Positions 1 to 64,000 are shown, numbered from the stretch's first letter. The stretch: 64,000 nt of DNA from an uncultured Arcobacteraceae bacterium (GCA_964022095.1 CAXHZO010000002.1:313819-377818), one strand, 5' to 3'. Notes: generated from the letters alone by a model not told the origin. Made by a program: numbers and translations.

Positions 1-74
1 CACATTCCAATACAGTGTCCAAAAGATCCTAAAAATGCAATTGTTATAATTGATATAATACTAATAGTTTCCAT
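1..74 (-). CDS. N-terminus of a sulfite exporter TauE/SafE / DsbD_2-like membrane protein (runs off the window)
   Basis: Hand translation from ATG at 74 gives METISIISIITIAFLGSFGHCIGMC; the GHCxGMC motif is typical of this family. Start overlaps the upstream stop (TAATG). Confidence 0.7.
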   Translation of the reverse strand, partial: METISIISIITIAFLGSFGHCIGM

Positions 75-577
75 TAATTACCTAACAACTCTTTTTTAAT
101 ATAAGGATTATTTAAATTCTCACCCCTTAGCATTTTGATATACATTTGATCATAAGATATAAAACCATCTTGTTTATTCTCATATGCTCCAAATCCATAT
201 CCCATAGGTGTTTTATCTGTTTGGCTATACCAAGCAGTTCTTCCATCAATATATTTTTTTGTATCTTTTGTCATAACCCAAATCTTTGCATTATCTTTGA
301 AAGATTTGTTTTGTATCCAATTAACTAATCCACCATGATCATGGAAGAACCAAGTTTTACCATCAGGTGCTATAACTTGAGATACGTAAGTCATATCATC
401 TATTGTCATACCACAATCACTATCTTGATATTTACCTAATATTATTTGAAGTGGCTTTTGAGAGATATTACCCTCTTTTAAAACAACCATTTGTTTTTTA
501 TTAGACATAGATAAAAATATTATAATTATTATTACTATTATTGTTAGTACTGTTAAAAAAGGTAAGATTTTTTTCAT
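74..577 (-). CDS. NosL-like membrane-anchored periplasmic protein (variant metal motif)
   Basis: N-terminal TM segment; DSDCGM, 'G.TWFF', 'TPMGYGFGAY' resemble NosL family motifs. Confidence 0.65.
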   Translation of the reverse strand: MKKILPFLTVLTIIVIIIIIFLSMSNKKQMVVLKEGNISQKPLQIILGKYQDSDCGMTIDDMTYVSQVIAPDGKTWFFHDHGGLVNWIQNKSFKDNAKIWVMTKDTKKYIDGRTAWYSQTDKTPMGYGFGAYENKQDGFISYDQMYIKMLRGENLNNPYIKKELLGN

Positions 578-642
578 ATAAACTCCAAGAGTGACATTAT
601 ATTCTCTTGATTATAAATTTTCTATTACAGATGAGCATAAAT

Positions 643-671
643 AAAAAAAGCTCCACATAAATGTGAAGCTT
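643..671 (-). terminator. Intrinsic terminator
   Basis: AAGCUUCACAU/AUGUGGAGCUU stem (one G.U pair) followed by a U-tract on the minus strand. Confidence 0.65.
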
Positions 672-760
672 ATTTTAATTCTATTTCATAAAAAGTAATC
701 ATCATAGGTATCTAATTCGTATTTAGTAGTAGGAGAATGTAAAAGTAGATATCCTATAAA
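643..760 (-). ncRNA. Candidate small RNA or structured leader with UUCUCCU loop and intrinsic terminator
   Basis: TATAAT (minus strand) at 765-770, a stem enclosing UUCUCCU, then hairpin 648-671 followed by a U7 run. Confidence 0.4.
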
Positions 761-892
761 TGTTATTATAATAGTAGATATTTTAAAGTTTTCTTAAATT
801 AAGATACTTTTTGTCCTAATTTGTAAAATTTAATGTTATTTTATCAATATAATCATATAATCATTTATAAAAAATAAGAAGGAATATACTAT

Positions 893-1519
893 ATGAGCCT
901 TATAATGTTCGATATGGACGGTACTTTAATAGATAGTGGTTATGCAATAACTAATACTATTAATCATGTTAGAGAGAATTTAGGATTTGAAACACTAGAA
1001 AAAAATTTTATTTTAGAAAAAGTAAATGACCCGCATATTAATGCTGCAGAGTTTTTTTATGGAACAAAAGACTTTACTCAACAACAAAAAGAATTATTTG
1101 AAGAGTACTATAATATTCATTGCTTAACTGATTTAGTAGTTTATGAAGGTATTTCAAAACTTATTAAAGATTTAAAAAGTGATAACTTTACTTTAGCCGT
1201 TGCTACAAATGCAAATTCTGATTATGCACATAAAATGTTAAATCATGTAGGCCTAGGTAAATATTTTTCTACAATTTTAGGTTACGATAGTGTATTAAAT
1301 CCAAAACCACATCCAGAAATGGTAAATAAAATTTTACATAAGCATAGTATTCAAAAAGAAAAAGCTCAATTAATTGGAGATTCACATAAAGATATAATGG
1401 CTGCAACTAATGCAGGAGTTGATTCAGTTCTTGTAAACTGGGGTTTTTCAAACCATGAAGAAGATGCTATTGAAACAGTAGCACAATTAGAAAAAAGAAT
1501 CTTTGATAAATTTAAATAG
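893..1519 (+). CDS. HAD-family phosphatase (phosphoglycolate phosphatase-like)
   Basis: FDMDGTLIDS motif I, KPHP, IGDS motifs. Confidence 0.9.
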   Translation: MSLIMFDMDGTLIDSGYAITNTINHVRENLGFETLEKNFILEKVNDPHINAAEFFYGTKDFTQQQKELFEEYYNIHCLTDLVVYEGISKLIKDLKSDNFTLAVATNANSDYAHKMLNHVGLGKYFSTILGYDSVLNPKPHPEMVNKILHKHSIQKEKAQLIGDSHKDIMAATNAGVDSVLVNWGFSNHEEDAIETVAQLEKRIFDKFK

Positions 1520-1527
1520 GTCTATAA

Positions 1528-1695
1528 GTGTTTAACAAAATAAAAGAATTATTCAAAAAAGAAGAAAGATTTTCATGTATTATATTTGATGGGAAAGAGA
1601 TGAAATATATGGATTTAACTCAAAAAGAAATAGATGAAATGAAATCTAATCCTAAATATAAAGATTGGACAATAAATAAAAAAGACGAGTGTTAG
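1528..1695 (+). CDS. Small hypothetical protein, 55 aa (not in ORF track)
   Basis: GTG start after AGG; MFNKIKELFKKEERFSCIIFDGKEMKYMDLTQKEIDEMKSNPKYKDWTINKKDEC; fills the gap between neighbours. Confidence 0.6.
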   Translation: MFNKIKELFKKEERFSCIIFDGKEMKYMDLTQKEIDEMKSNPKYKDWTINKKDEC

Positions 1696-2372
1696 TTTAT
1701 ATCAATAAACTTATACTCACCCTCTTCTAAATCTTCAACACTAAATTCTCCAAAACTAACTCTATGAAGTTTTATTACTTTGTTTCCAACAGCTGCAAAC
1801 ATTCTTTTTACTTGATGATACTTACCTTCAACTATTTCTAATCTTACTAAGGTATCACTAATAACTTCAAGTTTTGCAGGTAATAGTGGTTTATCTTCAC
1901 CTTTTAATACTAAATTACCACTTGCAAATATCTCTTTTTCTTCACCATTTAAAGCTTGGGCTAAAGTTGCTTCATAGATTTTTGGAATATTACTTCTTGG
2001 ACTTGTAAGTCTATGGTTTAATTTTCCATCATCAGTTAATAATATTGCTCCTGTTGTATCAACATCAAGTCTTCCTACGGTTGATATTTTAGGATTTCGA
2101 TGTAACCATCTTGGTGGAAGAAGATTATATATTAATGCTCCTGCATCATCATGGGAGCAAATAGTTCTTTGTGGTTTATTCATAAGAATAGTAATACTTA
2201 TAGGATCTAATGGTTCATTGTTTAATTTTAAATCACTATGTTTAACTTTTAATGCAGGATTTCTAACTGCTTCTTGTTTATGTGTAAGTTCATTTTCTCT
2301 TAAAAATCTATTTGCTTGTTTTCTTGTACAATAACCTAATTGAGAAAGTAATGCATCAACTCTTTTTAACAT
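1692..2372 (-). CDS. rsuA: RsuA-family 16S rRNA pseudouridine synthase
   Basis: N-terminal S4-like region, GRLDVDTTG catalytic motif, EGKYHQVKRMF. Confidence 0.85.
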   Translation of the reverse strand: MLKRVDALLSQLGYCTRKQANRFLRENELTHKQEAVRNPALKVKHSDLKLNNEPLDPISITILMNKPQRTICSHDDAGALIYNLLPPRWLHRNPKISTVGRLDVDTTGAILLTDDGKLNHRLTSPRSNIPKIYEATLAQALNGEEKEIFASGNLVLKGEDKPLLPAKLEVISDTLVRLEIVEGKYHQVKRMFAAVGNKVIKLHRVSFGEFSVEDLEEGEYKFIDIN

Positions 2373-2439
2373 GTATTATTCACTTTAATTTTTTTGTGAT
2401 ACTAACATCTTTTTAGTTAAAATTTGGTATCTTCTTTTT

Positions 2440-3114
2440 ATGGAATTAATTGATAATGAACACAAAATTTACTTACTTGATTTAGATAATTATAGTTTCC
2501 CTACATTAAATATGATGGATGATGATTTAGTTGCAGTTGGAGGGGATTTTCATCCTCAAAGATTAATAAACGCATATGAAAATGGAATTTTTCCATGGTT
2601 TATTGATGATTATAATCATATACATTGGTTCTCACCACAAGAACGAATGGTTTTAAAACCAAATGAAATGAAAATATCTAAAAGCTTAAAAAAATCTATC
2701 AAAAATAAAGGCTTTGAAATAAAATCTAATACTAGGTTTTCTGATGTAATAAAAGAGTGTGGACAGATAAAAAGAAAACATGAAGATGATACATGGATAG
2801 ATGATAATTTTATAATAGCTTATTCAAACCTTCATCACCTAGGATATGCACATAGTATAGAGTGTTTTTTAAACGATGAATTAGTCGGTGGCTTATATGG
2901 AATATTGATACATGATAAAGTATTTTGTGGAGAGAGTATGTTTTCAAAAGTCAGTGATGCTTCTAAAGTTGCATTTTATCATTTATGTAAATGGTGCGAA
3001 GAAAATGAAATTGAATTAATTGATTGTCAAGTTCATAATGAACATCTACAAAGCTTAGGTGCTTATGAAATAACTAGAAATGAATATTTTGACTATTTAA
3101 TAAATAATAAATAG
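2440..3114 (+). CDS. aat: Leucyl/phenylalanyl-tRNA--protein transferase
   Basis: AYENGIFPWF, LVGGLYG, FCGESMFS, DASKVA, IDCQV motifs. Confidence 0.95.
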   Translation: MELIDNEHKIYLLDLDNYSFPTLNMMDDDLVAVGGDFHPQRLINAYENGIFPWFIDDYNHIHWFSPQERMVLKPNEMKISKSLKKSIKNKGFEIKSNTRFSDVIKECGQIKRKHEDDTWIDDNFIIAYSNLHHLGYAHSIECFLNDELVGGLYGILIHDKVFCGESMFSKVSDASKVAFYHLCKWCEENEIELIDCQVHNEHLQSLGAYEITRNEYFDYLINNK

Positions 3115-3282
3115 TTATTTTTGCATTGTTTTGATTATTTACTCCAAATAGCCTATAAATGATATATTTAGGCTATGATATCCTTATACAATCTCATAAT
3201 ATTTAAATTATAATAATTTTTATGGTAAAATATTATTAACTAATATTTAAAAAATAATTTAGTTTTATGAATAGGAGTATTG

Positions 3283-4794
3283 ATGTTTTTTCAAAACAAG
3301 AAAAAAGATGAAGAGATTTTAGTTTTAAAAAATAGAATAAAAGAGTTAGAGTCAGCTCAAGAGAATGAAAATATATTAATTGATTAAATTAATGATGTTT
3401 TAAAAAAGTTCGAAAAAGGTTTTTATGGAATTAGTGTTAAATCTAATAGTGAGAATGAAAAATTAAACAAAATTAAAGAGACACTAAATAGCGCATTATT
3501 AACTAATGCAGAATTTGCAGATAGAGGTATTCAAACTTTAATACAATATGGTAACTCTAATTTTAATCATAAAATAGATACAAAAAATCTTAGCGGAAAG
3601 ATGGGTTCTATTGTATTAGGTGTAAGAGCATTAGGTGAAACAGTTTCTGAAATATTAGCTTTATTAGATGTTACTTCACAGGAATTACATAAAGAAGTTT
3701 CTGATTTGACAGTTGCTTCAAACAACTTAGCATCATCTTCAAACCAGCAAGCAGCAAACTTAGAAGAAACAGCAGCAGCCTTAGAAGAAGTTACAAGTAC
3801 TATTATTAATAATAGTGAAAATACTAATAAAATGTCTCAACTATCTTATGAAGTTAACTCTTCAGCATCAAAAGGTGAAGAATTAGCAAAAAATACAGTT
3901 GTTTCAATGAATAGTATTAATAATGAAGTTTCACAAATAGAAGAAGCAACTACCATTATTGATCAAATTGCATTTCAAACAAATATTTTATCATTAAATG
4001 CAGCAGTTGAAGCTGCAACTGCAGGGGAAGCTGGAAAAGGATTTGCTGTTGTTGCTCAAGAAGTTAGAAACCTAGCAAGTAGAAGTGCTGAAGCTGCAAA
4101 AGATATAAATGATATTGTTCAAAAGGCTAAATCAAGAGCTAATGAAGGTAAAGATATAGCAGAAGAGATGATAAATGGTTATAGTGTTTTAAATAAAAAT
4201 ATATCTAGTCAAATTAGTATTATTGATGAGGTATCTAATGCATCAAAAGAACAAAAAAGTGCTATTGAGCAAATAAATGATGCTGTAGCTCAATTAGACC
4301 AAGCAACACAACAAAATGCTTCAGCAGCTTCACAAATCAGTAATCAAAGTATACAAATAGAATCACTTGCTAAAAAACTTGTTAATGTTGTTGAAAATAC
4401 TAGCTATATAGAAGGGTCTGAAAAACAAATATGTGATATTGATATGATGTTAACTCTAAATAGTTTAAAACTTGATCATATTAATTTTAAAGATAGTAAC
4501 TTTAAACAATTAGATTCAAAGAAAACGTGGACAGTTAAAAATGAAAAAGAGTGTAATTTAGGGAAATGGATAATTCAACAAGAATCTAATGGTGAAATAT
4601 TTACAAAAACTTCCAATTGGAATAAATTAAAAGAAGCTCATTTAAAAGTTCATGATGGAGTGCAATGTATTATAAATGACAATGCAAGTGAAAATAGTGA
4701 TAATATGTTAAGTGAAACATTAAATATTGACACTGCTATTAATGAAGTATTCTCTTCTTTACAACAAACAAAAAAAGATAATTGTATAACGTAA
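3283..4794 (+). pseudogene. Soluble methyl-accepting chemotaxis protein with C-terminal CZB domain, interrupted by in-frame TAA at 3385-3387
   Basis: AGGAG RBS before ATG 3283, same frame as ORF 3601-4794, with a single stop. MCP hairpin ([17 protein letters not shown]...[12 protein letters not shown]); CZB ligands DH / CNLGKW / HLKVH. Confidence 0.75.
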
Positions 4795-4797
4795 AAG

Positions 4798-5421
4798 CTA
4801 TTTACGATAAGTTACTTTTATTTTTTTGCCTAAAACTTTGGGTTTTGTATTTAATATATTTAAATCCAAATAGGCTTTAATCATTGCAAGTTTTTCTCTA
4901 GCTTGCATCTTTTCTAAGCTTTTAGTTCCTTTTATACTTTTTGCAGTAAATCCTATGGCTTTTTGTTTCTTACTTTTTGCAATATATAAAGCTCTTTTTA
5001 AATGAAACTCTTGAGTAATGATTATATAATTATCTAAATCAAAAATTTCTTTTGCTCTAACAATAGAATCAAAAGTTCTATGACCGTGATAATCTTTAGT
5101 TATATATTTAGAAGGAATACCTCTTTTGATTAAGTCTTTGTACATAGTTGTAACTTCATCATAGTATTCACTTTTATCCCCTGATACTACAATTGCTTTT
5201 ATCTTATTTGCTTTCCATAATTTTACAGCAGCATCAATTCTATATTTATAAAAGTAGTTTTGCTTACCTTTTTTAATATATTTTGATGTACCTAAAACTA
5301 AGGCTGCTTTTTTTGGTGGTATTTCTTTTACATTAGAATATATTTTGTAGTTATTTTCATCTGCATGTATAAAAATTAGTGAAAAAATCAAAAATAATAG
5401 TATTTTATTTAGTTTATTCAT
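4798..5421 (-). CDS. sanA: SanA/YdcF (DUF218) family protein
   Basis: ALVLGTSKY, SGD, G.RTFDSIVRA, TQEFHLKRA. Confidence 0.85.
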   Translation of the reverse strand: MNKLNKILLFLIFSLIFIHADENNYKIYSNVKEIPPKKAALVLGTSKYIKKGKQNYFYKYRIDAAVKLWKANKIKAIVVSGDKSEYYDEVTTMYKDLIKRGIPSKYITKDYHGHRTFDSIVRAKEIFDLDNYIIITQEFHLKRALYIAKSKKQKAIGFTAKSIKGTKSLEKMQAREKLAMIKAYLDLNILNTKPKVLGKKIKVTYRK

Positions 5422-5550
5422 AGTTTATTTCACAACCTATCTTATTTTTCAGTGATGTTCTAAAATAGCATAAGGTTAGTAACAAATTAATAAGTTATAA
5501 TAAAATTATTAATTATTAATTGAAATTTCTAAACGTAAAGGACATAATAT

Positions 5551-6153
5551 ATGATTAAGAAGAAAATTACTTTTGCTTTATCTATACTAACTCTTAGCTC
5601 TACAGCATTTGCAGCAAATTATGTTTCAAATGATTTATTTACCTATACTCATTCAGGTCCAGGTAATAAATATAAAATTTTAGGTGTTGTTAATGCTGGA
5701 CAAAAAATTACTGTGTTAAATAGAAGCAATGGGTTTACACAAATAAGAGATTCAAAAGGACGAACAGTTTGGATGAACTCAAAATATGTTTCAAATCAAC
5801 CAGGATTAAAAGAACAATTGGAAACTTTAAAAGTTCAATATAATCAAATAGACGAAAAACTACGTACTTTTGAAGATAGAGCTAATGAAGATAAAGCAAG
5901 TCTAGAAGAAAACTTAAGCTTAAATATAAATAAAGTTCAAGAACTACAAACAACAAATGCTAATTTAAGTGCTGAACTACAAAAAATAAAAGAAGAAAAT
6001 AAATCTTTAAATAATTTACTTGATAAAGAAAAAAATGAACTATTGATTACATGGTTTACTTATGGTGGTATGGTAGCTGGAGCTGGTCTTTTACTAGGTT
6101 TAATTCTTCCTGTTTTAATTCCAAGTAGAAAAAAACACTCAAGATTTAATTAG
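5551..6153 (+). CDS. YgiM-like SH3-domain membrane-anchored protein (TIGR04211-type)
   Basis: Signal peptide, SH3b 'HSGPGNKYKILG', coiled coil, C-terminal 'WFTYGG...GLLLGLILP' anchor. Confidence 0.85.
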   Translation: MIKKKITFALSILTLSSTAFAANYVSNDLFTYTHSGPGNKYKILGVVNAGQKITVLNRSNGFTQIRDSKGRTVWMNSKYVSNQPGLKEQLETLKVQYNQIDEKLRTFEDRANEDKASLEENLSLNINKVQELQTTNANLSAELQKIKEENKSLNNLLDKEKNELLITWFTYGGMVAGAGLLLGLILPVLIPSRKKHSRFN

Positions 6154-6158
6154 TTTAA

Positions 6159-6845
6159 TTATATAAGTTTATAAGATATAGGTATTTTTATATCTATGTC
6201 TGTTGTAGTTTTTGGAAAGTTAATTGAAGCATTTTTGATAGCTTGAATTGTAGATTTCTTTAAAAATTTATGTCCACTTAAAATTTGTATTTCTCCTAAT
6301 TTACCATTTTTCAGAATCTTAAACTTTACAGAAACTATTCCTTGAATATTTAGTTTTCTTGCTCTTTTGGGATATTTGATATTTTTATTTATTAAAGCTC
6401 TAATTTCAGATAAGTGCTTTTTTAAAAACTCTTTTTTAGGATCTTTTTTTATGACAGGAGTTTGTTTTTTTACTATTTTTACAGGTTTATTTATATTTGG
6501 TACTTGAGTAGTCTTTATGGTTTTTTGAACTTTTTTTGGTTTTGATTTTACTGTTTTTTTAGTTTTTAGTTTTCTTTTTTTTACTATTTTCTTTTTCTTT
6601 ATAGGCTTAATCTTTTGTTTTATAACTTTATTTTCTTTTTTAACTTTTGGTTTTATTATTTCTTTTTTAACTTCTTGTACTTCTTTAGGGGCACTTTTTA
6701 TTTCTACATGATTTAAAGATATTTTTTTTATAGATACATCTTTTTTATTTTTTATTTCAGTTGTTGAATAAAGATAATAAAACCCACCTGCAAAAGCAAA
6801 ATAGATAAAAGCAGTTATAAAAAAAGAGCCTAAATATCTTTTCAT
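6159..6845 (-). CDS. tonB: Energy transducer TonB
   Basis: N-terminal TM, Lys/Pro-rich linker, YPKRAR...QGIV C-terminal domain. Confidence 0.9.
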   Translation of the reverse strand: MKRYLGSFFITAFIYFAFAGGFYYLYSTTEIKNKKDVSIKKISLNHVEIKSAPKEVQEVKKEIIKPKVKKENKVIKQKIKPIKKKKIVKKRKLKTKKTVKSKPKKVQKTIKTTQVPNINKPVKIVKKQTPVIKKDPKKEFLKKHLSEIRALINKNIKYPKRARKLNIQGIVSVKFKILKNGKLGEIQILSGHKFLKKSTIQAIKNASINFPKTTTDIDIKIPISYKLI

Positions 6846-7219
6846 TTTTTAGTCACAATTGATATATTTGAGTATTCGTTCTTTTTTAACATGTCTAAGA
6901 CACTAACAAAAGTATCAAATTTTGCATTTTTATCGCTATTTATATGAATTGGTGTCTCTTTTGAAAACTGTAAAATATGTTTTTCAATATTATATAAACC
7001 TTGAATGTTATTATTACAAAAAAGAGTTCCATTATCTTTTATTACTATGATTACTTCTTTATTGATTTTAATATCATCTGCATTTTTGCCTTGGGGTAAA
7101 GATATAGGAATAATACCTTTTGATATAAAAGTAGAAGTCATTAGAACTATTGCTAAAAGTACTAGTAATACATCAATAAATGGTATTACATTTATTGAAT
7201 CATACTTCTTCAGCTTCAT
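6842..7219 (-). CDS. exbD: ExbD
   Basis: INVIPFIDVLLVLL motif; ATG at 7219 preferred over GTG at 7225. Confidence 0.92.
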   Translation of the reverse strand: MKLKKYDSINVIPFIDVLLVLLAIVLMTSTFISKGIIPISLPQGKNADDIKINKEVIIVIKDNGTLFCNNNIQGLYNIEKHILQFSKETPIHINSDKNAKFDTFVSVLDMLKKNEYSNISIVTKK

Positions 7220-7625
7220 ATTCACTCTCTTTTACTTCAGCATATCTTCCTAAAATATTATAAAAAATTTGAGACATAATAGCAACAACTAAACCAGCTG
7301 CAGTAGCTTTTAGTGCAAGGGCAAGAGAACTCATAATCTTAGCAGCTTGAATATCTCCACTACTCATAGTCATAAATGTAAGCATAATTGCAATTACAGT
7401 TCCAAGTAATCCAATATATGGAGAGTTTGAAGCTATTGTTCCTATGATTGTAAGATGTTTTGTTAAAGCAACATCTAATGCTTTTTTATTTTTATAAGAT
7501 TTAATATCCATTTTTTTATAGAAAAAGATTCTTTCTATGAAAAACCAAACTGATAAAAAACTCATAAAAACTAATAATGCAATTACACCATAATCAACTA
7601 AATGCTTTAAAACTTCTATATCCAT
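7200..7625 (-). CDS. exbB: ExbB
   Basis: PYIGLLGTV, LALALKATAAGLVVAI motifs. Confidence 0.92.
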   Translation of the reverse strand: MDIEVLKHLVDYGVIALLVFMSFLSVWFFIERIFFYKKMDIKSYKNKKALDVALTKHLTIIGTIASNSPYIGLLGTVIAIMLTFMTMSSGDIQAAKIMSSLALALKATAAGLVVAIMSQIFYNILGRYAEVKESEYEAEEV

Positions 7626-7702
7626 AAAATATACTCCTTTTTATTAAAATGAGTATATTTTATTTTTGTTAATTTTGAGTTAATTTTTTTGTTCTTCTAT
7701 AT

Positions 7703-8142
7703 TTATAGAGCTATGATTATGACTGCTTTTTTAGCTCCATAAGTTTTAAATACATATCCTGTATAAAGGTTAAGACTCATATATGCAATGACAACAATAC
7801 TTGCAAAAGGAAAAGCTATTAGTCTTAAACTTATTTTTTTATTTAGACCAATTTTTGTAAGATATTTACCAATAAAACCATGTGGACAAATTCCACAAAA
7901 TACTCTTCCTAAAGTTGATAAAGATAAGACCATAAAAAAGACCAGAAAAGACTCCAAAACAATGCAGTAGTAAATGCATTTTCTTCTTTAATAGGATAAA
8001 TAAATCCTAAAAATATTGCATAAAAGAATGTAAATGTAATAAATAATCTCAATATTAGTAAGAACATTTCATTTTTAAATAAAAATCTGAATAGAGAAAA
8101 AGAGAATAAATCTTTTCCTTTTTTATTAACTATATTTTTCAT
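7703..8142 (-). pseudogene. Membrane 4Fe-4S (NapH/polyferredoxin-like) gene remnant, frameshifted and apparently internally deleted
   Basis: Two overlapping ORFs join by one extra T in the A6 run at 7934-7939 to give LFWSFFMVLSLSTLGRVFCGICPHG; the product is far shorter than this family. Confidence 0.7.
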
Positions 8143-8152
8143 TTAAGCACCA

Positions 8153-9322
8153 CTAAAATGTATATTCAATACCAGTATAATAATATCTTTGTCCAGGATC
8201 ATTTGGAGTTCCTTTAGAAGTCATATTATAAGGCATTTTTTTATTAAATATATTATCTATACCTAAGAATAAATCTAATTTTTTTGTAAACTTATAATTT
8301 AATTTTAAATCAGCGACTGTATAATTACTATTTGTATTTACTCTACTTTCATTTGAAGCATAATATTTTTGATATCTTTTTAAATTAAAAAATGCATCTA
8401 ATTTATTATATGTATATATTACATTTAACTTAATTGTATCTTTTGCACTTCCTGTTAATCTTTCACCTGATGTTTTATCTTTAGTATTTAAATATTCCCA
8501 TCCCAATCCAATATTTAAAGAATTACTTAAATTATATCTAGAAGATAATTCAAGACCTTCAATACTTGCTCTATTTATATTTTTATAAGAAGTATAGTTT
8601 ATTCTTGTAATAGGATCATAACTTACTGTATAAGAATTTATAAGATTTTTCAATTTTGAATTATGATAAATTATCTCAAAATCAAAACTATTTTTATTAT
8701 ATCCAACTGCAAACTCATAAGTTATTGGGCCTGCTGATCGTGTAAAATGACTATACATATTAGTGAAACTTGGGGCTTTAAATGATGTACCATAACTAGA
8801 TCTAAACTTAAAGTCAGATATGTTGTACATTAATGAAAGTTTTGGATTTAAAGTATTTCCAAAGTCACTAAACCTATCATATCTAATTCCAATATTTGAA
8901 ATTAAGTTATTAGTAAAATTATACTCATTTTGAAAAAGTAAGTTTACATTATCTCTTGATGCTTTTTTTGTGTACATTGAAACATCAATCTTATCATTTT
9001 TATATCCAGCACCTATAATATTTGTACTATTATCACTTGTATAATGTCTAAAATAATTATTAAATTCTAATTGTTTATAATCAGTGCTTTCTTTGCCACT
9101 TCCTCTATTTACATCTGTATCACTATAACCATAAGCTAAGTTTGAATCAAAAATAAACTCTTCACCAATATGATTATATTGAGTTGTTAATTGATATCTG
9201 TTCTCTTTCTCATAAGTTGTTGTATTTGCGTAGTTTCTGCCATTATCATTTTGCTTTGAAAACTCTAATCTATTATTTAATGTATCATTATCAGTTAATT
9301 TAATACTATTACCATTTATTAA
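8153..9322 (-). pseudogene. TonB-dependent outer-membrane receptor, 5'-truncated (barrel only)
   Basis: Frame is open from 9322 with no start, signal peptide or plug; beta-strand pattern, GIDNIFNK...GQRYYYTGIEYTF with terminal Phe. Confidence 0.8.
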
Positions 9323-9340
9323 TTATTTGTTAATTGTCTG

Positions 9341-10192
9341 TTAAGTTGTTATATTTTTTAGATCTAACTTGAAAAGATTACCGTCTTCTAGGGTTTCTAT
9401 ATTTATCGTAATTTTATTTTTATCACAAAACTCTTTTACCATAGCAAGACCTAATCCAAAGCCATCATTATTAGGGTTTACTTGAAAGAACTTATCAAAA
9501 ACTATAAATAGGTTTTTTGTATCTATTTTTTTACCCCTATTAAAAATACATAGATTATTCTCTTTATATTCAATAATTACAAGAGGGTCTTTCTGTGAGT
9601 TATATTTTATTGCATTTGAAATTAAATTACTTATTGCTTTTTCAAAGCCATTTAAATCTGTATTTAACGTTACATGAGGAATATTAGTTTTGATAATTGT
9701 ATCTTTTTTAATGTCATCAAAAGTATTAATTAATTTATCAATTAACTCATCTAAATGAAACTCTTGATTATCGATTTTATCAATCTCTTTTTTAATTGAA
9801 TACTCCATATTTGAATATAGTTTTAATAAGTTTTCATTTGCTTGTTCAATTCTTTTTAATCTTTTTAAGCTCTTTTCATCTTTTAAAGATTTTTGTAGCA
9901 TTTGTGTATTCATTTTAATAGTAGATACAGGGATATTTAGTTCATGGATTGTTTCTTTTATACTTTGTTGTAGTTTTTCATCACTTTTAAATAAAGGCTT
10001 TAAAATAGAGTTTGCAAAACTAAGAAATATTCCTACACCTAAAAGTATCAAAGGAATAATAATAAATATAAAGTTCTCTTGATTTAAACCAAATCTTGAA
10101 ATAGCAACATAATTTACATATAAAACTATAATTAATGTAAAAGTAAAAACTATAGATATAGAGATTAAAAACTCTCTTTTTTTAGAATTCAA
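9341..10192 (-). CDS. Sensor histidine kinase
   Basis: Two TMs, IHELNIP H-box, NLISNAIKY, GFGLGL. Confidence 0.92.
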   Translation of the reverse strand: MNSKKREFLISISIVFTFTLIIVLYVNYVAISRFGLNQENFIFIIIPLILLGVGIFLSFANSILKPLFKSDEKLQQSIKETIHELNIPVSTIKMNTQMLQKSLKDEKSLKRLKRIEQANENLLKLYSNMEYSIKKEIDKIDNQEFHLDELIDKLINTFDDIKKDTIIKTNIPHVTLNTDLNGFEKAISNLISNAIKYNSQKDPLVIIEYKENNLCIFNRGKKIDTKNLFIVFDKFFQVNPNNDGFGLGLAMVKEFCDKNKITINIETLEDGNLFKLDLKNITT

Positions 10193-10841
10193 CTTTATAT
10201 CCTATTCCTTTTATATTATTTAAGCAATCTTTACCTAATATTTTTTTAATATGATTTATATAAACCCTAATAGAGCCTTCACTATACTCTTCTCCAGTAC
10301 TCCATAATTTTGAGACAATCATATTTTTGGTAACTATTTCCCCCCTATTTTCTATTAACAATTCTATTAATTGTAATACTTTTATTGGAAGATTTAAATC
10401 TTTTCCATCTTCTAAAACTCTTTTTGAATTCGGTTCAAAAATCAAGTTTTCACTTAGTATTATTGCTTCAAACTGTTTTTTATTTCTTTTTAGTAAAGCT
10501 TTTATTCTAAGTAATAACTCTTCTAAATCAACAGGTTTTTTAAGATAATCATCACAACCTTTTAAAAATGCATCATGTAGAGTGTCTTTATCTTTATACG
10601 AAGTTAAAAAGATTGTTGGAGTTTGGTCATTGCTGTCTCTTAGTTGTTTTAAAAGCTCTAAGCCACTTATTTTTGGAACATTGATATCAAATATGTATAA
10701 ATCATAATTGTTTTCATAATTTAACTCTAAACACTCTTCACCATCATTTGCAATATCAACTTCAAAACCTTCATCATCTAAAAAGTCTTCAACAGTTGAT
10801 GCAAATAGCTCATCATCTTCTAAAAGTAATATTTTATACAA
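10182..10841 (-). CDS. OmpR-family response regulator
   Basis: REC domain (LLEDD, FDINVP, KP) plus winged helix ending GIGYK. Confidence 0.93.
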   Translation of the reverse strand: MYKILLLEDDELFASTVEDFLDDEGFEVDIANDGEECLELNYENNYDLYIFDINVPKISGLELLKQLRDSNDQTPTIFLTSYKDKDTLHDAFLKGCDDYLKKPVDLEELLLRIKALLKRNKKQFEAIILSENLIFEPNSKRVLEDGKDLNLPIKVLQLIELLIENRGEIVTKNMIVSKLWSTGEEYSEGSIRVYINHIKKILGKDCLNNIKGIGYKVEF

Positions 10842-10911
10842 GTTTTATCCCATCTCTTAATTATAATTAATTATAATATTAAATAGTTAAATAAAAGTTA
10901 ATTGGATTTAT

Positions 10912-12663
10912 ATGGCAAAAAAACTAATTATTGTATTGTTATTATTGTTACTTGGATTTTTTGTAATCTCTCAAGAAAATGTAAAGATAATTTTATCAGG
11001 TATTGCAATTTTTTTAATTGGAATGCATTTTATGGAAGATGGATTTAAACAATTTTCTGGTGGAAAATTAGAAGAGATATTAGAAAAATTTACTAGCAAT
11101 AAATATAAATCACTATTAACAGGTTTTATATCAACTTCTGTAGTTCAAAGTTCCTCTTTGATTTCAGTAATCATAATATCATTTTTATCTGTTGGTTTGA
11201 TATCCCTAACACAAGCAATTGCAGTACTTTTTGGTTCAAATTTAGGTAGTACAACAACTGCTTGGATTGTCTCATCTTTTGGATTAAATATTAAAATTTC
11301 ATTATACGCTATGCCTTTGATCATATTTGGAGTGATTTTTAGGTTTTCTAAAAAAAGTGTGTATATTGGACTTGGAAATATACTTTTAGGCTTAGGCTTT
11401 ATTTTCCTTGGAATTTCTTATATGAAAGAGGGATTTGATACATTAAAAGACTCTATTGACTTAGCTTCATACTCAATTGAAGGAATACAAGGTTTAATTC
11501 TTTTTACTTTAATTGGTATTATAATAACAGTTGTAATACAATCAAGCAGTGCTGCAATGGCTATTGTAATCACTGCACTAGCAGGAGAAAATATATTATA
11601 TATTGATGCTTTAGCACTTGCAATTGGTGCAAATATTGGTACAACAGTAACTGCAATCTTAGGTGCCCTAACCTCAAATCAAAATGGTAAAAGATTAGCC
11701 TTTGCACACCTTGTATTTAATGGAACAACTGGTGCTTTAGCTTTACTATTAATTTATCACCTAAAAGACTTTGTTGATATTTTAGCACCTATTCTTTCAA
11801 TAGATTCGAATAATTACACTATGAAGTTGGCTTTGTTTCATACAATATTTAATCTTTTAGGAATTGTAATTTTATTTCCATTTTTAGCTTATATAGTTAA
11901 GTTTTCTAAAAATGTAATAAGTGATGATAAGGTTAAAAAAGAGTCTAGACCTCTTTTTTTAAATAAATCAAATTTAAGACTTCCATATAATGCGATGATT
12001 TCTATTCAAAAAGAGGTTATAAACTTGTATGATAGAGCACAAAAGGCAATACTTCATGCCTTATCTGTTCATACAAAAGATTTAAAACATATAGAAGATA
12101 TTGATAAAATATTAAGTAGTGATCTAAAAAAAATAGATACAAATTTAGATGATATTTATCAAAACAACTTAAAAAACTTATATAGTGAAATTATAGAGTT
12201 TTCACTTTTATCACAAGAGCATATGACAAAAGAACAAAATGAGTATGTAACGCAGTTAAAAACAACATCAAATAGTATTGTTAAAGTTTTAAAAGATACA
12301 AGAGATATACAAAGAAACATGAACTTCTATTTAAATAGTAAAAATAAGTATATTAAAGATGAGTATAAAAGGCTAAAAAAAGTTTTAATAACAACAATTC
12401 TTTACTTAAATCAAATAAATGAAAATAGATTTGAAGAAGTTAAAATACCTACTATTTTGAAAGAACATAAAATACTACTTGAAAAGTTTAAAATACATAG
12501 TAGTGATAAAATAGATGAATTAATTAGAAATGAGTTAATTACTTCAAAAATGGCTACATCTTTGATAAATGACTCAACAACAATTCATAATCGTTGTGAG
12601 AATTTACTTGAGATTGCTTATGTATTATTTATAAATGATAAGCAGTTTAAAGAGTTTACATAG
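10912..12663 (+). CDS. Na+/Pi cotransporter family protein
   Basis: Two QSSS repeats with GSNLG / GANIGTT; PhoU-like helical C-terminus. Confidence 0.9.
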   Translation: MAKKLIIVLLLLLLGFFVISQENVKIILSGIAIFLIGMHFMEDGFKQFSGGKLEEILEKFTSNKYKSLLTGFISTSVVQSSSLISVIIISFLSVGLISLTQAIAVLFGSNLGSTTTAWIVSSFGLNIKISLYAMPLIIFGVIFRFSKKSVYIGLGNILLGLGFIFLGISYMKEGFDTLKDSIDLASYSIEGIQGLILFTLIGIIITVVIQSSSAAMAIVITALAGENILYIDALALAIGANIGTTVTAILGALTSNQNGKRLAFAHLVFNGTTGALALLLIYHLKDFVDILAPILSIDSNNYTMKLALFHTIFNLLGIVILFPFLAYIVKFSKNVISDDKVKKESRPLFLNKSNLRLPYNAMISIQKEVINLYDRAQKAILHALSVHTKDLKHIEDIDKILSSDLKKIDTNLDDIYQNNLKNLYSEIIEFSLLSQEHMTKEQNEYVTQLKTTSNSIVKVLKDTRDIQRNMNFYLNSKNKYIKDEYKRLKKVLITTILYLNQINENRFEEVKIPTILKEHKILLEKFKIHSSDKIDELIRNELITSKMATSLINDSTTIHNRCENLLEIAYVLFINDKQFKEFT

Positions 12664-12670
12664 CCTTTTT

Positions 12671-12922
12671 TTAAGAAGATTTAAAATATAAAATTGTAGC
12701 AATAACCATAAAACCAACTCCTGCAACAATTAGCTGTGCTGATTTTTCTTTTCTTAGTATTCCTTCGTTTACTTCAAAAATTGCAACTGATTTTAAAGTT
12801 CCATTATCAATATATTTTAAAAACTTGTAGCCTTTTTTTGTATATTTTGTTTTTACTTTTTCAAGCTCTTTTTCTCTTTGCTCTTTTGAAAAACCACCAA
12901 CTACAATACTTTTTTGTGCCAT
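12671..12922 (-). CDS. Hypothetical small membrane protein
   Basis: Coupled to trmL stop; C-terminal TM. Confidence 0.6.
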   Translation of the reverse strand: MAQKSIVVGGFSKEQREKELEKVKTKYTKKGYKFLKYIDNGTLKSVAIFEVNEGILRKEKSAQLIVAGVGFMVIATILYFKSS

Positions 12923-13386
12923 TATTTAAACTCACTAAAATTTTGTCTTAACGCTTCATATGCAATTATTGATACAGAGTTAGCGATATTTAAGCTTCTA
13001 GCATCATTTGTCATAGGAATTGTTATACACCCTTCACTATTTTTATTCATAATACTTTCAGGAAGTCCAGCATCTTCTCTACCAAAATAAATAAAATCAT
13101 TTGGCTCAAATTTTGCATCAAAGTATACTTTATTGGTTTTTGTTGTAGCAAAAAAGTGTCTATTTGATATTGGGTTTTTAGCCCAAAAGTCTTCAATATT
13201 TTCATACTCTCTAACATCTAAATCAAACCAATAATCTAATCCAGCACGTCTAACTTCTTTTTCTGTGATTTCACCAAATCCATATGGTTTTATTAGATGA
13301 AGTGTACAGTTTAGTGCAAAAGCAAGTCTTCCTATTGTTCCAACATTTCCAGGTATTCTTGGTTCGTGTAAAACTATATTAAACAT
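12922..13386 (-). CDS. trmL: tRNA (cytidine/uridine-34-2'-O)-methyltransferase
   Basis: EPRIPGNVGTIGR, RRAGLDYW, RSLNIANS SPOUT motifs. Confidence 0.93.
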   Translation of the reverse strand: MFNIVLHEPRIPGNVGTIGRLAFALNCTLHLIKPYGFGEITEKEVRRAGLDYWFDLDVREYENIEDFWAKNPISNRHFFATTKTNKVYFDAKFEPNDFIYFGREDAGLPESIMNKNSEGCITIPMTNDARSLNIANSVSIIAYEALRQNFSEFK

Positions 13387-14219
13387 TATAAGATTACCGT
13401 TTTATTTCCGTGAACAAATACTCGATCAGCAAGTAAAAGTTCAAAAGCATTTGAAAGTACTATTTTTTCTACATTTCTACCAGCATTTCTCATCTCTTGC
13501 CAAGAATAACTATGATCTACTCTTACTACATCTTGATAGATAATTGGACCTTCATCTAAATCATCAGTTACATAATGTGCTGTTGCCCCAATAATTTTAA
13601 CACCTCTATCATGTGCTTGTTTATATGGGTTTGCTCCAATAAATGCAGGCAAGAATGAGTGGTGAATATTTAAAACCTTTTTAGGGTATTGCTTAACAAA
13701 TTTTGGAGTTAAGATTCTCATATATTTTGCAAGAACAATTAATTCTGGTTCATACTCATTGATTTTATCAATCATTTTATCTTCATGCTCTTCTCTACTT
13801 AGTCCCTCAGCACTAATACAAGTAAATGGTATATCAAACTTTTCTACAAGATCACCTAGTGTTTCATGATTTGCAATTACTGCTTTTATATTTGCATTTA
13901 ACTCACCTGCTACATATCTAATAAGTAAATCACCTAAAACATGCGATTCTTTTGTAGCTAAAATTACAACGTCTTTTTTTTCTTTTTTTGTTAGTTTTAT
14001 TGAAGCACTTTGAGGTAATACTTCTTTTAATTCTTTTAATAAAATATTTGCTGAAACTTTACCAGAAACAATACTTCTCATAAAAAATTTCTTTGTCTCA
14101 GGGTCAACATATTCAGCATTTTGTTCAATGTTTAAGTTATTTGCAAAAAGAACTTTTGAGATGTTATAAACAAGTCCTTTTGCGTCTTCAGTATCTATTA
14201 AAAGTATATACTCTTCCAT
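13386..14219 (-). CDS. purU: Formyltetrahydrofolate deformylase
   Basis: ACT domain; LAKYMRIL, NIHHSFLPAFIGANPY, LDEGPII. Confidence 0.96.
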   Translation of the reverse strand: MEEYILLIDTEDAKGLVYNISKVLFANNLNIEQNAEYVDPETKKFFMRSIVSGKVSANILLKELKEVLPQSASIKLTKKEKKDVVILATKESHVLGDLLIRYVAGELNANIKAVIANHETLGDLVEKFDIPFTCISAEGLSREEHEDKMIDKINEYEPELIVLAKYMRILTPKFVKQYPKKVLNIHHSFLPAFIGANPYKQAHDRGVKIIGATAHYVTDDLDEGPIIYQDVVRVDHSYSWQEMRNAGRNVEKIVLSNAFELLLADRVFVHGNKTVIL

Positions 14220-14233
14220 TTTCGTCCTATATC

Positions 14234-14260
14234 ATTCAAGCTTAAATTTAAAGCTTGAAT
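14234..14260. terminator. Hairpin between malic enzyme and purU
   Basis: ATTCAAGCTT...AAGCTTGAAT inverted repeat. Confidence 0.4.
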
Positions 14261-14289
14261 AATACCATTTTATAGTTTAATAGATTATT

Positions 14290-15561
14290 TTATATTAGTG
14301 TAGATAATTTTTCTTTGTATGCTTCCACATCAAATTCAGTTATTTTAGCAACTCCACTCTCAACTGCACCAAGGGCTACTGCTGCTGATACTACAGTTAG
14401 GAGTCTTTTGTCAAATGGTGTTGGAATAATATACTCTCTTCCATAAGATATATCTCCAAACAATACTTTTAAGTCATTTGTTAAAGGTTCTTTTGCAAGT
14501 GCTGCAATTCCTTTTGCTGCAGACATTTTCATATGCATATTAATTTTTGTAGCTTGTACATCTAATGCACCTCTAAAAATAAATGGGAATCCAAGTACAT
14601 TATTTACTTGATTAGGAAAATCAGATCTTCCTGTTCCTATAATAGCTTTTGGTTTAACTTCTCTAACTTCCTGGGGAAAAAGCTCTGGAGTTGGGTTTGC
14701 AAGAGTAAATACAATAGGTTCTTCAGTCATAAGTGCAATATGCTCTTTTGTAAAAGTTCCAGGTCTAGATAATCCTAAAACCATATCAGCATCTGTGAAT
14801 GCCTCTTCCATAGTACTGCAAGTATCGTTTATGAATTTTTGTTTATATTCATTTAAATCATTTCTTTTTGAATGAATAACACCTTTTGAATCACACATGA
14901 TTAAATTTTTAACACCATACTCTTTATACATAGTTGAACATGCAATAGCAGAAGCTCCTGCTCCAACAACTACTACTTTTAAATCTTCTGGTTTTTTATT
15001 CATCATTTCAGCTGCATTCATAAGTGCAGCTGTTGTAATAATCGCAGTTCCATGTTGATCATCGTGCATAACTGGAATATCTAACTCTTCTACAAGTCTT
15101 TTTTCGATTTCGAAACACTCAGGTGCTTTTATATCTTCAAGATTAATTCCACCAAAAGTTGGAGCAATAGCTTTAACAGTTTTACAAAACTCATCAACAT
15201 CAGTTTGATCTACTTCAATATCAAAAGAATCAACACCTGCAAACTTCTTAAATAATACAGCTTTTCCTTCCATAACTGGTTTAGAAGCTAAAGCTCCAAT
15301 ATTACCTAATCCTAATACTGCTGTACCATTTGATATAACAGCTACAAGGTTTCTTTTTGCAGTATAATCAAATGCTGTTTCTGGATTTTTTTCAATTTCT
15401 TCACAAGGATATGCAACACCAGGTGAGTAAGCCAGTGCTAAATCTCTTTGAGAATCTAATCTTGTAGTTGTTTCAATAGCAACTTTTCCAGGGGTTGGAA
15501 ATTTGTGATAGTCTAACGCCTCTAATTTCAATGAATCTAAATTCGTTACTTGAGTACTCAT
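14290..15561 (-). CDS. NAD(P)-dependent malic enzyme (no PTA domain)
   Basis: [46 protein letters not shown]. Confidence 0.93.
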
Positions 15562-15699
15562 TTTTATCCTTTATAATTACCTAATTTTTGAGAAAATCGT
15601 TAAATAGTAACAAAAAGAAACTTAATTTAATAAATTTAAAGAAAATTAATATTTTATAAGGTTTTTGTAAGTTGTATATTTTACTTACATAATTTAATT

Positions 15700-16371
15700 C
15701 TAATTTTGAATAATAACTCCTGCAAATCTACCAGTATTTTTATCTTTTCTAAAAGAGTAAAATGGTTCATCTGCACATTTAGTACAAATTTCAGATACCC
15801 TAATATGATTTATTCCAACTTCTTCAAGGAGTTTTATATTTATTTTGTGTAAATCAATATTTTGTCCAATACAAAATTCTTGTCCAAAAGTAGTTTTTAC
15901 AATTTGTAATAATTCATCACTAACTTCATAACAACATGCATGAATACTAGGTCCCATAATCACTTTAATATTTTGGGCTTGACAATCTAATTCTTCAATC
16001 ATTTTATTTGCAGTAATTTGAGCAATTTTTTGAAAAGTAGAGTTTCTACCTGCATGAACTGCTGCAATCACACCTTTTATTTCATCAAAAAATAGTATTG
16101 GGATACAATCTGCGACCATAACCATAAGTGGCAAATTTTTTTCAGTTGTAATTATTCCATCACAATTATCTATTAATTTTGAAGATTCTTTTGTGACTAT
16201 TTGAACATTATTTCCATGAACTTGGTTCATATACACTAATTTTTTGGCTTCATAGCCTACTTTTTGAGCTAATTGTTCTCTATTTTTATCAACATTCTCT
16301 TTTATATCATTTACATGATATGCTAAGTTTCCATCTTGTGTAGTACTAAAATAATATTTTATTTGATTCAT
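15700..16371 (-). CDS. pgeF: Peptidoglycan editing factor PgeF / YfiH family
   Basis: QVHG, VADCIPI, HAG motifs. Confidence 0.9.
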   Translation of the reverse strand: MNQIKYYFSTTQDGNLAYHVNDIKENVDKNREQLAQKVGYEAKKLVYMNQVHGNNVQIVTKESSKLIDNCDGIITTEKNLPLMVMVADCIPILFFDEIKGVIAAVHAGRNSTFQKIAQITANKMIEELDCQAQNIKVIMGPSIHACCYEVSDELLQIVKTTFGQEFCIGQNIDLHKINIKLLEEVGINHIRVSEICTKCADEPFYSFRKDKNTGRFAGVIIQN

Positions 16372-16428
16372 AATTTCATCTTTATAGCTTTTTGATATAA
16401 TTTAGCAAAATATTCTTAAGGAAAAGAT

Positions 16429-17037
16429 TTGAATAGATTTGATGAAGCAGCAAAAACTTGGGATCAAAAGCAATCAAGTATTGATAGTTCAAATGCTTGT
16501 GTAGATAATTTAGAAAAATACATAACACTGAAAAATGATGCAAAAATACTAGACTATGGATGTGGGACTGGATTTATTTCATACTCATTAAAGACTAAGA
16601 CAAACTCTGTACTTGGTATGGATTATTCAGATGGTATGGTAAGCAGATTTAATGAAAAAGCAAAAGAGTTAGACTTTGATAATATCAAAGCAATAAAACA
16701 CAATATGAATGAAGATGAAATACAAAAAGATACATTTGATTTATTTATTTCTTCTATGACTATGCACCATATTAAAGATACAAATATGTTTGCTAAAAAA
16801 GCATATGAGTGTTTAGTAAAAGGTGGAGTTGTTTGTATAAATGACTTAGAAAAAGAAGATGGTACTTTTCATGCAAAACACAAAAATGACGGAGTTGAGC
16901 ACTTTGGATATGCAAAAGAAGATGTCAAAAAAATCTTTGAAAATATAGGTTTTGAAATCATCTCTTGTGATACTGTTTATATTCATGAAAGAAATGACAA
17001 AGAGTATCCCTTATTTAACTTAATAGCAAAAAAATAA
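16429..17037 (+). CDS. Class I SAM-dependent methyltransferase
   Basis: LDYGCGTG motif; MTMHH. Confidence 0.88.
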   Translation: MNRFDEAAKTWDQKQSSIDSSNACVDNLEKYITLKNDAKILDYGCGTGFISYSLKTKTNSVLGMDYSDGMVSRFNEKAKELDFDNIKAIKHNMNEDEIQKDTFDLFISSMTMHHIKDTNMFAKKAYECLVKGGVVCINDLEKEDGTFHAKHKNDGVEHFGYAKEDVKKIFENIGFEIISCDTVYIHERNDKEYPLFNLIAKK

Positions 17038-17047
17038 AAGGAAATAA

Positions 17048-17842
17048 ATGAGTAAAGAATTTGTATTATTTGGAAATCCAGTAGCACATTCAAAATCACC
17101 TCAAATGCAAAATGCAGGACTAAATCACTTAAAATTTGATGGTAATTATGATAAATTTCAGCTAGAAGATGGAAGTACTATTAAAGAAGTATTTTTAAAT
17201 AAAGGTTTTAGTGGAGCTAATATAACTGTACCACACAAAGAGTTTGCATATGAAAATGCAGATGAAGTAAGAGGATTAGCAAATAAAATTCATGCGGTAA
17301 ATACATATATAAATGAAAATGGAAAAGTAATAGCATACAATACTGATGCTCCTGGATTTTTAAAAGCTATTGAATCTTTTGGAGTTGTTAAAAATGTATT
17401 ACTTCTAGGTGCAGGAGGTACAGCAAAAGCAATTGCTCTAGCCTTACAAGAAAGTAATATAAATGTAACTGTATTAAATAGAAGTGAAGGAAAACTAGAA
17501 TTTTTTAAAAATGAAAACATAAAATGTTCTACTTGGGATAGTTTTGAAGTGCAAGATTTTGATTTAGTAGTAAACTCTACAAGTGCTGGATTAAAAGATG
17601 ATTATTTACCAGCTCCAGATGAGCTTTTAAACAAAGTTTTAGATAAAGCCTCTTCTGCTTTTGATTGTGTTTATGGAAAAATCACACCATTTTTAGCGTT
17701 AGCTAAAGAAAAAAAATGTGAGATAAAAGATGGTGAAGATATGCTTTTATATCAAGGTGTCTTGGCGTTCGAATTATTTACGGGTCATAAAGCTGATGAA
17801 AAACTAGTAGAAGCTATGAGAAAAGGATTAAAAGGAGTATAA
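17048..17842 (+). CDS. aroE: Shikimate dehydrogenase
   Basis: GNPVAHSKSP, GANITVPHK, NTD, GAGG. Confidence 0.95.
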   Translation: MSKEFVLFGNPVAHSKSPQMQNAGLNHLKFDGNYDKFQLEDGSTIKEVFLNKGFSGANITVPHKEFAYENADEVRGLANKIHAVNTYINENGKVIAYNTDAPGFLKAIESFGVVKNVLLLGAGGTAKAIALALQESNINVTVLNRSEGKLEFFKNENIKCSTWDSFEVQDFDLVVNSTSAGLKDDYLPAPDELLNKVLDKASSAFDCVYGKITPFLALAKEKKCEIKDGEDMLLYQGVLAFELFTGHKADEKLVEAMRKGLKGV

Positions 17843-17853
17843 ACTCCTTTTTT
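17831..17853 (+). terminator. Intrinsic terminator after aroE
   Basis: AAAGGAGT...ACTCCTTT hairpin followed by T-run. Confidence 0.55.
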
Positions 17854-18068
17854 CTTAAAAAACTTAATAAAATTCTATAATTATTTTTTAATTTTGAAAT
17901 TTATTCAAAAATATAAATTACCCTATAACTTTTAAATTATCGTAAAAAATCCATATTTAATTCTAAGATCTTACAAATTTTAAATATTGATACTTTTTAT
18001 ATCAATGTCTTTTTCATTATTTATTAAAATGAGTCATTTTTGAGACATTTCAAGAGTAAAATTAGATT

Positions 18069-18656
18069 ATGAAGTTTTTTATATTAGATAATCAAAATAG
18101 TATTAGTAATCAAATTGAATTGTTAAAAAACTTATTTATTAAAATTGATATAGTAAATGGAATGTTATTTGATAATCCAATTAAAGAGTATCAAAAAGAT
18201 AGATATGATTTTCTTATAGTTGATTCAACACATAAAAACTCCCTTGAAGTTTTTACTAAAATTATTCAAATAAACCCTAATCAAAAGACTATAAATTATA
18301 TTGAAAGAGTAACTTCAGAAAAACTAAAAACTTGCAAATATTGTAAAACAACTCATAATATAAGATGTCTTTTAAAGCCTTTTGATCTTTTAGAGCTTTA
18401 TAATATTATTAAAGTTAAAGATAATACTTGTAAATTTTCAACTATATATGAAAAGAATGAAATAAAAGAGAATTTAGAACATATTTATTATAAAAATAGA
18501 TATTATGAATTTGATACGAAAGAGAAAATATTTAAAGTTAAAAGTGGACACTCTAGCTCTTTAGTTATTCGTGAGCATATCAGTATAACTGACTTTTTAA
18601 GTGAACATAATATAGATTTTGACAACGAGTTATTTCCCCACATAAAAATTTATTAG
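18069..18656 (+). CDS. Hypothetical protein with degenerate receiver-like N-terminus
   Basis: FILD...YDFLIVD...INPNQK...LLKPF pattern resembles a REC fold; inserted CKYC. Confidence 0.55.
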   Translation: MKFFILDNQNSISNQIELLKNLFIKIDIVNGMLFDNPIKEYQKDRYDFLIVDSTHKNSLEVFTKIIQINPNQKTINYIERVTSEKLKTCKYCKTTHNIRCLLKPFDLLELYNIIKVKDNTCKFSTIYEKNEIKENLEHIYYKNRYYEFDTKEKIFKVKSGHSSSLVIREHISITDFLSEHNIDFDNELFPHIKIY

Positions 18657-18720
18657 TCTTTTCGATGCTATAGTTAAGTTATATTTTTATTCTATAATAC
18701 AAAAAACTCAAAGGAATAAA

Positions 18721-19140
18721 ATGAAAAAAACTATTTTCTCTACACTTTTTCTTACATCAATAATCTCAAGTTTGTTTGCTCAAGAAATTGAATATGCTGA
18801 ATATATTGCAAATGGGTCAAATTCAAGTTATACAAACTTAGATGCGATATTTAAAGTTACAAAAGGTGACAAAAGTACTTTATATAGATATACAACTGGA
18901 AAATACTCAGGACTTGTAGAAAAACTTTGTACTGGTGAAACATTTCCTTTTCAAATTAGAAACACAAAAGATGGACAAAGAGATGTAAATTCAATATGGT
19001 CCCCTATTCCTTACTTTGAAGCATATTATAAACTACAAAATAAAACTCTTGAACCGGGGATTAGATTAGTAACTAAAACTTCTAGTGATGGGAGTAAGCA
19101 AATATGTATGGAAGATTTAAAAACTTGTATAGATAGATAA
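18721..19140 (+). CDS. Hypothetical exported protein
   Basis: AAGGA RBS, signal peptide ending LFA. Confidence 0.65.
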   Translation: MKKTIFSTLFLTSIISSLFAQEIEYAEYIANGSNSSYTNLDAIFKVTKGDKSTLYRYTTGKYSGLVEKLCTGETFPFQIRNTKDGQRDVNSIWSPIPYFEAYYKLQNKTLEPGIRLVTKTSSDGSKQICMEDLKTCIDR

Positions 19141-19211
19141 TATATAATATTAAATTATAAATATCCTATTATTAAAAGTTATATTTAAGTGAGTTTTATT
19201 TATAATTTTAT

Positions 19212-19258
19212 GTGTAGATTCACTAGCTCTCTCCAAGTGTATTGAATCTGCACTTTTT
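19212..19258 (+). ncRNA. Candidate short hairpin sRNA or terminator with C/U-rich loop
   Basis: TATAAT at 19201-19206; 11-bp stem 19212-19222 / 19243-19253; loop contains CUCUCUCC; U5 tail. Confidence 0.35.
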
Positions 19259-19357
19259 ACTTAGTACATTAATAAGTTATTTTTTGTTTAATTTATTAAA
19301 TTGAAATTCTCAAACTTTATGCTACAATATTTCTAATAAGACCTAAAAAGGCTAAAT

Positions 19358-21280
19358 ATGACTAAAGTAGTATTTATATTTCTTCTGATTATTAATTCTT
19401 TATTTGCTCAAGAAAAGAAAAATATAGTACTGCAATTAAATTGGCTAAACCAATTTCAATTTGCTGGATATTATGTAGCAAAAGAAAAAGGCTTTTACAA
19501 AAATGTAGGTTTAAATGTAACAATAAATGAGCTTAAAACTAAAAAAGAGTTAGTAAATTTAGTAAAAGAAGGTAAAGCAGATTTTGCAGTTGGTCGTTCA
19601 TCACTTCTATTAAATAAAATTAATGGAGACGATATTATAGCAATTGCAGCAATATATCAAAGTTCCCCATTGATGTTACTTACAACAGATATTGAGAATA
19701 TTAAATCTATTGATGATTTTAAAAATAAAAAGATTATGATAACTCCAGATGCTGAATATACAGCATCAATTACAGCTATGCTTCATGCTAATAATATTAA
19801 ATATAACGACTTAGAAGTTTTAACACATAGCTTTAATATAGATGATTTAATAAATAAAAAAACTGATTTAATGGCAAGCTATATCTCAAATGAACCGGTT
19901 AAATTAGAACAAAAAGGTATTAGATATAATATCTTTCATCCAAAAAATTTTGGGTTTGATTTTTATAGTGACATTTTATTTACTTCATCAAAATTCATAA
20001 AAGAAAATCCTACGACAACATTAGATTTTTATAAAGCAACAATAAAAGGTTGGGAGTATGCATTTAAAAACAAAATTCAAACTGCTCAATTAATTTTTGA
20101 TAAATACAATACTCAAAATAAAACTCTATTAAGTTTAAAAAAAGAAGCTGATTTATTAGAAAAATTAGCTATTGACAAAAATGATAAAGAAATTGGTACT
20201 TTAGATGAAAAAAAACTACAAAGTATTTTAGATACATTTAAAGTTTTAGGATTGACTAAAAGTGATTTAGATTTTGATGATTTTATTTATGAAGAGAATA
20301 ATCATAAAACATTAATTTTTGAGCTTTCAAAAGAACAACAAATTCTAGTTTTAATGTTTATTATGTTTACCTTGACAATATTTTTAGTAATTCTATATTC
20401 TACAAAACAAATTTATAACAAAAGAGAACTACTTTCTTCTGTATTAAATTCAAGTGATGATTTAATTTTTTATAAAGACAAAAAACTTAGATATATAGGA
20501 TGTAATAAAGTTTTTGAAAAATTTGTAGAGTTACCTAAAGAAGTGTTAATGGGAAAAGATGACTTTGAAGTATTTGATAAAGAAACTGCAAATTTATTTC
20601 GAACTCATGATTTAAATGTATTAGATAAAAATAAACTTTTAGTTAATGATGAATGGTTAAATATAGATGGAAAATTAAGACTTTTTCAAACTAAAAAGAT
20701 GCCATTTAAATATAGTTCAAGCTCTGGAATAGGAATACTTGGAGTAAGTAGAGATATTACAGATCTTTATGAAATTCAGAAAAAACTTGAAGAACAAGCT
20801 ACTATTGATGATTTAACAAAAACATACAATAGAAAGCTTTTTAACGAAAGATTAGTTGAAAAAATAGAAATGTACAGAAGATATGATAGTATTTTTTGTA
20901 TTGCTATGTTAGACATAGATGATTTTAAGAATATAAATGACACTTATGGTCATGATGTTGGAGATAAAGTTTTAATAAACATCTGTAATATTATAAAAAA
21001 ACATATTAGAAATACAGATATGCTTTTTAGGGTTGGTGGTGAAGAGTTTGTCATTATTTATCCTAAAAATGTTCTAAAAGAAGCCTATATATCAACTGAA
21101 CATATTAGAAAAATGATTGAACAAAGTAGGATACTTGATAATATAAAAACTACAGTAAGTATTGGAGTAACTGAAGTTATTGAAAATGATGATGAAGATA
21201 CTATTTTTAAAAGAGCAGATGATTTAATGTATTACTCTAAAAATAATGGTAAAAATAGAACCTCTAGATCTATAAATTAG
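19358..21280 (+). CDS. Diguanylate cyclase with NMT1/THI5-type periplasmic binding domain and PAS
   Basis: LQLNWLNQFQFAGYYVAKEKGFY, TM, PAS, RVGGEEF. Confidence 0.9.
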   Translation: MTKVVFIFLLIINSLFAQEKKNIVLQLNWLNQFQFAGYYVAKEKGFYKNVGLNVTINELKTKKELVNLVKEGKADFAVGRSSLLLNKINGDDIIAIAAIYQSSPLMLLTTDIENIKSIDDFKNKKIMITPDAEYTASITAMLHANNIKYNDLEVLTHSFNIDDLINKKTDLMASYISNEPVKLEQKGIRYNIFHPKNFGFDFYSDILFTSSKFIKENPTTTLDFYKATIKGWEYAFKNKIQTAQLIFDKYNTQNKTLLSLKKEADLLEKLAIDKNDKEIGTLDEKKLQSILDTFKVLGLTKSDLDFDDFIYEENNHKTLIFELSKEQQILVLMFIMFTLTIFLVILYSTKQIYNKRELLSSVLNSSDDLIFYKDKKLRYIGCNKVFEKFVELPKEVLMGKDDFEVFDKETANLFRTHDLNVLDKNKLLVNDEWLNIDGKLRLFQTKKMPFKYSSSSGIGILGVSRDITDLYEIQKKLEEQATIDDLTKTYNRKLFNERLVEKIEMYRRYDSIFCIAMLDIDDFKNINDTYGHDVGDKVLINICNIIKKHIRNTDMLFRVGGEEFVIIYPKNVLKEAYISTEHIRKMIEQSRILDNIKTTVSIGVTEVIENDDEDTIFKRADDLMYYSKNNGKNRTSRSIN

Positions 21281-21364
21281 CTCTTTCATCTTTTTTATAG
21301 CTACACTTTAGTAATATAACAAAAATTTGAAATAATACGTAATAGAATATGAAAAGGAAAGAGT

Positions 21365-21997
21365 TTGAAAAAGAAAAGTCATATTAAAAAAATATCTGAT
21401 TATGCTATGGTAGGTGGACTTGGTGCCATATTAGTTACAGGGTTAGTAGGTTGTGATAATAAAGGCTCAAATAACCAACAACAAGGTCAAAGTGATGCTT
21501 TTACACAAGCTAGTCAAAAACAAGGTGCATTTGTAATTGTTGAAGAATCAGTTGATGGTCAATACAAAATTGCAGATGAGTTCCCTGCTTCAAAAACTAC
21601 AGTTGTTTTAAGAAAACCAGATAGAAGTGAAAGAATCTTAACTGAAGCAGAAATTCAAAAACTAGTAAAAGAAGAAGAAGCAAAAATTGATAATGGAACT
21701 TCAGCACTTACAAATCCAGAAATGTCTAATGGTGGAATGGGACTTGGTGGAGTTTTATTATCATCAATTGCTGGAGCTATGATTGGATCGTGGTTAGGAA
21801 ATAAATTATTCAACAATCAAAACTATCAAAATCAAAGAAAAACACAATATAAATCACCACAAACTTATAGTAGATCTCAAAATTCTTTTAGTAAAGCAAA
21901 AAGTTCTTCTACTAAATCTTCTGCTTCTAAAAGTAGTGGTTTTTTTGGTAAAAAATCATCTTCTAGTTCTTCTAGAAGCTCATTTTTTGGTGGGTAA
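21365..21997 (+). CDS. UPF0323 family lipoprotein
   Basis: LVGC lipobox, YKIADEFP, Ser-rich tail ending FGG; precedes GSP synthase. Confidence 0.85.
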   Translation: MKKKSHIKKISDYAMVGGLGAILVTGLVGCDNKGSNNQQQGQSDAFTQASQKQGAFVIVEESVDGQYKIADEFPASKTTVVLRKPDRSERILTEAEIQKLVKEEEAKIDNGTSALTNPEMSNGGMGLGGVLLSSIAGAMIGSWLGNKLFNNQNYQNQRKTQYKSPQTYSRSQNSFSKAKSSSTKSSASKSSGFFGKKSSSSSSRSSFFGG

Positions 21998-21999
21998 TT

Positions 22000-23178
22000 A
22001 TGGAACTATTAAAATTAAATCCATTAACTGATGAATACTTAGAGTCAATTGGCTTTGTATGGCATACAGATGAAGATAATACATCTTATGTGGCAAATGA
22101 AGTAGTTCAAATTAGTGAAGATGAAGCAAACGCTTTTTATGAAGCTACAAACGAACTTTATGATATGTTTTGTGAAGCTGGTGAGCATGTTATTGAAAAT
22201 GATTTGTTTCATGAAATAAATATTCCTTTTAACTTAGTTGATCTTATTAAAGAGTCTTGGGAAAATGATGTTCATTGGCACTTATATTCAAGATTTGATT
22301 TAGCTGGTGGAATCGATGGAAAACCAATAAAACTAATAGAGTTTAATGCTGATACTCCAACATCACTTTTTGAAACAGCAATAATACAATGGGCTATGTT
22401 AAAAGCAAATGGATTAGATGAAGCTAGCCAGTTTAATAATTTATATGATGCATTAAAAGATAATTTTAAAAGAATAATCACTCTTGATAGTGAAATAGAA
22501 AAGTTTGAAGAGTATTACAAAGAGTTAGGTTGGAAAATACTATTTACATCTATTAGTGGTTCAAGTGAAGATGAAAATACAACAAAACTTCTTCAGCATA
22601 TTGCAACTGAAGCTGGATTTAACACTGATTTTGAATTTATTGATAAAGTAAACTTCAGCGATGAAGGAATTTTCAAAGATGACGAGTTATATGAGTTTTG
22701 GTTTAAACTTATTCCTTGGGAAGATATTGGTATTGATGAGGGTGAGTTAGCTCTTATTTTAACTGAAATTATCAAAGAGAAAAAAGGAATTATTTTTAAT
22801 CCTGCATATACTTTAATGTTCCAATCAAAAGGTTTCATGAAAATACTTTGGGATTTATATCCAAATCACCCACTACTTTTAGAAACATCTTTTGAGCCAT
22901 TAGAGGGTAAAAAACAAGTTGAAAAAAGATGTTTTGGACGAGAAGGTGCTAATACAAAAATTTTAAATGAAGATGGAAGTGTTGATGTGGAAACTCAAGG
23001 TGATTATGAAGGTCATAAAGCTATCTATCAAGAGTATGTAGAACTTCCTACTGATAGTTTAGGGAATTCATATCAAGCTGGAGTTTTCTATGCCTATGAA
23101 GCAGCTGGATTAGGTTTTAGAAGAGGTGAAAAGATCTTAAATAATATGTCTAAATTTGTAGGACACATCGTAAAATAA
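22000..23178 (+). CDS. Glutathionylspermidine synthase family ATP-grasp ligase
   Basis: RFDL, EFNADTPTSL, FKLIPWE, GREGAN. Confidence 0.92.
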   Translation: MELLKLNPLTDEYLESIGFVWHTDEDNTSYVANEVVQISEDEANAFYEATNELYDMFCEAGEHVIENDLFHEINIPFNLVDLIKESWENDVHWHLYSRFDLAGGIDGKPIKLIEFNADTPTSLFETAIIQWAMLKANGLDEASQFNNLYDALKDNFKRIITLDSEIEKFEEYYKELGWKILFTSISGSSEDENTTKLLQHIATEAGFNTDFEFIDKVNFSDEGIFKDDELYEFWFKLIPWEDIGIDEGELALILTEIIKEKKGIIFNPAYTLMFQSKGFMKILWDLYPNHPLLLETSFEPLEGKKQVEKRCFGREGANTKILNEDGSVDVETQGDYEGHKAIYQEYVELPTDSLGNSYQAGVFYAYEAAGLGFRRGEKILNNMSKFVGHIVK

Positions 23179-23202
23179 ATAGGTAAAGTTTTACCTATTT
23201 AT
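23174..23202 (+). terminator. Hairpin terminator after GSP synthase
   Basis: AATAAATAGGTAAA / TTTACCTATTTATT inverted repeat. Confidence 0.55.
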
Positions 23203-23291
23203 TCTCTATTTCTTCACGTATATTAAGTTGTTCATATAAATTAAGTAATAATTAGGTACATTATCTTTTTTAATTATCTACAAGGAAATAT

Positions 23292-24956
23292 ATGAAAAAT
23301 TATATACAAAAACTAATTTTAGTTTTTCTTACAATATTCTTTTTTGCTGGTTGTACAATAAATACAACAGTAAAAGGAAAAGTTACTTCAGGTGAAGGTC
23401 AAACAATAGCAGGTGCAAATGTTATGTTATCATATGATGACAAAGCATTTGAAGTTACTACAAATCAGAAAGGTAATTACACATTAAATGTAGATTTACC
23501 AATTACACAAAAAACTAAGTTTACTGTATCACAAAATGGATATATAACATCAGAAAATACTACTTTAATATCATACTCGTATTTAAATAAAATATTTACA
23601 TATGATGTAGTTTTGTTATCAGATAAACCAGAAGTTATTACAGAATATGGTTCTATCTCAGGTAGTATCAAAGATATAAGCGGGAATATTCTTACTGATG
23701 CATCTATAATAATAGGTTCACAAACTATTAAAAGTGATGCAGAAGGTAAGTATACTATTACAAATATCGCAATAGGTGATAATATTCCTGTTACAGTTGA
23801 AAAAGATGGGTACGCGCAAAATGCAAATGTAATCAATGTAAAAAAAGATGAAAATTCTAAATTGGATTTTATTTTAGTAGAATATGATGTAGTAACTACA
23901 TTTGATTCAACAATAGATAAAAGTATTGATGTTAAAAATGCAAATGTAAGTTTTACTGCTAATTCATTTGTAGATTCTAATGGAAATGATTATAGTGGTA
24001 ATATTACAATTGAAGCTACATTTAATCATCCTTCAAGTTATGCAGGTCAAGTTTCTTTCCCTGGTAGATATGAAGGAACAAGAACAGACGGAAGTAGTAC
24101 TTTACTTATTTCATATGGGTTTTTTAATATTGAATTGAAAGATGATTTAGGGAATAAATTAAATCTAAAAGATGGAGCATTAGCAACTCTTACTTATCCA
24201 TCAATTAAAGGATTAAATCATAATTATGAATCTATTCCATTATGGTACTATGATACTGAAAAAGGTGACTGGATTGAAGAAGGGTTAGCTACTTATGATA
24301 TCAATACACAAATATATACTGGAACAGTTTCTCATTTTACACCATGGAATCTAGATTATCCAGTCCAACCAAATGCAACTATTAAGGGCAGAATTGTAGA
24401 TATTAATGGTAATCCTCTTTCAGGTAGAGCTGTGAAGGCATATGGTCCAAGTTTAGGCTTTTATAGAGTTGGATGGCCTAACTCAAATGGTGAGTTTGAG
24501 ATAAATCTTACAGCGGGCTCTGATTTTAAGATTCAAGCGCAACATCAATTATATTTTACAACTGTTGAGCAAACTGCATTAGCAGTAAATGAAGTAAGAA
24601 CATTATCAGAAGATATAGTTATAGATTATGATGAAAGTTTACAAAGAACAATTAATATAAAAGCTAATTTTTTAATAAAAGACAACGAGGGGAATTATTA
24701 TGATACATCTGATTTACGTTCAACTATAATAGTTAATAATCAGTATAAGTATGGAACAGGTTCTAATATTACTCAAGTTGGTTATGAAATCCCAATTAAT
24801 GAAGCTAGAGGTATTTCAATAAAATTTACTCAAGGAGAATATACATACGTAAGTACTATCTCTGCGAATTCTATTCCTGCTGGTTACATAGGTGAAACTT
24901 TTGATATAGGAACAATTATTCTTCAAAAGGAACTGTTTCAATTAATTTATTATTAA
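23292..24956 (+). CDS. Surface lipoprotein with repeated carboxypeptidase-regulatory-like beta domains
   Basis: FAGC lipobox; repeated 'G.V.D..G..L.GA.V' units; IPLWYYD...WIEEG and VSHFTPWNLD module. Confidence 0.75.
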   Translation: MKNYIQKLILVFLTIFFFAGCTINTTVKGKVTSGEGQTIAGANVMLSYDDKAFEVTTNQKGNYTLNVDLPITQKTKFTVSQNGYITSENTTLISYSYLNKIFTYDVVLLSDKPEVITEYGSISGSIKDISGNILTDASIIIGSQTIKSDAEGKYTITNIAIGDNIPVTVEKDGYAQNANVINVKKDENSKLDFILVEYDVVTTFDSTIDKSIDVKNANVSFTANSFVDSNGNDYSGNITIEATFNHPSSYAGQVSFPGRYEGTRTDGSSTLLISYGFFNIELKDDLGNKLNLKDGALATLTYPSIKGLNHNYESIPLWYYDTEKGDWIEEGLATYDINTQIYTGTVSHFTPWNLDYPVQPNATIKGRIVDINGNPLSGRAVKAYGPSLGFYRVGWPNSNGEFEINLTAGSDFKIQAQHQLYFTTVEQTALAVNEVRTLSEDIVIDYDESLQRTINIKANFLIKDNEGNYYDTSDLRSTIIVNNQYKYGTGSNITQVGYEIPINEARGISIKFTQGEYTYVSTISANSIPAGYIGETFDIGTIILQKELFQLIYY

Positions 24957-24957
24957 A

Positions 24958-24989
24958 AAGATAATCCAGGTTAAGCTTGGATTATCTTT
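24958..24989. terminator. Bidirectional terminator
   Basis: AAGATAATCCAGG / CTTGGATTATCTT inverted repeat between convergent genes. Confidence 0.6.
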
Positions 24990-25045
24990 CTCTATTAAAG
25001 GACATTAATGTTGAATATAAAAAAACTTACTTAATTTTATTTAGT

Positions 25046-25243
25046 TTACTTTACTCTTTGAGACCGTCCAAATACTAAATACAAAATTGCACCAAGTACT
25101 GGCAAGCATAAAAGAACTACAATCCATATAATTTTATTATATCCTGTAAACTCATTCCTTAAAATATCTATGAGAACATAGATAAACAGTACAAATCCAA
25201 ATAGTAAAAATACTAAACTAAATAATCCACCAATTAATTCCAT
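25046..25243 (-). CDS. PLDc N-terminal domain small membrane protein
   Basis: K..W....L.LP.LGAILYL.FGR pattern. Confidence 0.8.
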   Translation of the reverse strand: MELIGGLFSLVFLLFGFVLFIYVLIDILRNEFTGYNKIIWIVVLLCLPVLGAILYLVFGRSQRVK

Positions 25244-26193
25244 TATTTTTCCTTAAAACTATTAATATATTCGTCCATTAATGTAAAATCTACATCATTA
25301 AACTCGATTTCTAAATTCATTAAATATAAATTATCTAAACTATATCTATCTAATTTTACCAAGTCTTTTGATGTAGTAATAAAACTATAATCTTTATACT
25401 GTTTTTTAATACTATTAATCTCTTCAATCGTAAAATTATGATGATCAGGAAAGCTTACCATCTTAGTATTTTTTGGTAAAAACTCTAAAAGTCTTTTTGG
25501 CTTAGATATTGCAGTTAATAAAACAAGTTTATTAGGTAAGATTTCTATCTTTTTTGAATCTTTTTTAAAAGTAATAATTCTTTTAAAATCTTTGTTCTCT
25601 TTTAATTCAATATCAGCTTGTGCATAAAAACCTTTTGGCTCTCTATATCCACCACTTGGTAAGCAAAAAATATTCTCAGGTTCATTTTTCGGTCTTAAAA
25701 GTATATTGAATTTTGAAATATGATATTTTGAAAAACCATCATCTAAAAAAACTATTTTACAAGCTAACTCTTTGGCTTTTAAAATAGCTTTTACTCTATC
25801 TTCACTTACGATTACTGTACTATTTGGCAACGCTTTAGCTAATAGCATAGCTTCATCACCACTAACATTAACATCTTCTAATATTTTATTATTATGTGAA
25901 ATTACAAAAAGACCTTTTGATTGACGTCCATAACCTCTTAAAATAATACATGAGTTTTCATATTTTGAAGCTAACTTTATAGCAACTGGTGTTTTACCAC
26001 TACCACCAACTATAATATTTCCCACAGAAATTATAGGTATTCCAAACTCTATTGGTTTAGCCATTGCTCTTTTTGTAAGTATTATTAGCATGTAAAGAAA
26101 AGTAAAGGGAATAAGAAAAAAAGATATAACTTTTTGTAAAAAGTTTGGAAAGAAGAGATAATCTTCTATCCATAAGTGAAGTTTTGAATTCAC
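25243..26193 (-). CDS. lpxK: Tetraacyldisaccharide 4'-kinase
   Basis: SVGNIIVGGSGKTP, LRGYG, GDEA, LDDGF, FPDHH. Confidence 0.93.
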   Translation of the reverse strand: MNSKLHLWIEDYLFFPNFLQKVISFFLIPFTFLYMLIILTKRAMAKPIEFGIPIISVGNIIVGGSGKTPVAIKLASKYENSCIILRGYGRQSKGLFVISHNNKILEDVNVSGDEAMLLAKALPNSTVIVSEDRVKAILKAKELACKIVFLDDGFSKYHISKFNILLRPKNEPENIFCLPSGGYREPKGFYAQADIELKENKDFKRIITFKKDSKKIEILPNKLVLLTAISKPKRLLEFLPKNTKMVSFPDHHNFTIEEINSIKKQYKDYSFITTSKDLVKLDRYSLDNLYLMNLEIEFNDVDFTLMDEYINSFKEK

Positions 26194-26199
26194 TTTAAA

Positions 26200-27354
26200 C
26201 TATATCCATTCAGATGCAACATCAATAATTTGGTCACAAACATAGTTAACCTCTTCATCTGATAAACTTGCATAAATTGGAAGGGATAAAATTTGTTGAT
26301 AATTATTTAAAGCATTAGGGAATGCAGTAATCTTTATCGAATATTTTGTTTTGTAATATGATAAAAGGTGTAAAGGAATATAATTTAAACCTGTTGCAAC
26401 CCCTCTTTCTTTTAGTGCTCTAGCAAATGCATCTCTATTTCTTGATACTTTAATAATAAACTGTGTAAATACATTCTCTTCAATGTGAGGAGGAATTTCT
26501 ATATGCTTTACAGTACTTAATCTTTTTGTGTAAATAGCTGCTACTTCTTTTCTTCTTTTAACAAACTTTTCTGTCTTGTTAAGCTGAGCTAAGGCATATG
26601 CTGCATCAAGTTCTGATAAATCATACTTATGTCCAATATCAACTACATCGTATACATAATCTAAGTTTCCGTAATTATCGTATGTTGTTGTTAAAGCATG
26701 AGTTCTAAGTAATTTTGCTCGTGCTGCAATATCATCATTATTTGTAACAATAATACCACTTCTAGAAATAGCATATTTTGAGTTAGATGGGTTTGTTGAG
26801 AATATAGTCATATCCGCTCTTAAGTTACCTACCATTTTTCCATGATAAGTAGCTCCTAATGATGATCTACAATCTTCAATTAAAATGATCCCATATTTTT
26901 CAACAATATCATATAATCTATCTAAATCAGGTGTTTGACCACCAACAAAAGTAATAATTGCACCTCTTAGTTTTTTTGATTTGTTTTCTTCTAAAACTTT
27001 TTCAAATTTATCTAAATCAATATTCATATCATCTAAATTGATATCTACAAATATAGGTTCAGCATCAAAGTGTCTTACACATTCTGGTAAGTTAACAAAA
27101 GAGTTTACTGACATTAAAATCTTATCACCTCTTTTTAATTTTATAGCACTTAAAGCCAAATGAATAGCTGCAGTTGATGTTGCTGTTGCAACTGCATGAT
27201 TAGCTCCAATAAATTTTTGCATACTATCTTCAAATTCAATAACTTTTGATAAGTCATCTTTTGAATTTAATACTTCTCTTAATTGATTTAATTCATCATT
27301 ATCTACTGCGGCTCTAAATATTGGTATATTTTTAGTCATATTTTTTAATTCCAT
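26200..27354 (-). CDS. DegT/DnrJ/EryC1/StrS family aminotransferase-like protein
   Basis: Overall DegT pattern (IED, G.KY, LSLPIY) with divergent PLP-site motifs. Confidence 0.85.
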   Translation of the reverse strand: MELKNMTKNIPIFRAAVDNDELNQLREVLNSKDDLSKVIEFEDSMQKFIGANHAVATATSTAAIHLALSAIKLKRGDKILMSVNSFVNLPECVRHFDAEPIFVDINLDDMNIDLDKFEKVLEENKSKKLRGAIITFVGGQTPDLDRLYDIVEKYGIILIEDCRSSLGATYHGKMVGNLRADMTIFSTNPSNSKYAISRSGIIVTNNDDIAARAKLLRTHALTTTYDNYGNLDYVYDVVDIGHKYDLSELDAAYALAQLNKTEKFVKRRKEVAAIYTKRLSTVKHIEIPPHIEENVFTQFIIKVSRNRDAFARALKERGVATGLNYIPLHLLSYYKTKYSIKITAFPNALNNYQQILSLPIYASLSDEEVNYVCDQIIDVASEWI

Positions 27355-28106
27355 TTAATATTTGCAATTGTAGGTAGTTTACCTTTAAATGCATTAGCTT
27401 TTATTCTATAATCTAATAAATCAATTAATTCTTCTTCAAATCCAAGAGCAATTAATTCATCTTTTGATTTTCCTTCATCGATCATAACTTTAAGAACATC
27501 ATCCATATGCTTATATGAATATCCAAGCTCTTCTTCATCACTTTGACCTTCCCATAAATCAGCACTTGGTGGCTTATTTAAAATTGAATCAGGAACACCT
27601 AATGTTCTTGCAAAATCAAACTCATCACTTTTGTACATTTCACCAATTGGATTAATAGCACAAGCAATATCTCCAAATATAGTTCCATATCCTAAAAGAA
27701 TTTCACTTTTGTTTGATGTACCTACTACAATTGATTTTTCTCTTGATGATACATCATAAAGTACTGACATTCTCATTCTTGCACTAAAGTTACCAATTCT
27801 TAGTTTATCTTCATCCATATTTTCTATAAATGCACTAACCATTGGTTCAATTGGTATAATTTCATATTTAATATCAAATTTTTCACAAACTTCAATTGCA
27901 TCTTCAGTAGAGCTTAATGATGAAAATTGTGAAGGCATAAGTACACAGTTTAACTTATCCCCAAATGCTTCCTTACAAAGTATTGCTACAACAGCTGAAT
28001 CTAATCCACCTGATAATCCAACAGTAACTTTTTCAAGACCTGTTTTTTTTACTTCATCTTTTAAAAATGTAATTAATTGTTCTTTAATCTCATCCCATTT
28101 TATCAC
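27345..28106 (-). CDS. nadE: NH3-dependent NAD+ synthetase
   Basis: GLSGGLDSA, GTSNKSE, PSADLWEGQSDEEELG. Confidence 0.96.
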   Translation of the reverse strand: MIKWDEIKEQLITFLKDEVKKTGLEKVTVGLSGGLDSAVVAILCKEAFGDKLNCVLMPSQFSSLSSTEDAIEVCEKFDIKYEIIPIEPMVSAFIENMDEDKLRIGNFSARMRMSVLYDVSSREKSIVVGTSNKSEILLGYGTIFGDIACAINPIGEMYKSDEFDFARTLGVPDSILNKPPSADLWEGQSDEEELGYSYKHMDDVLKVMIDEGKSKDELIALGFEEELIDLLDYRIKANAFKGKLPTIANIKWN

Positions 28107-28127
28107 TTTTTATCCTTTGTAAAATTA

Positions 28128-28340
28128 TTATAACTCATCTTTTTTTGTTTTTTCATAAATTTCATCTAAATAATTATTATTAGTTTCAAAAATAGTGTCT
28201 TTTTTAAGTTTCAACTTATTTTTAATCTCATTTAACTCTTCTTCATCAAAATAGTTTAAGTAATTAGGATTAATTTCAATTGTCTCTTCAGGGTTAGTTT
28301 TTATTAACTCTTTAATTTGTTTTATTAATTCTTCTTTCAT
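28128..28340 (-). CDS. Hypothetical protein
   Basis: Translationally coupled within the operon. Confidence 0.6.
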   Translation of the reverse strand: MKEELIKQIKELIKTNPEETIEINPNYLNYFDEEELNEIKNKLKLKKDTIFETNNNYLDEIYEKTKKDEL

Positions 28341-28573
28341 TAAGACTCTTTATTAAATTTATTTAAAATCTCTTCTAAATATAATTCCATTTTTTCTACA
28401 CCAATATCACTATCCTCATTTTTACATGATTTACAACATGTCCCTGCATCTGTAATTTCACCTAAATCTTCTAAAGTTTTAGCATCTTTTTCTTTAATTG
28501 CATAGATAAGTTCTCCTAGTGTAACATGTTTACAAGTGCAAACTTCGTATGAATGTGGAAAGTTTCTAGCCAT
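28340..28573 (-). CDS. BFD-like [2Fe-2S] protein
   Basis: VCTC...AGTCCKSC. Confidence 0.85.
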   Translation of the reverse strand: MARNFPHSYEVCTCKHVTLGELIYAIKEKDAKTLEDLGEITDAGTCCKSCKNEDSDIGVEKMELYLEEILNKFNKES

Positions 28574-28802
28574 TTATTTCCTTTTTATACTCATTTAATA
28601 TTTGTTTACAGTAAATTTTCTTTTTAATTTTACCTAAATCACCTTCAGGAAATATGCAGTGTCTGCATTCAGTTCCTGCTGTTGTAAGCTCTTGTATATC
28701 ACTTAATGATACATCTGTATTGTTTGATATACAATCTTTAATCTCTTTTAATGTAACTTTTTTACAATTACATACTTCATATGTATCTTCAAAACCTAGC
28801 AA
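28566..28802 (-). CDS. BFD-like [2Fe-2S] protein
   Basis: VCNC...AGTECRHC. Confidence 0.8.
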   Translation of the reverse strand: MLGFEDTYEVCNCKKVTLKEIKDCISNNTDVSLSDIQELTTAGTECRHCIFPEGDLGKIKKKIYCKQILNEYKKEING

Positions 28803-29558
28803 CTATAAACCTTTTTCTTTCTTGATCAATTCATATGCTTCGTTTATTTCTTGAAGTTTTGTAGTTGCTTCATCAATTATATTCTGACTAGCCCCCTGCC
28901 CTGAAACTATATCTGGATGATGTTTTTTTACTAAACTTCTATATTTTTTCTTTAAAACATTTGCATCATCATTTGGTGTTGCTTCAAGTATTTCATATGC
29001 TTTTTCTAGATTTAATGCATTATTGTTAGCTTGTTGTGCATAAAATGCTTCAAAATTGCTAACAATATTTTCAAAGTCTACATGTTTGATTTTTAGTGCG
29101 TTTGAAATATCTTCACAAATCATTTTCTCTGCATTTGAAAACTCTTTATCAATAAATGCTAAATTTAATAAATATTCTAATATTTTTGTTCTTTTTGCGT
29201 AGTCAAATTTTGTTAGACTATAAAGTTTATTACATACATCCATAGTATTTTCAAAACTTTTTTTCTCATGTGTATATAAATCTTTTAATCTATCTCTTAT
29301 CTCATCACTGTTTTCAAAATGACTTGAAATATCAGTAAAAGTATGTTTTAAAAGTTCTGCTTCAAGCTCACAAACTTGACCATCCGCTTTTGCAACTTTT
29401 GCCATTAAAGCTACTAATAGACCTGCTTCATGATTCATTAAATCACCTTCAAATCTCTCTTTTACTTTTAAATTTATATTTTTAAATCTTTCTGTTTTGT
29501 AATTTCTTGCAATAAAAAATAGTATCACCCCAATTACAAGTAGAACTAATAACTTCAT
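28803..29558 (-). CDS. djlA: DjlA-like co-chaperone (TerB plus J domain)
   Basis: N-terminal TM, AKADG, C-terminal HPD J-domain. Confidence 0.85.
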   Translation of the reverse strand: MKLLVLLVIGVILFFIARNYKTERFKNINLKVKERFEGDLMNHEAGLLVALMAKVAKADGQVCELEAELLKHTFTDISSHFENSDEIRDRLKDLYTHEKKSFENTMDVCNKLYSLTKFDYAKRTKILEYLLNLAFIDKEFSNAEKMICEDISNALKIKHVDFENIVSNFEAFYAQQANNNALNLEKAYEILEATPNDDANVLKKKYRSLVKKHHPDIVSGQGASQNIIDEATTKLQEINEAYELIKKEKGL

Positions 29559-29648
29559 TTTTTCCCTTAATTGCTAATTTCAATTTTGTTGAATTTTAAC
29601 AAAATTTAGGTAAAATCTTATCTTTTAATACAGATATTGGAGATATAT

Positions 29649-30110
29649 ATGTTTGGAATGGGCTTTATGGAAATTTTATTAATTGCAGTTATTGCAATTA
29701 TTGCTTTAGGACCTGATAAATTACCAACTGCAATGGTAGAGGTTGCAAAGTTTATTAAAAAATTCAAATCTGGTTTAGATGATGCAAAATCTACTTTAGA
29801 TAGTGAATTAAATGTTAACGAAATGAAAGATCAAGCAAATAAATTTAAAGCTCAAATAGAAGATATGAAAACTTCTGTTAGTGATGAAAGTAAATTAAAT
29901 TTAGGTTTAGATGAAATTATGAATGATGAACCTAAACAAGATCAAGTAACTAAAGTTGATGCTGTATACGAAGAAAATTCTCAAGTTGAAAAACTAAAAG
30001 AAGAGAAAGAAAAAGAAAAAGTTTCATTTAAAAAGAAGAAAAAAGAGAAAAGTGGAACTGATAAATTTAAAGTAAAATTTGATGAAGATAAAAAAGAGGA
30101 TAATGTTTAA
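29649..30110 (+). CDS. tatB: Sec-independent translocase TatB
   Basis: MFGMGFMEI...LGPDKLP; ATG 29649 follows GGAG. Confidence 0.93.
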   Translation: MFGMGFMEILLIAVIAIIALGPDKLPTAMVEVAKFIKKFKSGLDDAKSTLDSELNVNEMKDQANKFKAQIEDMKTSVSDESKLNLGLDEIMNDEPKQDQVTKVDAVYEENSQVEKLKEEKEKEKVSFKKKKKEKSGTDKFKVKFDEDKKEDNV

Positions 30111-30844
30111 TGTTTGAAGATTTAAAACCTCATATTGCCGACCTTAGAAAGAGGCTTATGATTTCTGCTGCATCACTATTTGTGATGTTTCTTGCTTGTT
30201 TTTTCTTTTATGAACCAATTTTAAGCTGGATGATGGTTCCTGTTGAAGCTGTTTTACCACCTAATTCACAAATGGTAGCAGTTGAAATTCAAGAGACATT
30301 CTTTACTGCACTTAAAGTTGCGTTTTTTTCAGGTTTTATAATCTCATTACCAGTAATTTTTTGGCAAATGTGGCTGTTTTTAGCTCCAGGATTATATGAA
30401 CATGAAAAAAAGTTAGTAGTACCATTTGTATTTTTTGCAACATTAATGTTTTTAGTTGGTGCAGCATTTGCATATTATGTAGTTGTACCATATGGTTTTG
30501 AGTTCTTAGTTAATTTTGGTTCTGCTGTTGTTACGGTATTACCAAGTATTGGTAAGTATGTAGGATTTTTTACAAAACTATTATTTGGTTTTGGTATTGC
30601 ATTTGAGTTACCTGTAATTACATTTTTCTTAGCAAAAATTGGTTTAGTGGATGATCAGATGTTAAAGAACTTCTTTAAATATGCAATTGTAATTATATTT
30701 ATTGTAGCTTCACTTTTAACTCCACCAGATGTATTAACACAATTCTTAATGGCTGGACCTTTAATATTACTTTACATAGTATCAATCTATATTGCAAAAG
30801 TATTTAATCCTGCAGTAAAAGATGATGATGATGAGGAAGAGTAA
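30110..30844 (+). CDS. tatC: Sec-independent translocase TatC
   Basis: HIADLRKRL, FLAPGLYEHE, FELP, TPPD. Confidence 0.96.
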   Translation: MFEDLKPHIADLRKRLMISAASLFVMFLACFFFYEPILSWMMVPVEAVLPPNSQMVAVEIQETFFTALKVAFFSGFIISLPVIFWQMWLFLAPGLYEHEKKLVVPFVFFATLMFLVGAAFAYYVVVPYGFEFLVNFGSAVVTVLPSIGKYVGFFTKLLFGFGIAFELPVITFFLAKIGLVDDQMLKNFFKYAIVIIFIVASLLTPPDVLTQFLMAGPLILLYIVSIYIAKVFNPAVKDDDDEEE

Positions 30845-30846
30845 AA

Positions 30847-31872
30847 TTGCTTGACCCTTTAAAAACTTCTAGTTATGATTATGAATTACCAAAAGAGTTA
30901 ATTGCAACTCAACCAGTAAGCCCAGCAGACTCTGCTAGGCTTTTAGTTTACAATAGAACTACAGATACTATTTCTCACACTACTTTTAAAAATTTACTTA
31001 ACGTACTTCCAGAAGATATATCTATATTTTTAAATGATACAAAAGTTATTAAAGCAAGAATATTTGGGGAAAAGGCTTCTGGTGGAAAAGTTGAACTACT
31101 ACTAAATAAACCTTTGTTTATGGATAGATATCTTGTTATGACAAGAGGAAGAGTAAGAAGTATAGGTACTGAAATCTTTTTTGATAAAGGTTTAGTAGCA
31201 AAAGTTTTAGAACTAAATGAAGATGGTAGTAGAGTTGTTGAGTTTTTTAAAGATGATAAAAAACTTGATTTTCTTTCACTTGTAAATATATTAAACGATA
31301 TAGGTCATTTACCATTACCACCATATATGAATAGAGAAGATAATAAACAAGATGAAAAAGACTATCAAACACTATTTGCTAAAAACTATGGAGCAGTAGC
31401 AGCTCCAACTGCATCACTACATTTTACAGATGAATTATTTGGAAAATTAAAAGAGAATTTTCCAGTAAATTATCTGACACTTCATGTGGGAGCTGGTACA
31501 TTTAAACCAGTTGATGCAGAAGATATTTTAGAACATCCTATGCATAGTGAATATTTTGAAATTGGAATTGAGGCTAAAAAACAAATTGATACTGCTAAAA
31601 AAGTACTTGCAGTTGGAACAACTGTTACAAGAACAGTTGAATACTATGCAAGAACAAATAAAATACAAGGTGAATGTGATTTGTTTTTAAATCCAGCTAA
31701 CAAACCTATAAAAGTTGATCATTTATTAACAAACTTTCACTTACCAAAATCGACGCTAATTATGCTTATTGCATCATTTGTTGGATTAGAAAAAACACTA
31801 GAAATTTACCATGAAGCTGTAAAAGAAAAATATAGATTTTTCTCTTATGGTGATGGTATGCTAATTATATAA
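30847..31872 (+). CDS. queA: SAM:tRNA ribosyltransferase-isomerase
   Basis: LPPY, GAVAAPTASLHF, TLHVGAGTF, TNFHLPKST, YGDGM. Confidence 0.97.
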   Translation: MLDPLKTSSYDYELPKELIATQPVSPADSARLLVYNRTTDTISHTTFKNLLNVLPEDISIFLNDTKVIKARIFGEKASGGKVELLLNKPLFMDRYLVMTRGRVRSIGTEIFFDKGLVAKVLELNEDGSRVVEFFKDDKKLDFLSLVNILNDIGHLPLPPYMNREDNKQDEKDYQTLFAKNYGAVAAPTASLHFTDELFGKLKENFPVNYLTLHVGAGTFKPVDAEDILEHPMHSEYFEIGIEAKKQIDTAKKVLAVGTTVTRTVEYYARTNKIQGECDLFLNPANKPIKVDHLLTNFHLPKSTLIMLIASFVGLEKTLEIYHEAVKEKYRFFSYGDGMLII

Positions 31873-31882
31873 AAGGATTTAG

Positions 31883-32620
31883 ATGGCTTATTATGTATTA
31901 TTTGATACAGAAACAACAGGTAATCAAGAAGAAGATAGAGTAATACAATTTGGTGGAATGATTGTAGACCAAAAAGGAAAAGTTGAAGCTTATGATGAGT
32001 TTTGTAGTAGTGATGTTGAGATAAAAATAGAAGCAATGGAAGTTCACAATATTACGCCTGACCTACTAGAAGGGAAACCAAGTGCAACACAGACAACTTT
32101 TTATAAAAGATTAGAAGAGCTAAATACACCTGAAAACTATTTAATCGCTCACAATATTAAATTTGATATGGGAATGATAGAAAAAGAAGGTTTTGTAAAT
32201 CAATATCAAATAATTGATACTTTAAGATGTGCAAAACATTTATTTCCTGAAATGCCTTATCATAGATTACAATACTTAAGATATGCATTAGAACTATATA
32301 AAACTGAACAAGCAGAAGCAAATAAACATAATATTACTATAAAAGCACATGATGCAATTGGTGATGTACTCGTAATGAAACTATTTTTAACTAAACTTGT
32401 GAGTAGATGTAGAGAGATTTATCCAGATTATAATCCAATTGAAAAATTAGCTGATTTAACTAGAACTCCTGTATTTATTAAAACATTTAAATTTGGTAAA
32501 CATAAAGGTAGAGATATTGCTGATGTTGCCCAAGAAGATGCTGGATATTTAAATTGGATGAAAAGTAATATGGACCTTGATGAAGATTTAAGATATACTC
32601 TTGATAAAGTTTTAGGATAA
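31883..32620 (+). CDS. DEDDh 3'-5' exonuclease
   Basis: DTETTG, AHN..FD, AHDAIGD; C-terminal FGKHKG. Confidence 0.88.
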   Translation: MAYYVLFDTETTGNQEEDRVIQFGGMIVDQKGKVEAYDEFCSSDVEIKIEAMEVHNITPDLLEGKPSATQTTFYKRLEELNTPENYLIAHNIKFDMGMIEKEGFVNQYQIIDTLRCAKHLFPEMPYHRLQYLRYALELYKTEQAEANKHNITIKAHDAIGDVLVMKLFLTKLVSRCREIYPDYNPIEKLADLTRTPVFIKTFKFGKHKGRDIADVAQEDAGYLNWMKSNMDLDEDLRYTLDKVLG

Positions 32621-32702
32621 GTTATAAACTTATTCTAGACATCTGACAATATACCTTCTAAACAACTGTATAAACAATAGCAAAGCATAAAAGGATTTTC
32701 CT

Positions 32703-33458
32703 ATGCAAAAACTAACAACTGAAGGTCAAAACATCGTTAATGATCTTTCAAATAGATACAATTTAAGTACTGATGCAATCATATATATGATTGGTGCAGT
32801 AAATAATGGTGGTGGCTCTATGGCTCAATTCAACTGTCCAGAACTTGGTGGTGGCGGACAATGGATGAGAGGTGGAATGACTATGGTTGGAGATATGTTC
32901 AATAATGGTTTAAAAAATACTGTTGATAATCTTTGTAGTGAAATTTCTAATGCCCTTGCATCAACTATGATTTTTCCTGAAGCACCAAAAGGTACAATTA
33001 ATAGTAATCTATGGTGGCCAACAGAATTAGGAACACCATTTAGTAGCGGTGCTCAAAATAATACAAGATATGCAATTTTTCAAAATAGATTAGCAGTAGA
33101 TTATAATGGTCATGTTACTGTTTATGATACTTTGGACAATAATATCTCAGGTGTTAGTCAACAACAAGGTGGAAATGACTCTTTAACATTCTCAAGTCAA
33201 TATGGAAATATTTTAGTTTCATCATTACCAATTGTATCTGGGAACCAAAATAATCAACAAGCTCAAAATAATTTTATAGAGCCAACTTTAAACACAAATG
33301 AGCCAATTCAACAGCCAATAAACAATAATTCTACTTCAAATGAATCATCTGAAGATGTTTTTGTTTTAATTGAAAAGCTAGCTACACTTTTAAATTCTGG
33401 TGTATTAACACAAGATGAATTTGATACTAAAAAAGCTGAGTTACTATCAAGAATATAA
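32703..33458 (+). CDS. SHOCT-domain protein
   Basis: C-terminal IEKLA.L..SGVLT.DEF..KKAELL. Confidence 0.8.
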   Translation: MQKLTTEGQNIVNDLSNRYNLSTDAIIYMIGAVNNGGGSMAQFNCPELGGGGQWMRGGMTMVGDMFNNGLKNTVDNLCSEISNALASTMIFPEAPKGTINSNLWWPTELGTPFSSGAQNNTRYAIFQNRLAVDYNGHVTVYDTLDNNISGVSQQQGGNDSLTFSSQYGNILVSSLPIVSGNQNNQQAQNNFIEPTLNTNEPIQQPINNNSTSNESSEDVFVLIEKLATLLNSGVLTQDEFDTKKAELLSRI

Positions 33459-33476
33459 AAACAAGGTAGGAATTTC

Positions 33477-34169
33477 CTATCTTGTTAATACTTTAAATTT
33501 ACTATTTATTCCTAAAACTTCATATTTATAACCATGACCAAAATCTATATCTGTATTTAAAGTTCCAATTACAATTACACTATCACCTGGTTTTATTTTT
33601 TCGTCTTCATTTGGTGATCTAAAAATCACAGTTGATTTACCATCATAAATTTTTACCCAAGTATTACCCATAACTTTATTTGATACTTGAAGCACATCAC
33701 CTTGAACTTCTACATTTTTATTTTTTAATTTGTCTTTGTCTTCGTATAGTGATGAAATATCTGTTTTAATTGGTGTATCTTTTGATATTACTATACCATC
33801 GTTAAATTTTACATCAGGTTTAACTTCAGATTTTTCTTTTATCATATTTCCATGGATATTATGTATATCTAAATCTTTTCTTCCTGATTCTTGAGCAAAC
33901 ATTATCTTATCAAATGTTTTATTTAGTGCTTTACTTTTAAAATTTTTCATCCAAATTTGTTCATTGAATGTTATATTCTCCCCTACTTCTACATTTGAAC
34001 GTTGAATTGCAAGCCAATATTTTTCATTGTTCTCATCAACTTTTAAATAAGTATAAGCTCCAGCTGTTTTAGACTCAAGTACTTTAGCAGTATGTGGTTC
34101 ATTTAAAGCTAGAGCTTGATTTATACAAAGAAGTAATCCTAAGCAACCTACAGTGATTTTTTTGATCAT
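33477..34169 (-). CDS. Exported OB-fold / NrfJ-like protein
   Basis: Signal peptide; YTYLKV...WLA, F.SK.LNKTFDKI.F; DFG.GYKY. Confidence 0.65.
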   Translation of the reverse strand: MIKKITVGCLGLLLCINQALALNEPHTAKVLESKTAGAYTYLKVDENNEKYWLAIQRSNVEVGENITFNEQIWMKNFKSKALNKTFDKIMFAQESGRKDLDIHNIHGNMIKEKSEVKPDVKFNDGIVISKDTPIKTDISSLYEDKDKLKNKNVEVQGDVLQVSNKVMGNTWVKIYDGKSTVIFRSPNEDEKIKPGDSVIVIGTLNTDIDFGHGYKYEVLGINSKFKVLTR

Positions 34170-34324
34170 AATATTCCTTTTAGTGAATTTATGTTCATAT
34201 TTTAGCTAGTATAAAAACAAAAAATATTGATATAGATCATAAATCTATAAAAATAAGTTTTATTTTCATATTAATTTCATCAAATTTATATATAATCACA
34301 ATAAAATTACACAAAGGTTACTTC

Positions 34325-35662
34325 TTGACAAATAGGTTTTCAAAAGTAGGATTTATTTTAGCAGCTGCAGGTTCAGCTGTAGGTTTAGGAAATATATGGA
34401 AATTTCCATATATAGCTGGTGAGTTCGGTGGTGGTGCATTTGTAATAGTCTATTTACTATGTATTTTATTTATTGGTTTGACGGTTTTTATTGCTGAAAC
34501 ATATATTGGGCAAAGTGCTCAGTCTAATGTTGCAACTGCGTTTATTGATACTTCAAAAAACAAAAATCAAAATTGGAAATTTGCATCGTTTATGATTTTT
34601 GCAGGTTTAATTATACTATCTTTTTATTCTGTAGTATTAGGTTGGATTTTAAATTACGTAATTATTTCATTTGGTGCATTGCCAAGTGATACTAAAGTTG
34701 CTGCATCAACTTTTGAAAATCTTTTAGGAAATGAAATTCTTAAACAACTTATATATCATACTATTGTTTCAATTACTGTTTTATATATAGTTTTAAAAGG
34801 TATTAAAGCAGGTATAGAAAAAATCAATTTAATTTTAATGCCTTTACTAGCACTTATTTTGTTTGGCTTATTTTTATATGCATTTTCACTTGATAGTTTC
34901 TCAAAATCACTTGAGTTTATGTTTACACCTGATTGGTCAAAAATAAATCAAGATGCATTATTAGCAGCACTTGGTCAGGCATTTTTTACACTTTCTCTTG
35001 GAATTGGTACGATTTTAACATACTCTGCCTCTCTTCCAAAAGATGCTAATTTTGTAAAATCTTCTATAAATGTAGCTATCGTTGATACTTCTATTGCATT
35101 AATTGCTGGGTTAATTATATTTGCATTTTTATTTGAAGCTGGAGCAAAAAGTAGTGCTGGACCTGGACTTGTATTTATTTCTCTTCCTGTGATATTCTCA
35201 CAATGGGGAGTGCTAGGAAATGTTATTGCAATTTCATTTTTTGTTGCATTAATTTTTGCAGGAATTACATCAGCAGTTTCTATGATAGAACCATCACTTA
35301 GATTTTTTACGGAAAGATTTAAGATGACTAGAAAAAAAGCTACTATTATAACTGGATCAATATTTTACTCATTAGGTATTATTGCATTACTTTCTATGTC
35401 AAGTTCATATAAGGCATCTTTAACATTTTTTGGGAAGAATGCATTTGATTGGATGGATTATATAACATCTTCTATTTCTATGCCATTAGCAGCTATAGTT
35501 ACTTGTATATTCTTAGGATATTTTGTTGATAAAAATAGAATAAAACAAATTTTTGAAAAACATGTATCAACTTTTGTTTTTGAAGTATGGTATATCTTAG
35601 TTAAATATATTGTACCTATTGCTATTACATTACTTTTCCTAAATAAATTAGGTGTAATATAA
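34325..35662 (+). CDS. Neurotransmitter:Na+ symporter (NSS) family transporter
   Basis: GSAVGLGNIWKFPY, GQAFFTLSLG, AGPGLVF. Confidence 0.95.
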   Translation: MTNRFSKVGFILAAAGSAVGLGNIWKFPYIAGEFGGGAFVIVYLLCILFIGLTVFIAETYIGQSAQSNVATAFIDTSKNKNQNWKFASFMIFAGLIILSFYSVVLGWILNYVIISFGALPSDTKVAASTFENLLGNEILKQLIYHTIVSITVLYIVLKGIKAGIEKINLILMPLLALILFGLFLYAFSLDSFSKSLEFMFTPDWSKINQDALLAALGQAFFTLSLGIGTILTYSASLPKDANFVKSSINVAIVDTSIALIAGLIIFAFLFEAGAKSSAGPGLVFISLPVIFSQWGVLGNVIAISFFVALIFAGITSAVSMIEPSLRFFTERFKMTRKKATIITGSIFYSLGIIALLSMSSSYKASLTFFGKNAFDWMDYITSSISMPLAAIVTCIFLGYFVDKNRIKQIFEKHVSTFVFEVWYILVKYIVPIAITLLFLNKLGVI

Positions 35663-36880
35663 ATAAATATTAAAAAACACAGTAAGAAGGTTTAACAAAT
35701 AAAAAGCCTTCTTACTTCTTGTACTGAATAATGACACCAAAATAAATAGTATAAAAAACCAACTAGGTGTTATAACATCAAAAACATTAATCTTATAATC
35801 TATAAAAGATATCAAATATCCATCTAAAATAGAGCTAAAACCTAAAATATGTATAAGAATCTCAAATGGATAAAATACAGTAAATGCAATACTAATAAAT
35901 GGAGAAAATAATTGCTCATATGTTGTTTGGTAGAAAAAATAGTGAACTATTGGATTAAAAATAAAAAATATCCAGAAATTAAAAAATATTAGTTGAAAAT
36001 ACTTATTAACGTCAACAAAATATTTTAAATATAAAAATATATAAAATACAGCACTAATTGAAAACCAAAAACCAATTGAAAATAAATAGTTTGGAAAAAG
36101 TGTTATAACTGTTATTAAGGTAATACCTAATGTTTGGAAACTAATTATCTTAATATTATTGCGCAAAAGTACATAACCAATAACTAGCATCACAAAAGCC
36201 CTTAGTAAAGAAGGTATAAACCCTGTGAATATTAAATATAAAAATATTAAAGTTATTGTAAATAAAACTATATCTGCTTTTTTATTTCTATATGGAAAGT
36301 AGTATCTATGAATTAAGCTATAAGGATAATAAGAGATTATATATACTATAAAACTCAATACTGCAATATGAAAACCAGATAAGGCTATTAAATGGCTAAT
36401 AGAATAGTTTGTAAATACTTCTCTTAAGTTACTGTTAGTTGGAATTGCTAAAAATAATGCATTAAAAATCTCAGAGATATTGGAATTATAATGCATATCA
36501 GTAATTTTATTTGATAAATTTTGTCTAAATGTTGAAATATTCAATTTTTCATAGGATATATTCTTTGCATAAAAACCTTTTAAATAATCTAAAAAAGTAA
36601 TATGCTTTGTAATAAATATAATAGTTATATAATCAAGTTTATTTATTGAATTTTCTTTAGGAATTGATGTAAAAAATTCATAATTATCACTTTTTAATTT
36701 TAAAACATCATAATGTTGTTTTTCATAAATATTTAATACTTGAACTTTGTCTTTATAAACTTCTTCATAAACTAAATCTAAATATTTTGAAAAATATATT
36801 GATAAGTTAATAAAGAAAAACAGACTCATAAAAGCCATAAATACTAGTTTTTTATTGTTTAGAATGGAAAAAATAAACAT
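35648..36880 (-). CDS. comEC: ComEC/Rec2 competence membrane protein
   Basis: SHLIALSGFH, PSLLRA, GFWFS. Confidence 0.88.
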   Translation of the reverse strand: MFIFSILNNKKLVFMAFMSLFFFINLSIYFSKYLDLVYEEVYKDKVQVLNIYEKQHYDVLKLKSDNYEFFTSIPKENSINKLDYITIIFITKHITFLDYLKGFYAKNISYEKLNISTFRQNLSNKITDMHYNSNISEIFNALFLAIPTNSNLREVFTNYSISHLIALSGFHIAVLSFIVYIISYYPYSLIHRYYFPYRNKKADIVLFTITLIFLYLIFTGFIPSLLRAFVMLVIGYVLLRNNIKIISFQTLGITLITVITLFPNYLFSIGFWFSISAVFYIFLYLKYFVDVNKYFQLIFFNFWIFFIFNPIVHYFFYQTTYEQLFSPFISIAFTVFYPFEILIHILGFSSILDGYLISFIDYKINVFDVITPSWFFILFILVSLFSTRSKKAFYLLNLLTVFFNIYLYYT

Positions 36881-36949
36881 AAATATTATTATACATAAAT
36901 CTTATTTATATGATATAATTATTCTTCATACAAACACAAAGGATTTCCT

Positions 36950-37864
36950 ATGGGTGAAAAACTAGTTCTAGGTCCTTTATTATCAGTTGAAAGTGATGAT
37001 AAATATGTGGTATGTTTTTTAACTAAAACAGAATCAAGTTTTTCTGTTCAATTTAATGAAACTAAAATTGAAGCAAAGAAAATAGCTAATTTGAAATCTG
37101 GTTTTTTTTATAGAGTTTGTCATAATATTAAACAAACAGACAAATCTAAAAAAATTAATTATAAAATAATAGATACAAACTATGGTAGAGTTGTAAAAGA
37201 TTTTAACAATAGAAATAGTTGGGAGTTTTATATTCCTGCAATGAAAGAAAAAATCAAATATTTACAACTATCTGCGAATGAAATAACCAATATAAGTATC
37301 GAAGAGCTAACTCATTCTTACTCCTTATTACTGCTAGATGGTAATCATATAAATGCAAATAAAATATGGTCTGATATTACAGAGCTTTTTATTTGGACAA
37401 AACTTAATAAAACTCAAAGAGCCAAAGTAAAAACATCTAAAAAACTATTAGAAAAACTAAATAGATTTTATGAAATACAATATTTAAAAAAATGGAATAA
37501 CAAACACTTATCTTTAGCTCTTGCTTCTATTCCTACTTTAATGATGTGGGATAATAATGATATATTTGAAGGATATGAAGCATCATCTAAAGAGGTTTTA
37601 AATTGTGATATCTGTAAAAATATACTTAAAACAGCAAGAAAGTATTTTGAAATATTTCAATTAAGAACTATAAAAAATCAAACTTTAATAAAAAAAGATA
37701 GAACAGACTTCTCTTTAGCTTTTAAATTTCGAAACCAATATATAATAGCTTTAGATAAATTTTCGCAAGATAATAGATGTTTAAATATAGAAGAAAAAAA
37801 TATAGATTATTTTGGAGATAATACCACAGTTTTAGTATTAAATAAAAAGAAGAGAGCTTTTTAA
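36950..37864 (+). CDS. Degenerate, truncated PhoD-like (alkaline phosphatase D family) protein
   Basis: N-terminal LGPLL; PTLMMWDNNDIFEGY resembles the WDDHD motif with ligands substituted. Confidence 0.55.
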   Translation: MGEKLVLGPLLSVESDDKYVVCFLTKTESSFSVQFNETKIEAKKIANLKSGFFYRVCHNIKQTDKSKKINYKIIDTNYGRVVKDFNNRNSWEFYIPAMKEKIKYLQLSANEITNISIEELTHSYSLLLLDGNHINANKIWSDITELFIWTKLNKTQRAKVKTSKKLLEKLNRFYEIQYLKKWNNKHLSLALASIPTLMMWDNNDIFEGYEASSKEVLNCDICKNILKTARKYFEIFQLRTIKNQTLIKKDRTDFSLAFKFRNQYIIALDKFSQDNRCLNIEEKNIDYFGDNTTVLVLNKKKRAF

Positions 37865-39951
37865 GCCTTCTTCTTCCAAATTGACATTTGAGAAATTGTG
37901 TGTTGATATTTTCTATTTGTCTCTTTTATTACAAATGGAACATCAATAGTTTCAAGTAGTTCAAAACTTTCAAGTTCTGTTTTTAATGTGTCTAAAGTAT
38001 ATACTTCTTTGTTATCTTCAATATATCCACCAAGCCAATTTTGTTTTGGTGTATACTCTTCTAACCAAGTATATGGACTAAGTAGTACTAATAATCCATT
38101 ATCATTTATTCTAGTAGGAATATCTTCTAAGAACTTTTTTGGATAGTATAATCTGTCTATTAAGTTTGAACAGAAAATTAAATCATAACCTGTATATATA
38201 TCTTTTAAATTACAAGCATCCCCTTGCATAAATGAAACTTTTTCTTTAATATCTTCTAAACCTAACTGCTCTAAAGATACTGATTTATCATCAAATAACT
38301 CACCCTCTTTTTTAACTTTATAAATTAAAGAATCATATTTTTTTAGTTTAACTCCAACATTAATAAAGTTTGCACTAAAGTCAATCCCCATTACTTCATC
38401 AAATGTTTTTGCAAGTTCAAAAGTTGATCTACCAACTGAACATCCTAAATCAAGTGCTTTTGAAGTATTTATATCTTTTAAATATGGTTCTAATTGCTCA
38501 ACTGAGTTTACACAGAAGTTTTTAACTCCAAAGTTCTCTGCTCCATAATGGAATTCACAATATTGAGAAATAAGTTCATCTGTTTCATATACATTGTCGT
38601 TTAATTTTGTTCTATATTCGTTATTTGATTTCACGTATCTAAATCCTGCATGTTGGAAGAAATGCTTTCTAAAAGCATATCTAGCTTCTCTTAAGATCTC
38701 ATTTCCTAAAGAAATAAAAGATCCACCTTTTATAAGCGCGTGTCTATCATCAAAAGTTGGTGTAGTAAAATCATCATAAATTGGATGTGTTTCAAAATCA
38801 TCAAATGGATAAGTAGGAGTAATTGACCATTGCCAAATATTACCTACAACATCATAAAACTCATCAAATGCATATTTATTTACGGGGCTTTGATTAAACT
38901 GTTTAAGACCTATGTTTGCTTCTTTATTTTGTGCATTTACATAGTCATTTAATCTATAGTATTCATCTTCACTTGGAAGTCTAACTTCAAAACCTAACTT
39001 TTGTGATTTAAATTTACAAAATGCTTCTGCTTCATAAACATTTATATCAACTGGGTAATTAAGAGGTAAGGGAACTATTCTATTAATTTCTCTTAAAAAA
39101 TATTTATCATCTTCTTTTATCCAAAATGTGGGTTGCTTTGCTTGAGTGAAATCTAACCACTCTTTCCCTTCAATTGAAAATAATTCAGGGTTATTATATC
39201 CACCCTCTTTTACAAACTCTAAAAACTCACCATTTGAAACTAAGTACTTAGAAGCTTGGAAATCATTTATATATGATTTGTGAAATGAAAACTCATTATC
39301 CCAGCCATAATAAATAGGATTTTTTCTATCTTTTTCAATAATAACTTCTCCACCTTTTACATCTAATAATTCATTTTGTGGATAAGAATCACTTTGTTCA
39401 CTTCCATATGCAAATATTTCATCATTTGATAAATATTTAATATCTAACTCTCTTAAAAGAACTGATGATGTCTCTATATGGATATTCTCATGTTCAATCC
39501 CCATCATAATAATCCACATAGGAGATTCCCAATTAATAGGCATTGTAAACTCAATAGTATCTATAAGATTTAATATAATTTGTTTTACTTGATCTCTATA
39601 TGCTTTAACTTCTTCAAAGGTTGGCCACTTGTAATGATTCTTTTCTAAATCATCCCAACTCATCTCATCAACACCAATTGCAAAAATTGATTCGTATTCT
39701 TTATTTACTCTATCTTTTAATATATTTGCTAAAATTAATTTATTTATAAAAAATGTTGCTGTGTGTCCATAATAAAACATTAATGGATGTCTTAATCTAT
39801 TTGGTTGTTTGTATATAAAATCTTTTTGCTTTAATAAATCAAATAGTTTTTCATCTAATTCATAAGTTTGAACAAAATATTTTTTTATCTCTTCTCTTTT
39901 TTCTTCTATCGTTCCAACACTCAAATTTACGCTTTTAGATATATAATTCAT
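37861..39951 (-). CDS. ovoA: 5-histidylcysteine sulfoxide synthase / methyltransferase (ovothiol biosynthesis)
   Basis: LRHPLMFYYGHTA, GVDEMSWDD, HX3HXE iron motif (HENIHIE), FGE-sulfatase domain, FRKHFFQHAGFRY, C-terminal SAM MTase (LDLGCSVGR, NLIDRL, SPYTW). Confidence 0.93.
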   Translation of the reverse strand: MNYISKSVNLSVGTIEEKREEIKKYFVQTYELDEKLFDLLKQKDFIYKQPNRLRHPLMFYYGHTATFFINKLILANILKDRVNKEYESIFAIGVDEMSWDDLEKNHYKWPTFEEVKAYRDQVKQIILNLIDTIEFTMPINWESPMWIIMMGIEHENIHIETSSVLLRELDIKYLSNDEIFAYGSEQSDSYPQNELLDVKGGEVIIEKDRKNPIYYGWDNEFSFHKSYINDFQASKYLVSNGEFLEFVKEGGYNNPELFSIEGKEWLDFTQAKQPTFWIKEDDKYFLREINRIVPLPLNYPVDINVYEAEAFCKFKSQKLGFEVRLPSEDEYYRLNDYVNAQNKEANIGLKQFNQSPVNKYAFDEFYDVVGNIWQWSITPTYPFDDFETHPIYDDFTTPTFDDRHALIKGGSFISLGNEILREARYAFRKHFFQHAGFRYVKSNNEYRTKLNDNVYETDELISQYCEFHYGAENFGVKNFCVNSVEQLEPYLKDINTSKALDLGCSVGRSTFELAKTFDEVMGIDFSANFINVGVKLKKYDSLIYKVKKEGELFDDKSVSLEQLGLEDIKEKVSFMQGDACNLKDIYTGYDLIFCSNLIDRLYYPKKFLEDIPTRINDNGLLVLLSPYTWLEEYTPKQNWLGGYIEDNKEVYTLDTLKTELESFELLETIDVPFVIKETNRKYQHTISQMSIWKKKA

Positions 39952-39961
39952 ATTTTCCCTT

Positions 39962-42181
39962 CTATAATTTCACGTCTAAGTAATCTAAATGTGTTATTTT
40001 ATTTGTTTTTCTAAACTGTTTGTAGACATTTAATAGCTGTTTTAATTCATTTTCATCAACTAAGTCTATATGTGCTTTTAATTTATTACACGTGTTTATA
40101 TTATCTTTTTTTAATAAATAAGCACTTATATAATTTTCAATTAATAGCATTCCTAATCGTTTTTTTGAGGCAGTTGTATCTAGTATATCAATAGCTTCAC
40201 AACTTAATTCAAAGGCATTTAAACATAGTTTTTCATCAAACTTATCAACTAATAATTTATATAAAATATTTAATACTTGATTATGTATTACAATTGGCAT
40301 TTCATCCCTATCTCCAACAGATTTTTTAAGATTCATTCCAATATTACCAAGACTAATTGCTTTGTTAATAAACTCTATAGATTTAAATTCGTTTTGTATA
40401 AATTTAAACCTATAAGCAATAGCCATATTCACAAAAGTTGCTCCATATTCAAAAGAGCCCAAAGTAGGAATGGATAAACACTTTTCATAATTTTTTACTG
40501 CACAATCATAGTTTTCATTCCACTCTTCATAATTTGCTTTTATATTATAATAATGCCACAACCAAATAGGTTCATTATCGTCATTATGATTTGATAATAA
40601 ACTTGACATTTCATCTAATGCTTTTAATCCATCATCTTTTAATTCTAAATTTCTTTGACTAACTATAATCCATGACTTTCTTTGTAAAAACCTAATTTGT
40701 GTATCGCTAGGCTTTTCATCATGAGATAAATTCTCTTGCTTTGGTAAACTACTTAGTGCTAATTCAAATTCACCCATTCTTTCGTATAATGAACAAATAT
40801 TTACTGCATATTTATTTGGGTTTAATTCATATAAGTATTTATTGATTAAAATTGCTTGATTAAAAAATCCATTTCTTTCAAATAAACCACTTAACGTAAC
40901 TAATGCTTCAACTGAAACTTTTCTATAAAATGATTTTTCATTTTTATCAAAGTTTTCAATTTCACTACAATCAAACATTTCTCCAGCAATATTAAACCAA
41001 TATTGGCTTACTAATTCATATTGTTGTTTAGCTGAGATTGTTAAAATTAGTCTTTCAATAATTAATATAAGTCTTTTTTCATCAAGAACAATATTTTTTA
41101 CATAATAGTAAAGTACAAGTAAAGATATTGGATTCTCAAAGGTTTTTACACACTGTTCTATATGATTTCTTAAATAAAATGCTAATCTTTTTTCATCTTC
41201 TTTTAAATCTTCAAAACTATAAGCACTTGAAAAACAAAGCTGCAACGACTTTTCTTGTTTCAATAAATTAAAATCATAAAAACCTCTATTTATAAAATTT
41301 TGAAAACCAAATATAAGTTGATTAGATTGTTCTTCTTGTTTTATAAAACTATTTCCACAAAATTCAAATAACTCTAAAGATATAAACTCTTTTGGTTTAT
41401 CATCATTTATAATTTTTGTAGAACATAGTTGTAATAAACTATTTAATTTTTTCTCTTTTTGAGAAAAGATTACCTCAGTTTGAACTTTGTTTAGCTCTTT
41501 TTTGTCTTTTTCTACTTCAATATTTAATAAATCAAACTCTTTTAATTTATTAAGGGTATTTTGCAGTTGATCATTTCTAACATAAATTTTCACTGTATGA
41601 AATTTATTTACAATAACTTTAAATAAAATTTTCCATAACCAATGTTCACTATTTACTAGATCAAAATTAAAAAGATGAATAGTACATTTTTTATCAAAAT
41701 TTTCAATGGCTAATTTTAATCTTTTTACTTTTTTTGCATCTTTATTAAACCAAGTATAAATCATACTTCTAAATTCATTACTCTCACCATCTAAAATTGA
41801 TGGCATCATTAATAAACCAAATATAAATATCAAAATAAAAAATAGTGAAATGCCATCATTTAAAGACCATTCAAAAGGAAATTCAAAAAGTATTTTTTTA
41901 AACAAATCTTCATAAATAGAAACAGACAGTAAAGCAAAAAGTATTACGATTACTGAAACAAAAGATATTAATGAGCTAAAAAACTTTTTTTTGAATTTAT
42001 ACAGTGTTGAAGAATTACCGGGAATATTATTAAAGTCTGCTTCTACTTTTTCAAAACTATCACTTTGGCTAAAAGTAATAAAAAGATCATTGTGTTGCTT
42101 TTGAACACAAGAGTCTTTGATACTCTTTCTATTTGATTGTGATAGTTTTGATGTATAAATAAAACAATTATTTTGTTTCAT
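39962..42181 (-). CDS. Hypothetical two-TM membrane protein with C-terminal TPR-like helical repeats
   Basis: Two hydrophobic segments near the N-terminus and a TPR-like pattern; ATG 42181 overlaps the GGCT stop region. Confidence 0.7.
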   Translation of the reverse strand: MKQNNCFIYTSKLSQSNRKSIKDSCVQKQHNDLFITFSQSDSFEKVEADFNNIPGNSSTLYKFKKKFFSSLISFVSVIVILFALLSVSIYEDLFKKILFEFPFEWSLNDGISLFFILIFIFGLLMMPSILDGESNEFRSMIYTWFNKDAKKVKRLKLAIENFDKKCTIHLFNFDLVNSEHWLWKILFKVIVNKFHTVKIYVRNDQLQNTLNKLKEFDLLNIEVEKDKKELNKVQTEVIFSQKEKKLNSLLQLCSTKIINDDKPKEFISLELFEFCGNSFIKQEEQSNQLIFGFQNFINRGFYDFNLLKQEKSLQLCFSSAYSFEDLKEDEKRLAFYLRNHIEQCVKTFENPISLLVLYYYVKNIVLDEKRLILIIERLILTISAKQQYELVSQYWFNIAGEMFDCSEIENFDKNEKSFYRKVSVEALVTLSGLFERNGFFNQAILINKYLYELNPNKYAVNICSLYERMGEFELALSSLPKQENLSHDEKPSDTQIRFLQRKSWIIVSQRNLELKDDGLKALDEMSSLLSNHNDDNEPIWLWHYYNIKANYEEWNENYDCAVKNYEKCLSIPTLGSFEYGATFVNMAIAYRFKFIQNEFKSIEFINKAISLGNIGMNLKKSVGDRDEMPIVIHNQVLNILYKLLVDKFDEKLCLNAFELSCEAIDILDTTASKKRLGMLLIENYISAYLLKKDNINTCNKLKAHIDLVDENELKQLLNVYKQFRKTNKITHLDYLDVKL

Positions 42182-42713
42182 TTTTATGTATACCCTCTTT
42201 TGCAAACTTATTTTGAATTGGGTCACTAAAAGTATAAGTTCCTTCTTTTAATGAAAAAGGCAATTCTCTTAGAGTTTCTTTTATATACTCTTTTTTAAAA
42301 ATATCATCATAGTTTTCTAAAGCAGTATTTAATATATCAATATATCTTGAAGGTATAAAGGTATTAATATCCCCTACTTTAGCAATTTTATTCTCTTTTG
42401 TAGTCATAAAAGCAATTAAATCATCCTCAATATTTATACAAGAGTAATTTTTCTCTCTAAGTTTTAAAATTTCTAACTCATCAGGTGTAATTTTTACTTT
42501 TACACCCCAAGCAGTGGCTTTATGATCTTTTTGTAGATTTAAAAAAACTCCATTAATATTTTCATCATCAAATTTTATTGATTCAATAGAGTTCCAAACT
42601 TTTTTGTAACCTTTTATCTTTACAGGAATCAAGTCTTCTTGATTTAACTTTCTTGTAAATGACTTTTGAGCACTAGCTAGATTAATTAATGAACCAAATC
42701 CAAAAAGATACAT
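42168..42713 (-). CDS. Gamma-glutamylcyclotransferase (GGCT/AIG2-like) family protein
   Basis: YLFGFGSLIN, L..RE..Y, PS.YI motifs. Confidence 0.75.
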   Translation of the reverse strand: MYLFGFGSLINLASAQKSFTRKLNQEDLIPVKIKGYKKVWNSIESIKFDDENINGVFLNLQKDHKATAWGVKVKITPDELEILKLREKNYSCINIEDDLIAFMTTKENKIAKVGDINTFIPSRYIDILNTALENYDDIFKKEYIKETLRELPFSLKEGTYTFSDPIQNKFAKEGIHKNETK

Positions 42714-43192
42714 TAAACTATTTTCTCTTTTGCTACTACAACACCATCTGCATCTGCATAGATATAGTATCCTGTCTCAATATCAACACCATCAATATTT
42801 ACAGTAACTCCGATTTCACCAGCTTGTTGTGGAGAGTATTTTCTTGGACAAGTTCCTTTTGCAACTAATCCTACATCAAACTCTTTTGTCATTAAAGTAT
42901 CTCTTACATATCCATTTACAATGATACCTTCAAATTTATTATCAAATGCAAACTTCATTAAGTTATCACCAACTACTGCGAAATATCTTTCTTCTACATC
43001 AACTACAACAACTTTTCCTGTACCATCAGTTTCTTTTAAATAGTTTGCTAAGTCTTTATTATTCTTATCAAGTTTTATAGTTACAACTTCACCTTTAAAT
43101 TTCTTAGTTCCACCATAAGAACTAAATTTTGGTCCTAAAACTTCCAATTGTTCACAATAATTATCACATAGGTCTGCAGTAAAAAATCCCAT
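42713..43192 (-). CDS. rraA: RraA / HMG-aldolase family protein
   Basis: TADLCD, AVVGD, GYVRD, YADADGV. Confidence 0.88.
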   Translation of the reverse strand: MGFFTADLCDNYCEQLEVLGPKFSSYGGTKKFKGEVVTIKLDKNNKDLANYLKETDGTGKVVVVDVEERYFAVVGDNLMKFAFDNKFEGIIVNGYVRDTLMTKEFDVGLVAKGTCPRKYSPQQAGEIGVTVNIDGVDIETGYYIYADADGVVVAKEKIV

Positions 43193-43319
43193 TAAAAATC
43201 CTTTTACAATATTTATTTTTATTTTATATATTATCTAATTTTTGTTTTAATATTTACTTATTTTTCACGTTCATTATACAATTTTGATATAATCTTTTAA
43301 TTATTAAAGGATTTATAGT

Positions 43320-44291
43320 ATGAAATTATCTTTATTTATTTTATTGACATTTAGTCTATTTTTTTCTGCTTGTTCCCAAAAAAGAATTACAGTAAGTTCT
43401 TTACATCCTGGAGTAATTGATAAAAAATATCACACAATAAAACTAAGTAATTTTTTGAATGACAATATAAATCAAAAAGCTTATTTAGAAGAAAAACTAG
43501 CTAATAAAGTAATAAATGGACAAAAAATATTTAATATATCTTATGATAATAATACAGATGTAATATTAAGAGGTGAAGTTTTAGAATCATCAATTAATTA
43601 CTTTTTATATTATGATGAAAGAATCGATTATAACAGATGTAAAAGATATAAAGATATAAAAAAGAATAAAAAAAGAGTATGTAAAGAGTATAGAATTATT
43701 AGAATCCCCTGTGAACAAAGAGATTATAAAGTAGCAACAAAAATAGATATGCTAAATCCTCAAAACAACTCTTTAATATTTAGTAAAATATATACAAGCA
43801 CACATAATAAAGATGTATGTTTTCGAAACTATAGTAGACATGGTCATTTTTTTCACAGTAATTTACCCAAAGATAAATATGAAATCAATTCTATGCTAGC
43901 AAAAAGAATCTCAAATCAAATAATAGAAGATATATCTCCTCATTATGCGTATTTTAATGTTGAACTAATGACCAGTTTAGATGATGAAAGAATTAAATAT
44001 AATGATCTTTTAGAAGATGAGTTTGACTTAATTATTGAATTATTACTAGAAGGTCATATAAAAAAAGCAAAAGAAAAACTGCAAAAGTTTGATGCAAGAA
44101 GTGTAGAGGCATTATATAACTTAGCTTTAGTATATGAATATGAAAATAAACTTGAAGATGCAAATAGTTTATACAAGCAAGCTTATAAAATGACTAATAA
44201 TAATGATTACTTAAGTTTAATTACACAAGCAATAAATAGAACTCAAATAAACCTAGAAGAGAAGATAAAAGCAAAGTCACTCTTGCCTTAA
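43320..44291 (+). CDS. Lipoprotein with C-terminal TPR
   Basis: FSAC lipobox; ALYNLALVYE TPR. Confidence 0.75.
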   Translation: MKLSLFILLTFSLFFSACSQKRITVSSLHPGVIDKKYHTIKLSNFLNDNINQKAYLEEKLANKVINGQKIFNISYDNNTDVILRGEVLESSINYFLYYDERIDYNRCKRYKDIKKNKKRVCKEYRIIRIPCEQRDYKVATKIDMLNPQNNSLIFSKIYTSTHNKDVCFRNYSRHGHFFHSNLPKDKYEINSMLAKRISNQIIEDISPHYAYFNVELMTSLDDERIKYNDLLEDEFDLIIELLLEGHIKKAKEKLQKFDARSVEALYNLALVYEYENKLEDANSLYKQAYKMTNNNDYLSLITQAINRTQINLEEKIKAKSLLP

Positions 44292-44385
44292 ACAATCTTC
44301 TTAACAACTTTTTAACGATTTTTTTTGTATATTAAATTTTTATTATAAATATTAAAATTTTTAAACTTTAAAAGGTTAATTCAAA

Positions 44386-45684
44386 GTGTCAATAAATAAA
44401 TTTAACTATACAGAAATTAGTGACGATTGTGTAAAATGTGGTAAATGTAAGCCAGTATGTACTATTTTTAATATTAATCAAGATGAAGCAACATCTCCAA
44501 GAGGTTTTATCGACTTACTTGGTGCTTATGAAAGAGATGAATTAGAATTAGATCAAAATGCTAAAGATATATTTGAATCATGTTTTTTATGTACAAACTG
44601 TGTTGAAGTTTGTCCAAATGACTTACCAACAGATATGATTATTGAGCAAGTTAGAAGTGATATTGCAAAAAAATATGGTATTGCTTGGTATAAAAAAATG
44701 TTCTTTTGGTTATTAAGACATAGAAAAACTATGGACTTATTATCAAAAATGGGATGGATGTTCCAAACTTGTGCTTTAAAACTAGATAAAGGTAAACAAT
44801 CAGCAGAACCTAGATTTAGCTTACCTATTGTAAAAAAAGATAGAGCTTTACCATTTGCAGATATGAGAAGTTTTTTAAATAAGTACCCTCAATTAATTAA
44901 AGCAAAAAATAAAGTTGAAGCAACTGATAAAAAAAATAAAATAGCAATCTTTATTGGTTGTATGAGTAACTATACTTATACAAATACTGGTGATTCATTA
45001 GTTAAGATTCTAAAAAAACTTGAATTAGATATTTTTATTCCTAAAAAACAACTATGTTGTGGGGCACCTGCTTATTTTACTGGTGACTTTGATACAGTTG
45101 ATTACTTAGCAAAGAAAAATATTGAGTATTTTGAATCTTGGATTGATGATGTTGATGCTGTAATTATTCCAGAAGCTACATGTAGTGCTATGATTAATCA
45201 AGATTGGGAACACTATTTTCATGATCAACCTGAGTGGAAAGCAAGAGCTGTAAAATTATCTAAAAAGATTTTCTTAGCTACTAAATGGTTAGAGAATAAT
45301 ACTGAACTTAAAAATATGTTAGCAAGTTCTGGAAAACAAATGGACCAAGTAATTACTTACCATGATCCATGTCATGCAAAGAAAATGCAAGGTGTTTGGG
45401 AAGAACCAAGAAATCTATTAAAACAAAACTATGTATTAACAGAAATGAGTGATTCAAATAGATGTTGTGGATTTGGTGGTGTTACTATGCAAACTGAAAA
45501 GTATGATTTTGCAAAAGCTGCAGGTGCTCCAAAAGCTGCAATGATTAAAGAAACAAAAGCCCAAGTTGTAAGTGCTGAATGTAGTGCATGTAGAATGCAA
45601 ATTACAAATTCACTTTATCAAGCTGATGTTGATGTGGTATTTAAAAACCCAATTGAACTTATAGCAGAAGCATTGGAAGATTAG
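44386..45684 (+). CDS. GlcF-like Fe-S oxidoreductase (two 4Fe-4S plus CCG domains)
   Basis: CVKCGKCKPVC, CFLCTNCVEVCP, CCGAP, YHDPCH, CCGFGG. Confidence 0.9.
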   Translation: MSINKFNYTEISDDCVKCGKCKPVCTIFNINQDEATSPRGFIDLLGAYERDELELDQNAKDIFESCFLCTNCVEVCPNDLPTDMIIEQVRSDIAKKYGIAWYKKMFFWLLRHRKTMDLLSKMGWMFQTCALKLDKGKQSAEPRFSLPIVKKDRALPFADMRSFLNKYPQLIKAKNKVEATDKKNKIAIFIGCMSNYTYTNTGDSLVKILKKLELDIFIPKKQLCCGAPAYFTGDFDTVDYLAKKNIEYFESWIDDVDAVIIPEATCSAMINQDWEHYFHDQPEWKARAVKLSKKIFLATKWLENNTELKNMLASSGKQMDQVITYHDPCHAKKMQGVWEEPRNLLKQNYVLTEMSDSNRCCGFGGVTMQTEKYDFAKAAGAPKAAMIKETKAQVVSAECSACRMQITNSLYQADVDVVFKNPIELIAEALED

Positions 45685-45687
45685 AAA

Positions 45688-46491
45688 ATGCAATATTGGC
45701 AAAATATATATTCTCATTTTGACCCTGTTGCTTTTAATTTAGGTCCTGTAGCAGTTCACTGGTATGGGATCATGTATGCTTTAGCTTTAATTTCAGCAAT
45801 AGTTGTTGCTAAATGGTTTATAAAGCATGATAAACTACCTATTTCAAATGATTTATTTGATTCATATATTTGGTGGGCAGAAATTGGGGTTATATTAGGA
45901 GCTAGATTAGGATATATTTTATTTTATGATCCTAATACTATGTATTATATAACTCAACCTTGGCAAATATTTAACCCTTATGTAAATGGTGAATATACAG
46001 GAATATCTGGAATGAGTTATCATGGTGCATTATTTGGATTTATCATCGCATCACTTCTATTTTGTAGAAAAAACAAAGTATCTTTTTGGTTTTTAGCTGA
46101 TATTTCTGTATTAGGGATCTCTGCTGCTTATGTTTTCGGAAGACTTGGAAACTTTTTCAATCAAGAGCTAGTGGGAAGAGTAACAGATGTATCGTGGGGA
46201 ATATATGTTGATAAAGTCCTAAGACATCCTTCACAAATATATGAAGCAATATTAGAAGGTCTTGTTGTATTTGTAATATTAGTTTACTTTAGAAAAAGAA
46301 AAAGCTTTGATGGTCAATTAGCATTAATGTATGGAATATTTTACTCAATAGCAAGAATAGTTGCAGAGTTTTTCAGACAACCGGATATTCAAATTGGATT
46401 CTTATATGGACAATGGCTTACAATGGGGATTTTACAATCAGCAGTAGTGCTTAGTATTTGTATACTAATGTTTATAAATTTAAAAAAATAA
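45688..46491 (+). CDS. lgt: Prolipoprotein diacylglyceryl transferase
   Basis: HWYGIMY, GARLGY, GMSYHG, GRLGNF, RHPSQIYE. Confidence 0.97.
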   Translation: MQYWQNIYSHFDPVAFNLGPVAVHWYGIMYALALISAIVVAKWFIKHDKLPISNDLFDSYIWWAEIGVILGARLGYILFYDPNTMYYITQPWQIFNPYVNGEYTGISGMSYHGALFGFIIASLLFCRKNKVSFWFLADISVLGISAAYVFGRLGNFFNQELVGRVTDVSWGIYVDKVLRHPSQIYEAILEGLVVFVILVYFRKRKSFDGQLALMYGIFYSIARIVAEFFRQPDIQIGFLYGQWLTMGILQSAVVLSICILMFINLKK

Positions 46492-46510
46492 ATAGTTAAT
46501 TTTTAACTAT

Positions 46511-46774
46511 TTATTTTACTTCGTTTGCGTAGCCACTCTCTTCAGCTAATTCATTGATTTTATTCTTTAATAAATCAAGTCTCCAACCGTGTCTGCCAGC
46601 AAAATTTTCTATTTCAACTTCTCTTTGTTCTGGTGTACAAAAAACATAAATTCTTTTCAAAAATGGCTTCGGAACTTGAATAGCAATTAATTGAAAATAG
46701 TTTTCTTTACAACTTCTAGAACAAAAAGCTTTGCTCATAGCAATCTTTTTTTTGCAGAAAGGACAATGGGACAT
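46511..46774 (-). CDS. Zn-ribbon small protein
   Basis: HCPFC...FCSRSC. Confidence 0.7.
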   Translation of the reverse strand: MSHCPFCKKKIAMSKAFCSRSCKENYFQLIAIQVPKPFLKRIYVFCTPEQREVEIENFAGRHGWRLDLLKNKINELAEESGYANEVK

Positions 46775-46968
46775 TATTTATAACCTTTTAAAATTAGTTT
46801 ATAGAACTTAGCATTAGTAACATCTTGAAGAAATTTTGGATCTACATCATGGAGAGCAATAATATCGACTAACTTATCGTTCATTAGCCAACCACGACCA
46901 GTATCTACTATCTTGTTTTCTTCAAACATTTCAACTAATTCCTCTTTGGAAACGATCAGTTCTTCCAT
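46774..46968 (-). CDS. Hypothetical protein
   Basis: Coupled to the downstream ORF; protein-like composition. Confidence 0.65.
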   Translation of the reverse strand: MEELIVSKEELVEMFEENKIVDTGRGWLMNDKLVDIIALHDVDPKFLQDVTNAKFYKLILKGYK

Positions 46969-47009
46969 ATTATAACTTTTTTATTAAGATTTTGCAAATA
47001 GGGGTATTT

Positions 47010-47711
47010 CTAAGATTTAGAAATACCTACAGTGTAGCCTTTGTTAGAGTGATTTTTTACTATTTCATAGTAAGTTTTTTGTCTAATTTTATTTACAATG
47101 TTTCTCATTGTATAAATTGACATATCTTTACCTTTCCAAACTACATCTTTAATTGTATCATAATCTACTATTTCATTTCTCTTAGCGATTAATAATTTTA
47201 AGAAAGATTTTTCTAATCTAGTAAAGTCAATTAATACTCCACCAGCTTTAAAGAACTGATCTCTGTATTCATCAAAGTAAATACCGTCATCAAATTCAAT
47301 CTTATCACCTCTTTTTGTTTGGTTAAGACACATAATAACTGATAATTTAATATCTTTTGGTCTTAATGGCTTAGATAAAAATGTATATGCACCATAATTA
47401 ATTGCAGTAACAATATCTTCATTATCTTCAGAATCTGAGATAATAACCTTTGGTAAAGTTGGAGCTAATTGAGTTAATTCTGAACATAATTCAGAAAAAT
47501 TAACACCTTGTATATTTGTATCTATGATAGCCATATCATAACTATTAGAACAAGCTAGTTCTAAAGCCTCTTCTTTATTAGTAGCAAGTTTTAATTCTTT
47601 GAAATAATCATCAAATTCATTGTCAATAGTCTCATTAATTTTATCATCACTACTTATAAAAAGTAATTTTGCGTTGTATAGTTTTCTTATATTTCTTACA
47701 GTTTTTAACAT
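47010..47711 (-). CDS. OmpR-family response regulator (orphan)
   Basis: REC (IID, KP) plus winged-helix C-terminus. Confidence 0.88.
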   Translation of the reverse strand: MLKTVRNIRKLYNAKLLFISSDDKINETIDNEFDDYFKELKLATNKEEALELACSNSYDMAIIDTNIQGVNFSELCSELTQLAPTLPKVIISDSEDNEDIVTAINYGAYTFLSKPLRPKDIKLSVIMCLNQTKRGDKIEFDDGIYFDEYRDQFFKAGGVLIDFTRLEKSFLKLLIAKRNEIVDYDTIKDVVWKGKDMSIYTMRNIVNKIRQKTYYEIVKNHSNKGYTVGISKS

Positions 47712-47825
47712 AATTTTTCTCTTTATATATTGATATTTGACATAATAATATCAAAAATTTTTTTATTTGTCAAAATAATAACTAAATATAATGTAAATTT
47801 CAGTCAAGTTTAAGTGTATAGCTAA

Positions 47826-50510
47826 TTATTTTAACTCTTGCCATGAGTTTCCTATAGATTTACTCACTTTTAAAGGCACATCTAGATTATACACCTTTTC
47901 CATTATTTCTGTCAATTCTTTTGTAATTTTTTCTACCTTATTCTCTTCAACTTCGAAGATTAATTCATCATGTATCTGTAATAAAGGTTTTACATCAGAA
48001 TTATTTTTATATTTATTATATATCTCTATCATAGAGAGTTTTATTAAATCAGCGGCACTTCCTTGAAATAATGTATTTACTGATTCTCTTAAATATGCAG
48101 CTTTTTGCATACCATTTGCACTATCAAAATCAAAAATTCTTTTCCTATTTAATAATGTTTTTATGTAGCCATTTTCTAAGGCAAAGTCCTCAATTGATTT
48201 CAAATAATCTTTTACACTCACAAATGCCTCAAAATATGATTCAATATATTTTTTAGCTTCTTTAGCTGGAATTCCAAGTGTATCTCCAAGTTTTTTGCTG
48301 CCCATACCATATAATAAACCAAAGTTTATCGATTTGGCAATTGACCTTTTACTACTTGCTTGCTCTTCACCAAAGATTTTTACTGCTGTTTGATGATGAA
48401 TATCTAAATCATTGTTAAATGCTTCAAGTAATGCTGGGTCTTTACTATAATGAGCTAATAATCTTAATTCAATTTGTGAATAATCTATACCTACAAGTTT
48501 ATATCCATCTTTTGGAATAAAAGCAGATCTAATTAATGCACCAGCTTCACTTTTTACTGGGATATTTTGAAGATTAGGATTTTTAGAGCTCAATCTACCT
48601 GTTGCTGTACCTGTATGTAAAAATGAAGTATAAACTCTATTTTCATCATTTTTTAACCCTAATTCTAAAAGTGGTTCTATATAAGTAGATTGTAGCTTAT
48701 AAGCTTCTCTGTATTTTAGAAGCATAGGTATAACTGGATGTGAATCCACTAAACCATGTAAAACCATTTCATTTGTACTGTAGCCTGTTTTTGTTTTTTT
48801 CTTTGCAGGAAGATTAAGTGTTTCAAATAAAACAACTCCTAATTGCTTAGGAGAGTTTATATTAAACTCAACTCCTGCTGTTTTATAAATGTCAGTAGTT
48901 AATTCTTGAATATGCTTATAATTAGTCTCTTTTAACTCTTTTAACTTATTAACATCTACTTTAATACCATTTTCTTCCATCAAAGCAAGTACTTTAATAA
49001 AATCAAACTCATAATCAAATGCTATTTGTAAAAGATCTTTATTTTCATCTTCTTTAAAAAGTTCTAGTTGTTTATTAAATAGTTTTAAAGTTAATAATGC
49101 ATCTTCAGCTGCATATTCACAAGCTTTATTAATATCTACATTTGAAAAATTTTCACCTTTTTTCACAACATCTTTAAAAGATATCATTTTATGATCAAAA
49201 TATTTATCAACTTGATAATCAAGTCCTACTTTTTCACTTGTATTTAAAAGCCATGCTAAAATCATAGTATCAGCATATAAGTTTAATTCTATCTCAAAAT
49301 TTTGTTTAACAATTTCAAAATCAAATTTAAAGTTTTGTAATACTAATTTATGTCTATTTAATTGTGTAATATTTTGTTTCGCACAATCCATTGAGATTTG
49401 TTCTGGTACACCTAAATAATTGTGAGCAATTGGAACATAATAAGCTTTCTTATCTTCATATGCAAATGAGAAACCTACAATCTTTGCAGTTTTAACATCG
49501 ACATCTGTAGTTTCTGTATCAAAGGCTACTATGGCATCTTTTGGAATTGAATTAATTACTAATGATAATTTACTTTCATCTGTTAGTAACACATATTCAA
49601 AATCTTCACTAATCTCTTTCTTCTGAGGAATTACTGTTTTATAACTCATTCCATCTTTATTTATTCTATCTAAGATTCTAGTCATGTCATACTCTATTAA
49701 AGTATCTGCAATTTTTAAAATAGGATTGTCTGAAGGAAGTACAAATTCATCTAAGTTATCAATACAATGACAATCATGAGATAAAGTTACAAGTTGCTTT
49801 GAAATAAATGCCATATCTTTACTCTCAGTTAATAAAGTTTGCCATCTTTTTTTCTCTATATTTTCTAAATTATCATAAATGTTTTCTAATGTTCCAAATT
49901 GTTTGATTAAAGCTTCAGCTGTTTTAGCCCCTACTCCTTTAACTCCAGGAACATTATCCGCACTATCACCTAATAATGATTGATAATCAGTAAATTGATT
50001 TGGATGAACACCATATTTTTCAAAACACTTCTCTTCGTTTATTACAGTTTTTTTAATTGGATCAAATAAATAAACTTTATCATCATCAATTAATTGATAT
50101 AAATCCTTATCGTGTGATACAATTCTTACTTCTAAATCTTTTTGTTTAGCATCAAATGCAATTGATGCAATAATATCATCAGCTTCAAATCCAGTTTTAA
50201 TTGCAGTTTTAAATCCCATTTGTTCAATTAATGAAATAGCAATTGGTAGTTGCTTTAATAAATCTTCAGGAACATCTGGTCTTTGAGCTTTATATTGGTC
50301 GTAAATTTCATTTCTAAAAGTATTTCCCTTTGCATCAAGTGCAAATACAATATAATCTGTTTGAAAATCTTTACCAATATTTGATATAAAATTCATAAAT
50401 CCTGTTAGAAGTCCAGTTGGGAATCCACTTTTTGACTTCAATGGTGGTAATGCAAAATAACTTCTGAATAAAAATCCAAAAGTATCAATAACTGTTATAG
50501 TTTTCTTCAT
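47826..50510 (-). CDS. polA: DNA polymerase I
   Basis: 5'-3' exonuclease (GDSADNVPGVKGVG), TATGRLSS, DYSQIELR, KSINFGLLYG, QIHDEL. Confidence 0.98.
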   Translation of the reverse strand: MKKTITVIDTFGFLFRSYFALPPLKSKSGFPTGLLTGFMNFISNIGKDFQTDYIVFALDAKGNTFRNEIYDQYKAQRPDVPEDLLKQLPIAISLIEQMGFKTAIKTGFEADDIIASIAFDAKQKDLEVRIVSHDKDLYQLIDDDKVYLFDPIKKTVINEEKCFEKYGVHPNQFTDYQSLLGDSADNVPGVKGVGAKTAEALIKQFGTLENIYDNLENIEKKRWQTLLTESKDMAFISKQLVTLSHDCHCIDNLDEFVLPSDNPILKIADTLIEYDMTRILDRINKDGMSYKTVIPQKKEISEDFEYVLLTDESKLSLVINSIPKDAIVAFDTETTDVDVKTAKIVGFSFAYEDKKAYYVPIAHNYLGVPEQISMDCAKQNITQLNRHKLVLQNFKFDFEIVKQNFEIELNLYADTMILAWLLNTSEKVGLDYQVDKYFDHKMISFKDVVKKGENFSNVDINKACEYAAEDALLTLKLFNKQLELFKEDENKDLLQIAFDYEFDFIKVLALMEENGIKVDVNKLKELKETNYKHIQELTTDIYKTAGVEFNINSPKQLGVVLFETLNLPAKKKTKTGYSTNEMVLHGLVDSHPVIPMLLKYREAYKLQSTYIEPLLELGLKNDENRVYTSFLHTGTATGRLSSKNPNLQNIPVKSEAGALIRSAFIPKDGYKLVGIDYSQIELRLLAHYSKDPALLEAFNNDLDIHHQTAVKIFGEEQASSKRSIAKSINFGLLYGMGSKKLGDTLGIPAKEAKKYIESYFEAFVSVKDYLKSIEDFALENGYIKTLLNRKRIFDFDSANGMQKAAYLRESVNTLFQGSAADLIKLSMIEIYNKYKNNSDVKPLLQIHDELIFEVEENKVEKITKELTEIMEKVYNLDVPLKVSKSIGNSWQELK

Positions 50511-50592
50511 ATATAATCTCTTTCATCGGCTTATTAAATAATTTATAATATAATATTAACACTAAAAATAAGGTTTTATATAAAGGTTAGAG

Positions 50593-51318
50593 ATGATAAT
50601 AATCCCAGCAAGATTAAATTCTAGTAGATTTGCTAATAAAATATTAGTAGATATTTTAGGTTTACCAATGGTAATAAAAACAGCTAAACAAGTTAGTAGT
50701 TTAGATAAAGTAGTTATTGCTACTGATTCACAAGAAGTAGTAGACTTAGCTTCACAACATGGTTTTGATGCAGTTATGACTTCAAGTGAACATCAAAGTG
50801 GTACAGATAGAATCAACGAAGCGGTAAATAAATTAAATTTAAATGAAGATGAAATTATTATTAATGTCCAAGCAGATGAACCTTTTATTGAAACATCTGT
50901 TATTGAAGCTGTTATAAAAAGAGTTGAAAAAGTAGTTGAAAAGCAAGAGGATGTAATGATTACATCTTGCTATAAAAATATTAGTTCTGAACTTGCAGAT
51001 GATCCAAACCATGTAAAAGTAGTTTTAAATGAAAATTCAAATGCAATTTATTTTTCAAGAGCTAAAGTACCATACCATAGAGACCACTACGAAAATGCTT
51101 CATATCATGGTCACTTAGGAATTTATGGATTTACTAAAAAATCATTAAATGAATTTTGTTCATTAAATCCTTCAAGATTAGAAAGTTTAGAAAAACTAGA
51201 ACAATTAAGAGCCTTAGACAATGACAAAACAATTGCTATGGTAGAAGTACAATCAAAATCTTTTGGAATTGATACCCAAGAAGATTTAGATAATGCATTA
51301 AGAATTTTTCAAAAATAA
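50593..51318 (+). CDS. kdsB: 3-deoxy-manno-octulosonate cytidylyltransferase
   Basis: IIPARLNSSRF.NK, SGTDR, EKLEQLRAL. Confidence 0.95.
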   Translation: MIIIPARLNSSRFANKILVDILGLPMVIKTAKQVSSLDKVVIATDSQEVVDLASQHGFDAVMTSSEHQSGTDRINEAVNKLNLNEDEIIINVQADEPFIETSVIEAVIKRVEKVVEKQEDVMITSCYKNISSELADDPNHVKVVLNENSNAIYFSRAKVPYHRDHYENASYHGHLGIYGFTKKSLNEFCSLNPSRLESLEKLEQLRALDNDKTIAMVEVQSKSFGIDTQEDLDNALRIFQK

Positions 51319-51416
51319 TCATTTTTTTCCCTTAAAATAGATTAATATGAAAATAAAGTAATTTTAAAGCTATTTTATGGAAAACTATTAATAATTTTTT
51401 ATGGGTTAAGGTTATT

Positions 51417-53393
51417 ATGCATTTTGATATACAGGTTGTTCTTTCAGAATTAAATAAAGTAGAAAAAGCTTTTGAACATGTAAATAAAAACTTTACAAAT
51501 ATTACTTTGAATTTTGAAAATGACAAAGAAGAAATAATAAAAAACTTATCAGTTGTTGATTTATTAATTATTGATCTAAATTATCCTAATTTAGACTCAA
51601 TAGTTAAATTATATGAAAAATCAGATAAGTATATTTTGTTTTTAGGGAATAAAGATCGAAAGAAGACTATCTCTTTTGATATAGAAAAATTTGACTTTAT
51701 GGATATACCTATTGACTTAGAAGAATTAACATTAAAAATAAAAAACTACACAAATCTTTTAGACAATCATCTACTACTAAAAAAAGAACAAGAATTATCA
51801 AACTCAATTATAAATAGTATTTCTAACCCTATTTTCTTAACTGATAATAATAGTTTAATCTTTGCAAATGATTTTTTATATAGACTTTTAGGACTAAATA
51901 GTTTAGAAGAAATAAACAAAAAATATAAAAATATTTCAGAAGTATTTGTAGATAAAGTGGGTTTCATATCTCCTAATAGTGAATATCTAAGTGAAACATT
52001 AGAAAATGCAAAAGTTTGTATATTTGACATGGAATCAAAATGTAATAAATACTTTACATTTCAGAAAATATTTTTAACTCATAATAATACATATATTATT
52101 ATCTTAAATGATATAAGTCATGAAATAACCCATAAGCAAGAACTTTATCATCTATTATATACAGACAATTTAACAAAACTACCAAATAGAGCGAAATTAA
52201 TTGATGAGCTTCAAAATAAAAGTATACACCTTGAATCAATTGCTATATTAGATATAAAAGCATTCAAAGAAATAAATGACTTTTTTGGTCATAAAGTAGG
52301 TGATTATATTTTAAATGAAATCGCACTTTTAATTAATAATTGTATTAACAAAGAGTCTATGAATTTGTATAAATTCCCTTCAGATACATATTGTGTAACA
52401 AATACAGATAATGATAAAGATGCCTTTATTGAGGTCATAAAAAAGATAAATGACATTATTTATAAAAAATCATTTTTGATAGACCAACATGAAATAGATA
52501 CTAGAATTACAACAGGTATCTCTTTTTCAAATAAAAACAATAAATTAATAACAGCAGACATCGCTTTACAAAGTGCAAAAAAAGCAAATAAAGATTTTGA
52601 AATTTTTTATGATCAATTAGATAAATTCCAAGAGTATGAAAATAATATGCTTTGGACTAAAAAATTAAAAAATGCATTTTTAAATGACAATATAGTAGTT
52701 TTTTATCAACCTTTAGTCAATAATACCAATTTACAAGTGGAAAAGTATGAGTGTCTAGTTAGAATGATTGATGAAAAGGGTGATGTGATTTCGCCATTCT
52801 TTTTTTTAGATATATCAAAAAAATCCAATCAATACTCTAAAATAACAAGAACTGTAATTGATAAATCATTTAAGCAATTTGAAAATCTAGACTTTGAATT
52901 TTCTGTTAATATTTCATATGAAGATATTGAAGATACTGGATTTTTAGAGTTTATCAAAAGTAAATTAACTCAATATAATGTTGCAAATAAAGTTGTTTTT
53001 GAAATTTTAGAAGATGAAAATGTTAAAAACTATGAACTCTTAATTGAGTTTATTAAAGAGTTAAAAGAACTTGGATGTAAAGTTGCAATAGATGATTTTG
53101 GATCTGGATACTCAAATTTTGAGCACCTACTAAAAATGGAAGTAGATTATTTAAAAATAGATGCATCATTAATAAAAAATGTAGCTATAGATGAAAACTC
53201 TTATAAAATAACAAAGACTATTATTGAGTTTGCAAAAAGTTTAAATCTAAAAACTATTGCTGAATACGTTGAAAATAAAGAAATTTTCGAAATAGTAAAA
53301 GATTTAGGAACAGACTATTCTCAAGGCTATTATTTCTCAGCCCCTATTAAAGAACCATCTTTAACAAGTTTTAAAAAGATTTTAAATGATTAA
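51417..53393 (+). CDS. c-di-GMP phosphodiesterase-type protein (degenerate REC/PAS/GGDEF plus EAL)
   Basis: GGDEF replaced by FPSDT; EAL reads ECL; DDFGSGYSN intact. Confidence 0.88.
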   Translation: MHFDIQVVLSELNKVEKAFEHVNKNFTNITLNFENDKEEIIKNLSVVDLLIIDLNYPNLDSIVKLYEKSDKYILFLGNKDRKKTISFDIEKFDFMDIPIDLEELTLKIKNYTNLLDNHLLLKKEQELSNSIINSISNPIFLTDNNSLIFANDFLYRLLGLNSLEEINKKYKNISEVFVDKVGFISPNSEYLSETLENAKVCIFDMESKCNKYFTFQKIFLTHNNTYIIILNDISHEITHKQELYHLLYTDNLTKLPNRAKLIDELQNKSIHLESIAILDIKAFKEINDFFGHKVGDYILNEIALLINNCINKESMNLYKFPSDTYCVTNTDNDKDAFIEVIKKINDIIYKKSFLIDQHEIDTRITTGISFSNKNNKLITADIALQSAKKANKDFEIFYDQLDKFQEYENNMLWTKKLKNAFLNDNIVVFYQPLVNNTNLQVEKYECLVRMIDEKGDVISPFFFLDISKKSNQYSKITRTVIDKSFKQFENLDFEFSVNISYEDIEDTGFLEFIKSKLTQYNVANKVVFEILEDENVKNYELLIEFIKELKELGCKVAIDDFGSGYSNFEHLLKMEVDYLKIDASLIKNVAIDENSYKITKTIIEFAKSLNLKTIAEYVENKEIFEIVKDLGTDYSQGYYFSAPIKEPSLTSFKKILND

Positions 53394-54711
53394 TAAAGAA
53401 ATACTAAAAACAATTACTATTCTTTATGTTGAAGATGAAGATGATATTAGAGAATTTACAAGTAAAATTTTACAAAATCTTACTGCTAAAATTTATTGTG
53501 CTTCAAATGGTCAAGAGGGCTTAGAAACTTACTTAGAACATCAAGATAAAATAGATTTAATAATTACAGATATTAATATGCCAAAAATGAACGGCCTTGA
53601 TATGTGTGCAGCTATTAGAAAAGAAAATAAAAAAGTCCCTATTGTGGTAACTACAGCTTATAGTAGTGAGGATTTTTTAAAGCAATCTATTGAAATTGGA
53701 GTAAATGCATATGCAATGAAACCAATAGATTTATATCAATTAATTGAAAGTATAACTAAAGCTGTTGAGCCTATTTATCTACAAAAAGAATTAAATAGTT
53801 TGAATAATCATTTAGAAAAAAATATTGAAAAAGAAACAAATAAATTAAAATCAATTTTAGATTCACAAGATAATATAATTGTACTAACACAAAATCAAAA
53901 TATCGTAGATGTAAATAAAAGGTTTTTAACATTTTTTGGATTAGATTCTATTGATGAATATAAAGACAATTGTGTAAATATTCTTAGTTTAGTTGAACAA
54001 GATTATGGCTATATCACAATTGATAAAATAAAAGATAAAAACTGGTTTGAATATATAAGTGAACTACCTGAAATAGATAGGGTTGTCAAAATAAAATCAC
54101 TTACAAACAATGATAGAATTTTTTCTGTAAATTTAAATACATATAGTACTAATAGTGATTTTTTTGTTTTAACATTAACTGATATCACAGAGATAAAAGA
54201 AAGAACTAATCTTTTAGAATACCAAGCAAGTCATGATAGATTAACTGGTTTATTTAATAGAGTTAAATTCGATGAAATTTATCCAAAAGAGTTTTCTAGA
54301 GACAAAAGATACAACAATAATTTAACTGCAATTATGTTTGATATTGATGACTTTAAAAAAGTAAATGATACTTATGGACATGCTGTTGGAGATGATGTAC
54401 TAAGAGAGTTAGGCTCATTAATTCAAAAAAATATTAGAGAGTGTGATATACCAGTTAGATGGGGTGGTGAAGAATTTTTAATTTTATTACCACAAACTGA
54501 TCTTTTAGGAGCGCAAACAGTAGCAAGTAAAATCAAAACATCTATTGAAAAAAATATTTTTAGTAGAAAAGAATTAAATATTACATCAAGTTTTGGTATA
54601 TCACTACTTAAAAAAGAAGATTTAAAAGATGAAATGATAATAAGAGCGGATGAAGCTTTATACGAAGCGAAACAAAATGGAAAGAATCAAATTAGAATCA
54701 AAGAAGATTAG
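53386..54711 (+). CDS. Response-regulator diguanylate cyclase (REC-PAS-GGDEF)
   Basis: VEDE, TDINMP, RWGGEEF, RxxD I-site (RECD). Confidence 0.92.
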   Translation: MINKEILKTITILYVEDEDDIREFTSKILQNLTAKIYCASNGQEGLETYLEHQDKIDLIITDINMPKMNGLDMCAAIRKENKKVPIVVTTAYSSEDFLKQSIEIGVNAYAMKPIDLYQLIESITKAVEPIYLQKELNSLNNHLEKNIEKETNKLKSILDSQDNIIVLTQNQNIVDVNKRFLTFFGLDSIDEYKDNCVNILSLVEQDYGYITIDKIKDKNWFEYISELPEIDRVVKIKSLTNNDRIFSVNLNTYSTNSDFFVLTLTDITEIKERTNLLEYQASHDRLTGLFNRVKFDEIYPKEFSRDKRYNNNLTAIMFDIDDFKKVNDTYGHAVGDDVLRELGSLIQKNIRECDIPVRWGGEEFLILLPQTDLLGAQTVASKIKTSIEKNIFSRKELNITSSFGISLLKKEDLKDEMIIRADEALYEAKQNGKNQIRIKED

Positions 54712-54712
54712 T

Positions 54713-55435
54713 TTAAAAACTAAAATCTTCTCCTAAATAGTGTTCTCTAACTTTTTCATTATTTTTAATCTCTTCACTAGTACCACTTGCAAGTAAAGCA
54801 CCAGCTTTCATAACATATGCTCTATCACAAATTTCTAATGTTTCTCTTACATTATGATCAGTTATTAAAACACCAATATTGATTTTTGTTAATTGATTAA
54901 TAATTTCTTGAATATCTTTAACAGCGATTGGATCAACTCCAGCAAAAGGTTCATCTAGTAGTAAAAACTTTGGCTGAGAGATAAGTGCTCTTGCAATTTC
55001 TGTTCTTCTTCTCTCACCACCTGATAAAGAAACACCTTTTCTTTGTCTAATTGGTTCAATATTAAATAACTCAAGTAGCTCTTCAACTCTTTTGTGTTGT
55101 TCATCTTTATCTTCAGTTACAATTTGTGCTGCTAACATTAAATTATCTTCAACAGATAAATCTTTAAAAATTGAAGACTCTTGAGGTAAGTACCCTATTC
55201 CTTTTAATGCTCTTTTATGTAAAGGAAGAGTTGTAATATCTTTATCATCAAAAAATATCTCACCACTACTTGGCCTTACAAGTCCACAAACTGTATAAAA
55301 AGTAGTGGTTTTTCCTGCCCCATTTGGCCCTAGTAAACCAACAATTTCTCCAGAATTAACTTCAAGAGATATTCCATGAAGGATCTGTGTTTTTTTTATG
55401 TTTTTTGTAATATCAACTATTTTTAAATTATGCAT
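54713..55435 (-). CDS. lptB: LPS export ABC ATPase
   Basis: [40 protein letters not shown]. Confidence 0.96.
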
Positions 55436-55844
55436 CTATTTTATATAGCCTTTTATTGTCTAATTTTTCTATTTGTACAACTATAACTTTGTATCCATAT
55501 TCATCTAAAATCTTTTTTAGTTCATCATTTCCCCACTCTACAAAATGAATACCCTCTTTTTCAAACTCTTCGAGCATACCTAGGGATATAAACTCGCCTA
55601 AAGTTTTATTATACACATCATAATGATAGATTTTATCACTATATACTGCTTGTAGCGAAAATGTAGGAGAAGTAACTAAATCATCTAAACCTAAATTTTT
55701 TACAAAATTTTTAACTAATGTTGTTTTTCCACTTGCTAAATCACCTTTTAAAATTACAATAGTATCATCATTATTTATTTGTTCATTTAAATATTTAACT
55801 ACTGATGTAATTTGATTTAAATCTAATTCAAAACTTTTTGACAA
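55428..55844 (-). CDS. tsaE: tRNA t6A biosynthesis ATPase
   Basis: [19 protein letters not shown]. Confidence 0.93.
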
Positions 55845-55852
55845 ATTTAAAC

Positions 55853-56836
55853 CTATGATAACTGATTAGATACTTTGATTAATTCATCAAGTTTCTCTTT
55901 AGCTTTACCACTTAAAATTGCATCTTTAGCTATTTGTATACCTTCTTTTATATCTCTAGCTTTTTCATCAACAACTAAAGCAGCTGCTGCATTTAATAAC
56001 ACAATATCAAGTTTTGCACCAACTAATTTTTTAGATAAAATATCACTTGTGATTCTTGCATTAAATTGAGCATTACCACCTACAATATCATCTTTTGAAG
56101 CCATTGGTATTCCATAATGTTCTGGATTTATTTCAAAATCTTCGATTCTTCCATTAAATAAAGATGTAGCATAAGTTATATCAGAAATAGAGATTTCATC
56201 CATTCCATCATTTGATGAAACTACTATTGATCTTTTTGTTTCTAATAGATCTAACGCAGTTGCAATCTTATTTATATACGATTTATCAAAAACACCAATT
56301 AACTGTTTTGAAACTGTTGCAGGATTTGACAATGGTCCTAAAATATTAAATATTGTTCTATGTGGAATACTTTTTCTAATAGGCATGATATATTTCATAG
56401 CAGGATGATGATTTTGTGCGAACATAAAAGTAAAACCTGTATCTTCCAACATTTTTGCACTATTTTGTAAAGATATATTCAAGTTAATACCAAGTGCTTC
56501 AAGCATATCTGCACTTCCAGACTTGCTAGTAATACTTCTATTACCGTGTTTTGCTACAAAGCAATCACAAGCTGCAAGTAAAATAGAAACTGTAGTAGAG
56601 ATATTAAAAGAGTTTGATTTATCACCACCTGTGCCACAATTATCAATTATTTTTTCTTTTAAGTCATAATGAACTGGTAAGGGAATTAAATGATCTCTCA
56701 TAGCAGAAGCAGCTCCTGCAATTTCAGCAGCATCTTCTCCTCTTTCGTAAAGTTCAATTAAATATTCTCTAACTTCATCTTGAGGTAATCTGTTTTCAAA
56801 TATATCATCAAATTTTAATTTAGTTGTATTAAACAT
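55853..56836 (-). CDS. trpD: Anthranilate phosphoribosyltransferase
   Basis: CGTGGD, FNIST, KHGNRSITSKSGSAD, FNILGPL. Confidence 0.95.
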   Translation of the reverse strand: MFNTTKLKFDDIFENRLPQDEVREYLIELYERGEDAAEIAGAASAMRDHLIPLPVHYDLKEKIIDNCGTGGDKSNSFNISTTVSILLAACDCFVAKHGNRSITSKSGSADMLEALGINLNISLQNSAKMLEDTGFTFMFAQNHHPAMKYIMPIRKSIPHRTIFNILGPLSNPATVSKQLIGVFDKSYINKIATALDLLETKRSIVVSSNDGMDEISISDITYATSLFNGRIEDFEINPEHYGIPMASKDDIVGGNAQFNARITSDILSKKLVGAKLDIVLLNAAAALVVDEKARDIKEGIQIAKDAILSGKAKEKLDELIKVSNQLS

Positions 56837-57088
56837 TTATTCTCCTATCTTTTTTACGTATTCATCCATTTTTGATTTTGGTGTTGATTTTGTAGTTGGT
56901 ATTTGTAAGACTTCAAATTTATCACTTTTTTCAAGATATTTTATTTCAATAATATCTCCAACTTTTACTTCTTTAGCTTTTTTCACACTTTGGTCATTTA
57001 TAAAAACAACTTTGTGCTCAAGCATATCTTCAGCAACTGCTCTTCTTTTAGTAATATTAACTGCATTTAAAAATTTATCTATTCTCAT
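56837..57088 (-). CDS. S4-domain RNA-binding protein (Hsp15/RqcP-like)
   Basis: MRIDKFL...KRR.VA...VKVGD. Confidence 0.88.
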   Translation of the reverse strand: MRIDKFLNAVNITKRRAVAEDMLEHKVVFINDQSVKKAKEVKVGDIIEIKYLEKSDKFEVLQIPTTKSTPKSKMDEYVKKIGE

Positions 57089-57095
57089 AATTAAG

Positions 57096-57101
57096 ATTAT
57101 A
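57096..57101 (-). promoter_or_regulatory. -10 box for the S4-trpD-tsaE-lptB operon (probably leaderless)
   Basis: TATAAT 7 nt upstream of the ATG at 57088; no SD sequence. Confidence 0.5.
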
Positions 57102-57125
57102 GCTTATTTTAGATAATAACCTATT

Positions 57126-58232
57126 TTAAGCTATCCCAACCCCTTTGATACAATTTTTGTTACAAAATACATCTATTTTATTATCTTTAAATTGTAATAA
57201 ATCAGAATGAATATAATTATTATAAGTTGATACAAGCATTCTTATATCAGCATGACCCAACCAATAACTAATCTGATTTAAATTGAAATGATTACTTTGT
57301 AACATATTAGTTGCGAAAGTATGCCTAGTATTATATAAAACTCTTCTTTGTAATTTTAGTCTATCTAATAAAGGATACCATTCATATTTAGCTAAATTAC
57401 TATTTTTAAGATATTTACCTTTTTTAGATAGAAAAACATTCTTTTTTAATCCAGTAATCTTTTTTTGTTGTTTTAAAAAAGGCATTAAACTATCAAATAT
57501 AGGAACATATCTAATATTGTTAGTTTTTGTTGAACCTTCATAATTTTCAAATCTAGTTTCGCAAACACAAATCTTTTTATTTTTTAAATCTACATTATGC
57601 CATTTAAGTGCAAATAATTCGCCAACTCTCATACCACTATAAAAAGCAGTTGCAAGAAAATTTTTAAAGAACCCATCTGAATTAGATAATATATAATTAA
57701 CTTCATTTACTGTAAAAGGCACAATTTCTTTACTATCATTATTTTTAGGAACTTTAATATTATCACATGGATTAATATTAATTGCTTCATCTAAAAGAGC
57801 CTCATTAAAAATATCTCTAAAAATAGAAAGATAATTTCTGAAAGTTAAAGATTTAATATTTTTTGAAAACAAGTAATTTTTAATATCACTTGATTTAATT
57901 TTATTTATTTCAATAGAACCAAAATGAATATTAAATCTGTTTACACTTGTTTCATATCTTCTAATAGTATTATATTTTAAAAACTTTTTAGAATTTAGAA
58001 ACAAATTACTATAATAAGAAAATGTTTTAATTTTATCTTCTTTATCTTCTACAATAATTTCACCATTTAAAATTTTTTGTCTAAGATAAGGAAGAACCTC
58101 ATTTTTAACTATATCAAATTCATCATGTAAATATTTAGTTTTTTTTACTAAACGATTGCCATTAACTGATATATTCAGATAAAGATAAGGGCTGTTTTCT
58201 CTTTTGAAAACTGTTCCTTTGGATACCTTCAT
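57126..58232 (-). CDS. Tyrosine recombinase/integrase
   Basis: SGMRVGEL (R), YNTRHTFA, LGH, TY catalytic residues; ATG 58232 follows AAAGGA. Confidence 0.92.
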   Translation of the reverse strand: MKVSKGTVFKRENSPYLYLNISVNGNRLVKKTKYLHDEFDIVKNEVLPYLRQKILNGEIIVEDKEDKIKTFSYYSNLFLNSKKFLKYNTIRRYETSVNRFNIHFGSIEINKIKSSDIKNYLFSKNIKSLTFRNYLSIFRDIFNEALLDEAININPCDNIKVPKNNDSKEIVPFTVNEVNYILSNSDGFFKNFLATAFYSGMRVGELFALKWHNVDLKNKKICVCETRFENYEGSTKTNNIRYVPIFDSLMPFLKQQKKITGLKKNVFLSKKGKYLKNSNLAKYEWYPLLDRLKLQRRVLYNTRHTFATNMLQSNHFNLNQISYWLGHADIRMLVSTYNNYIHSDLLQFKDNKIDVFCNKNCIKGVGIA

Positions 58233-58413
58233 TTTTATTAATTCCTTTCTTTTGTGTAAGTAAGAAGTTAATAGCTTTATCACTAAATCTAATCTTACCA
58301 GTACCATACTGAAAAAAATGAATATCTTCTTTCATATCTTTTTTCTTTTTATAGATTGTATGAATAGATAATTTAACTATTTTTGCTAACTGTTGAGTTG
58401 TATATAATTCCAT
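58162..58413 (-). CDS. Excisionase-like HTH protein
   Basis: LYTTQQLAKIVKLSIHTIY MerR/Xis-like HTH directly upstream of the integrase. Confidence 0.65.
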   Translation of the reverse strand: MELYTTQQLAKIVKLSIHTIYKKKKDMKEDIHFFQYGTGKIRFSDKAINFLLTQKKGINKNEGIQRNSFQKRKQPLSLSEYIS

Positions 58414-58416
58414 TTT

Positions 58417-58659
58417 TTATACCCTATTTTTACATTTAATATTATTAGCTAATCTAAATAAGTCACCTTTAAAATGATTAGAAGAGAAATTAATGAAATT
58501 AACATTATTTAAACTATTCTCCAATGCGTTAAAAAATTTAACTACATTTCGACAATTATCTGAACAATAAGTTTTAGGCTTACCTCTAGTAAATCTATTA
58601 AATTTAGTTCCACATAAAGGACAAGTAGTATTGGTACCATTACCTTGAGAATTAGACAT
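58417..58659 (-). CDS. Phage small Zn-finger protein
   Basis: CPLC...YCSDNC; ATG 58659 follows AAAGGA. Confidence 0.65.
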   Translation of the reverse strand: MSNSQGNGTNTTCPLCGTKFNRFTRGKPKTYCSDNCRNVVKFFNALENSLNNVNFINFSSNHFKGDLFRLANNIKCKNRV

Positions 58660-58690
58660 ATCAATCCTTTTTATTAAATAAAAAAATAAA

Positions 58691-59017
58691 CTAAAATAAT
58701 GAAGGCTGTAAAGCTTCAATAACTTCTAAAGATTTAAAATTTATTTTTTTTCTTTGTTTTTTTAAATCAATAACATAAGACAAAGGTATATTTTGTAAAG
58801 ATAATTTATAATCTATATTTTCAAGTTTATCTTTAAGGCTATCAACTAAAATCTTCTGTTGCTGAGTATCTTTAATTACAATTTTTTCAATATCATCAAT
58901 ATTTATCTCTTTAGATTTACCATTAATACCTATTCCAATTATAATATTTTGAGATACAGAAACTACACTATAATATTTACCTTTTGATTTAATAGAATCA
59001 TCTTTATTTATGATCAT
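58691..59017 (-). CDS. Phage hypothetical protein
   Basis: ATG 59017 follows AAAGGA; lies in the prophage gene string. Confidence 0.55.
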   Translation of the reverse strand: MIINKDDSIKSKGKYYSVVSVSQNIIIGIGINGKSKEINIDDIEKIVIKDTQQQKILVDSLKDKLENIDYKLSLQNIPLSYVIDLKKQRKKINFKSLEVIEALQPSLF

Positions 59018-59116
59018 TTTTAATCCTTTCATTTGTAGCCGTTTAGCTAACATATTGTTTTATTTTTTTGTTGTGTCGGGCTAACGCCTTACACTCCGTT
59101 ACAGTTGTTAAAAGTA

Positions 59117-60409
59117 CTAGAAACCTAATTGTTCTATTGTTTTAGCTACTTTTATAGTTTTAAACTCCCCAGTTTCTAAGTCTATATACTCTTCATTCTC
59201 ATAATGTACATAGTTGTTTAATGATTGTGTTTCATCTTTTAATAATTCTCTTTTTATCATTTCATTTTTTACAAGCTTAAAATGTGGGATATCTAAAGAG
59301 TTATAATCAGAAGAAACTAGAGTTTTATAATAACTTTGTAATTGATAATCTTTTAATACAGAAGGGATAACGGGCATTAAAACGAATTTTGAATATCTAT
59401 CAGAATAAATATATTTTTCTACATCAGATACAAAGCAAGTAAGGGCATTTTTATATTCTTTTTTCTCATACTTTAATTTAAAAGTAGTATTAGTTTTTAT
59501 TCGAGATTGTAATATTAAATCTGTATTTTTTTGCCAAACTGTAATATCTTCAACTTCGCCAGTTTCATGGTTGAAAAACATATATGATAATGTTGTACCT
59601 TCAAAAAGTTTATGTATTTGACCAGTTTTTACAAGTTCAGTTACTTTGATATAATCATGTTTAAAATTCTTAAAAAAGTGTCTAACTTTTCGATAAATTG
59701 AAAGAGGTGCTAAAGTACGAGAACATAGAAACCTTCTAACATTATGTTTAATATACCAATAGTAAGCGTGTTGTGTAGATTCGTCATTCTCATTTTTAAA
59801 AGTTTTAGTGATGTATTTCATCATGTATGCAATAGCTCCACCTTCACTGTTATACCATGTATATCTAAAGTCAATAGATTTTTTATTATTACCCCAAGTG
59901 TTTCTATCTGTAAAGTATGAGTAAAACTTCTTTTTAACTTCTAATATATAATCTGTAGGTAAAAATAACATAGCATGTAAATGTGGAACACCACTTTTAT
60001 GCGGTTCATAAACTCTAAAGTAGACAAGACCATGTCCTAACTCTTTTTTGATTTTTCTAAATACATTAAGACCAGTAAATCGATTAAAAATCTGTGTAAG
60101 TTCTTTTGCAGTCTCATTTGGTGAAACCCTTAAATGTCCATTAACATTTAATTTGTGATATTTTGATGGAGCAGTAAGAGTAATAAATACAGGTTTTAAA
60201 TCTAAACTTTTTGAATATTCAAAAATTGAATTAACTCTATTGTTCATCTCAGCAAAATATTTTGTAGGGTTTAAATTTGCAGAATAAGTAAAATCTAAAA
60301 CATTTTTATTATCATCACCAAAATCAAAAAATCTATTAACTAAATATTTCTTTTGATTCTCAATTTTCATATCTATTATTTGCATATCTTCTTTTGTAAT
60401 TCCGTACAT
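59117..60409 (-). CDS. Rolling-circle replication initiator (HUH endonuclease, phage gene A-like)
   Basis: FITLTAP motif 1, EPHKSGVPHLH motif 2 (HUH), YMMKY motif 3 with two Tyr. Confidence 0.88.
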   Translation of the reverse strand: MYGITKEDMQIIDMKIENQKKYLVNRFFDFGDDNKNVLDFTYSANLNPTKYFAEMNNRVNSIFEYSKSLDLKPVFITLTAPSKYHKLNVNGHLRVSPNETAKELTQIFNRFTGLNVFRKIKKELGHGLVYFRVYEPHKSGVPHLHAMLFLPTDYILEVKKKFYSYFTDRNTWGNNKKSIDFRYTWYNSEGGAIAYMMKYITKTFKNENDESTQHAYYWYIKHNVRRFLCSRTLAPLSIYRKVRHFFKNFKHDYIKVTELVKTGQIHKLFEGTTLSYMFFNHETGEVEDITVWQKNTDLILQSRIKTNTTFKLKYEKKEYKNALTCFVSDVEKYIYSDRYSKFVLMPVIPSVLKDYQLQSYYKTLVSSDYNSLDIPHFKLVKNEMIKRELLKDETQSLNNYVHYENEEYIDLETGEFKTIKVAKTIEQLGF

Positions 60410-60448
60410 TTCCGTCCTTTGTTTTTTATTACATAACTATTTTAAAAG

Positions 60449-60516
60449 TAATCAAGGGCAAAGTGTTTGCGTGGACGTAGCCACGCTTCACACTTCGCCA
60501 TATTAGGGCGATGCCC
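60449..60516 (-). promoter_or_regulatory. Putative phage double-strand origin / packaging hairpins
   Basis: GC-rich nested inverted repeats and CTTGAT (minus strand) between pIV and rep. Confidence 0.55.
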
Positions 60517-60522
60517 GACTTT

Positions 60523-61755
60523 TTAATCACATAAATTTAAATACTTACATGAATCAAATTGCTGTATTAAAAGAGTTTTAACCTCTTTCATAGATCCTAA
60601 ATAATCATAATCAATAAGTTCTAATACTATTGTAGTTGTAGTCATTGTATTATCAATATTTTCATTACTAAAAAAACTACCTAATAAAGGAATATCACTT
60701 AAATAAGGAACTTTATCAAATGATGAAATTTTTGAATGATTATTAATACCACTTAAAACAAACATTTTATTTTTTTTAGTTAATGTAATATTTTGATTTA
60801 ATTGAACTTTTGAAGTTACTGGTAAATTATCAGAATTGCTAAGTAATTGAGAATTTGTAAAATTTAAATCAAGATTTACTAAATTATTTAATATTTTAGG
60901 GTTAATTGATAAACTTAATCCTATATCTTTATATTCGTAACTATTAACCTCTTTAGTAGTAGTATTTTCAACGTAATTACTTGTAATCAGATATGGTACT
61001 TCTTGTGAAGAATTTAAAGTATATTTTTTGTTATGTTCAAGATTAATTATTGTGCTACTAATATTTTTACTAAAAGAGTTTGAATTCAAAAAAGTTAAAA
61101 CAGACTTTAAATTATCACTATCATTTTTATTAGTAATATTAATTGCAGAACCTAAAAAAATATCAAAAATAGATTTTTGAGCACCACTTAGATTAAAATT
61201 AATTAATCCTTCATTTTTTTTGACTTTTCCTAAATCAGTTTGAAAAACAGTTAATTTTAATTTAACTCTATAAGGCAATCTATCAAGGTTTTTAATATGT
61301 TCTTTCATATCTAAATATTTACTATAAGTACTTAAAATGGCCAGTTTATTAGTTTCTTTTAAATAAGTAAAATTAACATCATATAATTTACAAATTGACT
61401 CAATATCAACATAATTTAAAAAATTTAAACTTATGTATCTAACTTTTTTTTCCTCTTTATCTTCTATATCATCTTCAATACTTTTAGTGATAAAATAAGT
61501 ACCATTTATTTTAGAAATATCATAGTTATTATTATCAAGAACTTGTTTTAAAAAATTAAAATTGTTTTGATTAGGTTTATAATAAACAGTAATATTTTTT
61601 AATAAATCATCTTGTATTACAAATGTGTAATTTAAACTAGATAAAACCTCAATACTAAAGTTTTTTAAATCAGTTTCTAAATACTGATTAAAGTTATTTT
61701 GATTCGCTTTTGAATAAGTCAATATCAAAAGGATTATTAACACCAGTTTTTTCAT
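60523..61755 (-). CDS. Secretin (phage pIV / GspD-like)
   Basis: Signal peptide; YKDIGLSLSINP, KVPYLSDIPLLGSFF. Confidence 0.9.
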   Translation of the reverse strand: MKKLVLIILLILTYSKANQNNFNQYLETDLKNFSIEVLSSLNYTFVIQDDLLKNITVYYKPNQNNFNFLKQVLDNNNYDISKINGTYFITKSIEDDIEDKEEKKVRYISLNFLNYVDIESICKLYDVNFTYLKETNKLAILSTYSKYLDMKEHIKNLDRLPYRVKLKLTVFQTDLGKVKKNEGLINFNLSGAQKSIFDIFLGSAINITNKNDSDNLKSVLTFLNSNSFSKNISSTIINLEHNKKYTLNSSQEVPYLITSNYVENTTTKEVNSYEYKDIGLSLSINPKILNNLVNLDLNFTNSQLLSNSDNLPVTSKVQLNQNITLTKKNKMFVLSGINNHSKISSFDKVPYLSDIPLLGSFFSNENIDNTMTTTTIVLELIDYDYLGSMKEVKTLLIQQFDSCKYLNLCD

Positions 61756-62752
61756 TTTCCGTACTCCTTATTTTTAATTGAAATAAATTAAATTTATCTT
61801 TAGTAATAAAAAAATATTTGTTTCCTAAAGTAGATATAATTTGAGTTTCATATTTATTATTTAAAATATGTAAAATAAATGATTTTTCATAAATATTATT
61901 ATTTATAAAACATAAAGAAGAATTACAAAACATTTGAAAGTAATCACCATCTAAATTATTATTTTTTAAAACTTTATTAGTTTTAATAACTGGAACTTGT
62001 TTCATATTTTGTATTGGTTTCTCAACAGTAGAAGTTTTAGAAGATATAAATAAATAACCACCTAATAAAACAAGTGATAAAAAAGCAAGTGAAATAAATA
62101 AAAAGTGAAGGACTAAAGATTTTTGTTTTTGATTAGCACCTGAAACATAATAAGTAAATAATTCTTTTATTATAGGTAATTTTTTTGTTGAGCCTTTTTG
62201 AGTATTAAACATTTGATAACCAGTAAATTGCTGATATACCATAGATGTATTAAATATTTTTTTTGAAGAAGGTAATGACTTATAAAAAAACTCAGTAAAT
62301 GACTTATATTTTTTATGAACTAATGGAATTTCATGTGTGATTAATATAATATCCTGATTAAAGTGTCTATGATATGAAAGCCACCATACTAATACTTCAT
62401 CATCTTTATTTAAATAGTTTTGACATTCATCTAAAACAATTAAAACATTAAAAAATATATCTTCTTTACATTCTTCAATTAATTGTGTATCTGTATATCC
62501 TAGTTTATAATAACCATGTAATCTTTTTAAAACTTGATAAAAATCATTAAAAACGAAACTATGAACATTATGAAATTTATCTAACTTTATTTCATTTAAA
62601 TTAGTTAAACATGCAGTATATTTTGTTTGGTCTAATGCGAATTTTTTAAATTTACTATCATCTTTTAATAATTTTGAAAAATGAATAGAAATATTAAATA
62701 TCCCATAATAAGATTTCCCAGCGCCAGGAATGCCCGTACAAAACTGAACCAT
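61694..62752 (-). CDS. Zot-like / pI morphogenesis ATPase
   Basis: Walker A GIPGAGKS, Walker B LIVLDECQ, YHRH...DIILIT, single TM after the ATPase domain. Confidence 0.92.
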   Translation of the reverse strand: MVQFCTGIPGAGKSYYGIFNISIHFSKLLKDDSKFKKFALDQTKYTACLTNLNEIKLDKFHNVHSFVFNDFYQVLKRLHGYYKLGYTDTQLIEECKEDIFFNVLIVLDECQNYLNKDDEVLVWWLSYHRHFNQDIILITHEIPLVHKKYKSFTEFFYKSLPSSKKIFNTSMVYQQFTGYQMFNTQKGSTKKLPIIKELFTYYVSGANQKQKSLVLHFLFISLAFLSLVLLGGYLFISSKTSTVEKPIQNMKQVPVIKTNKVLKNNNLDGDYFQMFCNSSLCFINNNIYEKSFILHILNNKYETQIISTLGNKYFFITKDKFNLFQLKIRSTENEKTGVNNPFDIDLFKSESK

Positions 62753-62756
62753 TATA

Positions 62757-63179
62757 TTACTTTAAAAGAGTATTTGCATACTGTGTAATTGATGAAGTTA
62801 TAAAACCATGAACCTTATAAACAATCATAAACAAATGAAAATTAAAATATGCAAATATAACTATAAAAATTGATGGAGCGATAGTATTCCAAGCGTCAAT
62901 AAAACCAATAGCATTTAATAAAGAACTAGAAATAACCGACAAACATTCACTAGAACCAGTACCACCACTAAAAGAACCATCTGCAAAAGAAGTGATTTTG
63001 TCAATAATAGATTTAACAGAAAAATAAATAGTAGTAATAACGTTAATTAAAAGAAAAAAGATTGAAGTTATTAAAGTAAATTGTAAAACTCTAGCAGCAG
63101 CATACAACCACGAAAGAGCAACAGAAACTCCAAATTTTTTTACTAAATAAGAACCAATACCAGCAATAATTGAATACAT
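62757..63179 (-). CDS. pVI-like hydrophobic minor coat protein
   Basis: Small multi-TM ORF between the pIII-like and pI genes (positional inference). Confidence 0.6.
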   Translation of the reverse strand: MYSIIAGIGSYLVKKFGVSVALSWLYAAARVLQFTLITSIFFLLINVITTIYFSVKSIIDKITSFADGSFSGGTGSSECLSVISSSLLNAIGFIDAWNTIAPSIFIVIFAYFNFHLFMIVYKVHGFITSSITQYANTLLK

Positions 63180-63181
63180 TT

Positions 63182-64000
63182 CTACTCCCTTAAACCATGT
63201 AATGAAGAAACTATTGATAAACCAATCTTAACAACAAATGCTAACATCGAAATTTGAAAAAGAATTGTTAAAAATGGCTTTAAAATCGAAATTGGTGTAA
63301 TAAAATCTAAAACAATTTCACTAGAACCAAATACTTCAACCGTTAAACATTCTTGTAAATTTGTATTATTTGATGTTATAGAATTAAATTCTAAACCATT
63401 TTGTATAGTACTTCTTAATTCTTCAACTTGTGTAGTAATTTGAGTAGCTGAATTTTTCATCTCAGTAACAAATGAAGTAAAATCATTTGAAGAGTCTTCT
63501 AAAGAATTTCTTTCATTATAAGTTGTATCAGTACCATCATCACTAAATATATTTACTAATTCAGATATTTTTGAATAGATATTTCCTAAAAAAGTATTAG
63601 AAGTATTAATACCGTTATCAATATCATCTAATTTATTTTCAACGTTTGTTAAATCGGTTGTATCTTTTGGGGTATCAGTTGTATCATCATCATTATTAAT
63701 TGGTTCACTTGAACAAGTACCATCTAAATTAGTGTAGTAACCTACAGTTTCACAATTACGGTCACAATGACAAAAAATAGAACCATCTAAATTCTCAATA
63801 CATTGAGTAGGTGCACCATCTTCACAAGTAAAAGAAGAACCAGTGTCGCCACCATCAGGATTATCAGAACCATCATCGCCACCAGTTGAACCACCTGAAC
63901 CAGTATCGCCACCAACTGAACCACCTGAACCAGTATCGCCACCATCTGAACCACCTGAACCAGTATCGCCACCATCTGAACCACCTGAACCAGTATCGCC
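63182..64000 (-). CDS. pIII-like adsorption protein, C-terminal part (5' end outside the window)
   Basis: Frame is open from 64000: (GDTGSGGSDG)n linker, 6-Cys module, acidic/helical region, C-terminal TM. The ORF track shows only the last 92 aa. Confidence 0.8.
   Translation of the reverse strand, partial: GDTGSGGSDGGDTGSGGSDGGDTGSGGSVGGDTGSGGSTGGDDGSDNPDGGDTGSSFTCEDGAPTQCIENLDGSIFCHCDRNCETVGYYTNLDGTCSSEPINNDDDTTDTPKDTTDLTNVENKLDDIDNGINTSNTFLGNIYSKISELVNIFSDDGTDTTYNERNSLEDSSNDFTSFVTEMKNSATQITTQVEELRSTIQNGLEFNSITSNNTNLQECLTVEVFGSSEIVLDFITPISILKPFLTILFQISMLAFVVKIGLSIVSSLHGLRE
63841..64000. repeat. 30-bp tandem repeat encoding a Gly/Ser/Asp linker
   Basis: CAGTATCGCCACCA(A/T)CTGAACCACCTGAAC three times at 63901-63990 plus a partial copy and two degenerate copies at 63841-63900. 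Confidence 0.95.

Follow-up and report, generated by a model that had tools for sequence, protein, structure and literature searches.

An inovirus prophage encoding both an integrase and a secretin in a bacterium of the family Arcobacteraceae

In Pseudomonas aeruginosa, the Pf phages (Pf4, Pf1) are temperate inoviruses with an integrase of their own, an excisionase and a repressor beside the structural operon, and they are not known to carry a secretin gene. The Ff phages (M13, f1, fd; genus Inovirus) encode their own pIV secretin and are ordered as V-like gene, coat, III, VI, I, IV, intergenic region and replication gene. The prophage described here resembles the Pf phages in its temperate character and its module of integrase, putative excisionase and repressor beside the structural operon. 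With the Ff phages it shares the gene order, an own pIV secretin with a nearly full-length match to phrog_1012, a Gly-rich linker in pIII, a terminator past the major coat gene and a hairpin-rich intergenic region. It differs from them in a Rep of gene A type (PF05840) instead of Phage_CRI, in three extra small membrane proteins that follow the coat gene but precede it in Ff, in a coat candidate without leader and in the Int/Xis/repressor module, and identity to Ff is very low. We regard the phage as temperate because this module is present.

CTXphi and the dif-integrating Vibrio inoviruses have in common with our element the pI/Zot family (PF05707) and an integrated lifestyle. However, the element encodes a tyrosine integrase of its own, and its 20-bp att core lies in the spacer between an S4-domain gene and argG, in contrast to XerCD insertion at dif. 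It also encodes its own secretin and a Rep of family PF05840, whereas the dif-integrating Vibrio inoviruses are described as using a host secretin and a Rep_trans replication protein (PMC10011098). Zot prophages of Campylobacter (CON_phi2, CON_phi3 and relatives; PMC5025632) belong to the same bacterial order as our host and show zot, an initial integrase and att repeats, but their insertion sites are tRNA genes, not the S4/argG spacer, and the main text of that paper does not contain the word 'secretin'. Uncultivated Campylobacterota inoviruses (PMC6813254; Sulfurimonas, PMC11531552) are like our element in host phylum, in being targeted by CRISPR spacers, in their modules for structure, assembly/secretion, regulation, replication and integration, and in having canonical att sites beside the integrase. 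The Sulfurimonas inoviruses were assigned to the proposed 'Amplinoviridae' of Roux et al. (2019), which our element fits by host range only (diderm hosts including Campylobacterota; PMC11531552). Moreover, an inovirus prophage with tyrosine recombinase and pIV secretin has already been described (PMC10011098); compared by its description in that paper, the Cupriavidus STM 6070 filamentous prophage differs in its betaproteobacterial host and Ff-type Rep (pfam05144).

The morphogenesis ATPase pI/Zot is the single marker conserved across inoviruses (PMC6813254). Our element encodes a pI/Zot ATPase with a membrane helix together with a rolling-circle replication initiator carrying all three RCR motifs, and its length of about 9.9 kb, at the minimal contig join, lies within the 5.5-10.6 kb or so given for inovirus genomes in the ICTV profile (PMC8491893). 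We consider it, with a probability of roughly 85%, to be a single complete temperate inovirus prophage that was inserted by its own integrase in the S4/argG spacer.

Borders, contig join and gene order

The window, a stretch of 64,000 nt from an uncultured Arcobacteraceae bacterium (GCA_964022095.1; CAXHZO010000002.1:313819-377818), holds the left two thirds of the prophage at 57097-64000 and ends where contig C2 ends. The prophage extends from the attL core at 57097 to position 3070 of contig C19, which carries its remainder. The sequence-only reading had placed it at 57126..64000; the genes it named are there, but this interval does not cover the whole element. The end of the window lies within a 30-nt tandem repeat of gene III (63837..64000, minus strand) that codes for the linker GGDTGSGGSD, and C19 starts with the identical repeat, with 5.5 copies in the window and 3.0 at the C19 start. 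This repeat is the cause of the contig break. The two ends have an exact overlap of 55 nt, which is common to no other contig end, and across the join the frame of gene III is unbroken and gives a protein of 485 or 495 aa; one relative has 486 aa. Intactness of gene III is judged on this minimal join, and the true number of 30-nt units may differ.

The attL core (57097..57116) is an exact 20-bp direct repeat of attR (C19 3051-3070), and these two are its only copies in the whole genome, identical at 20/20 positions. Aligned with an uninterrupted site in a genome of the same genus, attL and attR together rebuild that empty site. The insertion lies in the 64-bp spacer between two divergent host genes, argG and the gene for an S4-domain protein. 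These flanking genes are adjacent in 12 of 23 argG loci of relatives, with trpD and the S4 gene immediately before argG. Both contigs read through the att sites unbroken, which speaks for a single copy.

All 17 frames of the element are open. On the phage strand the order begins with Rep, two small ORFs, a Xis-like gene, Int and attP; then, on the opposite strand, come the genes for a secreted protein of 107 aa and for a CI-like repressor. Next are an OB-fold candidate for ssDNA binding, a 38-aa coat candidate, a terminator and three single-helix proteins of 40-48 aa. The order closes with pIII, the pVI-like protein, the ATPase pI and the secretin pIV, after which lies the hairpin-rich intergenic region and its conserved 24-nt motif. 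C19 supplies the N-terminus of gene III, the four conserved small single-helix proteins, the OB-fold protein, the repressor and the secreted protein. Pfam and PHROGs matches bear out the proposal that the locus is an inovirus prophage encoding an integrase and a secretin, and every minus-strand gene named in the sequence-only reading was present at its place with an open frame. The parts it expected beyond the window, namely attR, small single-helix coat genes and an ssDNA-binding gene, were located on C19, the latter two as candidates.

Integration, replication and assembly genes

The tyrosine integrase (57126..58307, minus strand; PF00589 8e-20, phrog_1 2e-53) has the motifs RVGE, RHTF and LGH, with a Tyr 10 residues past the His. 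Since the longer frame runs into the Xis-like ORF directly upstream (58162..58413, minus strand), translation probably begins at the Met near 58232. The Xis-like ORF encodes a small HTH protein of 83 aa, tentatively an excisionase, with weak matches at E about 0.01 (HTH_17, 0.0098; phrog_66 excisionase, 0.0076). Two small proteins separate it from Rep. The one at 58417..58719 (minus strand; phrog_2308 5.6e-6) is Cys-rich and Zn-ribbon-like, has homologues in two related prophages and gave no family in an Atlas search; its probable start is residue 21. The other, at 58691..59053 (minus strand), has a weak homologue in one relative, no Pfam match and no family in the Atlas search, and its start is probably residue 13.

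Rep (59117..60409, minus strand) is a gene A-type HUH rolling-circle replication initiator, matching PF05840 Phage_GPA (4.1e-19), PF23343 (1.1e-10) and phrog_91 (7e-23). Its RCR motifs are ITLT at residue 76, HLHAML at 143 and YMMKYITK at 195, and the last is a real YxxKY motif, in agreement with the two-Tyr, gene A-like Rep suggested earlier. Pfam gave no match to Phage_CRI, the gene II family, and the nearest proteins in the phage collection were P2-like gene A proteins with about 30% identity. Upstream of Rep lies an intergenic region with G+C-rich hairpins (60410..60522, minus strand), a candidate origin or packaging region, whose ssDNA fold has -19 kcal/mol (z = -3.2; 3 of 200 shuffles at least as stable). 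It contains a 24-nt motif (60434..60457, minus strand) that is kept among related prophages and forms an invariant block in a four-way alignment. The motif occurs in all six relatives with Rep at least 41% identical and in none of the three with Rep at most 34% identical; in one relative it remains beside pIV with Rep 1.7 kb away. This tracking of Rep similarity near Rep makes the motif a candidate (+)-strand origin or nick site.

The assembly genes follow. The pIV-type outer-membrane secretin (60523..61755, minus strand) matches PF00263 (4.9e-23) and, over residues 1-379, phrog_1012 'protein IV of M13' (1.6e-34). It has an N-terminal signal peptide, and its best match in the phage collection is Ff (f1) pIV, with 24% identity over 84% of the query at E 5e-3. 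The pI/Zot-type assembly ATPase (61694..62752, minus strand; PF05707 2.4e-12) has the Walker A motif GIPGAGKS, the Walker B motif LIVLDE and one membrane helix, a hydrophobic segment at 213-231.

The structural proteins are putative assignments, made from position, size, hydrophobicity and conservation. The pVI-like hydrophobic minor coat protein of 140 aa (62757..63179, minus strand), encoded between genes III and I, has two hydrophobic segments in a Kyte-Doolittle scan and homologues at the same position in two relatives (34-41% identity); Pfam and PHROGs gave no family match. The C-terminal part of the pIII-like adsorption protein (63182..64000, minus strand) is an open frame running off the contig end, with a hydrophobic C-terminal anchor, 25-39% identity to pIII of three relatives and no family match. 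The frame continues in C19 2-694, which bears the signal peptide, and the whole has Cys-rich N domains, a Gly/Ser/Asp linker and a membrane anchor. The candidate major coat protein (C19 1184-1300) has 38 aa, is leaderless and is kept in all four aligned elements; in its small size, its single hydrophobic helix and its termini, acidic at the N-terminal and basic at the C-terminal end, it resembles a major coat protein. Each of three further ORFs (40-48 aa) has a single hydrophobic segment, and these too are kept in relatives. The small proteins are 44-78% identical across related prophages in unchanged order, and the small coat proteins have no family match. A 123-aa protein was modelled as an OB fold (pLDDT 78.5). 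Its similarity to SSB and PriB OB folds was middling in Foldseek (E about 1e-3, TM 0.3-0.5), with VIA Z values of 6-9, below 8 in all cases but one, and it had no Pfam or PHROG match; by this model it is a candidate ssDNA-binding protein in the role of gene V.

A sigma-70 promoter with a 12/12 match precedes the structural operon and is overlapped by three operator-like repeats, and a terminator with a 13-bp stem follows the coat gene. By analogy with Ff and Pf phages, we infer a life cycle of excision, replication and virion production in which a repressor would hold this consensus promoter and, upon induction, Int and Xis would cut out a circle. Rep would then nick at or near the conserved 24-nt motif and start rolling-circle ssDNA synthesis; the ssDNA would be coated by the OB-fold protein, and the filament would be extruded without lysis by pI and the phage's own pIV channel.

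Self-targeting spacer and alternative readings

Gene I contains a protospacer (61926..61955, plus strand) that matches a host spacer (contig C11 44879-44908) at 30/30 positions. The host CRISPR-Cas system is of type II-C and apparently complete, with cas9, cas1 and cas2 (TIGR01865 4.5e-118, TIGR03639 2.8e-87, TIGR01573 5e-18), an array of 25 repeats of 36 nt, a tracrRNA-like anti-repeat between cas9 and cas1, and Cas9 motifs present. In the 16-kb CRISPR locus, the ORFs of 90 aa or more, six of which were scanned, showed no csn2 or cas4. In addition, the array of another species contains a spacer matching a related prophage at 29/29 positions. The two spacers together are evidence that the prophage lineage infects cells.

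Such self-targeting genomes are rare, 45 of 1,429 in Roux et al. 2019 (PMC6813254). A phage that replicates freely does not fit easily with a perfectly matching spacer and an apparently complete Cas9 system, unless interference is blocked. One speculative explanation, which we hold to be rather doubtful, is that the prophage or another element of the genome codes for a new anti-CRISPR against type II-C Cas9. With it, a filamentous phage that is infectious and self-sufficient could lysogenise a host of this family even after immunisation. On the prophage, the two small ORFs downstream of Rep are the candidates.

The most serious competing view is that the element is a cryptic, fixed remnant whose genes look intact and which no longer excises or yields virions, for instance because it is locked by its repressor or defective in gene III or in regulatory sites. 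A self-targeting spacer could be more easily tolerated if the element were silent and Cas9 otherwise blocked, the phage is no more than possibly active, and the repeat count in gene III may differ from that of the minimal join. However, silence would not shield chromosomal DNA from Cas9. All frames are open, the att cores are identical, the motifs of Rep, pI and integrase are intact, and promoter, terminator and conserved origin-like motif are in place. Hence we regard a remnant as possible, though on balance unlikely.

To the other two alternatives we give very little credence. The contig ends could belong to different elements, that is, to two partial prophages or a tandem array, since they join within a tandem repeat that the assembler failed to resolve. 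Against this stand the exact overlap unique to these two ends, the outer host genes that are neighbours in 12 of 23 loci of relatives, and the presence of each canonical gene once, with one clear copy in a whole-genome search for the Zot family; a tandem array would be expected to break contigs at the att junctions, but these read through. The locus could also be an integrating element, either a rolling-circle plasmid or a satellite, that took its assembly genes from an inovirus and makes no filaments of its own. Its PF05840 Rep is common to P2-like phages and 14-kb Vibrio elements, and within the family, DNA of the Rep region is more widespread than the complete element, since most strong matches cover that region only. 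Nevertheless, the structural and assembly set is complete (coat candidates, pIII, pVI-like protein, pI and pIV), Ff-like in order and syntenic in relatives, which speaks against this reading.

Relatives and meaning for the Arcobacteraceae

The host was rightly placed in the Arcobacteraceae: its ArgG is 93% identical to that of Malaciobacter pacificus and 87-91% identical to Halarcobacter, Aliarcobacter and Arcobacter entries. Of 40 related genomes, 8 carry relatives of pI and syntenic prophages, and such relatives are also found on many metagenome contigs. At E<=1e-10, pI matches 62 protein clusters, a large number of which lie on 6-12-kb contigs, and pI is only 28-37% identical in the two matching genomes from other families of the order. 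The phage reference collection contained none of the syntenic relatives and gave no match with the element DNA or with pI (tblastn, E 1e-5); no near-identical described phage was found there.

We found no paper that describes an inovirus or filamentous phage of Arcobacteraceae, and the main texts and part of the supplement text of PMC6813254 and PMC11531552 contain no Arcobacter entry; a zot gene alone was noted in two of eight A. thereius genomes (PMC5495459). However, the novelty first attributed to the locus was overstated. Campylobacterota inoviruses with integrases and att sites have been catalogued (PMC6813254, PMC11531552), inoviruses with integrase plus secretin are in print, and the element has the relatives given above.

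The Arcobacteraceae include opportunists transmitted by food and water as well as bacteria that are abundant in the sea and in sewage. Self-targeting genomes are the usual starting point for anti-CRISPR discovery, and here the system concerned is a type II-C Cas9. If the anti-CRISPR explanation were true, the element would give the first tractable filamentous phage for Arcobacteraceae and a new Cas9 inhibitor. The locus offers a fully delimited reference element with att sites, empty site, gene map, candidate origin and operator sites. Its lineage is present in a fair proportion of Arcobacteraceae genomes, and the element can serve there to annotate 'zot' hits as phage assembly genes and not as toxins.

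Gene content and extent of the prophage

Genes of an inovirus prophage had been recognised on the minus strand of window 57126-64000 by a sequence-only reading, and both this observation and the gene order were confirmed. In profile searches against Pfam and PHROGs, the tyrosine integrase matched PF00589 (8e-20) and phrog_1 (2e-53), and carries the motifs RVGE, RHTF and LGH with a Tyr ten residues past the His. The small Xis-like HTH protein gave weak matches alone (E about 0.01), and Atlas searches on the two small ORFs between its gene and Rep returned no usable family. The rolling-circle Rep matched PF05840 Phage_GPA (4.1e-19) and phrog_91 'nicking at origin of replication' (7e-23), and contains the full set of three rolling-circle motifs, of which YMMKYITK is the two-Tyr one. 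Beyond a 113-nt gap, the secretin matched PF00263 (4.9e-23) and, over residues 1-379, phrog_1012 'assembly (protein IV of M13)' (1.6e-34). The pI ATPase of the Zot family (PF05707, 2.4e-12) has Walker A, Walker B and one hydrophobic segment. Next in window coordinates, on the same strand, come a 140-aa hydrophobic protein, named pVI-like from its position in the gene order, and a pIII-like frame that runs off the window end. Neither of these last two proteins had a family among Pfam and PHROGs, and the alignment of the pIII N-domain was shallow (15-32% identity). Rfam at E<=1 gave zero matches in either part of the element. At window 53386-54711, 2.4 kb from the prophage, a response-regulator receiver is fused to PAS-like and GGDEF-type sequence; its product, judged by eye, appears to be a c-di-GMP cyclase unrelated to the prophage.

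The window (C2:313819-377818) ends where its contig ends, because C2 is 377,818 bases long. This break falls within a 30-nt tandem repeat, of which 5.5 copies lie in the window and 3.0 copies open contig C19 of the same genome. The final 55 bases of C2 are identical to the initial 55 of C19, and a 25-mer of this overlap was absent from all other contig ends. Moreover, the gene III frame is unbroken over the join and gives 485 aa (495 with a shorter overlap), compared with 486 aa in a relative. A coat-like gene, a V-like gene and attR, which were to be sought past position 64000, were all located on C19. On the same strand as the window genes, C19 encodes the N-terminal part of pIII, which bears 8 Cys and a signal peptide, three ORFs of 40, 48 and 41 aa with one hydrophobic segment each, a 38-aa coat-like ORF whose start is a Met kept in 4/4 aligned elements, and a 123-aa V-like ORF. 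A model of the 123-aa protein as a beta-barrel, built from a six-sequence alignment (pLDDT 78.5), was best matched by SSB and PriB OB folds (Foldseek E about 1e-3, TM 0.3-0.5; VIA Z 6-9), and this predicted fold would fit the gene V role, though not strongly. On the opposite strand are a repressor-like protein (HTH_19/HTH_3, 6.5e-12; phrog_8, 2e-17) and, between its gene and attR, a 107-aa protein that bears a signal peptide (C19 2612-2935). The latter matched no family, lacked a homologue in all ten related loci that were searched, and may be cargo (a moron). The next gene on C19 is argG.

The borders are marked by an exact 20-bp direct repeat at window 57097-57116 (attL) and C19 3051-3070 (attR), with no further copies in the genome. 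The attL core lies between the S4-domain gene start and the int stop, and attR lies upstream of argG at a distance of 37 bp. Of 24 relatives searched, one gave no match at threshold; among the argG loci fetched for the remaining 23, trpD and the S4 gene stand directly upstream of argG in 12, and the other 11 have neither inside the 1.5 kb fetched. The S4-argG spacer of a same-genus genome measures 64 bp, and both outer flanks of the element, to the left of attL and to the right of attR, align to it. The borders and the join together give an element of about 9,919 bp with the two cores counted, present once and linking C2 and C19. Insertion in a tRNA gene was also considered and rejected, as there is no tRNA in window 45000-64000. 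Overall, the element is complete, with exactly placed limits, its reading as an integrase-encoding inovirus prophage with its own secretin is supported, and it looks functional.

Gene order, expression signals and a candidate origin

In circular form the order would be Rep, two unknowns, Xis-like, Int, attP, the secreted protein and the repressor, V-like, coat, three small membrane proteins, III, VI-like, I, IV and the intergenic region. This is the order of Ff phages, except that here the lysogeny module sits between the replication and the structural genes. In addition, the small membrane proteins precede the coat gene in Ff, whereas in this element they come after it. A terminator-like hairpin with a 13-bp stem lies directly past the coat gene, between it and the small membrane ORFs; Ff phages likewise have a terminator after gene VIII. 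A consensus promoter (12/12 positions) was found upstream of the V-like gene, and a AAACAAATATGTT-like motif occurs in three copies overlapping the promoter and the repressor gene start. We suggest that these copies are candidate operators.

Two non-coding gaps fold as single-stranded DNA. The 113-nt gap between Rep and the secretin gives -19 kcal/mol (z = -3.2), which was equalled by 3/200 shuffles. The 243-nt gap that separates the V-like and coat genes (C19 1316-1558) gives -29.5 kcal/mol (z = -4.9), matched by 0/200 shuffles; it holds a 14-bp perfect stem, its length differs between relatives, and it may serve as a signal for packaging or as a minus-strand origin.

Four related elements have an invariant block in common upstream of Rep. 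When the 13-nt core of this block was searched with at most two mismatches in the host genome and 10 related loci, an extended 24-nt motif was found on the phage strand, downstream of pIV, both in the host genome and in 6/10 of these loci; in all six, the identity of Rep to that of the present element is 41% or more. The motif was absent from three loci whose Rep is 30-34% identical, and one further locus had no Rep hit. In locus L041 from the same-genus relative (G001:C1:1818000-1837999), a 454-aa opposite-strand ORF (6631-7995), which looks like an insertion, lies between the motif and Rep; the motif still adjoins pIV and Rep is 1.7 kb away. Since the motif stays beside pIV when apart from Rep, it is not simply the Rep promoter. 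We propose the 24-nt motif as a candidate (+)-strand origin or nick site, in a small sample of genomes that are kin. Its initial bases are reminiscent of the core of the site nicked by phiX174 gene A protein, which we take as a lead only.

A self-targeting CRISPR spacer

A DNA search with the element gave a 36-nt match on contig C11 of the host's own genome, where 44712-46329 holds a CRISPR array with 24 spacers set between 25 repeats, each repeat being 36 nt long. The array adjoins cas2, cas1 and a 1,168-aa cas9 of type II-C (about 46378-51216), and between cas9 and cas1 is a tracrRNA-like sequence that is complementary to the repeat and includes a hairpin and a T-run. The RuvC motif DIGTNSIG and the HNH motif EVEHFIP are kept in Cas9, and an extended -10-like sequence stands at the end of every repeat. 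With cas9, cas1, cas2 and the tracrRNA-like anti-repeat, the locus looks complete. One spacer is identical (30/30) to window 61926-61955 in gene I; it is third from the cas-distal end, the end with the degenerate repeat, and the other 23 spacers had no match to the element. Similar arrays were found in 19/183 other family genomes. In a set of 362 distinct spacers, a single additional one, belonging to a different species, was identical (29/29) to part of a related prophage, and this lineage has therefore been met as an invader. A further 16 short matches in other genomes (26-66 nt, 80-100% identical) were rejected as spacers, since none is in a repeat array, and are treated as chance or homology.

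Self-targeting has been argued in print to be normally lethal. Tolerance of this spacer has three possible explanations of nearly equal odds, each less likely than not: a protospacer without a working PAM, slightly ahead of the others, an anti-CRISPR carried by the prophage or by another element, or a Cas9 system that is inactive for reasons invisible in its sequence. The three protospacer flanks recovered, for arrays of three different genomes, gave no PAM consensus past a T at position 1.

Relatives, host and published inoviruses

Relatives of pI were found in 8/40 related genomes, comprising 6/24 within the family and 2/16 from other families of the order, and the same synteny was seen in nine loci that were fetched and in a single MAG contig, with pI identities of 30-55%. 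In a collection of 5.8 billion proteins, 62 clusters matched pI at E<=1e-10, the top one being 66% identical; named clusters were from Aliarcobacter, Arcobacteraceae, Arcobacter porcinus and Aliarcobacter thereius, and many lie on contigs of 6-12 kb. The DNA of window 57117-63850 was matched in 20/150 other family genomes at E<=1e-50, chiefly over Rep, and weaker matches are mostly chance in A+T-rich DNA. No near-identical phage is known from a 50,697-record phage collection, in which blastn of the element DNA (words of 11) and tblastn of pI gave zero matches. An IMG/VR relative of 6,397 bp was rejected as a circular genome, as it has no terminal overlap and is a fragment.

The host ArgG is 93% identical to that of Malaciobacter pacificus and 87-91% to those of other Arcobacteraceae. 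One other secretin is present in the host genome, a 650-aa frame on contig C24 (match at 14221-14703), and the phage secretin is therefore not the sole one in the cell. The C24 secretin probably belongs to a pilus or a type II secretion system, and is relevant to the question of what surface structure might serve the phage as receptor.

The sequence-only reading knew of no characterised filamentous phage from this host family, and literature on Arcobacteraceae genera with inovirus or filamentous phage likewise yielded no inovirus description. According to the cited papers, a zot gene occurs in 2/8 A. thereius genomes, reported without phage analysis (PMC5495459), and Campylobacterota are among the inovirus hosts of Roux et al. 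2019 (PMC6813254); the partial supplement text of the latter had no 'Arcobacter' entry, which is not proof that none was reported. Also described are inoviruses of Sulfurimonas that carry att sites and integration modules, placed in the proposed 'Amplinoviridae' (PMC11531552), Campylobacter zot prophages with integrase first and insertion in tRNA genes (PMC5025632), and a Cupriavidus prophage having a tyrosine recombinase and a pIV secretin together (PMC10011098). With Campylobacterota inoviruses and integrase–secretin inoviruses both published, the build of the element is already known. Its lineage is undescribed, yet expected, and the most useful specifics of the element are its self-targeted state and its candidate origin motif.
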